From assembly GCF_963921235.1 (NCBI RefSeq), contig NC_086097.1, positions 158,784,001-158,848,000 of the forward strand: a stretch of DNA of 64,000 nucleotides, written 5' to 3'. The translations under genes were made by a program, and so were the position numbers. The notes under the pieces are model-generated. The model saw only the letters and a list, made by a program, of their open reading frames with translations. It had not been told where the DNA came from and did not search any database. This document shows, in pieces, positions 1-64,000 of this stretch (its first letter is position 1; each line of letters opens with the position of its first letter). Origin of the DNA: Mobula hypostoma (lineage: Eukaryota).

Positions 1-769
1 TTGACCCTCAACCTGGCCTGCCTGAGTTCACCAACCTCGGGTTATCGGCCACAGAACTCTCCAATTATGGGCTTGACCTTCCAGTCTTGACTTCCAAACT
101 TGCAGTCTTCCAATCCCAGTGACCTGGGGTGGGGGTGGGGTGTGAGTCACTGGGATTTGTGTCTCCCGCCTGTACAGACCTCTGATCTGGGACCTGGGGG
201 TTGCTCGTCTCCTCACCTGCCGGCTTGACCTCCGCAATTACTGACCTGTGACCAGGGATTCTGAATGCCAACTCCTGCCCTGACTCTTTATTTACTGTCC
301 CTGGCTACTAACTTTCCCTCATCCTGTTCCTAAACTCTAACCTGACCCCTAACTCTCCACACTGTTCCAAAAACCATTGCTGTGAATGAAAATTTTCTAC
401 CTTTGCTCACATCCCTCAAATTTAGGGAAAGCAAGTTATGGATATTTGAAAGCATAACAAAAGTCTTATGTTGTGGATTCCCAAAATTTTTAATCAAGTA
501 GTTCTGTATCAATATTAATGAAGTTACTGGCCATAATGATACATGGTAGTAAGAACAAATGACTGGAAAAGAAGAAAGAAAATTGGAGAAAAATTCAATA
601 AATCTCAAAACCTTCTTTTGAGTTTTTTTATTGAATTGTTGTAAACAGAATTGGGGTGGATCACATTCTTTCTTCCATTATTCTAAAGCTGCATCAAGTG
701 CAGGATTGGCTGATATTTAAGATTTGTTTGTGCCCTGCCTGTCTTATAGGTTACACTACATTTATAAAT

Positions 770-901
770 GCAAGAGATTCTGCAGATGTTGGAAATCCTG
801 AGCAACATGCACATAGTACTGAAGGACCTTAGCAGATCAGGTAGGACTTAGGGAAATTAATAAATAGTCAACATTTTGGGCTGAGACCCTTCTTCAGGAC
901 A
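770..901 (-). mobile_element. Penelope-like terminal repeat fragment with degenerate hammerhead motif
   Basis: gattctgcagatgttggaaatc...agtcaacattttgggctgagacccttcttcaggac resembles the terminal repeat of the element at 2533-4094. Confidence 0.6.
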
Positions 902-918
902 CTATGTTTATATTGAAT

Positions 919-1450
919 ATACACTCATTGGCCACTTTTTTAAGTACATCCTGTAGTAGTTCGTAGTCTACTGTGGCTGTAGTACATTCACTGAAAGGTT
1001 CAATGTGTTTGTTCAGAAATGCTCTTTTGCAACCACTGTTGCACAATTTCCTATTTGAGTTACCATCACCTGTCAGCTTGAACCAGTCTGGCTATTTTCT
1101 TTGACATCTCTCCTTAATAAGGCATTTTCACCCACAGAACTGCCGCTCACTAATTTTTTGTTGTTTTTTTGCATCATTCCCTGTAAACTCTAGAGACTGT
1201 TGTGCATGAAAACCACAGGAGATCAACAGCTTCTGTGATGCTCCAACCAGCCTATCTGGCACCAACAAGCATTTCACATTAAAGGTTCCTCAATCACATT
1301 TCTTCCCCTTTTGGATGTTTGGTCAGAACAACAAGCTAAACCTCTTGGCCATGCTTACATGCTTTTCTGCCTTGAGTTACTACCATGTGATTGGTGGATT
1401 AGATACTTGCATTAATGAACATGTGTGCCTACTGTGTAAGTAGCCACTCT
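919..1450 (-). mobile_element. Degenerate non-autonomous Tc1/mariner-like element
   Basis: Left end TAcactcattggccacttt and a decayed right end (aagtagccact). The minus strand gives a Tc1 HTH-like remnant (VGAR..GWSITEAVDLLWFSCTTVSRVYRE). Confidence 0.55.
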
Positions 1451-1505
1451 CATCATATCAAATTGGACTTTAATTGAAGATTGCCTGTATAGGTTGATGA
1501 CATTC

Positions 1506-1552
<47 letters not shown>

Positions 1553-2614
1553 TGAGCACGATGACATTCCTAAGTGTTCTTGATTAGATGTGGTCTGGTT
1601 CTTTGTTAATTATTTTTAGTAATCTTATCAAATGTTAGCTAATCATCTAAATCAATTACAGGAAAATTTTATGAAGGTCAACTTTGTTATAATTTATTAA
1701 TGTTTTATTTTGCTCCATACTTACAATTTGATTATATAGTTGAGCATTCGAATGGTTAAAGTTATTTGCATAATGTGTTTCTCAGTACGTTGTAATTCTG
1801 AATAGATAGAAGAGTGGCAGTCTCTGTCAATGTGAAATCATTACATTGAAGTACATTACAGATTGCCAAAATACCAGAGAATCCATATTCATCTGCAAGC
1901 AACTTTGCCAATGTCAAAGTTTGTGTTCAGTCAATAATTATGATTAGTTGTTGTGATTTATTAATACACAATGAGTTTGTTGGCTGCCTTTGTATCAGGA
2001 TATCTACTAGGGTGTTCACGAGCCAGTTGACCCTGGTGAAAAGATGGGCCCCTGTTTGGTATACTCATTGATTGACATCTGCATCTAAGAACATTTAAGA
2101 AGAGGGCAGATTTGTTGATTGACTGGAACTGTTTATAATGGAGAGCCTGTGGTCAAAGGTTTCCTCTTACAGATTTATTCCGGCGTCTCACAGCCAGTCT
2201 TCAGTTGTAAACTGGCGAGTGAAGCATCAAGATTTTGGGTCTTAAAGTTTGGGCTAGTCTACTGTTAGGTAATGGACAAAAGTGTTTACCACAATAAAAC
2301 TTCTGTTTGAATCCCTTTTAACGTCAGTGACTCAATTACCAAATAAAACAGCCATAATCTGGGAAATACTATAAAGTAAAAAAAGAAAATCAAAGTGCAA
2401 AGAATAGTGTTGATTTATAGGTCTATAAGAAACACAACAATGACACAGAAAAATAAAAAGGAGACATTTAAAGATACAGACAGAAAAATAAATAGGAACA
2501 TTTAAAATGGGTATCAAAATAAGTAAAAAAAATGCAAACAGTAATTCTGCAGATGCTGGAAATTCAAGCAACACACATCAAAGTTGCTGCAGCAGCATCT
2601 CTAGGAAAAGGTAC

Positions 2615-2650
2615 AGTCGACATTTCAGGCCGAGACCCTTCGTCAGGACT
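2615..2650 (-). ncRNA. Minimal hammerhead motif (inverted terminal copy)
   Basis: Reverse complement is AGTC-CTGACGA-AGGGTCTCGGCCT-GAAA-TG-TC-GACT; the palindrome has decayed from ACGT to ATGT. Confidence 0.6.
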
Positions 2651-3995
2651 AACTGAAGGAAGAGTTAGTAAGAGATTTGAAAGTGGGATGGGGAGGGGGA
2701 GATCCAAAATGATAGGAGAAGACAGGATTGGGAGGGATGGAGCCAAGAGCTGGACAGGTGATTGGCAAAGGGGATATGAAAGGGCTCATATGAAGACAGC
2801 TTATCCACTGATGTCTACTATAAGCCTACTGACTCTCACAGCTATCTGGACTATTCCTCTTCTCACCCTGTCTCTTGCAAAACTGCCATCTCCTTCTCGC
2901 AATTCCTCCGTCTCCGCCGCATCTGCTCTCAGGATGAGGCTTTTCATTCCAGGACAAGGGAGATGTCCTCCTTTTTTAAAGAAAGGGGCTTCCCTTCCTC
3001 CACTATCAACTCTGCTCTCAAACGCATCTCCCCCATTTCACGTACATCTGCTCCCACTCCATCCTCCCGCTACCCCACTAGGAATAGGGTTCCCCTGGTC
3101 CTCACCTACCACCCCACCAGCCTCCGGGTCCAACATATTATTCTCCGTAACTTCCGCCACCTCCAACAGAATCCCACCACTAAGCACATCTTTCCCTCCC
3201 CCCACTCTGCTTTCTGCAGGGATCGCTCCCTACGCGACTCCCTTGTCCATTCGTCCCCCCCATCCCTTCCCACTGATCTCCCTCCTGGCACTTATCCTTG
3301 TAAGTGGAACAAGTGCTACACATGCCCTTACACTTCCTCCCTTACCACCATTCAGGGCCCCAGACAGTCCTTCCAGGTGAGGCGACACTTCACCTGTGAG
3401 TCGGCTGGGGTGATATACTGCGTCCGGTGCTCCCGATGTGGCCTTCTATATATTGGCGAGACCCGACGCAGACTGGGAGACCGCTTTGCTGAACACCTAC
3501 GCTCTGTCCGCCAGAGAAAGCAGGATCTCCCAGTGGCCACACATTTTAATTCCACATCCCATTCCCATTCTGACATGTCTATCCACGGCCTCCTCTACTG
3601 TAAAGATGAAGCCACAGTCAGGTTGGAGGAACAACACCTTATATTCCGTCTGGGTAGCCTCCAACCTGATGGCATGAACATCGACTTCTCTAACTTCCGC
3701 TAATGCCCCACCTCCCCCTCATACCCCATCCATTATTTATTTTTATACACACATTCTTTCTCTCACTCTCTTTTTTCTCCCTCTGTCCCTCTGACTATAC
3801 CCCTTGCCCATCCTCTGGGTTCCCCCGCCCCATCTTTCTCCCGGGACCTCCTGTCCCATGATCCTCTCATATTCCTTTTGCCAATCACCTGTCCAGCTCT
3901 TGGCTCCATCCCTCCCCCTCCTGTCTTCTCCTATCATTTTGGATCTCCCCCTCCCCCTCCCACTTTCAAATCTCTTACTAACTCTTCCTTCAATT

Positions 3996-4031
3996 AGTCC
4001 TGACGAGGGGTCTCAGCCTGAAACGTCGACT
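3996..4031 (+). ncRNA. Minimal type-I hammerhead ribozyme motif in Penelope terminal repeat
   Basis: AGTC-CTGACGA-GGGGTCTCAGCCT-GAAA-CG-TC-GACT: CUGANGA and GAAA core boxes, stem I AGUC/GACU, short stem II, palindromic ACGU in place of helix III, UC cleavage site. Confidence 0.7.
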
Positions 4032-4329
4032 GTACCTCTTCCTAGAGACGCTGCCTGGCCTGCTGCGTTCACCAGCAACTTTGATGTGTGTTGCATAAGT
4101 AAAAAAAAGTGTTTTGACAATGTCAAACCAATGAAAATTCCAAAGAAAATAAGGGAATGCAGATATGCTATATTGTAGCTTGATGATGGTCTGCACAATC
4201 AACAAAGATGTTAATAGAAGCTTAAAAAGAGAATGAAACAAAAAATTGTCGCTGAATACAAAATCTGCAGAATCAGGTAAGTTCCAAGCCAAGATGAGAA
4301 AATTTCAGATGATTTTACAGAATTTCTAG

Positions 4330-5040
4330 AATATTGTTGATTCAAGATGTAACTCAATTATTTTAGAATGTTAGGAGACAGTAACTGAGAAATTATAGGT
4401 CTATAATTCTAACATTTGTTGTGGAAAATTTATTGGAATATATAATTAAGCATGTTATTATCGAGCACAGTAATATCTAACAATCATTAAAGAAAGCCTA
4501 CATGGCTCTTTAAAGGATAGGCCATACCTCATATAATTAATTTAAATTTTGATTAAGTAACTGAAGTCTTAGACAGGTGGAATGTTTATGGGTGCAGATT
4601 TTGTGGGCTTACAGATGACATTTAATAAGATTCCTCCTGGGAAGCATTAGGTAAAATTGAAGCTCATTAAATTGGTTCTGAGTTACTGCCTTGTTTACAA
4701 AATTGCATTCTGGGAAGTGAGTTTTTGATGAGGGTCAAAATAATTAATATATAATTTAATTGAAAGTAAGTAACTGCTGGTGTCATATAAGGATCTGACC
4801 TTGAGCTTCAACCTTTTTTTACAGTACTACTAAAGGAGCTGTACATTTAAGTGAATTGTTGACAGAAAAGTTGGTAAATAGTATAAGTGTAAGCAGTATA
4901 AAATAGTATTAATAAATAACATGAATGGTGGATCTCAAAACTGCACATGACTATTAATATTGGGCTAAAAGAGAATGGGTTTGCATATTCCAAAATTGTG
5001 AAAAAAATTAGATGTATTCTGTTACACAGATCCCTGAAAT
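4330..5040 (+). mobile_element. Highly decayed CR1-like LINE RT remnant
   Basis: Recognisable remnants of the HGFxKGRSCLTNL, DFQKAFDKVP and SGVPQGS-like regions; no long ORF. Confidence 0.4.
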
Positions 5041-5205
5041 GTAGTAGACTTACACAAGTAAAAATCTAAATGGTTAACAGTTGGTGATATACTTTTAAGC
5101 ATGAAACATGCTTGCTCAGAAGTGTAGTGAGATTCTGTGAAATAGATGTCAAGCTTTGTCCTAATGCCAAATCAGGTGTCTGCAAAGAAGTCATGGAATA
5201 GAGAC

Positions 5206-5352
5206 GCAAACAACAGGAATTCTGCAGATGCTGGAAATTCAAGCAACATACATCAGTCCTGACGAAGCGTCTCGGCCTGAAACGTCGACTGTGCCTCTTC
5301 CTATAGATGCTGCCTGGCCTGCTGCGTTCACCAGCAACTTTGATGTGTGTTG
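5206..5352 (+). mobile_element. 147-bp Penelope-derived mini-element carrying a hammerhead motif, 13-bp TSD
   Basis: TSD ATGGAATAGAGAC at 5193-5205 and 5353-5365. An inverted piece of the terminal repeat is followed by CAGTC-CTGACGA...GAAACGTC-GACTG (5254-5291). Confidence 0.85.
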
Positions 5353-5439
5353 ATGGAATAGAGACCATCATTTTTAAGACATCATACTTCTTCCAGGGTG
5401 AATTGTAAGCTTGGATTTAGATCCGCCTTGCCCAATTAA

Positions 5440-6492
5440 GACAGAGAATAGGGGCAGAAGGTAATTATTCTGGTTAATGGTCTATGACAATTGTGTTCCA
5501 CGAGGATTGGTGCTGGGACTTCTGTTGTTTGTGATATATATCAATGATTTGGACGAAAAGGTAGATGGATGGATTAGCAAGTTTACAGGCATCACTAAAA
5601 TTGGTGGCGTTGTGGACAGTGTAAAGGCCTATTAAACTATACAGAGGGGTACAGATCAGTTACAGACATGGGCAGAAAAGTGGCAGACGGAGTTAAATCC
5701 GGGCAAGAGTGAGGTGTTGCACTTTGAGAGGTAAGGCGAAAAAATAAAGTATATAGTTAATAGTGGACCTCATTAGGTATGAGGTATGGAAGGATCCTGG
5801 ACTCCAGGACCGTAGTTCACTGAAAGTGGTTACGCAAGTGGACAAGGTAATAAGGAGGGGTATGGCATGCATGACTTTATTAATAGAGATCTTGAATATA
5901 AGAATAAGGAAGTCTTGCTGTAGCTAAATAAAACTTTAGTCAGAATGTACTTTGAGTATTCCTCGCAGTTCTGTTTGCCCTTTTATAGGAAGGATATGGA
6001 GACTGTAGAGAAGGAACAGAAGAGGTTTATCATGTTGCTGCTTGGATTAGAGGGTATAGGCATTAAGGAAAGTTTGGACAAATTTGTGTTGGTTTCCCTA
6101 GAGTGTCGGAGGCTAAGGGAAGACCTTGTAGAGGTGTGTTTTAAATAAATGAAAGGAGGCATAGATATAGAAGACAGAATCTTTGTTCCAAGGTAGAAAT
6201 GTCAAACAGAAGAAGACATGCTTTTAAAGTTATAGGGGGAAAGTTTAAACATGACAAGAGTGGCAAGTTTTTTTTTGTGCAGAGAATGGTAGGTGTCTGG
6301 AATGGGTTATGAGGAATAGTAGTGAAATGAGGCAGTCTTGGGGCATTTAAAATGATTTTAAAATTGACACATGAATATGAAGGGACTAGAGGGATATGGA
6401 TGTTAGCTGAAGGATGATAATTAGTATAAACTGGCATCAAGATCATCACAATGTTGTGGGCTGAATGATTAGTCCTGTTCTGTGTTCTATAA
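5440..6492 (+). mobile_element. CR1 LINE 3' fragment (degenerate)
   Basis: RT remnants (VP.GLVLGLLLFVIYINDLD, FCLPFYRKDMETVEKEQKRF, SLECRRLREDL) and a CR1-type 3' tail (cctgttctgtgttctat). Confidence 0.8.
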
Positions 6493-6545
6493 TCATGCTG
6501 TATTCCCTTGAAATAATGCTTTGGCATATTTCATAAAGCCATAAA

Positions 6546-7365
6546 GTTATACAGTACAGAAACAGGCTGTTTGGCCTAACTGATCCTGGCTGACCTGAAC
6601 CTTCCCTATCCACATATCTGCCTAAATGTTTCTAAGACACTATAATTGCACCCACATCTATCATTCTGCATACCTACCACCTTCTGTGTGAAACAGTTGT
6701 CCCTCAGGTCCCTTTTAAACCTTTCCAGTCTCATCTTAAATCTCTGCCCTCTACTTTTAGATTCCCCTGCCCTGCAAGAAAAGATTGTGACCATTTACCT
6801 AATCTATACGCCTCATGATTGTGTACACATCTGTAAAGTTATCATCAGCCTCCTATGGCCCAGGGATAAAAGATCTAGGCCATCCAGTCTCTCCTTCATC
6901 TCAAGCCATTCAGTCCTGGTAACATTATGAATCTTGTCTGTATAATCTTTCTAGCTAAGTGACAGCCTTTCTTGAACTAAGCAGTTGGAACTGCATACAA
7001 TACTCTGTGTTATCTCACCACTATCTTGTACAGGTGTAACATGAGATCACAACTCTTGTACTTAGTGCCGCAATCTAAAGGCAACTGGGCCAAATTCTTT
7101 ATTCTCACTACTTCACCTACGCTTGTTGCTAATTTCAGGGAACTAGGTTTCTGTAATCCTAGTTCTTTGTTTTAAGGTACTCTCTGGGGCCCTCGAAGTC
7201 CTGCCCTGGTTTAACTTAACAAATTGCAATACTTTGCAGTTGTCTGAGTTAATCTGCCATTCCTTAGCCCACTTTCTCAGTTTGCATAGATCCTGCTGCA
7301 GCCTTCTTAACTTTCCACTATACAACCAATTTTGATGTCATTAGCCAACCTACTAACCACGCCAA
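6546..7365 (-). mobile_element. CR1 LINE 3' fragment
   Basis: Minus-strand peptides LQQDLCKLRKWAKEWQINSDNCKVLQF and RFKRDLRDNCFTQKVV. Confidence 0.75.
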
Positions 7366-7879
7366 CAACAAGTAGTTGATGAACAATATTGGACCCAGCA
7401 ATCAAGAAGATAGGAGCCCCTCTGCCATTCAGTATCATTATGCACGATCTGCGATGGCTTCATTTCCTCGTCTGTGCCCTCAGTCTTTCAAAGAAATTCT
7501 AGCTTCTCCCTTAAGTACTTATGATATACAACCATTCAGCACCCTGGTTCGAATATATGCAAAGCACTATGTTTAGTCCGGCTGTGGAATTTTGGAAATG
7601 AAATCTTGGTCTTGTTTGGAATGAGTTGAAAGATTCACAAGGATTGAGCCATGGTTAGATTATGTGGTAGTTTTGATTTTGAATTTTTTGTATACCTAAA
7701 TTGATTTAAATGGGGTGTTTTAGAAATCGATAGATTGATGTTGCTATTTTCATATGGGAATCTAGACGAAAACAACTAAAAAATGAAAGTTAGTGTTGTA
7801 TTATGGATGAAACAGTCAAGGAGAGTCTTCTTAGTGGTAAAATGCAAGCTTTCTCTACCAAAAGGTTAATAATTAATAC

Positions 7880-9522
7880 TGCACACAAAATGCTGGAGGA
7901 ACTCAGCAGGCCAGGCAGCATCTATGGAAAAAAGTTAAGAGTTGACCTTTTGGGCCGAGACCTTCATCAGGTCTGGAGAAAAAAGATGAGAAGTCAGAGT
8001 AAAAAGCTGAGGAGAAAGGAGGAAGAAATTCAAGGTGATAGGTGAAACTGGGTGCGGGGGTGGGGGTGGGGGAAGAGGTGAGGAAAAGAGCTGGGAAGTC
8101 AATTGGTGAAAGAGATAAATAGCTGGAGAAGAGGAATCTGATAGCAGAAGACAGAAGGACAAGGAAGAAAGGGAAGTGGCAGGAGCACCAGAGAGAGGTG
8201 ATGGGCATGTAAGGAGATATGGTGAGACATGGGAATAGGAAATGGGCGAAGGGTGGGGGGCATTTCTGGAAATCTGAGGATTCAATGTTCATTCCATCAG
8301 GTTGAAAGCTACCCAAACGGAATATAAGATGTTGTTTCTTCAACCTGAGTGTGGCATCATTGCGGCAGTAATGGAGGCCATGGACTGACGTGATGGAATG
8401 GGAATGGGAAGTGGAATTGGAATGGCGAAGCAGTTTCCTAATCTACGTTGAGTCTCACCGATGTACAGGAGGGTGCATGGTATACAGTAGCTGACCTCCA
8501 AACGACTCACAAGTGAAGTGTTGCCTCACCTGGAAGAACTGTTTGAGGACCTGAATGGTAGTGATGGAGGAAGTGTAGAGGCAGATGTAGCACTTGTTTC
8601 ACTCGCAAGGATAAGTGCCAGGAAGGAGATCAGAGAAGAGCAACAAATGGACAAAGGAGTCGCGTAGGGAGCGATCCCTGCAGAAATCAGAAAGTGAGGG
8701 GCGGGGGTGTTGGGGAAAGATGAGCTTAGTGTTGGGATCCTGTTGGAGATGGAGGAAATACAGAGAGTTATGTGCTGGACATGGAGGCTGGTGGGATGGT
8801 AGGTGAGGACAAGAGGAACCCTTTCAGTGGCGGGAATATTGAGTGAGGACAGACTTACGCAAAATGAATGAGATGCGGTTGAGGACAGGGTTGATGGTGG
8901 AGGAAGGGAAGCCCTTTTCTTTGAAGAAGGAGGACATCTCCTTAGTTCTGGAATAAAAAGCCTCATCCTGAGAGCAAATGTGTCAGAGACAGAGGAAGTG
9001 AGAGAAGGGGATGGTATTTTTACAAGTACTAGGGTGGGAAGAGGTATAGTCCAGCTAGCTGTGAGAGTTCGTGGGTTTATAAAAGACATCGGTAGAGAAA
9101 CTGAGCCAGAGATAGAGACAGAGAAATCGAGAAAGGGGAGGGACGTGTCAGAAATGGACTAGGTAAATTTGAGGGCAGGGTGAAAGATGGAGACAAATTT
9201 GATGAAGTCGACGAGCTCCGCATAGTCAGGAAGCAGCACCAATGCAATTGTCAATGTCAATGTATCAGTGTAGGCCTGGAACATAGGCTGTTCTACATAG
9301 CCGACAAAAAGGCAGGCACACCTGAGACCCATGCAAATGCCCATAGCTACACCTTTTGTTTGAAGCAAGTGAGAGGAGCCAAAGGAGAAATTATTGAGAA
9401 TGAGGACAAGTTCTGCCAGACGGTGGAGAGTGGTGGTGGAAGGGAACTGGTTGAGTCTGGTGTCCAGAAAGAAATGGACAGCTTTGAGGCCTTCCTGGTG
9501 GGGGATGGAAGTGTATAGGGAA
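7880..9522 (-). mobile_element. Penelope-like retroelement (older, degenerate)
   Basis: RT remnant LAELVLILNNFSFGSSHLLQTKGVAMG and endonuclease C-terminus QHLIFRLGSFQPDGMNIE. Terminal repeat with decayed hammerhead at about 7940-7973. Homologous to 2533-4094. Confidence 0.85.
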
Positions 9523-9899
9523 CAATTAATAATTTTGTTTGAAAATACCAGATGTTTACAGGCCAATCAAATATCAAGGTATGAAACAAAGGAAAATCAG
9601 TGGAATTGAAATGAATATATGATTCATTGGCAAACCACACAGAGAGGTTAATGACCTAGTTATGTTCCTGGGCAACAATTAGATAATTTGTTCCAGTACA
9701 CCAGACATGAGGAGGCAGAGTCATTACAATCATGCAAGTAGGCTGCTGCCCTGAGATCATCCTTAAACTGCAAATGGATGTTAAATTCAGTCCATCTTTA
9801 TGGAATATAATCCTTAAGTGTAGTATATGCTTCAACTTCTGCATTCCGTTTCCTAGAGTGCATGTACCTGACTGGGTTTAAACACATTTAAAACACTCT

Positions 9900-11326
9900 T
9901 GGCCACCTGAGGTTCCGAAGGACTGGAGGATGGATAATGTTGTTCCGTTGTTTAAGATAGGCTGTAAGAATAAGCCAGGAAATTGTAGGGTCGATGAGCC
10001 TGACATCAGTGGTGGATAAGTTATTGGAAGGGATCCCAGGGAATGGATATTTAAGTATTTGGATAGACAGGAACTAATTAGGAATAGTGAACATGGCTTT
10101 GTTTGTGGTAGGTTTTGTCTAACTAATCTTAAACAGTTTTTCGAGGAAGTTATTAGGAAAGTTGATGAAGGCAAGGCAGTGGACGCTGTCTACATGGTCT
10201 TTAGCAAGGCTTTTGACAAAGTCCCGCGTGGGAGGTTGATCAAGAAGGTTCAGTGGCTTGGCATTCAAGGTAAGGTAGTGAATTGGATTCGATGTTGGCT
10301 TTGCAGGAGAAGCCATAGAGTGGTAGTAAGAGGTTGCTTCACTGACTGGAGGCCTGTGACTAGTGGTGTACTGCAGGGATGGGTGCTAGGTCCGCAGTTG
10401 TTTGTCATCTATATTGATGATCTGGATGATAATGTGGTAAACTGGATCAGCAAATTTGCGGATAACACGAAGATTGGGGGTGTAGTGGATAGCGAGGAAG
10501 ACCATCAGAGCTTGCGGTGGGATCTGGACCAGCTGGAAATGGAGGTGGAATTTAATGCAGACAATTGTGAGGTGTGGCACTTTGGGAGGATTTACACAGT
10601 GAATAGTCAGGCTTTGAGGAGTACAATCGAACAGACACATAATTCCTGGGAATACAGACACATAATTCCTTCATCACAGGTATATAGGGTTGTAAAGAAA
10701 GCCTTTGGCACATTGACCTTCATAAACCAAAGTATTGATTACAGAAGTTGGGTTATGCTGGAATTGAATAAGACACTGGTGAGGCCTAACTTGGAGTATC
10801 ATATGCAGTTTTGGTCACCTACCTATGGGAAAGATGTAAACAAGGTTGAAAGAGTGCAGAGAAAATTTACAAGGATGTTGCCAAGACTTGAGGAGCTGAA
10901 TTATAGGGAAAGATTGAACAGGTTAGGACTTTATTCCCTGGAGTGTAGAAGATTGAGGGGAGATTTGATAGAGGTGTACAAAATTATAAGGGGTATAGAT
11001 AGGGTAAATGCAAACAGATTTGTTTTAACTGTGGTTGGATGAGACTAGACTGGAAGTCATGGGTTAAAGGTGAAATGTTTAAGAGGAACATAAGGGAGAA
11101 CTCCTTCACTCAGAGGGTGGTGAGAGTGTGGAATAAGCTGCCAGTGAAAGTGGTGAATGTGGGATAGATTTTAACATTTAAGAGAAGTTTGGATAAGCAA
11201 CTGGATAGGAGGGGTGTGGAGGGCTGTGGTCCTGGTACTTGTCGATGGGATAACACATATTAATAGTTCAGCATGGATTGGTTAGGCCAAAGGGCCTATT
11301 TCTGTGCTGTTATGTTCTATGACTCT
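9900..11326 (+). mobile_element. CR1 LINE, 5'-truncated
   Basis: ORF 10059-11042 has RT motifs (FSKAFDKVP, SGVLQGWVLGP, YIDDLD, KFADNTKIGG); 3' tail tgttctatgactct. Confidence 0.92.
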
Positions 11327-11332
11327 CTGAAA

Positions 11333-12136
11333 AATCAAGTTTCAAAGGTACATTTAATATCAGAGAAATGTATACAATATACATCCCGAAATTATTCTTC
11401 TTCGCAACCATCAACGAAAACAGAGGAATGCCCCAAAGAATGAATGACAGTTATATGTTAGAACCACAAAGCACCCCCTCCCAACTCCCCCTTCCCATGC
11501 ATAAGCAGCAGCAAAGCAACGATCCCACCCCCCCCACCAGCAAAAACACATCGGTGCCCCCCACCGAGTACTCAAGCATGCACCAAAGCATCAATAAAGA
11601 CATAGACTTGCCGTACCCCAAAGACTACTCGTTCACCCGGTAGTATGACATACCACAGGCTCTCTCTCTCTCTCCCTAATAAGGGAAAAAGAGGTGTTTT
11701 TGTTTCACAGTGAGAGGGGAGACATAACAAACAACTCACTGATTTACGAAGTTAAAAGTCCATTACGACACTTTTTCCGAGCTCTGTGCCCAAAGAACTC
11801 GGGTCTCTGGGCACACATTCAGCAGCCAGCTTGCTGCTTTTCATCTTCCGTCTTCCACGACACACCAATTCCCTGCAGAGGCACCGATCATGAGTCTGCC
11901 CGCTTCCAGAGCCACAAAATCAACAGAAATCTGAAGGCGTGCTAATCTTCTAGGTTGCGTCCTTGGTATCTCGAATAATGGCCATTCATGAGACCCCGAG
12001 AGTGGGTCCCATTCCCACAAAGAACTGAAGTCAGCGTCTTCAAAAGAACCCTGAACAGGAAAAATAAAGATATTAAAGATAGGAATAGAGCTGTTTCTGA
12101 AGATACAAGCAAAGGAGTCACTGTGAGGCGCCATTA
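11333..12136 (-). mobile_element. Non-coding SINE-like element with Rex1-like 3' tail
   Basis: Left end caaaggtacatttaatatcagagaaatgtatacaatatacatc resembles the Rex1 3' end at 44563; right end is ggcgccatt. Confidence 0.5.
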
Positions 12137-14549
12137 GCTCCTTAGCTCCATAACTCAGTAACAACATTCATGAGTACTGCTGGCTAACTGTTGTATTCCA
12201 TGTAAGCTGCTATAACATCTGAAATACTACAGAGACTTGGTCAATCTTTGATATTTCCGGTGTTTCAATAAACTCAGTCAGGGTATCTGACAGCCTAGTA
12301 AAGGAGCAGGGTACTAATAAACATTTTTCTTTCATTTATCGACAACTGACAAGATCATCCCAAACTAAATTTCATTTGACAGGGTGGTGGTGAGTCACTG
12401 CCTTGAACTGCTGCACTCTCTTGTATTTAAACCCAGCAAAGATAGAGTTACAGCATCATAAAACACTGAAATTTATTCTCTCTCATCACATGCCAACATT
12501 CTGTTTTCTATCTAAACCAATTACATTTTCCTCCATTAGGTCCACATCCTCCTATACCCGGCCAAGTCTGTATTTGATTCCACCACCTCCTCTGCAGCAT
12601 GATCCAGGTATCAACCAGTCTCTATGCAAAAAAACAGATTCTCCCTCCTATCAGTCATCTGAACCCCATGTTTTTGATGCTCCTGTGATGGAGGAGATGA
12701 AGGAGCAGTGATAGCTTTCCAATCCACGATAGCGTGTGAGTTAGAAAGGACGTTAGAGAAGATGCACCTGCTCCCCTTTACTTTCCAGGTGATTGCAATG
12801 GGAAGGTTGGAGGGTGTTGGTGAGTTGCTGCAATTACTTTTGTGGGTGCAGCTATGGTGGAAGGGGTGAATCAAGAGCTTTTTTTTTTCTTGGAGCTTTA
12901 TCCTGCAGTCTCTGAAAATTGTTTAAGTTCCCTTGAAAATGTTCAGAGTAAGTCAAGAAGTTTGCCCAGTACCCCCAAAATGGACTTAAGCAAATAAGCA
13001 ACCATTCATTTTCTTCCTATGGACCTGCAATATTTCCAGTTCACTCTCATCGTCCATTTCATCCATAGGGATCCAACTTTACTCAAGGATATCAAAAAAC
13101 GTTTAAATAACATATAATTCTCTGGTTAAGATTTCTACTGCTTGGTTGTGAGATATTTTTATTTAGCAGTTTTCTGCAAAAGGAATGTGTCTTGTTAATA
13201 AGAATGTTTTGGCTTCAGCTAAATTTTATGGAGCCATGTTGTCCAACTTAGGAATCTTATGTCAGCCAGTCAGGATTGTCTTGATATGTGTGGTAGCTTT
13301 CTGCCAGTGAGATGCGATGGCAAATTTAAGAGGGCTGGGCTGGATCAGATTTCTGAAGGACAGTAGTCTGGTTTGATATCTTTTGGTGCAGGAGTGGGGG
13401 TGCTGCAGACTGCTGTTCAAAGGAGAGACCCAATTGTAAGGAGTATTTTATGCTGATGAACGGCTCCAATGAGGAAGGGCCAATACTCCTGAGAGAGCCA
13501 ATTTGTTTGAAATGGTCTTCGAGGGAAACTCAGACTGTGGAAGGTGCCTTCTTGCAGACTGTGGGTTCAACACATAAGGAAAGCAATACACCTGACTACT
13601 CCAGAAATGAGCTGCAACGTTCATGTGCACATTTAGACTGATTTAACTGTACTGGGTTCTTCTAATTTTCTTTTTCTATAACTATACGTTAAAGTTGGAA
13701 ATTTGGTAAGTATGCAGGTTTTTTTGTAACTTTATGCTGCTATATGTTATCTCTTAATTTTCTGATGAACAATATCTTTGCATAGAGCAACACTTACACA
13801 GCATTCACTACTATTGAACGTTATGTAATGAGCATTCTAACTTTCCTGCTCGGTTAAACGCAAATCATACCCACCCTAGATATTTATTGCTGATGAAAGG
13901 TGGCCTTCTCACTGCTGAGTCACATGGCTGTTAGCAGAGCCATGTGAACTAACGAGTTCAGTAATGAGCCAAGTTTGTATACAAGCCCTGGTAACAGGGT
14001 TGCAAATGTAATCGGCATAAAAAGATAGAATGAAACCCAAAATATCTGGTATATTCTCTTCTCCAAACTACCATGAGTTTATTTTTCCATGAATGTTATT
14101 CATTGAGAGAGCTTTCTGATTGCACTTCAGTTGACTCATTGTTGGAATTATTCTTGTTCCTAGGCATATTGTGTTTGTCCAGCTAAGTGGCACTACTAAC
14201 AGTGATTCACTTGACAAGATTCATTGCCAAGCCAGTAAGAGTGAGCCCTTTTCAGGCACTTACTAATTTTCAGCTGCACAAGATCCAACTCTGCTGATTG
14301 CATGGGAAATCACCCCTGAATTACCAGTGCTGACTCTGCTGGCAACCCGGGATGAATACTTGATGTAGGCTGCAGGAAAATTTCAGGAGTTGGCGCTGTG
14401 AAATTCTACATTTCAAAATCAAGTGTGATATTTTGTACAATTAGTAGACACAGATGTATCGTCGTAAATCGTTCAGTGGGAGATTGTGTTATCACTCTCT
14501 CTACCAGCTCAAACATTTTAATGATAAAGGAAACAATTCAACTGATGAA

Positions 14550-14695
14550 AGTGTTCTGATGAAGGGTTTTTGGCCCAAAACAGCAACTGATGATTCATTT
14601 CCATTGATGCTGCCTGATTTGCTGAGTTCCTCCAGCATTTTGTCTGTGTATTTCTCTGGATTTCCAGCATCTGCAGAATCTCTTGTGTTTATGAA
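14550..14695 (+). mobile_element. Penelope terminal repeat fragment (decayed hammerhead)
   Basis: ctgatgaagggttttggcccaaaac...tttccagcatctgcagaatctcttgtgttt. Confidence 0.65.
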
Positions 14696-15461
14696 TTAAA
14701 CTCTTCCTGCTTGTTTTGAGATTAATTCCAACAATTTACAGATCTGATATATTGCTTTGCTCCCAAATGAATTCCTTTTTCCTAACTTTCTTCCATGGAT
14801 TATTTTTTTGAATAATGCTAGCTGTTTAGCACCACCCGTCAGATGTTGCACTAGCTGTGCCTCATTCTGTTACATATAGATCTCTGTGCCACACTTGCTG
14901 CACTGGATCGGTTTGGGCTGTTGCATCCCTGAATCCCCAAATGCTGGATGCTATAAACAATCATGCATGTTACCGTCAATGCACAACTAATGAAAGTAAG
15001 AACTTCCCAATAGGAATGACAAAACCAAGAAAAGAAAATAAAAACTTCAGTGGATAAAAGTAGAAAGAAATGAGAGAATAATCAAAGAAAATATGTTGTC
15101 TTTACCCTTCAACTAATCAATTCTTGAACCGACAGACAAAACCCTAAACACTCCAGTTTAGCAACACTATGAACACACTGATCACTTTGCATTGAAGTGG
15201 ACATCTTTTACTCTGTTTTTTTCTTGTAAAAATTATGTTAATTTATTTAAAATTTTTGTTTTCCTTTTGAATATTGCTTATATGAAGCTATGTGCCTGTG
15301 ATGTTTCTGCTGTTAAGTTTTTCATTATACCTGTGCATAATGTACTTGTGTGTGTGACGATAAACTTGACTTTGATGTTGACAAACAGAATAAGCCACAA
15401 GGTGTTTCATCATGAGCCAATAAGATGAAAACCTTTTGTCACATACAGCAAACATGTGTGT

Positions 15462-15810
15462 TAGAATCATAGAAAAGCACAGCACAGAAGACCCTTCTGC
15501 CCATCTAGTCTGTGCCGAGCAACTTAAGTTGCCTACTTCCATCGACCTGCACCAGGATCATAGCCCTCCATACCACTACCATCCATGTACCTATCCAAGT
15601 TCCTCATAAATGTTGAAATCGAGCTCGCATGCACCACTTGCACTGGCAGCTCGTTCCACACTCTCATGACTCTCTGAGTGAAGAAATTTTCCTCATTTTC
15701 CCCTTAAACTTCTCACCTTTCACCCTAAGCCCATGACCTCTAGTTGTAGTCTCACCCAACCTCAGTGGAAAAAGCCTGCTTGTATTTCCCTTGTCTATAC
15801 CCCTCATTGT
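15462..15810 (-). mobile_element. CR1 LINE 3' end fragment
   Basis: tagaatcatagaaaagcacagcacaga tail followed by the reverse of the FFTQRV..WNELP region. Confidence 0.7.
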
Positions 15811-16534
15811 AGTGTACTTCATAAATCTGCCTCACTCCTCTGGGCCTCGAGTGCATAGATTCCCAAAAAAAAACAGTTTATGGACCCATGCTTACCTTGG
15901 CCCCATGCCCAATTCTTCTGATTATTCTCTTTTCTTCAACAACATTGTTAATGGTAACTGTGTCAAGTGGCCTTTCTCCAGTGTAGAGCACCAAGAGTGA
16001 GAAAGCTTGGGTTTGTAGCTCATTAAACAAAAATGTAGACATTGCCCATCCACTTTTGAGCAATGGTAGCCAATATGAATGGAAACCTGTATAGCTGTCT
16101 TCTTCCTTGTGGGTTGATCTAGCCAGCATAACTTAGTCAGTGCCAGAAAGGCAGAGCAATTACACCAACTGAACTACAGAGGGAGTGCTTGCACTCTTGA
16201 CATGGAGCTCATTATTCCTCCTGGAATAAAACATCTGGCACAGGCATTAACTTGTACAGCACTAGTTGCTTCAGCAGTGGACAATTAAAGATTTACTTAC
16301 CATGGAAGAAAACACAATACAGACTGTTTTGGTGCTTTTTCATACTTAACTACTTCCTAGCATGAGTCACTGTTGTGCTTTTGACGCATTTTCAGTATCA
16401 GATGTACAAAATGACATTATATCTCTTGCAATAATGATTTTCAAGTTTCCTTCAGAATAACTTATTACTGGCAATTTCTGTGACAAATAGACTTCAGTAG
16501 TGCACACTGAGCTGGGACCAAGCTACAATTCCAT

Positions 16535-16825
16535 TGTGGCACAGCAGCATAATGGTTGGCATAACACTTTACAGTACCAGCAATCCAGGCTCAATTCCCA
16601 CTATTTTCTGTAAGGAGTTTTCACACTCACCCTATGACTGTATGGGTTTCCTCCACCACTCTCTTTTCATCCCAAATTCGACAAACGTACTGGTTGTAGG
16701 TTAATTGGTCATTGTAAATTGTCCCATGATTAGGCTAGGCTTAAATCGAAGGTTATGGTGTTGTGGCTCAAAGGGGCACAAGGGCCTATTCCAGGCTGTA
16801 CCTCAATAGATAAATACATTAAATA
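16535..16825 (+). mobile_element. tRNA-derived V-SINE (HE1-like)
   Basis: tRNA-like head, V-domain-like gggtttcctcc...ggttaattggtcattgtaaattgtccc, and an AT-rich tail; near copy at 52285-52568. Confidence 0.65.
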
Positions 16826-17314
16826 ATTCCTCTTTGTCCTTTGGACACCTATCTCACCTGCTAAAAGTCACGCCAGTATCCAGTCCCCCTCATCGGCCCT
16901 GTCAACGGTACAGTCCCTGATCTAACCTGACAACTTTCAACTACATCAGGCAGTTCACTGGTGGCCCCTGGCCCAGTTAGGTTCAAGGACTCCAATCCTT
17001 GTTATTTACCGGATCCCTAGAACTTAATTGATCTCTGACCCCAGGCTTCGAGCGGGGTTCACAACAGCTCCTTTCACCTCTGATCATTTCAGTATATGCT
17101 GTCTGTGAAAAATGGACATGATTAGAGTCACCCTAATGAATTACTGAATTCACACTACAGTCTTAGTTAGGGAAAAAATGGAAAACAGAGGTTTGTTGTT
17201 TAACTCTTCATGTAATAAACAGGAAGGTATTAAGTTACACATATGATAAACAGAGTTAATTATGCATTTTTGCTGTTTTAAGCTTAGAGTGGCATTGAAG
17301 GTGTTTAAAGATAT

Positions 17315-19460
17315 TAAGACCATAAGACAAAGGAGCAGAATTAGGCCATTCAGCAAATCAAGTCTGTTCCGCCATTTCATCATGGCTGATCCTGGATCCC
17401 ACTCAACCCCATACATCTGCATTCTCACCATATCCTTTGATCCCCTGACTGACCAGGAAACTCAACTTCCACCTTAAAAAAAACCACGGACTTGGCCTCC
17501 ACTGTGGTCTGTGGCAGAGCATTCCACAGATTCATTACTCTCTGGCTGAAAAAAGTTCCTCCTTACCTCTGTTCTAAAAGGTCACCCCTCAATTTTGAGG
17601 CTGTGCCCTCTAGTTTTGGATAACTCCACCATAGAAAGCATCCTGTCCACATCCACCCTATCTAGTTGTTTCAATATTTGGTAAGTTTCAAATGAGATCC
17701 CCCCACATTCTTCTAATTTCCAGTGAGTACAGGTCCAAAGCTGCCAAACGCTCCTCATATGTTAAACCCTTCATTCCCGGAATCATCCTCATAAACCTCC
17801 TCTGGACTCTCTCCAATGACAACACATCCCTTCTGAGATGTGGGGCCCAAAACTGCTGACGATACTCCAACTACGGCCTGACTAATGTCTCATAAAGGTT
17901 CAGCATTATCTCCTTATTTTTATATTCTATTCCCCTTGATATAAATGCCAACATTGCATTTGCCTTCTTTACCACAGTCTCAACCTGTAAATTAACCTTC
18001 TAGGAGTCTTACACGAGGATTCCTAAGTCCTTCTGCACCTCTGATGTTTGAAGCTTCTCCCCATTTAGATAATAGTCTACACTATTGTTGCTTTTACCAA
18101 AATGCATTATCATACATTTTGCAACACTGTATCACTAATGGCTAATGGGAATCTGCCAGTTTTTGCCCATTCTTCCAATTTGTCAAAGTCCTGCTGCAAT
18201 CACATTGCTTCCTCAGCAATACCTACCCCACCACTTATCTTCATATCATCCACAAATTTTGTCACAAAGCCATCAATTCCATTATCCAAATCATTGACAA
18301 GTAATGTGAAAAGTAGTGATCCCTGAGGAACACAACTAGACACTGGCAGCCAACCAGAAAAGGCCTCCTTTGTTCCTACGCGGTGCCTCCTGCCTGTCGG
18401 CCATTCTTCTATCCATGCCAGTATCCTTTCTGTAATGTCGTAGTATTTTATCTTGTTAAGCAGCCTCATGTTTGGCTCCTTATCAAATGCCTTCTGAAAA
18501 TCCAAGTAAATGACGTCCACTGATTCCCCTTTGTCCACCCTGCTTGTTAATTCCTCAAAGAACTCGAACTGATTTGTCAGGCAAGATTTCCCTTCACAGA
18601 AACTATGATAACTTTGACTTATTTTATCATTGGTCTTCGAGTACCCCAAAACCTCATCCTTAATAATAGACTTCAACACTTTCCCAACCACTAAGGTTAG
18701 GCTAACTGGGCTATAATTTCCTTTTTTTTTGCCTTTCTCCCTTCTTAAAGAGTGGAGCAACATTTGCAATCTTCCAGTCCTCCAGGAATTAAGTGGTTCT
18801 TGAAAGATCATGACCAATTCATCAGTTATTTCTCTCAGCACTCTGAGATGTAGTCATCTGGTCCATGGTTTTTCAGTTTGCCTAGCACTTTTTCCCTTGT
18901 AATAGCAATGACACTCTCTCCTGCTCCTTGGCACTCACGGACTTCTGGTACACTGCTAGTGTCTTCCACAGTGAAGACTGATGCAAAGTACCCATTAAAT
19001 TCATCTGCCATTTCTTTGTTCCCCATTACTACCTCACCAGCATCATTTTCCAGTTGTCCAAATACTGTATCAACTCCCTTTTACTCTTTATATAACTGAA
19101 AAAACATCTAGTATCCTGTTTTATGTTACTAGCTAGTATTTCACCTTTTCCCTTCTTATAGCCTTTTTTAGTAGCCTTTTTTAGATTTTAAAAGCTTCCC
19201 AATCATCCAACTTTCCACTCACTTTTGCTACCAAATTTGCCTTTTCCTTGGCTTTTATGCAGTCCTTAACTTCCCTTGTCAGCCACAGTTGCCTACCCCT
19301 GCCATTTGAGAACTACTTTTTTTGTGGGACGTATCTATCCTGCGTCTTGTGAACAATTCCCAAAAACTTCAACCATCTCTGCACTGCCGTCATCCCCGCC
19401 AGTATCCTCCTCCAACCCACCTGATCAAAATCCTCTCTCATGCCTCTGTAATTCCCTTTA
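17315..19460 (-). mobile_element. CR1 LINE (second subfamily), 5'-truncated
   Basis: NYSPVSLTLVVGKVLKSII, GKSCLTNQFEFFEE, YLDFQKAFDK, KFVDDMKISG, QFWAPHLRRDVLSLERVQRRF. Confidence 0.9.
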
Positions 19461-19639
19461 TATAATCAAGTCAAACTATGAAATGTCACCATCTATTTCA
19501 GACATATACTTTGAGTAGCAAATGCTTCACGTCACCCACCTTAGCTGGAGTAGTAAAACTGGCAGGTTTTACAAGTGCAGATATTGTGAGGGGATTGGCG
19601 TCGAGTTTTGGAGCAGAATCTGAAGCAGCTACAGAGGTT

Positions 19640-19805
19640 CTGTAGCAAAATAAAATGAACTGCTGGAGGAAGCCACTGTGTCGGGCAGCACCCATGGAGG
19701 GGAATGTGCAGTCGATGTTTCTGGTAAAGACCTTCATCTGAACTGACCCACTGAATAGCTTCTTTTGTTTTCAATCCAGATTACAGCATCTGTATTCTCT
19801 TGTGC
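19640..19805. mobile_element. Penelope terminal-repeat-derived fragment
   Basis: ctgctggaggaagc...agtcgatgtttctggtaaagaccttcatctgaact (decayed minus-strand hammerhead), then cagcatctgtattctcttgtg. Confidence 0.5.
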
Positions 19806-19999
19806 ATACAGGGAGTCTGCAGTTCATTTTATTTGCCATTAACCTACAGCAGGGGATAACTTCAAGTTGGAAATTAATCTACCAGTATTTTCAGAGATAT
19901 GGGAGGAAATGGAGTTTTTTGCTTTTTTTTCACTGACTAAAATAATTCATTTCCAGCCTTGGATCGGCTGGCACCTTCAATCAGTTTGTTGAAGCAAAT

Positions 20000-20952
20000 A
20001 ATCACCATTGTGACTACTGGTGTTCCACAGGGATCTGTACTGGACCTCTGCCGTTTCTGATGTATATAAATGACCTGGATCATATTGTACATTGGTGGGT
20101 TAGTGAGTTTTCAGATATTACAAAGATTCATGGTGGTGTGGATAGCACAGAAGACTGGCAAAGGATATAGTGGATTATAGATCATTTGCAGATATGGGTG
20201 GTGAAATGGCAGATAGAGTTTAACCTGGCCAAATGTGAACTGTTGCACTTGTTAAGTCAAATATAAAGAGAAATACACTGTTAAGGGCAAGACCCTTAGC
20301 AGTGTTGATGAGCAGAGGGATTTTGGGTTCTAAGTTCATAACTCTCTGAAAGTGGCTACACAGGTTGATAGGATGGTTAACAAGGCAGATGGAATGCTTG
20401 CCTTTACTAGTCGAGGCATAGAGTCACCCCAGACTCTGGGGAGGATGCAGAAGAGGTTTACCAGGATGTTGTCTGGATTAGAGGGCATGTGCTATAACGA
20501 GAGTTTGGACAAACTTGGGTTGTTTTCTCTGGAATGCAGAGACTGAGGGGAGATCTGATAAAGGTTTATGGGATTGTGAGAGGTATAGATAGAGCAGACA
20601 GATAGTATCTTTTTCTGAAATTTGGTATGTCTAATACCAGTGGACATGCACTTAAAGTAAGAGGGGGTACGTTCAAAGGAGCAGTGAGGGGCAAGTATTT
20701 TACATAGAGAGTAGTGGTGCCTGGAATGTGCTGCCTGGAGGTGTGGTGGATTTAGATACTTTAGGGACTTTTAAGGGATGCCTAGATAGGCACAAGAATG
20801 TGAGGGAAATGGTAGGATATGACCATTGTATAGACAGAAGGGATAAGTTTATTTGGCCATTTGATCATTAATTTAATTGGTTTGGCACAACATTGTGGAC
20901 CAAAAGGCCTGTCCCTGTGCTGTACTGTTCTAAGTTCTATGTCCTGTGTTCT
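20000..20952 (+). mobile_element. CR1 LINE 3' fragment
   Basis: TGVPQGSVLDL...YINDLD and MQKRFTRMLSGLEGMCYNESLDKLGLFSLE; tail ctgttctaagttctatgt. Confidence 0.85.
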
Positions 20953-21165
20953 AAATGAGAGATTGAGTGTGCGGAGCCTAATATTCAGTTCTTGCCATAA
21001 GTAAGTCTGATTTATACGCCCATGACTTATGGAACTATACCATTAAATCTACTAGATAATTGTCTTATTGAACAGAAGACACTCAGAATCCTCATGGAGA
21101 TATTCATCACTGTGATTCTTGAGAAACCAGTCATGTTAAATGTGAAATCACAACTGTCAATGAAT

Positions 21166-21295
21166 CCTGACAAAGGGTCTCGGCATGAAACGTTGACTGC
21201 ACCTCTTCCTAGAGATGCTGCCTGGCCTGCTGCGTTCACCAGCAACTTTGATGTGTGTTGCTTGAATTTCTAGCATCTGCAGAATTCCTGTTGTT
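21166..21295 (+). mobile_element. 130-bp Penelope terminal-repeat insertion starting at the hammerhead core
   Basis: TSD TGTCAATGAAT/TGTCAATAAAT at 21155-21165 and 21296-21306. Core reads CTGACAA (G8 mutated)...GAAACGTTGACT. Confidence 0.75.
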
Positions 21296-21449
21296 TGTCA
21301 ATAAATTCATTTTGTTCATAAATAATACAATGTATGCTGCGTGGAAGTTTTAGCTTGTCAATTTGGCAGTCTTAACAGTATCTGTTGCATGGTTCTATCT
21401 GTATTTATGTTTAAAACTTCGATATTTAATGGAATTCTCCTTATTGCAG

Positions 21450-21638
21450 ATTGCCGAGAATCCCTTTACAGAAGTTAGTGATGAAGATGAGTTCCTTGGC
21501 AGAGGCCACAGTAAATGGCAGGCCACAGCTGAACCTTCAGATCGTGGGCAGGCCCAGAGCCAGGCTTTCCTTTCAGAGGTCACAGAGGATGAAGTTGAAT
21601 CGATAAAACAACGAGAGGAGGCATTATTGCAGATTGAG
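21450..21638 (+). CDS. TSNARE1: TSNARE1 internal coding exon (linker and start of SNARE motif)
   Basis: Acceptor ttattgcag|ATT and donor GAG|gtaaga; 189 nt, phase 0/0. Encodes IAENPFTEVSDEDEFLG...QAFLSEVTEDEVESIKQREEALLQIE, matching recalled TSNARE1 (PFAELADDE...[26 protein letters not shown]) better than STX7/STX12. Confidence 0.88.
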
Positions 21639-22729
21639 GTAAGATATTGCAAGTGGGACCATTGATCATCACTGGTGATTGCAAGGTTTAGATTTATTGA
21701 TTGATGTACCTGTGTCTAATGTCAGTCTGAACAATTAATAGGAAGAGGACATGGGTTGTTGCACTAGCATTTAACCATTTCTGCTTGGTGGGTACTGTAT
21801 TTCATGAATGACAGCATTACCTAAAGTAATTTCCTCAATTCCAGTCAGTATAATTCCAATTCTGATTTTAATCAGCTCTTCTGAGTGATTAGCAAATGTT
21901 CCTATAGATCTCTACTTGCAATTTTAACTCTGGCCTGAATGGAATAGTAATTGTGCCTTTGTCTAATCTGAAAATTTAGTGAGAAGGTCTGAATCATTTA
22001 TGTCTCTCCTCCCCTTCCCAACATTAAGACCCATCTGAAAGCTCCCCTTAATAACTTGCCTCCTACTGCAAATTGTTTCTTTGGTGATACAGCCTCCTAA
22101 CCTAACCAGGCCTCTCTTCAAACCCGTCTGGCTTTACAGCCAGTTGAATCCCCCCAGTGTTTTGGCTGGTGATATCACACTTTTAAAAGCATCTGCATTT
22201 CCTACTGTCCATTTCAGGCATGTTTGTCGCTCACTCCTTTCCCTGACAACCTGAATAATTTCACCAGTTTAAACAGCCCCTTCAGTTTATGGTTTACTAT
22301 GTAAATCCCTTGTCACTTCAGGCTGAATCAAATATAAATAGCAACTGTGTACATGAATAGCTCCCTCTTGGAAATTCAAACCATACATATCATTCTTGCC
22401 AATTTTCCCAAGTATATTCTGTGCATTCAAGGCCCTTATACAGGAACAGGATTTATCTGGAGAGCTGACACCAGAAATAAGAATGCAAGGCTACATGTTC
22501 TACTGCACAGAGAGCATGTCATTGATTACTTGCACAAGGACCAAACACGGGCAAATAGGACTAATTCTCACTCAGTGACAGCAAAATATAGGAGCTGATT
22601 ATCAACTACAGGAGGAAGAAGCCAGCGGGCCATGAGCTAGTCCTCTTTAAGGGATTAGAGGCAGAGAGGGTCAGCATGGACCAGATGAGTGAAGGGCCTG
22701 TTTCAGTGTTGTATGATTCTGAGTCTAAG

Positions 22730-22971
22730 AACACAATAAAGTCTGCAGATGCTGGAAATCCAAGGCAACACACACACAATGCTGGAGGAACTCATCCCAG
22801 GCAGCATCTATGGAAAAGAGTAAACTGTCAACGTTTTGGCCTGAGACCCTTCATCAGGACTGCAAAGAGCTGATGAAGGTTCTTGGCCCAAAAAGTCAAT
22901 TGCTTGCTCTTTTCCACAGATGCTGCCTAGCCTGCTGAGTTTCTCTAGCATTTTATGTGTGTTGCTCTATA
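22730..22971. mobile_element. Fold-back mini-element of two inverted Penelope terminal repeats
   Basis: TSD AGTCTAAG at 22722-22729 and 22972-22979. The arms meet at cttcatcaggact-gcaaag-agctgatgaagg. Confidence 0.75.
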
Positions 22972-23736
22972 AGTCTAAGTATGGTTTTAAGCAATTTGCT
23001 TAGTGTTCATTCCAATACCCATATCCCTGCAGATGTCTTTCAGGCACCAGTCTTTTGTTCTGTTTTCTGTCAGCTCTGACTCTATCAACCTATTTTTCCC
23101 TTCCCTGATGCCTCTCCATCCTTCAATGCCCTTAACCCCACATTCAGTACCTCTACCACCCTGCATGTGATGTACAGTAAACCTGTGTTCATTCACTGAC
23201 TTTGCAATGCTATCCAAGGGTTTTCTATTGATCGTGACACTGTGGACTTTGTGAATGATGAAATTTGGCTGTCAGTGACCTCGCACAATGCAATATCTAG
23301 TGCCAGTATAATACATCTTAAGGCACAAAAATATTTCTGGGGCATATAGCTCTTTCCATGTATTTATCAAGATTTCAGGGTTCAGTATCAGGTTCACTGA
23401 ATACAAAACTTGAATCAGGCAGAAATTAAGCTGAAGTGTCTAGGTTCACGATGAACATTTGCTGTCAGCTATTTAAATATCATTTCTGATCTTTTGTGCT
23501 TCAGCTGCAAAGCTTTGACAATAATCAGAGTAGACACACTGAGTTCCTTTAGTCTGCAGTACATGGTCTAAGCATGATTACAATGTCACCGCACGGAGCG
23601 GAGATAGTTCTCCCCTAAATATCCTTGACAACAGCCTGGTTAAGTATAAGGAGAACATCATTATATCTTTGCTTCTTTAGTGTGCAGTGCTTTTTGAAGT
23701 TTAATGTCATTCTTGTGTTGCCAGCTTTCTTTCTCT

Positions 23737-25310
23737 CAAAGGTTTAGTGAACATTTATTGTCAAAGTGTATATATAGCATACAACCCTGAGGTGCTTCTT
23801 CCCACAGACAGCAAAAAAACAAAGTAACACTATGGAACACATTCAAAGAAAACATCAAACACCCTACACTGGAGGGAGATTGGATGGAAAAACTTGATAA
23901 GATATTTTATTGCACCCTCTCAGAAATCCCATTGTGATAGTAACCTCCCTGTTTGCTGGAGAAATTGTGGAAATCAAAATGCAAACTATTATCATATTTT
24001 CTGGGATTGCCCCATTATCATAGACTATTGGAGTGGGACACACAATGCCCTACAAGACATTTTTAAATGTGAAATACCCTTAGAAAATAAGACCATATAT
24101 TTTGGGTATGTACCTCAAGAATGGTTGAAAAGAGATAAATATTTAATGAATATACTGCTGGTGGCTGGTAAAAAGACACTTACCAGGAAATGGTTATCAC
24201 AGGAGAGCCAAAATTTAAATGCATAGATGGAAATTACAATGGACATTTACAAAATGGAGAAGATAATGGAATCTGTTAATCATAAGCTGGAACAATTTGA
24301 TTCATACTGGGAAAAATGGTTCAATTACATAACACCTCATAGGCCTAAATTTATTCTCACAAATCAATGAATATGTTGTAAAAAGAAGATCACTCCCCAC
24401 TTGTACGTAGTTTTCTCCTTTTGCTTGTTCTTTCTTTTCCCCTCTTTTCTATAGGTGTATACCACAGATAAATATTATGTGAAGATTCATGGCAAATATG
24501 ATTATATGATATATATGTACAATATCTGAAATACATCTGATGGAAATGTTTGTTTGATGATGAACTTCAATAAAAAATAAATTACAAGGAAAAGAGAATA
24601 AATCACGTAAATAACAAAATACGAGCACAAAACACACAAAACATAAAACATTGAAACGCAGAGTCCATAAATCAGTCTAGAATATTCAGTTTAGTGCAGT
24701 TCAGTTCTATTTTTTATTGACTGCAGTCCATAGTGCCGGCCCACCCTGATTAAAATCACACAAAATAACAAAAATAAAGGAGAAACCAGAAACCAGAAAC
24801 ACATATAACATGAACTGCAGAGTCCAATTCACAAACCACATCAATTAAACCTTGCCCAAAACCAAAGACTCCAGCACCATGCTCCGGCAGCAGCGGATGA
24901 AAGGGAAAGAGAGATCGATGAAACGCAGGCACCATCCTCCGGCAGCCAAGAGCAAGAGGGAGAGAGAGAGACCGGTCGCATGCAGGCAGACAGCCCTGAA
25001 TACCTGCTTGCCTTCCATTCTCATCCTAATTGCTTTCAATCTTGCTCGACACTTTGATTGGCTAGAAATGTCGTCAATCATGGGCTCCAAATTTCTTGGT
25101 CTCCAGGGGCCAAACCACACCGAACTCCCTTGCAGATAACAAAGCACTAGAGTGCTCAATCGGCCTGAAAACACACCATAAAAATGTAAATCACCGGTTT
25201 CAATCGATGCAGCTTAGTAGTAGAGTCATATCTGAAAGAAAAAGCAGTATAAATAGTAGTTTCATGAAGGATGTCATCGATGTTCACATCATACGCTGGT
25301 GCCATCTTCT
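23737..25310 (-). mobile_element. Non-coding SINE-like element with Rex1-like tail, interrupted by an L1 fragment
   Basis: Left end caaaggtttagtgaacatttattgtcaaagt...tacaaccctgag; right end ggtgccatcttct. Confidence 0.5.
23868..24590 (+). mobile_element. L1/Tx1-type LINE 3' fragment
   Basis: ORF2 C-terminal Cys/His motif CWRNCGNQNANYYHIFWDCP, followed by a 3' UTR ending caataaaaaataaattacaa. Confidence 0.85.
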
Positions 25311-25553
25311 TCATATCTCTTTTAAGCATTAAGCTAAGCCACCACCTGCAACCTTTGATCACATCTGTCAATGGTCATACCATTGTTAATTTCTTAAGCA
25401 GAGAACTGAACTCAGGTTGATCAGTAATTTTAACCTTAATAGTTGTGGTCCCTTGCCAATGGTTGTTGCATTTTGCAATATTATAATGGTTACTGATTTT
25501 TAAAAGTATCCCTCTGACGGTGGATGCTTCCGTAAAGCATGTTGCATATCTAG

Positions 25554-26425
25554 TGTTACATGCTCAAGGAGATCGTTTTGTGAGAATGATATAATGGTCT
25601 TTTGAAGGTCACCTGATGTGATTTTCCTGCCAATGTGAGGTCACGTGATGACATGTGCCCCCGTGACTATATAAGGGTCAACTCAGGTGACGCAGTAGGT
25701 TATTGAGTTTGTAGATTTCCAGGTAGAATGTGTTGTGCCTCCGTTTCTGTTGCGTGTTTGTTTTTGGGATGCAGTTTCATTTTTAAAACGGAAGGTGCGT
25801 TCTCTTACAAGATATGGCATTTGGACTGGAAATTTGTGGCTGGAAGTGCCAACTTACTCAATTCCGACAGTTTTGAAGGGAGAGTGAAGAATTCATCGAA
25901 GTGAAGGATCGAGAGAAGTCGGCATCGTTTGGGCAGTTTGATAAAGGATCGACCTTATTGAGTCTTCGTTGAAGAGAAGCTGCATTAAGATAATTCTTGC
26001 AATAGCGCAATGAGTTCATGCACAAAGGCTCTCTCTCTAAAAGGAATTTAAGGTCAGTTGATTTAAACTGTTCATTTTCGGCATTGGGAATCTTGTGGAC
26101 AGAACCGGCAGTAAAAGTGCATCTGTGAAGAAATCCTTCTCCAGAGAAGTCTCTCCCAATTGAATGTGTAAAACTGTTGGACTTTTGAAGTTATTGCTTT
26201 AAGAACTATAGCTGACTGTATCACTTCAAGAACTGTTTTCGCATTTAACGCTTTAAGAACCAGAGCTGAGTGGAGTTGATGAACGACTGCGTACCTGTTT
26301 AACCTCCGGTTAAAGTTTTCCTTTGTGTTTTTTTTTCCCTTATCGCTTATATGTGTTTAATAAATGTTTGGTTGTTTTCATAAAACCTGTCTCGATTAAT
26401 ATTCATTGTTGCCGGTTACATAACA
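25554..26425 (+). mobile_element. Solo LTR (872 bp)
   Basis: TGTTA...TAACA termini, 4-bp TSD CTAG (25550-25553 and 26426-26429), TATATAA at 25668, AATAAA at 26359. Confidence 0.8.
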
Positions 26426-26896
26426 CTAGATCTTTACATATTCTACTAAATGTTCCTGTGATCTTTCCTCTTCAATCCAACTTCATTCAGTACAATCTTC
26501 AACCATTCTATCCCCTCCCTGAGTTGAAACACAATTCACTACGTTGAACAATACTTTAACTCATGTTCTTATGAAATATCCATGGAAATTGCCATATTCT
26601 TTCCATCTAGACCTTGATGTCATTTGTTCAATGCTATGGTGTATTTTGCTACTCTGCAGTGTTCTGTATTCTTGATCATCACATAAACCCTTCTGTAAGA
26701 AAAGGAAAAATTCTGGCTCAAATCAAAAGAATGATTTAAATGATATACTCAATACCTCATTTTTTAAGTGTTGGGGTTGTCTAAAAATTAGGTGATCAGA
26801 TGGAAAATATGGTGCTCTTACCAGATTTCTTTTGTCTATTGATTTAGTGACAGGTTTGTATCTCTGCTACCCTTTCACAATATGCTGGCCATCATC

Positions 26897-29705
26897 GAAA
26901 CAGAGAAACATAGAAACCCTACAGCACAATACAAGCCCTTCGGCCCACAAAGCTGTGCCAAACATGTCCTTACCTTGGAAATTACCTAGGGTTACTCATA
27001 GCCCTCAATTTTCCTGAGCTCCATGTACCTATCCTGGAGTCTCTTAAAAGACGCTATTGTATCCGCCTCCACCACCGTCTCAGGCAGCCCATTCCACGCA
27101 CTCACCACTCTCTGCGTAAAGAACAAACCCCTGACATCATCTCCTCTGTACCTACATCCAAGAACCTTAAAACTGTGCCCTCTCGTGCTAGCCTTTTCAG
27201 CACTGCGAAAAACCTCTGACAATCCACATGATCAATGCCTCTGATCATCTTATACCACTCTATCAGGTCACCTTTCATCCTCCATTGCTCCAAGGAGAAA
27301 AGGCCAAGTTTACTCAACCTATTCTAATATGGCGTGCTCCCCAATCCAGGCAACATCCTTGTAAATCTCCTCTGCACCCTTTCTATGGTTTCCACATCCC
27401 TCCTATAGTGAGGCGACAAGAACTGAGCACAGTACTCCAAGTGAGGTCTGACCAGGGGGCTAAATAGCTGCAATATTACCTCTCGGCTGAAGGTCAATGC
27501 ACCGTGTGCTTTCTTAACTATAGAGTCAACCTGTGCAGCAGCTTTGAGTGTCCTATGGACTCGGACCCTAAGATCCCTCTGATCCTCCACACAGCCAAGG
27601 GTCTTACCATTAATGCTATATTCTGCCATCATATTTGACATACCAAAATGAACCACCTCACACTTATCTGGGCTGAACTCCATCTGTCACTTCTCAGTCC
27701 AGCTTTGCATCCTATCAATGCCCCACTGTAATCCCTGACAGCCCACTACACTATCCACAACACACCCAACCTTTGTGTCGTCAGCAAATTTACTAACCCA
27801 TCTCTCCAATTCCTCATCCAGGTCATTTATGAAAATCATGAAGAGTAAGGGTCCCACCACGGATCCCTGAGGCACACCACTCACTGGACACTGATCTCCA
27901 TGCAGAATATGACCCGTCTACAACCACTCTTTGCCTTCTGTGGGCAAGCCAATTCTGGATCCACAAAGCAAGGTCCCCTTGGATCTCATGCCTCCTTACT
28001 TTCTCAAAAAGCCTTGCATGGGGTAACTCATCAAATGCCTTGCTGGAATCCATATACACTACATCTACTGCTTTACCTTCATCAACGTGTTTAGTCATAT
28101 CCTAAAAAATTTCAATCAGGCTCATAAGGCACAACCTGCCTTTGACAAAGCCATGCTGACTATTCCTAATCATATTATGCCTCTCCAAATGTTCATAAAT
28201 GCTGCCTCTCAGGATCTTCTCCATCAACTTACCAACCACTGAAGAAAGACTCACTGGTCTATAATTTCCTGGGCTATCTCTACTCTCTTTCTTGAATAAG
28301 GGAACAGCATCCGCAACCCACCAGTCCTCTGGAACCTCTCCCATCTCCATTGATGATGCAAAGATCATCGCCAGAGGCTCAGCAATCTCCTCCCTCACCT
28401 CCCACATTAGCCTTGGGTACATCTCGTCTGGTCCCGGTGACATCCAATTTGATGCTTTCCAAAAGCTCTGGCACATCCTCTTCCTTAATATCTACATGCT
28501 CAAGCTTTTCAGTCCACTGTAAGTCATCCCTACAATCGCCAAGATCCTTTTCTGTAGTGAATACTGAAGCAAAGTATTCATTCAGTACCTTTGCTATCTC
28601 CTTCGGTTCCAGACACACTTTTCCACTGTCACACGCAATTGGTCCTATTCTCTCACGTCTTCCTCTTGCTCTTCACATTCTTGTAGAATTGCTTGGGTGC
28701 TTGGGGTTTTCCTGAATCCTGTCCACCAAGGCCTTCCCATGGCCTCGTCTGGCTCTCCTAATTTCATTCTTAAACTCCTTCCTGCTAGCCTTATAATCTT
28801 CTAGATCTCTATCATTACCCGGTTTTTTGAACCTTTCATAAGCTCTTATTTTCTTCTTGACTAGATTTACAACAGCCTTTGTACACCAGGGTTCCTGTAC
28901 CCTACCACCCTTCCCCTGTCTCATTGGAACGTACCTATGCAGAACTCCACGCATATATCCCCTGAACATTTGCCACATTTCTTCCATACATTTCCCTAAG
29001 AACTATTTCCAATTTATGCTTACGTTCCTGCCTGATAGCATTATATTTCCCCTTATTCCAATTAAACACTTCCCAAACTTGTCTGATCCTATCTCTCTCC
29101 AATGCTATGGTAAAGGAGATAGAATTGTGATCACTATCTCCAAAATGCTCTCCCACTGAGAGATCTGACACCTGACCAGGTTCATTTCCCAATACCAGAT
29201 CAAGTACAACCTCTCCTCTTGTAGGCTTATGTACATATCGTGTCAAGAAACCTTCTTGAACACACCTAACAAACTCCACCCCATCTAAACCCCTTGCTCT
29301 AGGGACATGCCAATCAATATTTGGGAAATTAAAATCTCCGACCACAAGAACCCTGTTATTATTACACTTTTCCAGAATCTGTCTTCCTATCTGCTCCTTG
29401 ATGTCCCTGTTACTATTGAGTGGTCTATAACAAAGACCCAGTAGAGTTATTGACCCCTTCCTGTTCCTAACTTCCACCCACAGAGACTCCATAGACAGTT
29501 CCTCCATGACTTCCTCCTTTTCTGCAGCTGTGACATTATCTCTGATCAGCAGTGCCACTCTTTTGCCTCTCTCCCTGTCCTTTCTGAAACACTGAAAGGC
29601 CTGGCACTCAAAGTAACCATTCCTGCCCCTGAACCATCCAAGTCTCTGTAATGGCCACAACATCGTAGCTCCAAGTACTGATCCATGCTCTAAGCTTATC
29701 TGCTT
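26897..29705 (-). mobile_element. CR1 LINE, about 2.8 kb (endonuclease to 3' end), frameshifted
   Basis: APE motifs (VVGDFNFPNIDW, LDLVLGN, GDSDHNSI), RT motifs (SGVPQGSVVGP, KFADDTKV) and the CR1 3' tail. Confidence 0.93.
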
Positions 29706-29877
29706 TATGAATTATGAAGTATGAATTAAATAACACAGATTATCACACAGCTCATATCTGGGAGTTTGTTATCTGCAAATTAGCCGCCATGTTTCCTCTA
29801 TAACAGTCATAACCACAAAAATCACTTCATTGGCAGAAAAATACTTTGGGATATCTTGAAGTCTTCCTTAGTTCTCT

Positions 29878-29879
29878 TT

Positions 29880-29928
<49 letters not shown>
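29878..29928. repeat. Compound microsatellite (CT)n(CA)n
   Basis: Directly visible. Confidence 0.95.
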
Positions 29929-29930
<2 letters not shown>

Positions 29931-32179
29931 TGAAGCTGATAGAATAGATGCTACGTTGTGGCTTGTTGTGATGTTCAATACAGTAGCTCAGTAACTCTGC
30001 CACTTTTATCTATGAAAGTGTTGAATTGTTTCGGTTTGCATTGTCAGTCTCACAAATCAATTCTCTCCAATTTATGTAATCAGCTTTCAGCACTGAAGTG
30101 TTTAAGGACTACCTCCAAAACACAACAGAATTTGAGCCGTGAGAAAGAAAATTATATGTAAATATAAGGAAAAGGAACTGAAAATAGCAAACTGCATTTA
30201 TAAATCTCCAATGATGTCGTGAAAGAGCAAATAATGACAAGATAGAGAACGAAGGTGTAATGAAATAAAATTTCCAATTGATTGATGGGGAAAATATCAG
30301 AATGAACTCAGAATTTTAAAAGATAGGCATTGAAGTCAAAGAAAGAAAAACTAAACTGGAGGTTGTGACAATCGCATCAGTGTTGTTACAATGGTAAAGG
30401 GAATATTGCAAAAGTCCCAAAACACTTTACAACCAACATATGTACATTTAAATTATAGTCTCTGATTATTCCAGTGATCTCTGATGATAATTTCTGCCTT
30501 AGAAATGAAGAGAGAATTGAATAAAAGGCATTAGCCTCTGTATTAGAAAGGTCTGCAATCTCTCTTAGCGTGTACAGAAGAAAACTGAGACAGTGACAAC
30601 ACTATCTTCTTCACAGTTTAGCGATGTTTGCTCTTTGCGGTGAATACGACTCTCTGCAAGTAGGAAATGTGAAATGAAGTATCACAGCAGTAAGAAATTC
30701 AATTCTTCCCTAATCTGTGTGAACCAGATTATGGATGATCATTAATTAACCCTCTGAATCAACATCAGCAAATGCAACACCTTTTTATGCCAAGTCTCAT
30801 TGGAGAGATTTGTGCTTTATTGACTAAAGAAATATATTTATTCACTGTAGACATCCCAACAGATTGATTAACTGCTAGTTTAAACAGAACTGTTTATTAC
30901 TGATTTCCAATTTCACACCAGTAAGATTACATACTAATATCAGCTGTGCACAACTCATTTATTGTCACTGTAGCTTCTGTCATTTAATTTCACTTGAGTG
31001 AAAATACAAGCTTGTAAACTAAATTGCATGATATTATCTTTGCATTTTTTTCCAGGTTGCATTTAGTTTTCCCCCCTTTAAAAGTGTAGTGACTGTTTTA
31101 ATGTTAATATAAAGTAATATCCAGATCATGCACAGCAATTTATAGGAAACAATGCAATAATGGTGATTTCGAGGAGAGGGTAGGGGCTAAATTTGGATTA
31201 AGACTTAGTGGGAAAAAAATCAATCCAAAAAGTTATTGCATCACAAGGAAGACAATCTAAGGAACCTTCACACACGTTACTGTAAGAGGTAATAATAAGA
31301 GAGTAGGAAAATAATACTAGTGCTCTAATAACCAGATGGCAGCATGCAATAATAATGATTGAAACCTCATGCCCTTTCCTCACAATTTAAACAAAGTAAA
31401 GGTTATAATTTGGAAGTAACCTTTAGGCACTAATCAGTCATCAGTTTGTTTTGATGTGTGTTGTGGTTTGATAAATGACTTAATAATAAGCAACCTATGA
31501 TTACTTCAGATAACTTGGGCAGTGTCATTCCCCTATTATTTGAGCTGGCAAAGCAGACTCAACAAATAAAACCATCAGCAAAGCAAGGCAATTAAAAATA
31601 TCTGTGGAGTTGTATGTTGTCAACCAAATCCAGTTTCCACGGGTAATTCATCATAGACAAGTTTGTCAGTTCCAACTCTACTATGTTGACATCTCTACTT
31701 GAACACTTGAATTCCCAGAACCCTGTTTTAAATTATTTCTATTTTTGTGGGAATCATCGACTAAGTAGTATGAGTCAAAAAATTGCATTTTAATTTTTAA
31801 TGCCATGTAAATTTTCAGGGAAGATTCTCTTGATTCAAAAAGGTTCTTTTATGGTAGTTGTCAAATTACATTGAAGTACTTAGTGACAGCACTATCAGTA
31901 AAATATAATGCTCTGTACACATATAAGTACATAAAGGGTACACTAGGAGTGAAGATTAAACCGTTTGTCAAGGAGGAACAGCTTAAAGAAATACAGTTGG
32001 AGAGATTTAGGGATGAAATTCCAGAACTAAAATTTTGAGTGACGTCATGGGGCGCTCCAGCCGCCTAGATTTGAAGATGTGTTCTTGGAGACAACATTTC
32101 ATGGAGCACAGAAGTACGCCCTTTCACTCACTCACTCCATGCCAACCTACAAGTACCCCTTTCTATTAATCCAATTTTA

Positions 32180-32400
32180 TTATCCACACATTGCCTTAAT
32201 ACTCACTCACAACTCAACTGCAGATTAGGGGCAATTTACAACGGCTAGTTAACCTGCCAACATGTGCATCCTTTGAATGTTGGAGGGTGGGGGGAACTGG
32301 AGCACCTGGAGGAAGTTCATGCAGTGATAGGGAGTGTTTTCAAACATCACGCCAACTGTACTGGAGATGTGAGGTAACAGCTCTATTAACCGTGCCACTG
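32180..32400 (-). mobile_element. Degenerate V-SINE
   Basis: ggggcaatttacaacggctagttaacc...ggagcacctggaggaag is the reverse of the V-SINE core. Confidence 0.55.
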
Positions 32401-32649
32401 TTAGATTATTAGATTTAGCATCTTCCTTGATATGTTACTTGTTCCTTGATTGTTTTAACATTGTTTTAAAGAAGCAATTTTCCTTCCTTTCACTTTGTAG
32501 AGTACTCTAATCTTTTTTTCCCCTATTTTCCATCTGTAAAATGTTGTGAATTGCACTTTCTGTTACCAGAGCCAGAAATCAGAAGTTAGACAGTAGTGGA
32601 GATGAACAGCGTAGAAACAGGCTTTTCCGCCCACTGGATCTATTTAGAT

Positions 32650-32729
32650 TAGGGGTTCCCAACCTGGGGTCCACAGACCCCTCACTTAATGGTATTGGTC
32701 CGTGACATAAAGAAGTTTGGAAACCCCTG
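32650..32729. mobile_element. 80-bp hAT-like MITE
   Basis: TIRs TAGGGGTTCCCAAC / GTTTGGAAACCCCTG; the 8-bp flanks (atttagat/aattagcc) match only partly. Confidence 0.55.
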
Positions 32730-32899
32730 AATTAGCCTATGCTAATTCCATTTACCTGCATTGATTCCATTCCCCTCTTTGCCCTGGTCATTCAAGTGCT
32801 TGTCTAAATGCCTCTTAAATGTTACTACTCTTGCCTCCATCACCTTCTCAGGCAGCTTAGGTGCCAACAACTCTTTGTGAGAAAAATTGATGGGCAATC

Positions 32900-34180
32900 A
32901 GAAGCAGCTTTGATTTCACCGCCATATTTCGTGAAATTTGTTGTTTTGTGGCAGCAGTACATTGAAATATATATTAATAAAAACTATAGACTACAATAAA
33001 AAATATATATAAAATATAAGTTGATTAAGTGGTGCAAAAAGAGATAGAAAAAGTACTGAGGGAGCATTCATGGGTTTATTATTGATTCAGAAATCTGATG
33101 GCGTCTTCTTTGTAATTGCATCACTATATTAGGCCGAGGAAAGATCTGCAGAGTCGTAGATAGCTAGGAACTTGAAACTGCTCACCCTTTTCACTTCTGA
33201 TCCCTTTTTGAGGACTGGTGTGTGTTCCCTCAACTTCCCCTTCCTAAAATCTACAATCAATTCCTGGTCTTACTGACATTGAGTGTAAGGTAGTTGCTGC
33301 AACAGCACTCAACTAGCTGCTCTGTCTCACTCCTGTGCACCTGCTCATCACCATCTGAACTTCTGCCTACCACATCATCATCATCATCATCATCACTGCG
33401 AATTTATTGATGGCACTTGAGCTGTGCCTAGCCACACAGTCCTGGGTGTAGAGGGAGTAGAGCAATGAACTAACCAAGTATTCTTGAGGTACGACAGTGT
33501 TGATTGTCAGCAAGGAAGCGATGTTATTTCAGACATGCACAGAATGTTGTTTTCTGGTGAAGAAGTTGAGGACCCAGTTGCAGAGAGAGGTGCAGAGGCC
33601 CAGATTGTAGAGTTTTTTGATTCGAACTGAGAGCAAGATTGTGTTGAACGCTGAGCTGTGGTCAATAAACAGCAGCCTGATGTAAGTATTGCTATATTCC
33701 AGGTGATCCAAAACCAAGAGGAGAACCAGTGAGGTTTCATTTGCTGTAGACCAATTGTGGCGATACGTCAATTGCAGTAGTTCCAGGTCATTGCTTAGGC
33801 AGGAGTTGATTCTAGCCATGTCCATCTCTCAAAGCACTTCATCACAGGGGATGTGAGTGCCACCGGGCGATAGTCATTGAGGCAGCTCACCCTGTTCTTC
33901 TTGGGCAATGGTATGATTGTTGACCTTTGAAGCAGGTGGGAACCTCCTCCTGCAGCAGCAAGAGATTGAGGATGTCCTTGAATACTCCTGTCAGTTGGTT
34001 GGCGCAGGGTTTTAGTGCCCTACCAGGTACATTAACAGGGCTTGAGGCTTTGCGAGGGTTCACCCTCTTGAAAGATGTTCTGCCGTCAGCCTCTGAGACA
34101 GAGATCACAGGATCACTGGATGCTGCAGGGATTCACGTAGATGTAGTTTTAGTTTTCCTTTCAAAGCATGCATAAAATGC
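32900..34180 (-). mobile_element. Rex1/Babar-type LINE fragment
   Basis: [43 protein letters not shown] and IRLLFIDHSSAFNTI; contains (CAT)n at about 33373-33394. Confidence 0.8.
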
Positions 34181-34541
34181 ATTGAGTTTAATACATTGTT
34201 CTAATACAGCTACCTACTCAAGTCATGTCAAGTCTTCTGTGGAAACTACTTGTAATTCTTTAGAAAATTTATGCATTTTCCACTTATTTATGTTACTTAG
34301 AAGTAGATCACTGGTAAATTGTATAGAAGTAGGGCCGGTATGATTTGCAATGGGCTCACAGAAGGGAGCTTAAAAGAGCAGACTCCAGTGGAGAATAAGA
34401 AAAGAATCGCTGTGCTGGAAAAAGAAATGTTACAAAATGTAACGAAAAGCAAATATAATATTAATAGTTGAGGAAAGATGAACTAAGACCAACAGTCTGT
34501 TTTGGTGCTGCATATTCTGTGTAATTCTTGTAATCAATTAT

Positions 34542-35750
34542 AAGTTTCAAAGGTTTAAAGGTTCATTTTATTGTCAAAGTACACATGTACAATATAAGTC
34601 TGATATTCGTCTTCTCCAGATACAGTAGCTATAAAATACAGAAATTTCATGAGAGTTCCCCCACCCCATGAAAAAGAAAAACAAACAAAACTTACAAACC
34701 TCGAAACACCCCCTGTCAGTCACAGAGGGAAAAAAAGCACTGTCAATAACGCTAAATCCCCAACCCCTCCTCTTCAGAACAAAACAGCGACAATAGCATC
34801 AAATCCCCAACCCCCTCCTCCTCAGAAAAAAACAGAGACAATAGTATCAAATCCCCAACCCCTCACTCGCAGAAAAGAACAGCAACAATAGCATCAAGAC
34901 TCCCAATCCCCTCTCTCACACACAAAATAGTGTTCGCTCACACAGAACAAAACCCCCGATCCCCTCTCTCACACACAAAAAATAATGTTCACTCACACAG
35001 AACAAAAACCTGATCCCCTCTCTCACACACAAAAAATAATGTTCACTCACACAGAACACCAACAAAAACACCAGTCCCCAAATCCTCAATCCCTCTTTCT
35101 CATAAAACTAACATATCACCCACCCACCAATTAGCCACAAGAAAGAAAAACATTGAAAAACTAAAGGAAACCAATCCAAATAATAACATAGATCTCAGAA
35201 TATCAAAAAGTCTCCCTGAGAGCATTCAAGGAGAGTGGCTGCACAAATTCAGTCCTTCTATGAAGAGCAACTGGCATGCTGGGTCTGGACGACGCCGACC
35301 AGGCTACTGACCATTGCCACCTCGGTGGTCTCTGTTGAGAGCGACCGGTGACCTCCTCCATATTCACCTCCATGCTTCAATCTTCCTCAATGCTTCGAAA
35401 TGGAGTCGTTCATGACCCCGCACCCCGTCTCTAGTCTTTTCCACGAGTCAGCTGAGTTCTCAATCCTTTTTGGGTCCACGTCTCTGGGCTTCACCTTGAA
35501 GCAGCTCGGGTTCTCAGTTCTTTTCAGGTCCCCATCTCTGGTCTTCTCCACAAAGCAGCTGTACAGACACAGCAGAGCTTTAGATCATTCGATCGAATTC
35601 CAAACAGCATGTCACAGGCTCCAACAGTTTCCATAACACAATCAACACAAAAGGAACAAGCAGGAGACGTGGAGAAAGTGAAATAGTTGAAGAGATTGGC
35701 TATCTAGAAGATGTCATCCGAGGAATCATTGTTCCCTGGCGCCATCTTGG
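34542..35750 (-). mobile_element. Non-coding SINE-like element with Rex1-like tail and internal tandem repeats
   Basis: Left end aaaggttcattttattgtcaaagtac; right end ggcgccatcttgg. About 58-bp repeats (cccctctctcacacacaaaa...acagaac) at 34903-35060. Similar to 62300-63368. Confidence 0.55.
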
Positions 35751-37942
35751 CCGGATCTTTATCTTTTCTGCAGGAGGCAGCCAGTGAACTGATCATACAC
35801 AGAGCACGCTTTCAGAGTTGCCTGTTAATAAAATGAGAAGTATTTGCTGGGGCAAAGAAAAATTAACAGTCTTGCTGTTGAAAATGAGAGTACCACATAA
35901 GCGAAAATTGCTTTGGTATGGTGCAGTTGTAATCAATAGCTGTTAGCAAGATTTAAGTAGGTGTGATGAAATGCTGCCTTAAAGTACCCACAGAATAAAT
36001 GGCATTCCCGCCTAAAAAGGGGAGAACTCTTGAAATGTGTTTATTGCTGTCAACAAATTTTAATAAGGTTGTTCCTTGTTGACAGCAAGTGCAATAAAGA
36101 AATGGGATTATAGAGGCAGAAGCTTTTGAAAATTCTCTTATGCTAAATTACTGACTGGCTGGCAAACGAGCTGCTCTTTGTTTGTGCTCAGATCCATAAG
36201 GTTTTGTCTGTGCATGCTTGCCTGCGTAATTTTTTCAGATGGCTTATCAGTGGGCTAATGAACAGATCTGGAGCAGAAAAGAATTCTCTTCATTACTTCT
36301 GTCCTTGTGCAGCACTAAATATATAAATGTATTGGTCTCATGTTGGAGGTTATTCACTGCTCAGTTCTTCACTTAACAGACTGTTCTCCAGCCACAAACT
36401 GGTAGGCTCTTTCCCTGAAGGAGGGAAGGACCGAATGAATCATTTAGCTATCTGCATTTTACAAATTACGAAATCAAAACTTTTGTTTTAGGAAAAAATA
36501 CCTGGTTGACTGCATCTGGAGCATTTGGTCCTAGACACCTTATACAGGAAGGACTTGGAGGTTTTGGGAAGTGTACAGAAGAGGTCTACCAAGGTGCTGC
36601 CTGGAATAGAGGGAAAGTTAGACACTGGAAAAGTTAGAAAAGTATGAATTCTATGTTGTGAGTTCAGGCACAGAGGTTGTCATATATGAAATGTCTACCT
36701 GAGGGTTGACCCCAGAATAAAACTGAAAAACTATGCACCAGCCATGAAAAATATGTTATCTATTTCTCCTTCCTTGACTTGGTACTTTGCATTTCTTTAG
36801 GTTGCTTTTACTTCTGCATTTCCTGGCTCTGATCTCAAGGCACAAATTGCTCTCTCTTCAGTCTATGCTCCTGCTTTTTTTTTCCCCACCTTCATGTTTC
36901 TTGTCAATTCACTCAGTCACTTGGATACATCCAAGCTTGGAGGGATCTTAGTGTATATTTTTCCTTTCTCCTGAGTATTATATCTTGCTTGATAAGCAAA
37001 ATGTCACAAAGGCCAGAACATATGTGCACACTCAATAAATGCTGGGTTTAATCACCAGGTTAGACAACAACTGGAAATAAAAACATGGTTAATGGATCAG
37101 ATATTGCCTGTAGAGGGATGCTTGAGCTATGACAAAGAGTCTTGGGCAGGGTACTCATTCCCATGTTACACATCCTGTGTAGTTTTAACAATGTCATTTT
37201 TAATGTTCTTTTTAATAGTGGCAGCATGTTTGATGGGTTTGTTTTTCTGACAGACAGAAAATGCATTGCAAAAAGGACCTAGATACAGAAATAGGTAGCG
37301 AAACTGCTGTTTTCTTAGTGGAAGCATGGCAGCAATGAGGATAGATTCCAGGAAGGTGTGGAATTGGGGTTATTATGTTTTGTAACCTCAAAATATTAAA
37401 GTAATTCAAAGGAAAACACGGAAGTCTGAAATGCAGGTCTAACTTTGTGTTTACTTTAAATGAGACATGAACATATCACGTGCTACCATGATGACATTTG
37501 CAATTCATATATTTTTACATATAACCTGTAGTGAATTGCTTAAACAAACAAGAATGCTTAATCAACAACATATTTACACGATTACTCAAATATTACCTGA
37601 GATGTCAAATACACAACACTTCGCCTTGCTTTGCAACAAGCTCCCCTCAATTGTGAATGCATCTCAACTATATACGAGTATATTATATAATACAGCAATT
37701 ATATACAGATATCCACAGCGTAGTAAATTTTAAATTGTACCATTCAGACCTAAAGGTTTAATTCCTGTGGAGGATTTCTTCACTCTTGTGGGATAAAGTC
37801 ATTCCTGACAAGGGCAGTCACTCTGAGTTCCAGGTAAAACTCAAGGTTGTGAAAGCAGTCTCAGATTCTAGGGCCTCCTCTGCTGTGGTTGTACGAGTTG
37901 ACTCTGAGACTGCAGGAAGTGGTTCTGACAGTGGTAGCCAAT

Positions 37943-38479
37943 TTTCTCCTTCCTTTTTCTTCCAGTTTGTGCATTTTTATCTTGGGGAGGTGCATTTAGT
38001 TCGCTGGAGTATTCTCTTATTAATCCTTTATTGCTTCCTTTATGATCTGATCTTTCCTCGTGGTGTCTGCATCCAAAATATCATCCGATGAATCAACTGT
38101 TTTCATATATCCATTGACCCCTTTCTTTTTGGATTTCCATTAATGCAGCCGGGCTTTGGTCTTTGCATCTACTTTTACAAACAGCTTTTAGTCTTGTATT
38201 TAATGTACACAGAGTAGATTCTAGTTCTTTATACTCACAAAGGTTGAATGCTTGTAAATTTCCTAAAGCTCTTTGAACTCTCTTCCAGCTTAATTCAAAG
38301 CCACGTTTCGCAAGTAACTGCCCGATTAAACTATTAGAAGCTCTTGCAGATATGTTGCCTACAAAAACTGTTGCAGTTGAACCAGCACTTTTATCACTTT
38401 CATGCTTCCTCTGAGCAGCATGGTCTTTCCTTGGTCCAATATGCTTTCCAACCACAGGCACAGAGGTTGGCACCAATGC
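37943..38479 (-). pseudogene. RBM25: Processed (intron-less) RBM25 fragment: RRM and downstream helical region
   Basis: ALVPTSVPVVGKHIGPRKDH..TATVFVGNISARASNSLIGQLLAKRGFELSWKRVQRALGNLQAFNLCEYKELESTL. After a frameshift: KLFVKVDAKTKARLH*WKSKKK..RKDQIIKEAI..LIREYSSELNAPPQ. Matches recalled RBM25 (VLVPTVSMVGKHLGARKDH..TTVFVGNISEKASDMLIRQLLAKCGLVLSWKRVQGASGKLQAFGFCEYKEPESTL..LIREYSSELNAP). Confidence 0.9.
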
Positions 38480-39960
38480 CTGTTTGTCCTCTGTTGAGCA
38501 ACAGTTCATGGTGTTCTGCATAGAGACAGTTGTGGCGTCATCCAGCACCTTTCTAAATTCACTTTTTCAGTTGGTTTCATTGCAGGGGATGTGGCATGCA
38601 AATGGTGGATGGATCTCTAATCAAGTTCTAGTTGTCTCAGCCAACCATGTCCCCCACAATGCTGGTCCTTTTGATTAACACATGCAAGATCAATGTGGCT
38701 TGCTGATTGTTGTATTTCAGTGTCACAAATGTCATTCCCTTAGGAGTTATCTTTTCTCCTGTATAAGTTCTTAGTTGAATATCTGCAGGCTTCAGTTTGT
38801 TATCTTTGAAATACCTCTCAAACTCATTTTGTGGAATAGCTGAAACTGCCATGCCTGTGTCCAACTTAATTTTAATTAATTTGCTATTTGCTTCTGATGT
38901 AAGCCATGTTGCTCAACTGTTGCTAATTTTCACACGGTAAATCTCCAGGTTACACAGTCCTGTGTCACTCTCATCATTACTAGATTTTTCATAAACAGCA
39001 TGCAGATCAGTGCTCTCTTTACAACTGTAACTTGACTTTTTAGCTTTTTCTCTTTTCAGAGCAGTCCATTTACTTTGTCTGTCTGATATACGCTTTGTAG
39101 GTATCCTACATTGATACATTTTCGACATGTTTTGCCTTTAAACCTGTATTGGCCTGTTTGTGAGCCTGTACCACAATGGTAACACAATTTGTTCAGCCAG
39201 GCAAGCCTCTGTCTAGATGCTGCATTTGCGTTCACACTCACTTTCATTCCAGATTGCAATTGCATTTCTGCCTGTGGTTTCGATTGAAATAGCTATTTCA
39301 ATTGTTCTTTTAAATGTCTGCTGGCTTCAGTTGAATGCTTTCTTGTAAGAATCCACAAACTAAGTGATCTCTCAGTACAACATTAAGCCCATTACCAAAT
39401 TGACAATGCTGAGACAATCTCTTCAATTCAGCCATGGACTCCCCTTCTTTTTGATTCTGCTTATGAAACCTAAAGTATTCTGCAATCAACAGTGGCTTCC
39501 ATTCTAAATGTTCCTGCATCACTTTCTCAATATCAGCAAAGCTCATTTTGGAGGTTTGCTTAGAAGCAAACTATACACCTTTAATCCTTATTTGCTCAGC
39601 AAAATTAGTACTCATTTCTCATTGGCTATTTCATTTGATTCAAAAATATTGTTCAATTTGCTTAGTATATGAAGTCCATGTACCTGTTGTGTAATCAAAT
39701 GTATCTATCTTCCCAATGCAGCCAGCCATTTTTGCTTTTATTTATGATTATTATCACCCAGTAATCACTGTTTATGAACCCATAAATTCTTCCATTCACT
39801 TACTTTTTTAATAAAAACTTAATCATGTCTTCTGAAGAACTCGTGCTGGCTGCTTTTATTTTTAACTTGACCGTCTCTGCACGTGCTGGGCTGTGTCTTT
39901 ACTCGGTGCGTTTTTTTAGTTCGAACATCTCACAGCTCAGTAGCCATCTCAGGTTCATTA

Positions 39961-41965
39961 TAAATGGTAGGGTGAAGGAACCATGGGTGACAAGTGAGGT
40001 GGAAAATCTAGGCAGGTGGAAGAAGGCAGTATACATGAGGTTTAGGAAGCAAGGATCAGATGGGTCTATTGAGGAATATAGGGAAGCAAGAAAGGAGCTT
40101 AAGAAGGGGCTGAGAAGAGCAAGAAGGGGGCATGAGAAGGCCTTGGTGAATAGGGTAAAGTAAAACCCCAAGGCATTCTTCAATTATGTGAAGGAAAAAA
40201 GGATGACAGGAGTGAAGGTAGCACCGATTAGAGATAAAGGTAGGAAGATGTGCCTGGAGGCTGTGGAAGTGAGCGAGGTCCTCAATGAATACTTCTCTTC
40301 GGTATTCACCAATGAGAGGGAACTTGATGATGGAGAGGACAATATGAGTGAGGTTGATGTTCTAGAGCATGTTGATATTAAGGGAGAGAAGGTGTTGGAG
40401 TTGTTAAAATACATTAGGACGGGTAAGTCCCGGGGCCTGACGGAATATTCCCCAGGCTGCTCCACGAGGCGAGGGAAGAGATTGCTGAGCCTCTGGCTAG
40501 AATCATTATGTCCTCGCTGTCCACGGGAATGGTACCGGAGGACTGGAGGGAGGCAAATGTTGTCCCCTTGTTCAAAAAAGGTAATAGGGATAGTCCAGGT
40601 AATTATAGACCAGTGAGCCTTACATCTGTGGTGGGAAAGCTGTTGGAAAAGATTCTTGGAGATAGGATCTATGGGCAGTTAGAGAATCATGGTCTGATCA
40701 GGGACAGTCAGCATGACTTTGTGAAGGGCAAATCGTGTCTAACAAGCCTGATAGAGTTCTTTGAGGAGGTGACCAGGCATATAGATGAGGGTAGTGCAGT
40801 GGATGTGATCTATATGGATTTTAGTAAGGCATTTGACAAGGTTCCACACGGTAGGCTTATTCAGAAAGTCAGAAGGCATGGGATCCAAGGAAGTTTGGCC
40901 AGGTGGATTCAGAATTGGCTTGCCTGCAGAAGGCAGAGGGTCGTGATGGAGGGAGTACATTCAGATTGGAGGATTGTGACTAGTGGTGTCCCACAAGGAT
41001 CTGTTCTGGGACCTCTACTTTTTGTGATTTTTATTAACGACCTGGATGTGGGGGTAGAAGGGTGGGTTGGCAAGTTTTCAGACGACACAAAGGTTGGTGA
41101 TGTTGTAGATAGTGTAGAGGATTGTCGAAGGTTGCAGAGAGACATTGATAGGATGCAGAAGTGGGCTGAGAAGTGGCAGATGGAGTTCAACCCGGAGAAG
41201 TGTGAGGTGGTACACTTTGGAAGGACAAACTCCAAGGCAGAGTACAAAGTAAATGGCAGGATACTTGGTAGTGTGGAGGAGCAGAAGGATCTCAGGGTAC
41301 ATCTCCACAGATCCCTGAAAGTTGCCTCACAGGCGGATAGGGTAGTTAAGAAAGCTTATGGGGTGTTAGCTTTCATAAGTCGAGGGATAGAGTTTAAGAG
41401 TCACGAGGTAATGATGCAGTTCTATAAAACTCTGGTTGGGCCACACTTGGAGTACTGTGTCCAGTTCTGGTCACCTCACTATAGGAAGGATGTAGAAGCA
41501 TTGGAAAGGGTACAGAAGAGATTTACCAGGATGCTGCCTGGTTTAGAGAGTATGCATTATGATCAGAGATTAAGGGAGCTAGGGCTTTACTCTTTGGAGA
41601 GAAGGAGGATGAGAGGAGACATGATAGAGGTGTACAAGATAATAAGAGGAATAGATAGAGTGGATAGCCAGCGCCTCTTCCCCAGGGCACCACTGCTCAA
41701 TACATGAGGACATGGCTTTAAGGTAAGGGGTGGGAAGTTCAAGGCGGATATTAGAGGAAGGTTTTTTACTCAGAGAGTGGTTGGTGCGTGGAATGCACTG
41801 CCTGAGTCAGTGCTGGAGGCAGATACACGTGAAGTTTAAGAGACTACTAGACAGGTATATGGAGGAATTTAAGGTGGGGGGTTATATGGGAGGCAGGGTT
41901 TGAGGGTCGGCATAACATTATGGGCCCAAGGGCCTGTAATGTGCTGTACTATTCTATGTTTTCTG
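39961..41965 (+). mobile_element. Young CR1 LINE nested in the Gypsy leader
   Basis: Uninterrupted 399-aa RT ORF at 40508-41707 and 3' tail ctattctatgtttt. Splits the Gypsy leader next to the PBS. Confidence 0.95.
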
Positions 41966-44562
41966 TAAAAATTCCTCATTGCCAGTGTTATGCTTTTTAA
42001 CTTCAAAATATTAAACCAATTTAAAACAAGATATGGGAGTCCCAAATGTGGGGGGTCTAACTTCGTGCTTAAGCAAGGCACACACGTATGATGTGGTAGC
42101 ATAATGGCGTACATTATTCACATACCTTTACATATAACCTGCTGTGAATTATTTAAGCAAACAATAGTACTTAATCAACAACATATTTACAACTCTAATA
42201 CTGAAATATTAAATACACAACAGGGGCAATGGTGTCCAATTCACAATCTAGGAGGAATCTAATCAAGGAGGGAATACACAGTACATAAATAGAAGGGTGC
42301 CTTTAAGAACCTTGGATGTGTACATACTCAGCACCTCAACCCTGGATTGTCCCTCTGTGGATGGTTTCCAACATAAGTCCATCTTTCAGGTCCTTTTGAT
42401 GCAATGTTTTTCTACTTCATTCATTCTCTGTAACCACGTGATCTGATGCTTTGTACAAAGAAGGACCACCATCTTTACCATCTGTTTTTCTTTGCATGCT
42501 GATTATCATGTGGAATCACCACCCAAGCAATACCACCTCACTTTCTTGTACACTATCTCCTATTGGTGATCATTAATCAAGTCCCTCCCCCACCATGTTG
42601 TGTCCTCATCATTATGCCTGAATTTGCTGCCAGTCTGAAGTAAATCAGAAGATGTTGAAAATGCTGAGCAAGTCGAGCAGCTCCTGTGGGAAGAGAATCA
42701 GTGATAACATTTCACATTGAAGATTCATTGTCAGACCAGGAAGGAGTCTTGTTAAGCTGCAGAAGAGTCGGAGGGGGAAGATCTCTCTGAAAGTGTAAAA
42801 CTGGAGTGAACTTGGGGATAAGATTTACACCAGTTATCAGATCAATGAATGATTGGGGGCAGTTGGACATAGTTGTATATAAATTTCCATCTGATTTACC
42901 AGTGTTCTTCAGGAAAGGATATCTGCCACCGATAGCTGGTGTGTTCTGACGATGGTTTCAGATCCACTTCATGTTGTTGACTTACAAATGTTTTATGAAA
43001 TGGTCCAACAAACCACTCAACTGTATGGAGCTCACCACCATCTTCTCAAGGGAAAACAGCAAACGCTGTCCTTGCTAGAAATGACCTGATTCTGAAAAGC
43101 TGATCAAACAAAAACAAAATAGTTTTGCACATCTATAAGTAGTTGGATGTTGACCTGGTGAATCAGAACCACATAAGTATTGGTACTTATAAAGGAGTTG
43201 CAGTTCAATGTCAAGACCTCCCAACGGTCATCCATTCAGTATCAGTACAATGATGCAAGGAATTCCAGTGTGCCTATGTGATTAAACTACATTTCTATGT
43301 ACTTCGTTCTTGTTAAACAACGAGAATGAGCCACTTCAATCTGGAAAAGGGTGGTGATGGTGTTGGATATGTGACACCCACTTAATGTTTGTGACACTCA
43401 TTCCACTCTTGGGACACAGAACTGCTGAAAAATTCAGGGCAGGCTAGCCATTAAATTGCGATCCCTTCGGACGCAATTACAAAAAGGAGTTTTCTGGCTA
43501 TGGAGTGAGGAACAACAATGGAAAATAAGATATGTTAAGCAAAATTTGAAAGTGGTGGTTTTCTGCTTTACTGTTTATTAGACATAGTTCTATATAAATT
43601 AAATCCAGAATGATGTGGAAATCTCCTGAGCATGAAAATGCCTTATTAGTGTCTGTTATTTTAAGCAATAAATAGTTAATTAGTAATCTAAAATGTTTTG
43701 GTAATTCAAAGTTGATTGGATAAATGGCAAGAATGAATAGAAGAAAGCTATGGCAGCGAATTTATTATGGATGGTTAGTGAATGGTGGAAAAACAGGCAA
43801 ATGACTCGTTTAACTTACTGGGGAGGATGTGTCTGCACCACTTGAGTTCCCTTCCAAGGCTTTCTTAACTTTAAAACTACTGTCGCCATCTTGAGTATGT
43901 AGCTTTGTCAATACTTACACTTACAATGTTCCATCAGTCATTTTCTGGCCAACCTCTGACTCACAAACCAACATCCTCTGAATGTTTCCTATGATGCAAA
44001 ACATATTTGAAGAAACAGAATATGCTGGAAACATCCAGAGGGTCATGCATTATCAGTGGAAGGTGAATTCAGTTTAAGCTCAAGACCCCCTTGTCAGAAC
44101 ATGGTGAATGTTTTAAAACAGATGGTTTTCAAGTTGCAAAGAAGGTAGAATGGTGATAGTTAGAATGGTGTATAGCCTGGTATAATAAGGCAGTTAAATG
44201 TTAATTATGCTTTTGTGTCTGTGTATGTTACCTGTTGTTATAAGCAGTGTTCCCAGATATATTTTTGGGGTTCTCTATCCAGTAGCACAGCCTGACCAGC
44301 TGCCATGTTCTGTCAAGCAACACACTACAAAGACAAGAATATGTGACAACTCTCTAATAGTTTTCCATCTTTACCTGGCCTACCCTATCTCATTTATTCT
44401 ATTTGTCATATCCAGTCCTCCTGCCACCTGTTTTCTCTCTCTTGTCCTGGTCTGATGAAGGGTCTTTCACTGGAGATGATAATTCTGACAAATTTTATGT
44501 TTTATTTTAATTTCATGTTCCAGCATATTTTATGATTTTTTTGTAAGTGCAAATTATTTCCA

Positions 44563-45998
44563 AAAGTTCAAAGTAAATTTATTATCAAAGTACATATATG
44601 TCACTATATACAACAGTGAGTTTCATCGTCTTATGGACATACACCATAAATCCACAGAAAAATAACCATAACACAATCAATGAGAGACCACACCAACTTG
44701 GGCACTTAACCAGTGTGCAAAAGATAACAAACCATGCAAATACATAAAGAAAGAAATAATAATAAATATTGTGACCATGAGATGTGAGTCCATGGATTGT
44801 GGGAGCATTACAAGAATGGGGCAGTGAAATTATCCCTTTGGTTCAAAAGCATGATGGCTGAGGGGTAATAACTGTTCATTATCCTGCTGGTATGCGTCCT
44901 GAGGCTCCTGTTCATTTTTCTAGATGCAGCAGTTAGAAGAGAGCATAACCTGGGTTGTGGGGGTCCCTGATGATGGAAGTTGTTTTCCTATGACATTGTT
45001 TCATGTAGATGAGCTCAACGATGGGGAGTTCTTTACCTGTGATGGATTGGGCCAAATCCACTACTCTTTCTCGATTTTTCTGTTCAAGTGCATTAATATT
45101 TCCATACCAGGCTGTGATGCAGCCAGTCAATATACACTCCAATTTGATGTCATGCCGAATCTTCGTAAATTCCAAGGGTCGTGCTTTCTTCGTATTTACA
45201 CTTGTGTGCTGGGCCCAGGACAGGTCCTCCAAAATAACACAAAGGAATTTAGGGTTGCTGACCCCCTCTGCATCCTATCCTCCAATGAGGACTGGCTCAT
45301 GAACCTCTGCTTCCCTTCTCCTGAAGTTAATAATCAGCTCCTTGGTTCTGCTGACATTGATTAAGAGGTTGTTGTTACGATATTATTCAGCCAGATTTAA
45401 ATCTCCCTCCTATATGCAGATATGTTACCACCTTTGATTCTGCCTATGACAGTGGTGTCATCAGCAAACTTGAATATGGCGTTGGAGCTGTGCTTAACCA
45501 TAAAGTCATAAATGTAAGGTGGACAGAGAAGGAGGCTAAGCACAAAGCCTGTGGTGCAGCTGTGCTGATGGTGTTCGTGGAGGAGATGTTGCTGTCAATC
45601 TGAACTGACCGGTATCTGCATGTGAGGAAATCAAGGATCCAATTTCACAAAAAGGAACTGAGGCCAAGGTCTTGGAGCTTATTGATTAATTTTGTGGGGA
45701 TGATGGTATTGAATGCTGAGCTGTAGTCAAAAAAGAGCATCCTGATATATGCAACTTTGCCATATATCATGGTATTGAATGCTGAGCTGTAGTCAAAAAA
45801 GAGCATCCTGATATATGCAACTTTGCAGAGTTGAGTGAATAGCCAATGAGATGCCCTGTGCTGTGGACCTGTTGCTCCAGTAGGCAAATTGGACCAGATC
45901 CAAGTCACTTCTTAGGCAGGTGTTGATATATTTCATCACCAACCTCTCAAAACACTTTCTTCTTAGGCGCTGGTATAATTGAAGCCTGCTTGAAGCAT
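44563..45998 (-). mobile_element. Rex1/Babar-type LINE 3' part including 3' end
   Basis: CFKQASIIP, FERLVMKYINTCLRSDLDLVQFAY, IRMLFFDYSSAFNTIIP, ILTGCITAWYGN; 3' terminus aaagttcaaagtaaatttattatcaaagtac. Confidence 0.85.
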
Positions 45999-46934
45999 TT
46001 TGTACAGAAATAAAACAAGACATATGAAGAAAGCAGGTTTCCTTTGACATCTCTATAAAGAAAAATAAATAATGTAATTATCAGCTTAATCTTATGGCAG
46101 CAATGATGGTCATTATTTCAGTTAACATTATAAAAAATATTTGTTATCACTTTAGTAATTGCATTCACTATTTATCACTCCAAAGGATTAAATTTAATAT
46201 ACTTTGGTGGAGAAAAGTATCACTGCTATAATGAAATATTCTAGTGATGTACTGTTCAAATATATTGAAGGAAAATCCACAATTCAACTGTAGCTATTAT
46301 CTATTTATTTCACTGTCTTCATTAGGAACTGAGCAGAAATAAATATGAACTATAATTATAATAAGCAAGCTTATTTTTATGATGATACAAATCATACCAA
46401 CCATCTTGTGTCATATTAGTACACACTGCTAACCTAAGTTGTATACAGGTTTCAGATTTGCTGATGCTGAGATTAAAACTGGCAAATTAAAATACCTGCT
46501 TGTTTTGTCTTCATCAACACTTCAATTTTTATGAAGGCTGAGCCTGCCAAAGACTTAAAAAGCATCAAAGCAAAGTTGTACTGGAACTTCTCTCGTACAC
46601 TGTACTGTGACAGTTTATCATAAGTGCTTTAAAATACTTGACAACAGTTTTAGTAGTGTTAGCATTAACAAGGTCTTAAAATTTAAGCATCCTCATCTCT
46701 AAAGGTTGGATGTTGATATTTCCAAATGTCAAGTCTTCAAAGTGGAAGCATAACCAGTCCCTGTCATTAAAGTTATTTGGATTTATATTCACAAATAGTC
46801 AAGTTGCCAATCTTTTGAGTTGATTCTGAAAGCTGGTCTTGAACTACGGATATGTGTTGAGTTGTGAGAGAAATACTTGTTTTGTTAGTAGTTTGCTATG
46901 ATGTACCACAATAGCCCTTACCACTTCCATAAAG

Positions 46935-48420
46935 CAAGCTGTGATGCCTCACTCCCTGATGAGCTGAACATATTTTACACATGGCTTGAAAGGGAGCATA
47001 ACCCTATACTTTTGTGAATCCCTTTAGCATCTGGTGTTCCTCTGATATCTGTTTCAGAGGCCAACTTCAGAATATCTTTCAGAGGGTGAACCATCGCAAG
47101 GCGTCAGACCTCAATGGTGTAGCGGCAGGTCACAGAAACCTGTGCCAGCCAACTGGTTTGAGTGCTCAAGGACACCTTCAGTCTCTCACTGCTGCATTCA
47201 AAGGTTCCCATCTGCTTCAAAATAGCATCAATCATACTGGTGTCCAAATATTATGATGTTAGGTTTCACCTTGCAGGAAGTAATAGCCTGCAATCCTTGT
47301 CATAGCCGAAGTACAACCAATTCCATCTCTAACTTCACTCAGAATTGCTTCTTCTCTCTTAAGAAAGCCTTGTATAGGTCAATACTGCACATCTTGTAGA
47401 GTTCTGGATCACCATTCTTGAATGCCCCTCAGCAAATTATGAATCTCTTGATTCATCCACAAGCCTTGATAAGATCAGTGACAAGTATAGCATATTCATT
47501 CAGATCCAAAAATGAATCCCTGAATATAGTCCAGTTAACTGATTCAAAGCAGTTCTGTAAGTGCTCCTCTGTCTCTCTTGATTGCACCTTTGTGGTACTC
47601 ACCACTGGCGCTACAGTTCACAATCTATGTTTGTCTGCTGGGAGTAGAAGTATATCCAAGTGATCGGACTTGTCAACGTTTGGGTGTGGGATTGAGTGGT
47701 AAGAGTTCTTGATGTCGGTGTAACAGTGATTATGTGTGTTGACTCTTATAGCTCCAAAGGTGACACGTTGGTGGTAGCTGGTCAGAGATACCTTCAAGAT
47801 GGCCTTGTTGACGTTCCCTGAAATGTTCGGGAAGCGTCAGGGTGTGCGTTTTCCTGACTGATAATCACAGTGCTCAGTTCCTCCAGTGCCAAGTTAATGT
47901 TGGCCAGGTATGGAACATTCACTGCAACTAGAATGGCAGTGGAAAGCTCCCTTGGTGGATAGAATAGACAACAGTTGACCACCAGATGTTCCAGGACGGA
48001 GCAGCAGGACTGAGACAGAACCACCTTAACTGTGCACCACAATGAATTAATCGTGGAGATAATCATGTCTTTGCCTTTACCAGATGCCACTGTCCGGTCA
48101 TATGGTGAAAGATGAAGCCCTTGGGCTGGAGCGCTGTGTCCAGAGTGCTAGGAATAAGCCATGTCTTTATGAAGCAAGATGCACAGCAGTTACTGATGTC
48201 CCTCTGCTACTGCAATCTTGTTCTGAGGTTATCAATTTTATGTTACCAGAGACTGTACAGTAGCTTGGAGGATGGTAGGAAGTGTGTCTTCAAAGCCCCC
48301 TGTATCAATTTTACCTGCAGCACAACTCAGTGGCCTTGTTCGCATACAGGGAAGCTGCTTACACTACATATGTGGCTTACAGTCTTGAGTCTGCCGATTT
48401 TGAAGATTGATGGATTTTAT
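46935..48420. mobile_element. Rex1-type LINE fragment with an inverted segment
   Basis: 47255-48420 (-) encodes endonuclease/linker (LEHLVVNCCLFYPPRELSTAILVAV ... LQAITSCKVKPN). 46935-47250 (+) encodes the next segment (SLPDELNIFY, RVNHRKAS). Confidence 0.65.
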
Positions 48421-48494
48421 AAAATATCTTGTAACAATGTTGCTTACTGAAATACCTATGACTGTAACTGTAGATTTCAGCTGTATCCTAAAAA

Positions 48495-49790
48495 GGAATA
48501 AAGTGAATTTTGGTTAATTGGGCCATTGGTTAATCAGGGCAGCCACTGATTTGGAACGACATGTAAAGAACAAAAACTAATTGAGAAAATTGCCAGGATT
48601 CCTTTTGTTTATTTGGGACAGTATGCTGCTTAACTGAAACAGGGGACTATTGCTGAACAGGTTCTAATTAACATCAGTCGCACGCACTTGAGTGGCTGTT
48701 AGACACTACACCATGCTGAGGGCAAGTAGCTTTTAAATAGTATCGGTGTGTGTGTTTGGGTTCAAGGAGCAGCAATTTTTGTTACTGATAATTGACAATT
48801 GTAAGCAGTAAGCCAATTCTGAACTGTTTTACTTACTGTGGTTTCAAGCATTCAGGCTTGGAGATGCCAGAAATGTCTGGGAGTGAAAATGAAATGATCT
48901 CACTACCCCAACGAGTTAGGAAAAATGAAGAATTTGAAGGTATCAACAATCACCTTGAATGTTACAATGAAAATGATTTGGAGGATGCAATCATTGAGAG
49001 TGTTGTATGAAGGCAGTTCACCATCTGTACTAGATGTCTGTGCTAATTATGTTCATTCTGTACACTAGATGAATTCCTCTGTCAGTAACTATTAGAAACT
49101 AACACACACATTTACAGTACTGTAGTATTATTGGTAGTGTTCTAATTTGTTCTGCATTTTGTTTAAACACATAGCTTGTTACTCAGTTTGTTATTTTTAA
49201 ACTCTTTATCTATTTCCATAAAACTTTGGCAAATTGGGGCAGCCGCCTAATTGTGCCAAAATGTACTGGTTCTGATGTGTGCCAGTTAAGGCTGATTTAT
49301 ATTTGTGCGTACGGGCTACGCCATAGGCCTGATTTACACTTTTGCGTAGCCCTACGCCATAGCGAGCATGCGTATTTGTGTCTGCGTTGCTCTGCAATCA
49401 CCGCCAAAACGCTAGTTGGTGGAGGGGTTTCTGTGCCACTGTGTTGAGTTTCTCCGTGAGAGACATAGACGAGGAAATGCATTTCAAATATTTCCTGATG
49501 TCAGCAGGTAGATTTGACGATTTGATTCATCGTCTCCAACCATTTATTTCACATCAGTGTACAGTCATGGTGGAGAAAAGCAACCGGAAATGCGTATGAG
49601 GAAACGCGATGCTACCAAGCAGACCAATCACAGTTGCTGCGGTCTGCGTCGCCGTGACGCGTGAGTTACATTTTTGGGGAGGTGCACGTCACCCTACGGC
49701 ATAGGGTATGGCGTAGGATACACGATACCTACGACATACATTTGACGCACAAGTATAAATCAGCCTTTATTTGGAATCCGCTTATTTGTA
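48495..49790 (+). mobile_element. Tigger/pogo-like remnant (host of the Harbinger insertion)
   Basis: Repeated ttaattggg(c/g)cagcc subterminal motifs and an acidic C-terminal remnant NEEFEGINNHLECYNENDLEDAIIES. Confidence 0.5.
49289..49766 (+). mobile_element. Non-autonomous PIF/Harbinger transposon
   Basis: TIRs AGGCTGATTTATA(T/C)TTGTGCGT, 3-bp TSD TTA (49286-49288 and 49767-49769), internal transposase remnant [27 protein letters not shown]. Confidence 0.85.
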
Positions 49791-50189
49791 GATTCACTTC
49801 AGAGCTGCACACAGAGAGTTGACACTCAACATCATCTTTACTTATGGTGCTGACTGTGTGGGGTTTGTATCTTCTTTCTGTTACTATGTGAGTTTCTGGC
49901 TGCTCTGATTTCCTTCCGAGTCTCAAAGATATGTCTGCTGCTAGGTTAATTGGCCACTGTAAATTTTCCCAGATTGTTGGTGAGTGCTAGAATCTAAGGG
50001 GAGATTCTAGATTGTTTAATGTAATTTCCAGTATACAAATGTAAAGGAGAATGATAAAATGTTACTCCAACTGTGATGCAGCAGTAAAAAACACAGTAAG
50101 ATAAAGAACATGAAATATATAGGATGCAAGATGGCATCAGTGAACAATCTGACCAAGTGTAACATCCTTCAGACAATTCATGAAGCTAC

Positions 50190-50927
50190 TTCTTTTACTT
50201 CTTCTTTCAAATATGATTTTTGGGCCGATTGAGCGACCTGGTGTTTTGCCATCTCTGAGGGAGTTCAGTGAGGTTTAGAGTGAAGTGTGCGCTCTGGAAG
50301 CCAAGAAACCATCAGACAAGGTGTGAACCCACGATCAACTCCATTTCTTGCCAGTCTTACCAATGAAAGCGTTGAGCAAGATTGAAATCAACGAGGACGA
50401 GAGTGGAAGTCAAGTGGGTGCTCAGCGCCGTCTGCCTGCGATTGGCTGGTCTCCCTCTCCCTCATGCTCTCTGCTGCCAGGGGAAGGTGCAGAGTCCTGG
50501 GAAAGGTTTGATTGGTGTGGTTTGTGGATTGGACTTGTCTTAGCAGGCTCTGCAGTTCATGTTATAAGTGTTTCTTGATTGTGATTACTACTTTTTTTAA
50601 TTGATATTTTGCATGATTTTGATTGGGGCTGACCGGCTCTGCAACCTGTAGTCAACAAATGGCAGAGCATTAAAGTGAACTGAACTGAATTAGACTGAAC
50701 GTTCTTAGACTGTTTCAAGGACTCTGCAGTTTGATGTTTAAAGTTCTGTGTGTTATTCACTTGTTTTTGCTATTTCCGTGATGTGTTCTGTTGTTTTGCA
50801 TATTGGGTGTTGGATGTTTTCTTTGAACAGGTTCTATGGTGTTTCTTTGTTTCATAGCTATCTGTGGGAAAACAAATCTCAGGGTTGTATACTGCATACA
50901 TACTTTGATGATACATGTACTTTGAAC
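50190..50927 (+). mobile_element. Non-coding element ending in a Rex1-like 3' tail
   Basis: 3' end aatctcagggttgtatactgcatacatactttgatgatacatgtactttgaac is the reverse complement of the tails at 23737 and 62300. Confidence 0.5.
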
Positions 50928-51055
50928 ACAACAATAAAAACACATAAATACATAAGACAGCTTATATACCTAGACTGTATGTCTATAAAGTGACATTAGG
51001 CGCAGGAGTGTATGTACATGAGGTGACTGACTGAAAATGATAAACTGGTGGGAAT

Positions 51056-51258
51056 AAGAAGCCCATGTTTCTGGCTGAGACTCTTCGTCAGGACTGGAAA
51101 GGAAGGGGGAAGAATGCAGTCCTGGTGAAGGGTCTCTGTTTGAAAAATTGGTTCTTTATTCCTCTCCATAAATGTTGCCTGATCTGCTGAGTTCCAACAG
51201 CGTTTTCTGTGTGTTACTCTGGTTTTCCAGCACCTGCAGAATATCTTGTGTTTATGAT
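51056..51258. mobile_element. Penelope terminal-repeat fold-back fragment
   Basis: ttcgtcaggact...agtcctggtgaagggtctc...ccagcacctgcagaatatcttgtgttt. Confidence 0.6.
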
Positions 51259-51711
51259 GTTCAGAGGGATTTTGGGGCCCAAGTCTATACCTCTTGAAAG
51301 TGTCTGTACAAGCTGAGGAAGGTGTATGGCACAGTTGTCTTTATGGGATGAGGCATTGATATCAAGATTCAGGAAGTTATGGGGAAGTTATAAAAGATTT
51401 GGGGAGTGTAAAATGGCAGTTGGTGATGGATGTTGGCTCACTGGGCTGAAGGGCTATTTCTGTGCTTAAATTTTTGTGACTCTACAATATTAACAAATTA
51501 CGGAATTCCTCTTTGTTTTAAAAAGGAATAAACAATGGCTTCAAGTCATTGCTTCCAGTCACAGGTGATGACCACAATTAGTCAAACCATTGCCATGGCA
51601 GAGTCTCTGTTTAGCTAGCTTCTAAACTACCAACAGCAATAACTACACAATTTAACATCAGGTTTCTGAATGGTCCATGAATCCCTGAACACTACCTCAC
51701 TCTTTTACCTC

Positions 51712-51956
51712 AACACAAGAGTTTCTCCAGATGCCGGAAAACCAGAGTAACGCACAAAAAATGCAGGAGGAACTCAGCAATTCAAGCAGCATCAATGAAG
51801 AGGAATAAACAACCAAAGTTTCAGGCCAAGACCCTTCATCAGAATCCAAATGAGTGAGTCCTGATGAAGGGTATTGGCCTGAATTTTTTATTATTTATCC
51901 TTCTCCATAGATGTTTCCCGACCTCTGAGTTCCTCCAGCTTTTTGTAAGTGTTACT
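51712..51956. mobile_element. Penelope terminal-repeat fold-back element
   Basis: Inverted arms ggaggaactcag...cccttcatcag and agtcctgatgaaggg...ctgagttcctcc. Confidence 0.65.
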
Positions 51957-52284
51957 CACTGATTTGCTGTCTTTTTGCACTATTTATTTTTATATGTTTC
52001 TTATTGTAAGTGCAATGCATAACAAAACATTTTATAACATATGTCAGTGATAATAAAGCTGATTCTGATTCTGAGGATGTGCTCAGCAAGGTGTGATGAA
52101 TGCCAGGCGTGAGATGGAGATATTTGTAGAGCTAACTTTATCAATAAAATGAATTTTTAAAAACAATCGAAGTGGAAAGCAGGGTTGCTCATGGAGAGAA
52201 ATTTTGCAGCATGACTTCCAAGTTCCTCAAAGGAAGGGCTATGGCAAATTAGGATATAGGGTGGTGAATGTCTGCCAGAGTAAT

Positions 52285-52568
52285 GACACCATAGTAGCAT
52301 AGCAGTTAGTGTTACACTATGACAGCTTAGGGTGTCAGAGTACGGAGTTAAATTCTGACGTCATCCATAAGGAGTCTGTCCGTCCTCCCAGTGGAATGTG
52401 TAGGCTTCCTCCGGGTGCTCTGGTTTCCTCCCACAGTCTAAAGACATACCGATTGGTAAGTTAATTGGTCATTATAAATTATCCAGTCATTAGGCTAGGG
52501 TTCAATTGGAGATGTTGGGCAGTTTAGCTTGAGAGGCCAGAAGGGACTATAAATAAATAAAATAAGTA
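52285..52568 (+). mobile_element. tRNA-derived V-SINE (HE1-like)
   Basis: ttcctccgggtgctctggtttcctcccacagtctaaagac...gttaattggtcatt and a (TAAA)n tail. Confidence 0.75.
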
Positions 52569-53046
52569 AATTTTCTTTCAAAGAAAATCTCAGCCAGGAA
52601 GTGGATTCCCATTCTTAATTGGATTGATGAAAACTAAGACACAGATTGCAACCTCAGAGTGGTGAAGCTAGCTGAGTTCCCACACATTCTGAAGGGCGGC
52701 CTGTGAACGTTATTAAAATGACATCCAGGATATAACATAACCAACACTGGTAAAATAATGGGGGTTGCCACACACTCAAATATGCCTTATGACTCAAGTT
52801 ACAATTGAAGACTATATACTTTCAGGGCCTCTGTGAGGCATTTAAAAGACATCAATTATTTATAGTTTGTTCTGACCTTCTCATTTTTTAAGGCCTGAAG
52901 AGAGTGTACTTCAATTAAATATATTACTCGGTTACTTTCAGAAATGATGCTAGGGACAAACATATTGATTGTGGTTTACACTGGGAACACTGAATCTTCA
53001 ACTTGAGATATAATTTTGATTCTGCTTCTACATTTTTATCCAACAG

Positions 53047-53119
53047 GCAGACATGCTGGATGTGAATCAGATTATTAAGGACCTAGCATTACTGGTGCAC
53101 GAACAGGGAGAGAACATTG
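53047..53119 (+). CDS. TSNARE1: TSNARE1 coding exon (SNARE motif, central Q layer)
   Basis: Acceptor tttttatccaacag|GCA and donor ATTG|gtgagt; 73 nt, phase 0/1. Encodes ADMLDVNQIIKDLALLVHEQGENI(D). Not in the ORF track; found by reading the sequence. Confidence 0.9.
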
Positions 53120-54097
53120 GTGAGTGTCACACTAATGTTATAACTCTTCTGCCTTATCTTTTTTCTTTCTAATTCAGTTCAGTTTAATTTAAGAATTAAG
53201 GTTTCCAACACATTGGTGATGGTTCACATAGAATTATATGCTACAAGGAAGCCTTTCAACCCATCCAGTGAAATCCAATTAGTCCCAATCACTCTCAATT
53301 TCCCAGGCCCCACTGAATTTTCCTTTTAAAGGTAAATCTGCTTCCACCAGCTTTCACAGTTGTTTTAAGTTCATTTCGCAGAGCACCATTGTACAGCACG
53401 GGAACAAGTACTTCAGTTCGTCATGTCTCTCTCCCATTTATGACGCCAATCAACCTACTCCCATCTGCCTCCCTCTATTTCCTACCTATTCATGTGTCTG
53501 TCCAGATGCGTTTCAATCGTCACTACCTTCTCTGCTTGTTTCACACCAAATCCCTCCCACACACATGTTTGTTTCAATTAAAATTAATTAGGGCAGCTTT
53601 CGTTGATTCAATCAGATTGACCACCAGCGAAGAATTCTGAATAACCCACCTATTGTACTTTCCCACAGCATTCCGCAGTGTTTGGGCCTCCAGCTCATCA
53701 TCCAGCAGCTGAAGATGAAAGTGAGCCTCATGCATGTTTAGGATTGTTGTTAGGATGCCAACACCAGAAGGACTGCATCACTTTAAGGAAAAGGTTATCA
53801 GCCACCTTCTTATGATGACTTGAAATCAACATTGAACACATGAGTCAAAGGTGTTCCTGAACTTCAACAACATGCTATTAACTAAAGTTATTCCTGCAAA
53901 GGAGGAGGCTGTTTCAGCCCATTGATTCTGTGCTGGCTCACTGAGCTCGTTTTATTTTTCTATAACTTACTCATCTGACATTTCCATCAACCACAACCTC
54001 TCCCTCACGACTCCGTCTAACCTACACACTCTGGACAATGTACTGTACACTGGCCAAGTAACCTATCAACCTGCATGTCTTTGGTATGAGGTAGAAA

Positions 54098-57000
54098 ACT
54101 TATCTGGGTTGAACTCCATCTGCCGCTTCTCAACCCAGTTTTGCATCCAATCAATGTCCCACTGTAAACTCTGGCAGCCCTCCACACCATCCACAACACC
54201 ACCAACCTTTGTGTCATCAGCAAATTTACTAACCCATCCCTCCACTTCCTCCTCCAGGACATTTATAAAAATCACAAAGAGTAAGGGTCCCAGAACAGAC
54301 CCCTGAGGCACACGATTGGTCACCGACCTCCATGCAGAATATGACCCGTCTACAACCACTCTTTGCCTTCTGTGGGCAAGCCAGTTCTGGATCCAGAAAG
54401 CAATATCCCCTTGGATCCAACGCTTCCTTACTTTCTCAATAAGCCTTGCATGGTGTACCTTGTCAAATGCCTTGCTGAAATCCATATATGCTCTACCTTC
54501 ATCAATATGTTTAGTCACATTCTCAGAAAATTCAACCAGGCTCGTAAGGCACGACCTGCCTTTGACAAAGCCATAGTGACTACTCCTAATCATATTATCC
54601 CTCTCCAAATGTTCATAAGTCCTGCCTCTCAGGATCTTCTCCATCAACTTACCAACCACTGAAGTAAGACTCACTGGTCTATAATTTCCTGGGCTATCCC
54701 TACTCCCTTTCTTGAATAAGGGAACAACATCCGCAACCCTCCAATCCTCCAGAACCTCTCCCATCCCCATTGATGATGCAAAGATCATCGCCAGAGGCTC
54801 AGCAATCTCCTCCCTCGCCTCCCACAGTAGCCTGGGGTATATCTCATCCAGTCCTGGTGACTTATCCAATTTGATGTTTTCCAAAAGCTCCAACACATCC
54901 GCTTTCTTAACAGCTATATGCTCAAGCTTTTCAGTCCGCTGTAAGTCATCCCTACAATCACCAAGATCTTTATCTGTAGTGAATCATGAAGCAAAGTATT
55001 CATTATGTTCCTCAGCTATCTCCTCCGGTTCCATACACACTTTTCCACTGTCACACGTGATTGGTCCTATTCTCTCACGTCATATCCTCTTGCTCTTCAC
55101 ATACTTGTAGAATGCTTTGGGGTTTTTCTGAATCCTGTCTGCCAAGGCCTTCTCATGGCCCCTTCTGGCTCTCCTAATTTATTTCTTAAGCTCCTTCCTG
55201 CTAGCCTTATAATCTTCTAGATCTCTATCATTTCCCAGTTTTTTGAACCTTTCATAAGCTCTTCTTTTCTTCTCGACTAGATTTACAACAGCCTTTGTAC
55301 ACCAGCGTTCCTGCACCCTACCACCCTTTCCCTGTCTCTTTGGAACATACCTATACAGAACTCCACACAAATATGCCCTGAACATTTGCCACATTTCTTC
55401 TGTACATTTCCCTGAGAACATCTGTTCCCAATTTATGCTTCCAAGTTCTTGCCTGATAGCCTCATATTTCCCCTTACTCCAATTAAATGCTTTCCAAACT
55501 TGTCTGATCCTGTCCCTCTCCAATGCTATGGTAAAGGAGATAGAATTGTGATCACTATCTCCAAAATGCTCTCCCACTGAGAGATCTGACACCTGACCAG
55601 GTTCATTTCCCAATACTAGATCAAGCACAGCCTCTCCTCTTGTACGCTTATCTACATATTGTGTCAAGCAACCTTCCTGAAGACACCTAACAAACTCCAC
55701 CCCATCTAAACCCCCTGCTCTAGGGAGATGCCAATCGATAGTTGGGAAATTAAAATCTCCCACCACGATAACACTGTTATTATTACACTTTGCAAGAATC
55801 TGTCTCCCTATCTGCTCCTTGATGTCCCTGCCACTATTGGTAACTCTTGGCAGTGTGAAGGATCAGGGGGATCCTGGGGTCCGAGTCCATAAGACATTCA
55901 AAGCTGCTGCACAGTTTAATTCTGTGGTTAAGAAAGCATACAGTGTATTGGCTTTCATCAATCGTGGGATGGAGTTTAGTAGCTGAGAGTAATGTTGCAG
56001 CTATATCGGACCCTAGTCAGACTCCACTTGGAGTACTGTGCTCAATTCTGGTCGCCTCACTATAGGAAGGATGTGGAAACCTTAGAAAGGATGCAGAGGA
56101 GATCTACAAGACTTGGGGAACATGCCTTATGAGAATACGTTGAGTGAACTTGGCCTTTTTTCCTTGGAGCGACGGAGGACGAGAGGTGACTTGATAGAGG
56201 TGTATAAGATGATGAGAGGCACTGATCATGTGGATAGTCAGAAGCTTTTTTCTAGGGCTGAAATGGCTAACACAAGAGAGCACAGTTTTAAGATGCTGTG
56301 GAGTAGGTACAGAGGAGATGTCAGGGTGTAAATTTTTTACACAGAGAGTGGTGAGTGCATGAAATGGGCTGCCAGCGACAGTGGTGGAGGCAGATACAAT
56401 AGGGTGTTTTAAGAGACTCCTGGATAAGTACAGTGGTATGCAAAAGTTTGGGCACCCCTGGTCAAAATTTCTGTTACTGTGAATAGCTAAGCGAGTAAAA
56501 AATGAACTGATTTCCAAAAGGCAAAAAGTTAAAAATGACACATTTCTTTAATATTTTAAGCAAGAAAACTCATCAGTCCACAGGACCTGTTTCCAAATTG
56601 CATCACGCTCGTTTAGATGTTCCTTTGAACCTTTTGAATAGATCTTTTTGGCCACAATGAGCAAAGGTATGTTTGGAGAAAAAAGCTTGCAGAATTTCAT
56701 GAAAAGAACCCCTCTCCAACTGTTAAGCATGGGGGTGGATCGATCATGCTTTGGGCTTATGTTGCAGGTAGTGGCATGGGAAACATGTACTGGTAAAGAG
56801 AAATGTACTGGTAAAGGGAAATGTCAATTAAATGTCCGCAAATTCTGGAAGCAAACATCATACCGTCTGTATAAAAGCCAAAGATGAAAAGAGGATGGCT
56901 TCTACAAGGGGATAATGAACCTAAACACACCTCAAAATCCACAATGGACTACCTCAAGAGGCGCAAGCTGAAGGTTTTGCCATGGCCCATACAGTCCCCT

Positions 57001-57353
57001 GACCTAAACATCATCGAGAATCTGTGGATAGACCTCAAAAGAGCAGTGCATGCAAGACAGCCCAAGAATCTCACAGAACTAGAAGCCTTTTGCAAGGAAG
57101 AATGGGCGGAAATCCCCCAAACAAGAATTGAAAGACTCTTAGCTGGCTACAAAAAGTGTTTACAAGCTGTGATACTTGCCAAAGGGGGTGTTACTAAGTA
57201 CAGGGTGCCCAAACTTTTGGCATGCCACTGTACATGGAGCTTAGAAAAATAGAGGACTATGGGTAACCCTAGGTAATTTCCAAGGTAAGGACATGTTCAG
57301 CACAGCTTTGTGGGCCGAAGGGCATGTATTGTGCTGTACATTTTCTATATTTC
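54098..57353. mobile_element. CR1 LINE with 5' inversion (54098-55841 minus; 55842-57353 plus), interrupted by Tc1
   Basis: The minus part runs from the endonuclease to MEFNPDK; the plus part resumes at TLGSV and runs to the 3' tail. Very similar to the copy at 26897-29705. Confidence 0.88.
56431..57230 (+). mobile_element. Tc1/mariner transposon, internally deleted
   Basis: TIRs CAGTGGTATGCAAAAGTTTGGGCACCC / GGGTGCCCAAACTTTTGGCATGCCACTG with TA TSD. Transposase C-terminus LQGDNEPKH...WPIQSPDLNIIENLW. Confidence 0.93.
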
Positions 57354-57577
57354 TAAAACCAGGAAGCCCGTGCACTCAGATTGCACAAGTGGTCGGAGTC
57401 ACAGTGGGTCCCCGAAGCTGTAAGGCAACGGTCCTACTATTATGTCTCATCATTTTGTGCACTATGGTTTTATTAGGATTATAATCCTGCAGTGAAGCAA
57501 TATAATGACACAGTTTGTAATCTTAATCACAGGAGTGCATTTTATGCACTTTATACATTTTGATATTTACCTTACAG

Positions 57578-57660
57578 ATAGTATTGAAGCCAATATTGAG
57601 AGAGCAGCTACAAATGTTGATACAGCTAATGAGCAGCTAATGAAAGCAAGTCAGCACCAG
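57578..57660 (+). CDS. TSNARE1: TSNARE1 coding exon (C-terminal half of SNARE motif)
   Basis: Acceptor ccttacag|AT and donor CAG|gtaagc; 83 nt, phase 1/0, completing the G|AT Asp codon. Encodes DSIEANIERAATNVDTANEQLMKASQHQ. Confidence 0.9.
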
Positions 57661-60600
57661 GTAAGCCTGGCTTTTTCTCTATCCAAAAGACATTCCTGGC
57701 TTAATTTAAACTGGGTTGGACTCCTCTCAATGTTTCTGAATGCCATCCCTTTGGATTGTCCAAGATCTGGAGTCAGCCAGCTTCAGCATTTACCATTACG
57801 GCCAGAAAAAATAACTAGAAATACTGTGCAAAATAGCAATAAAAATGGTAATTCCGATGTCACTCTAAGCAGGCAAAGAGAACTTTAATGTGAATCCTGA
57901 ATCCTCTGTAAAAAATTTATGACAGTGACATCTATCTCATAAGTCCATTTTTATTGTCAATATTTCTTGCACCAGAAATTGTGAGTAAAACCAATGACTT
58001 TTCAGAACTAGCAATCATTTGAACTACTGGAAGTAATTTTAACTTTGAGTAAAGGTGTGAAAAGGGTTATATTGAATGATTCATCCATTATACATCTGCC
58101 TGAATTTCCCTTCCATTGATTTCAGTGCTGAAGGAATTGGTGCATGATTAGAGATCAGTTCATGTTCATTCATTTTACACCATTGTTCAAAATGGAAGCA
58201 TTCCTATGACATTTGTATTGTATTTTTTTTCCATTCCTACATTCTCTGTTGTGTTATTTATATTCTATCCCCTTCTGTTAGAGTGTTCGTAAATTATCTC
58301 CTTCTGTCTGCAAGAAAGCTGTACAAGTACAGTAGAAAGATCCATTTGTAGTCTGTGTTACCTGACTATATAATTACCTGTATATTTCACAGTCACATCT
58401 TATTAGTAAATCACATAAGTCTACTGATTCCTCAAAAATACGTAATTTTTTCATGTATTTTGCAAACAGTTGACATAAAATAGGTGTATGTTTCTTTAAA
58501 CATGCATTCCACTGATTGTACTATAAAATGACATGCTGGAAGAATAAATATTGAAGCTATGGGGGAAGGGGGCACATTTTTGTGCTTTGTGACTTTATTG
58601 TTGCCTGTCATTCTATCAAGCCAGACATTGTGTACACTAGTTGACTGAACTAAACGAGAATTTGCCCGTGTTCTTTTGTGTTACTCATGATTAATAAAGC
58701 ATAATGTACTTGAAGACATTAAACATTTTGCTCATCATTGATTCTCATCCGTGTTGGATACACATATCCAGAAATTATAACCTTTCAGGGTCTAAGTTGC
58801 TGGTAGTTAATATTAAAGGATATAAAAAGTCAGACTGCAGTAATGATTTCTAGCCAATAGTGGTTTGACAATTATTTACCATCTAGAAGTTCCAGTATTT
58901 TCAATAATATTTTTCAGTATAAGGAAGTTGGAAAGTTGAGCAAGTTTTAAAATATTTCCAACAGCAAAATACGTTTGTACTTTGGAAATTTGAGATACAT
59001 CAGGAATGGTAAAAGTTCTCAGCAGATCAGGCAGCTTCACTGATGAAAGGTGATTGATCTGTTTTTCTCTTCACAAGTGATACCAGACTGCTATGATTAA
59101 GCTATAATGTAAAATTCAAGTCAAAATGTCAGCATTAATTTTATTGTTAAATGTGCAAATACATATATTCAGATGTGCAAGGAGAAACTTACTTGCAGCA
59201 GCATCAGAGACACATGGCATCATATGAGCAGCATTCATAAGAAAAACTTAAATTAAACACAAATTATAAACAATTCTCTAAGAAGGGCCACAATTAGAAC
59301 AAAATAACCTATAAACTTCATTTTAGTGCAAATTGCTCTAATGTGGCTGAACTCCAGACTGTATTGGAGTACCTTAATATTACTACATTTTAAGAAAAAT
59401 AATGAAATTCATGAGGTTCTATGCTAGCATTTAACAACAACATCTAGGACATTTTTAATAGATTGAGATACCAAAGTGCTTCACCTTCAGTGTTATCGGA
59501 TAACATATTTTTACTTGGAGGTGAAATTACACCTGTCATGGTAGTTAAAATGGAATCAATCAGAGATTACCAGAAATTGGAGGAGGGTGCAGAAAAGAAC
59601 AGGTGAATGGAATAGATTTAATTGTTCTGTCCGGCACCAGCAAAGAGTGCAAAAGCTGAATGACCCTTTTTGTGTCATTAAAGATTCGTTGAATCATACT
59701 CGGACATTGTATGGAATGAGATCAGTTCTAATAATGACATATAGTTTTGTTGATCAAATCAGCTTTTGAGGGTAAAAAATTGAATTCTTAGAAGAGGGAG
59801 CGGAAATGCCTTACGGAATCATATTTTTTCATGCAGAAAATCGAATTAACATTAATGATATTTGTGCTTCAAGTGGTACAGAGATTAAGAGTAAACTTTC
59901 CTCTACTCAGTCCTGACAAGACTCTTCTAACTTTATGTGATGAAAACTGTCCATCACCAAAGGTAGCCTGACTTTTCTATCATTACCTGTTCCTGAAGTT
60001 CTCTAGGGGTTCCTGTCAATTTAATCTTGCAGTGAAACTGTACCTTTTTTCTGTCCCACCAGTCAAGCTTGGATTTCAGTTAGAGGTTCAGAAAATTAGC
60101 CCGCGATTTTCTATCTTACTGGTATAATGTTCACGTCGTGGTCTTTAGATCTGTGCCCTGTAAGTTTAGTTTTAGGTTGAATAATTGGCAGAGCCCTTCA
60201 TCCCCTATCTGCTTTATCAGAGGCTCCTCACATGGAAGAGCAGACAACATGTTAAATCACAGATGCCGCAGGGCTATGGAATCTGCTGAAGCTTAAAATG
60301 TTTGGCACCCCTGCAGAAAGAGTAGGTGGGATATGTCCATTAGCCTGTTATTTGACCATGTTTACTAAAATAGGCCGTTTTGATCTTTTTGATCATTTTG
60401 ACCTTTGACAGGATCTCACTGTGCTTTCATAAAAGTCCCTTAGATGATAATGGAACATAAACTTATAATATTAGTTAATGAAGCACTACCATTTCACTTG
60501 CAATGCACACATCAATGCTTCTGGTAGCTGACAAAATTAGGACTGGATGGCTTCCACATGTGCAGAAGTAGATGGACCCCATTTGCTTCTGCCTAATACC

Positions 60601-60780
60601 TTATTCTCGGTACCTCAAGTTTAGATATCTGTCATATTGAAGTTATGTGCCGGTTCCTGCCAGATGGAATGTACAAAAATGCTTCTTTGAAAAGTGGCAT
60701 GTCGGGATCCCTTGTTTACCAAGTAGAATGAGTGATTCTCAAACATTAAAAGGATATAGTTTGAAATTGGACTCCATATT

Positions 60781-61443
60781 AGATTAGATTATGAGGACAC
60801 TCGGTCCTCGTTTATTGTCATTTAGAAATGCATGCATTAAAAAATCATACAAATGTTTCTCCGGTATGATATCACAGAAACACAAGACAGACCAAGACTA
60901 AAACTGACAAAAACCACATAATTATAACATAGTTACAACAGTGTAAAGCAATACTGTAATTTGATAAGAGCAGACCATGGGCACGGTAAAAAAAGGTCTC
61001 AAAGTCCCGATAGCCCATCATCTCATGCAGACAGTGGAAGGAAGAAACTCTCCCTGCCATGAGCTTTCAGCGCCGCAAACTTGCCAATGCAGCATCCTGG
61101 AAGCACCCGACCACAGTCCGACTCTTGAGTCCATCCGAAAACTTGGAGCCTCTGACACCAAGCACTGTGCACCATCTCTGCCGAGAGCTTCGACCCCGGC
61201 CCCGGCTGCCAAGCAACAGGCAAAGCCGAGGATTTGGGGCCTTCCCCTCTGGAGATTTCGGATCACACAGTAGCAGCGGCAGTGAAGCAGGCATTTCAGA
61301 AGTTTCACCAGATGTTCCTCCGTGCACTCACGTATGCTTCCAACAAATCAGAATTGTGCACGGCCTCCTACTTGACAGATTACAAATATTCATCACCAGA
61401 GAGGCTGCATGCGCTGCGTCGCGCCGCCATCTTCTCCTCCTCC
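60781..61443 (-). mobile_element. Non-coding SINE-like retroelement
   Basis: On the minus strand it starts GAGGAGGAGAAGATGGCGGCG and ends with a hairpin (GAGGAC-CGAGT-GTCCTC) and a (TAATC)n tail. Confidence 0.5.
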
Positions 61444-62299
61444 TAATCCAAACTCATGATATTAGTTAAGATAAATTTAGACACCTCTCAAGCAAAGATC
61501 ATCAAAGCAGTCTCCTTTCTGCCTTTGCAATAACATTGTTTTCTGCTCCATTTCAAAAGTAATTTGAGTCAAAAAGTGATGGTCTTAGCAGTGCATTGGT
61601 AATTCCCAAGTAGTCAAAATGTATGAAAGCAGCACAGTGACTGAAGTCACCGGCCATTGGACTGCCAAATGAGATTTGATGTTTTGAAGAAAATTACTAA
61701 GCATATATATTTCCTGATCTATTTAAGTTATCATAGCTAAAGAATGATTGTAACATGGACTGGAAGTATTTAAAAGGCTCTTAGCTAGGCACATAAATAT
61801 GCAGAGAATAGAGGGATATGGACCATGTGCAAGCAGAAGGGATTAATTTAATTAGGTGTCATTAGCCTAATTAGTTCAGCACAATATTGTTTGCTGAAGT
61901 GTCTGTTCCTGTGCCGTACTGCTCTGTGTTATATATTCTGTATTCTATGATTCATTATATTAATTCTTGAGATGATGAGCTTATTCTTTGAGAACAAATT
62001 TAGTAAGAATGGCCTGTACTCTCTGGACATGAGAAGAAAGATTGGCGATCTTATTGAAACAGAGAGCAGATCATTTTTAACATGTTCTTGCAACTGTCAT
62101 GCAAACAAAACAACAACCAGTGTTCATGAAGGATGGGCCAACAGGCAGCAATGAAAATAAAAAATGGTTATGCTTTGGTTGGGAGACAATTGAAAGCTCT
62201 GTCTCTAGGTGCATCCATTGCCATACGTAAATGATGTCACTTAACCTTTTACATTCAGTGGTCACATTGGATGTGGATCACATACCTCATTGACAAGAG

Positions 62300-63368
62300 A
62301 ATGTTCAAAGGTTCATTTTATTTCCAAAGTATGTACACAGAATACAACTCTGAGATATGTCTTCTTCAGATAACCATGAAATACAGATAAAACATGGAAG
62401 TCATTGAAAGCAAAGACATCAGTATCCCCCCGACATACACACAAAAAAGAAGCAGAAACAGAACTCGCAAACCCCAAACCCTCAAACCTCTCCCTTGCAC
62501 AAAAACTGACAGATCGCCCTCCGAACTCAGTGGTGGAAACATCAAATCCTAACCCCGACAAGCCCCTCCCACACAAAAAAACAACGGCAATAACATCAAA
62601 CCCCCAACCTCTCTCGTACACAAAAATCTAACAGATTGCTCACGCAGAAAAACACTAACTAATACATCAGACCTCAAATCCCCAATCTCTCCTTTGCCCA
62701 AAAAAGTAACATAATTACCAACACTCCAATTGACAACAAGAAAGAAAATGGAAAAAAAATGAAGGAGACCAATATAAACTACAGTCCATACCAGTAAACA
62801 CGTGTATCTTGGAACTTTGAAAACAACCTCCATCAGCATCAAGGAGAATGACAACTCAAACTCGGTCCTTCTGTGGGTAACGACCACCAACCTGCAGCTA
62901 TTCCACCTCCTGCCCAACCTGTGAAGAGCACCCTCCGGCCCGATGCCGCCCCCCCCCCCCACCCCCACCACAACCGACCGCCAGCCCAGCCCGGCCGCCC
63001 AAACTCCTGTCTGACCCGCACACCTGACCTCTGGACCAATGCAGCCTCTCGACCTTCATCCCAACCCGTGGAAAGCGACCACCGACCCAGCCTACTCTGC
63101 ATTCAACTGGATGTTGCAATTTTCCTCAATGCTCAAATCGGCAAGAAATTGAGCCGATCATGGCCCCCCGCGCCTCGTCTCTGATCTCCTGTTCGGGACA
63201 ACTCATGTTGGTGATTGTTTCCTGGAATTTTCATGGGGACAGCAGAGCGCCAGATCACTAGTTTGAACTCCAAACTGTAAGTCACCGTCTCCAATAGTCT
63301 CCAGAGCACAATTAAGATAAAAAGAATAAGTAAAATGCATGGTATTTCAGAAAAATGAAATAATTGAC
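62300..63368 (-). mobile_element. Non-coding SINE-like element with Rex1-like tail
   Basis: Left end gttcaaaggttcattttatttccaaagtatgtacacagaatacaactctgag; homologous to the element at 34542. Cut off by the Tigger-like element. Confidence 0.5.
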
Positions 63369-63370
63369 TA

Positions 63371-64000
63371 CAGGTGTCCCCTGCTTTTCGAACATTCGCT
63401 TTACAAAACCTCACTGTTACGAAAGACCTACATTAGTACCCTGTTTTCGCTTTCAGGTGTTTTCACTGTTATGAAAAAAATCAGTGCGCGATAAAAAGCC
63501 GCGCACGCCCCGAGCAGCCGCGCTCCCCCAGATTCGGAATGGCATTGCTTTAACACTTTGCATTGAGCAGCCGTTTGCAAAATGAGTTCTGAGGTATTGG
63601 AAAAGCCTGAAAGAGCTCGTACGGGTGTTACATTTAGCGTAAAACTAGGCATAATTAAGCGTTTTGATCGTGGTGAACGAAATAAGGACAAAGTGAGTTT
63701 GACTTGTGGAAGCTGACGAAGATGATGTTGAAGAGGTTTTGGCATCCCATGACCAAGAGCTGATAGATGAAGAGCTGATGCAATTGGAAGAGGAAAGGAT
63801 AACAATCGAAACCGAATGCAGTAGCTTAATGAACGTGAAGCCACTGCGTGAGATTTTCGCTGCAATGATAAAGTACGACTTTAATTTTGAAAGGGTATGT
63901 CGGTTTAGGGGATATTTGCAAGATGGTTTCAGTCCTTACAAAGAACTGTATGATAGAAAAATGCGCGATGCTCAGCAGTCAAGCAAGCCTTCCACATCAG
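63371..64000 (+). mobile_element. Tigger/pogo-like transposon deletion derivative (runs off window)
   Basis: TA-CAGGTGTCCCC start. HTH-psq-like MSSEVLEKPERARTGVTFSVKLGIIKRFDRGERNKD is fused directly to a C-terminal acidic remnant (VEADEDDVEEVLASHDQEL). Confidence 0.75.

Follow-up and report, generated by a model that had tools for sequence, protein, structure and literature searches.

The Gypsy LTR retrotransposon described here is very probably (at roughly 85%) a decayed member of a high-copy non-autonomous family in which the pol enzymes have been replaced by a piece of spliced mRNA from the host gene RBM25. It lies in the window, the stretch of 64 000 nt of the Mobula hypostoma genome that was analysed. 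A single capture, by way of two template switches, is the likely origin of the RBM25 piece; the chimera would then have been copied by pol-bearing sister elements.

Anatomy of the window element

Read on the − strand from 42222 to 37371, the element consists of a 5′ LTR, a primer-binding site (PBS), gag, protease, the RBM25 piece, a pol tail, a polypurine tract (PPT) and a 3′ LTR, which is the build that a preliminary description of the window had claimed. The 5′ LTR (41986–42222, 237 nt) begins with TGTTGTG and the 3′ LTR (37371–37618, 248 nt) ends in ATA; the two are 77% identical (K2P 0.29). They are flanked by GCCCC on the left (42223–42227) and ACCCC on the right (37366–37370), so that the 5-bp target site duplication (TSD) reported earlier is present but imperfect, with four of the five bases equal. 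The PBS (41974–41985) reads TGGCGACGAGG in better-kept copies and is there complementary to the 3′ end of tRNA-Ser(GCT); the tRNA match is found at 14 genome sites, and the three that were scanned are all tRNA-Ser gct genes. The PPT (37619–37634) is GCAAAGCAAGGCGAAG in the window and GCTAAGCAGGGAGGAG in the copy at locus L071. TG...CA LTRs, PBS, PPT and TSD are present across the copies of the family and have decayed in the window copy.

Directly behind the PBS sits a 5′-truncated LINE ORF2 fragment of 2.0 kb (39963–41965, + strand) with its own RT (RVT_1, E 2e-32). This later insertion, antisense to the Gypsy element, had been overlooked in the preliminary description, which was correct on the Gypsy parts and their order. 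The fragment is 95% identical to another copy in locus L165 and is missing from the sister Gypsy copies; by its tail motif it is a putative CR1 LINE. The Gypsy element minus the LINE measures ∼2.85 kb.

Both remaining Gypsy genes are broken. The gag gene (39000–39947, lower bound approximate), with a decayed double zinc knuckle, was located from ORFs and by tblastn with the intact fish Gypsy polyprotein P0154, to which it is 64% identical over residues 41–123. In the aspartic protease (38640–38912, motif LDTG), residues 124–345 of P0154 align at 37%, and the Pfam gag-asp_proteas match is weak, with an E-value of 0.014 that falls short of the cut-off. P0154 aligns to the window element only over residues 41–345, and no Gypsy-type RT, RNase H or integrase was found in it. 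What is left of pol is the C-terminal tail of integrase, followed by the Gypsy 3′ untranslated part (37635–37941); the same stretch stands 3′ of integrase in the pol-bearing sisters.

The captured exons and the parent gene

The identity of the insert as RBM25, proposed earlier, was borne out by phmmer over representatives (64% over 92 aa to RBM25 of Bos mutus, E 4e-25), while the word-index protein search with the window ORF gave nothing at E ≤ 0.001 and the Pfam RRM model had no match on the decayed window copy. The parent gene was located on the same contig, at ∼99.79–99.84 Mb. A route to it through the PWI family had led only to SRRM1- and PRPF3-like exons, not to RBM25, and one through presenilin synteny gave nothing within 200 kb.

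The insert maps onto separate exons of the parent gene with exact splice joins, five exon junctions being crossed in the window copy and eight in longer copies. On the − strand it starts with the final 10 nt of coding exon 2, in codon frame (38528–38537, the 5′ switch point), and continues with an in-frame cassette exon of 48 nt (38480–38527; 42 of 48 nt identical to L061:7633-7586), exon 3 (38309–38479, 171 nt, RRM start; 148/171 identical to the parent), exon 4 (38251–38308, 58 nt; 47/58) and exon 5 (38110–38250, RRM end; 121/141), where deletions of 14 and 6 nt disrupt the RBM25 frame. By the exon map of the parent gene, approximately the first 140 nt of exon 6 follow (37969–38109). The last stretch (37942–37968) was assigned by comparison with long copies, medium copies and the parent exons; it holds what internal deletions have left of the start of exon 8 and of exon 9, together with the decayed 3′ switch point. 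Across the family, the four splice joins that lead from the cassette into exon 6 are exact in 80/103, 93/111, 88/111 and 87/110 copies, and no intron sequence was matched among 115 copies. The segment is thus intronless and spans several exon junctions, as had been expected.

The 48-nt exon had been taken for a linker of about 45 nt; in reality it belongs to RBM25 and is preceded by 10 nt from the end of the previous exon. At L061:7633-7586 the parent exon is flanked by a pyrimidine tract, an AG acceptor and a GT donor, and it was absent from the 153 proteins checked. The family preserves an RBM25 splice isoform from the time of capture and points to this cassette exon. The near-fixed differences between family and parent, 16 synonymous versus 1 replacement, agree with a short interval between capture and amplification.

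Four sequencing runs (contigs, of uncertain kind) were also compared with the parent gene. The cassette/exon 3 joint occurs in X3 and X5 and the exon 3/exon 4 joint in all four; these joints could derive from mRNA or from element copies, and so were not counted as evidence that the exons are spliced today or that other species have the family.

Copy number, forms and age

The exact 17-mer across the 5′ junction occurs 292 times in the genome (control, 0), and calibration raises the family to roughly 1300–2400 copies, an estimate based on a ratio of 14/62 (for a second sample, 1/24) and on a preliminary count of candidates that is itself no copy number. The family thus stands at 292 copies at least and probably at one to two thousand in all, and the earlier suggestion that the window element might be one member of a non-autonomous RBM25-carrying family was true and understated. 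Of the loci with the chimeric 5′ junction 30 were inspected, and every one carries RBM25 exons; in an equal set of 30 pol-type loci there is none that does. The pol-type junction has 672 exact matches, making sisters without the insert commoner than the chimera.

The LTR–gag–protease–RBM25–tail–LTR build recurs at many loci, which settles that the two window LTRs belong to one element, as had been supposed. A sample of 41 elements, 22 of them without two locatable ends, included 15 with clear ends: in eight at least four of five TSD bases are equal (chance 2%), every site being different, and in seven at most three are. Loci with the same Gypsy/RBM25 junctions and different TSDs, which the preliminary description had proposed to look for, therefore exist. 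Segmental duplication was considered as the source of the copies and rejected because of the differing flanks and TSDs and of a top pairwise identity of 89% among 175 copies.

Chimeric copies form a deletion series of long, medium and short forms, the window copy being short. All copies are old, with an LTR–LTR distance of ∼0.24.

Pol-bearing sisters

The pol-bearing sisters have LTR, gag, protease and tail in common with the chimera and carry pieces of RT, RNase H and integrase in Gypsy order; L157, for example, aligns in order to P0154 residues 1–1132, from protease through RT and RNase H to integrase. All that were inspected are broken, with no intact helper among them. Among named proteins, a polyprotein of the K02A2.6 type from fish comes closest, at 53% across the protease. 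PMC3286476 gives as traits of the Mag lineage a PBS for tRNA-Ser or tRNA-Leu, a 5-bp TSD and short LTRs; the family, whose PBS is of the tRNA-Ser kind, is Mag-like by these characters.

Chimeric and pol-bearing copies alike include either protease type and either tail type; the A/B typing uses short motifs that we chose ourselves. Protease type A, which prevails among pol copies, is the type of all 12 long forms that were typed. The shared flank types suggest that chimeras later recombined with helpers, and parallel mutation could have contributed. The protease tree is star-like, with support for 7 of 101 inner branches.

Switch points and probable mechanism of capture

At the 5′ switch point the end of RBM25 exon 2 and the start of Gypsy pol have TGCCACA (7 nt) in common. 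The 3′ switch point, which reads GAGAAGAAA in other copies, lies within coding exon 9, joined directly to the integrase tail; the RBM25 piece has no poly(A) or TSD of its own, as had been noted before. Microhomology with the pol-bearing sisters amounts to 7 nt (5′) and 9 nt (3′), lengths that 0.044% and 0.004% of random pairings reach (200 000 trials), the 3′ figure being too optimistic because the sequence is purine-rich and of low complexity. Between the same flanks L157, L165 and L168 have 2.4–2.6 kb of pol, which was replaced rather than interrupted.

These junctions contradict an origin as a LINE-made processed pseudogene that landed in a Gypsy element, which then spread. The genome is LINE-rich and the window copy itself harbors a LINE, but the insert has no poly(A) and no LINE tail, it stops within a coding exon, and microhomology with a replaced pol is found at both of its ends. 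When parent exon 5 alone served as the query, the 24 best-matching loci all proved to be spliced and to adjoin Gypsy protease and/or tail, so that 0/24 lie outside a Gypsy context. CR1 LINEs are described in the text of PMC8232201 as generally unable to make retrocopies. We regard this origin as highly improbable.

Equally improbable is a read-through capture as in retroviral oncogenes, where an element in RBM25 intron 2 would have been spliced onto the cassette, leaving only the 3′ join as a template switch. The 5′ join is indeed 3–10 nt from a splice acceptor, and two solo LTRs of the family lie upstream of RBM25, at 36 and 66 kb from its first coding exon. These are, however, antisense to the gene, and no LTR of the family was found in intron 2. 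Moreover, of the 10 nt that precede the cassette all 10 agree with the end of exon 2, against 8 with pol, and therefore the template already contained the exon 2/cassette join. Counted by eye over 17 chimeric loci picked by protease, the triplet in front of the cassette is ACT, as in exon 2, at 10 loci and GCA, as in pol, at none.

A capture at the DNA level, followed by the same amplification, would agree with the anatomy taken alone. If a broken genomic Gypsy copy had been mended with an RBM25 cDNA by microhomology-mediated repair, deleting pol, equal microhomologies would be expected, and neither poly(A) nor a duplication would frame the insert. Such a repair would, however, depend on free cDNA being at hand just as 2.5 kb were lost, and the sense orientation and in-frame 5′ join would be due to chance (∼1 in 6), while an identical anatomy is the rule for the template-switch retrocopies in PMC5131818. 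We consider this course unlikely.

We infer the template switches, co-packaging and mobilisation in trans from the anatomy of the copies. A spliced RBM25 mRNA isoform with the 48-nt cassette exon would have been packaged together with the RNA of the element. In the course of reverse transcription, RT would have quit the element within the integrase tail, at the 3′ switch point, copied ∼1.07 kb of the mRNA, from exon 9 backwards as far as the last bases of exon 2, and re-entered the element at TGCCACA directly behind the protease. The resulting chimera would keep both LTRs, PBS, PPT, gag and protease, and could thus be mobilised in trans. In the course of amplification the purine-rich exons 6–9 would have been trimmed at short repeats, yielding the long, medium and short forms, and flanks would have been swapped with pol-bearing relatives. 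The family would then have become extinct, with the LINE inserted later into the window copy.

Tests for selection on the RBM25 insert

Replacement:synonymous counts for insert variants are 17:6 at mid-frequency versus 598:125 among rare ones (p = 0.27), and the same frequency-class test on 115 copies gave p = 1.0 and 0.32; for the protease of the same copies it gave p = 0.0004. Linked variants (uncorrected p < 1e-4) show ratios of 1:3 in the RRM, 9:1 in the rest of the insert and 7:5 in the protease, a post hoc contrast with a Fisher value of ∼0.04 by hand. No RBM25 variant is linked at the corrected threshold, where the star-like family leaves little power. Purifying selection on the captured reading frame is not significant by frequency classes; for the RRM a weak post hoc hint is left.

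It is conceivable, if rather doubtful, that the RRM was used, with a translated Gag–protease–RBM25 fusion aiding the element in RNA binding, packaging or processing and so explaining the copy number. The codon-in-frame 5′ join would suit such a role, as would the linked-variant ratios, the retention of the part from cassette to exon 6 in long, medium and short forms while exons 7–9 were shortened, and the finding that no indel from cassette to exon 5 is common to more than three copies. The frequency classes of the insert, set beside those of the protease, and the lack of linked RBM25 variants after correction argue the other way; the trimming of exons 7–9 is accounted for by their repeats, and the insert-free sisters outnumber the chimera (672 versus 292). 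Most likely the RBM25 piece was a passenger, a weak conclusion, as the selection test has few informative sites and still leaves the hint from the RRM.

Comparison with known systems

Acutely transforming retroviruses are replication-defective, carry a gag–host fusion frame and depend on a helper. Our family is by comparison a germline Gypsy element, with no sign of env and at most a hint of selection on the captured gene. If the RRM was used in frame with Gag–protease, the family would be a germline counterpart of an oncogene-carrying retrovirus, the fusion having helped the defective element to reach well over 1000 copies while flanks were swapped with helpers.

In animals, the known cases of LTR-mediated retroposition mostly involve one copy or a few; here one mRNA fragment, from a conserved single-copy donor in a vertebrate-type genome, has become a major repeat. 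Because capture junctions, deletion order and signs of helper exchange are preserved, the sequences let one follow a gene-carrying non-autonomous element through its life history. The family also makes testable in an animal a question derived from plants, namely whether small RNAs against a thousand copies also target the donor gene. In practice, the copies will cause confusion when reads are mapped, repeats are masked or RBM25 genes are counted. No earlier description of an RBM25-carrying Gypsy family was found in the literature searched (subscription journals and Repbase/Dfam lay outside the search), and no paper on RBM25 with elasmobranch or on RNA-binding protein 25 with shark.

Mag-lineage Ty3/Gypsy elements, as characterized in PMC3286476, have the same kind of PBS, TSD and LTRs as this family, in which host exons have replaced pol. 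As in the recombining autonomous and non-autonomous partners presented in PMC6894440, defective and pol-bearing members share sequence types; here the defective member has host-gene cargo, and the recombination is suggested by typing, not by new insertions. The HERV-K/FAM8A1 chimera (PMC5131818) is likewise a vertebrate LTR element that captured a host mRNA with microsimilarity at the joins, but it is a retrovirus and a single pseudogene case, whereas ours is a large Gypsy family. Maize Bs1, according to the same text, is also a non-autonomous LTR element with host exons for pol and switch points common to all copies; it differs in having one to five copies and three donor genes in a plant, against one donor, vertebrate-type RBM25, and hundreds-fold more copies here.

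The closest parallel is offered by the animal LTR-mediated retrocopies of Tan et al. (2016, PMC5131818). There a partial spliced mRNA replaces internal ORFs, the two switch points show microsimilarity (median 6 bp), the insert lacks a flanking poly(A) or TSD, the LTRs are both retained, and secondary copies have their switch points in common. Unlike those cases, the RBM25 family has deletion subfamilies of its own. Two Drosophila cases there are found at two or more insertion sites each, with nine retrocopies having 18 sites; in the RBM25 family one capture gave at least 292 and probably more than 1000 copies, in a comparison that rests on the main text, whose supplements may contain higher numbers. 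The mechanism is already known (Tan et al. 2016); the scale here lies far above the one to five copies of the cases compared.

Structure of the RBM25-carrying element

The minus-strand Gypsy element at 42222-37371 is bounded by LTRs of 237 and 248 nt that are 77% identical (K2P 0.29). The preliminary description had reported two LTRs with a 5-bp target site duplication (TSD); the LTRs were found, but the two flanking target sites, one per element end, agree at 4 of 5 bases (GCCCC and ACCCC on the minus strand). The interior comprises a decayed primer-binding site (PBS), a LINE, gag and protease (both broken), the RBM25 insert, an integrase tail and a polypurine tract. The LINE, a 2.0-kb antisense fragment at 39963-41965 (RVT_1, E-value 2e-32; 95% identical to a copy elsewhere, in locus L165), had been omitted from the earlier feature list. 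The alignment of P0154, an intact fish Gypsy polyprotein, is restricted to residues 41-345 and stops at the protease, in agreement with the claimed loss of RT, RNase H and integrase. The host fragment is indeed RBM25, with 64% identity over 92 residues to the Bos mutus protein (E-value 4e-25), whose domains are RRM_1 and PWI. This copy has the short form of the insert, in which exon 6 runs directly into the beginning of exon 8, with exon 9 next.

Six further LINE fragments of different ages (27019-28783, 54098-56430, 9911-11005, 5493-6065, 18462-18783 and 20442-20737) are 65-72% identical to the LINE at 39963-41965; we take all of them to be CR1-like. A cartilaginous fish is the probable host, in view of traits such as richness in CR1. 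Penelope-like fragments lie at 2780-3700 (a weak GIY-YIG match, E-value 2.5e-4, below the cut-off) and at 8529-9158 (labeled from likeness by eye).

Parent gene and splice structure

A search with the RBM25 C-terminus located the parent gene on the same contig as the window (G000:C1, ∼99.79-99.84 Mb). The insert corresponds to five separate parent exons across 13 kb: a 48-nt exon (42/48 identical), coding exon 3 (148/171), coding exon 4 (47/58), coding exon 5 (121/141, with 14-nt and 6-nt deletions in the window copy) and coding exon 6. The 48-nt exon, previously described as a linker, is not spacer sequence; it sits in parent intron 2, preceded by a pyrimidine tract and AG, ends in CAG/GT and keeps the frame. 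Its peptide was absent from all 153 stored proteins checked.

In a sample of 115 copies the exon joins were exact in 80 of 103 (cassette/exon 3), 93 of 111 (exon 3/4), 88 of 111 (exon 4/5) and 87 of 110 cases (exon 5/6), the inexact ones being mostly displaced by ≤15 nt. Parent intron sequence, 150 nt on each side of the five exons, had no match in these 115 copies, so the insert is intronless over several exon junctions, as had been proposed.

Upstream of the 48-nt exon, parent intron 2 also holds a further cassette exon (L062:2476-2505, minus strand); it is 30 nt long, keeps the frame and has an AG acceptor and a GT donor. It is joined straight to exon 3 in contigs of uncertain kind from sequencing runs X9 and X13, and the Gypsy element includes the 48-nt exon but not this one; they may be mutual alternatives. 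The intron immediately upstream of the 48-nt acceptor (L061:7626-7840) is matched by an X13 contig from another organism that covers little other intron there, and is perhaps a conserved splicing element. Two solo LTRs of the family (L066:1647-1883 and L069:1403-1633), both antisense to RBM25, are found upstream of its first coding exon, at distances of 36 and 66 kb.

Pol-bearing sisters and capture junctions

Loci without RBM25 run on into pol. Among 20 fetched, several carry RT, RNase H and integrase pieces, all broken, between the same flanks as the chimera; one (L157) is alignable to P0154 residues 1-1132 in Gypsy order. Comparison with these relatives mapped both junctions. Around the 5′ junction the sequence is GATGA-TGCCACA-GCAGTG in pol, ACTCC-TGCCACA-ACT/GTCTCC in RBM25 mRNA and GATGA-TGCCACA-ACT/GTCTCC in the chimera, where the frame is kept; at the 3′ join, GAGAAGAAA is common to exon 9 and the integrase tail. 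In randomized pairings, a microhomology of 7 nt was attained in 0.044% of trials and one of 9 nt in 0.004%, the second figure being too optimistic because the 9-nt match lies in a purine-rich stretch.

A tRNA-Ser(GCT) encoded in this genome has the complement of the PBS. Features of the Mag lineage listed in the available part of PMC3286476 agree with the tRNA-Ser PBS, 5-bp TSD and short LTRs, by which the family would fit that lineage. A tRNA-Ser(GCT) gene of the predicted primer type is located ∼140 kb from RBM25 (G000:C1:99650438-99650459), a nearness that is probably due to chance. Four pol-type sisters (L122, L158, L161 and L166) have large internal deletions of their own, between protease and integrase tail; further non-autonomous derivatives without host sequence may exist.

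Family size and age

Querying across the junction produced 3,541 first-look candidates; identity was 77-81% at the 39 other loci that were scored. RBM25 exons were present in 17 of 29 loci chosen by protease alone, and several exons in 11 of 29 chosen by tail alone. Exact matches to a 17-mer over the 5′ junction number 292, against 672 for the pol-type equivalent and none for the controls; fetched loci had RBM25 exons in 30/30 cases with the chimeric 17-mer versus 0/30 with the pol-type one, bearing out a non-autonomous RBM25-carrying family. At least two of exons 3-6 were found at 58 of 60 further junction loci.

Since the exact motif is retained in 14 of 62 sampled chimeric copies, we estimate 1,293 copies (835-2,258). 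This is probably too low, because the samples were best matches and the motif is kept in 1 of 24 loci picked by exon 5. Parent exon 5 by itself gave 2,361 candidates, a figure that is not a copy number; all 24 fetched were spliced and within Gypsy context.

Chimeric copies show a mean identity of 86.6% to the parent and 82% among themselves (maximum 89%). Both ends were located in 19 of 41 elements examined and were clear in 15. The TSD matched at 4 or 5 of 5 bases in eight of these 15 (chance 2%), every site being different. LTR-LTR K2P has a median of 0.24 (n = 16, range 0.165-0.33), and the frame from cassette to exon 5 is unbroken in 1 of 101 copies. As far as sampled, the family is old and dead.

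Deletion forms and suggested recombination

Among 175 copies the long form is represented by 24, the medium form by 41 and the short form by 78; 32 are unclassified. The long form retains exon 7, parts of exon 8 and the start of exon 9, which raises the number of exon joins to eight and the length of captured mRNA to ∼1.07 kb. Protease and tail types A and B were assigned by short, self-chosen motifs. Among 115 copies, long forms had type-A protease in 12/12 and type-A tail in 9/9 typed; medium forms were mostly B/A (protease/tail), and short forms occurred in all four combinations (11, 8, 9 and 16). Pol copies had protease A in 32, B in 6 and mixed in 8 (n = 46), and tail A in 9 and B in 7 (n = 16). 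A protease tree built from 104 copies has a star-like topology, and its supported branches require three or more label changes. A single capture on a type-A backbone would have been followed by deletions, and the data suggest that these were accompanied by recombination with helpers, putatively the pol-bearing sisters.

Tests for selection on the captured sequence

Near-fixed differences from the parent number 16 synonymous and 1 replacement, a ratio that host-gene constraint and a short stem would be expected to give. Mid-frequency and rare variants of the insert did not differ (17:6 versus 598:125, p = 0.27; p = 1.0 on 115 copies); in the protease of the same copies they did (15:12 versus 342:60, p = 0.0004). 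Among 175 copies, variants linked at uncorrected p < 1e-4 had a ratio of replacements to synonymous changes of 1:3 for the RRM and 9:1 for the insert outside it, and none in RBM25 reached the corrected threshold. On these results an RBM25 piece carried as a passenger is the better reading; an RRM in use is less likely, with the linked RRM variants as a weak, after-the-fact hint.

Five copies have a 14-nt deletion in exon 5 at about the same place (L001, L022 and L086, with L012 and L090 one base off). Either a short repeat there gave rise to it more than once, or a small subfamily whose RRM was broken has spread; the latter would bear on the selection question.

Comparison with known systems

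Reviews call capture by LTR elements occasional, in the available part of PMC6431247. We found no description of an RBM25-carrying Gypsy family in the literature listings searched, which were drawn mostly from open-access papers. The element has every sequence feature of LTR-mediated retrocopies given in the accessible portion of Tan et al. 2016 (PMC5131818). Secondary copies there are a few, and Bs1 has one to five copies, whereas here there are at least 292 exact junction matches. In conifers, the available part of PMC13477047 reports very many TE-captured exon fragments, each donor gene being represented by ∼39 elements on average; plants are therefore already known to harbor captured exons that have been amplified. 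The RBM25 family is real and belongs to a known kind, the LTR-mediated retrocopies, among which it is notable for its scale and its readable history.
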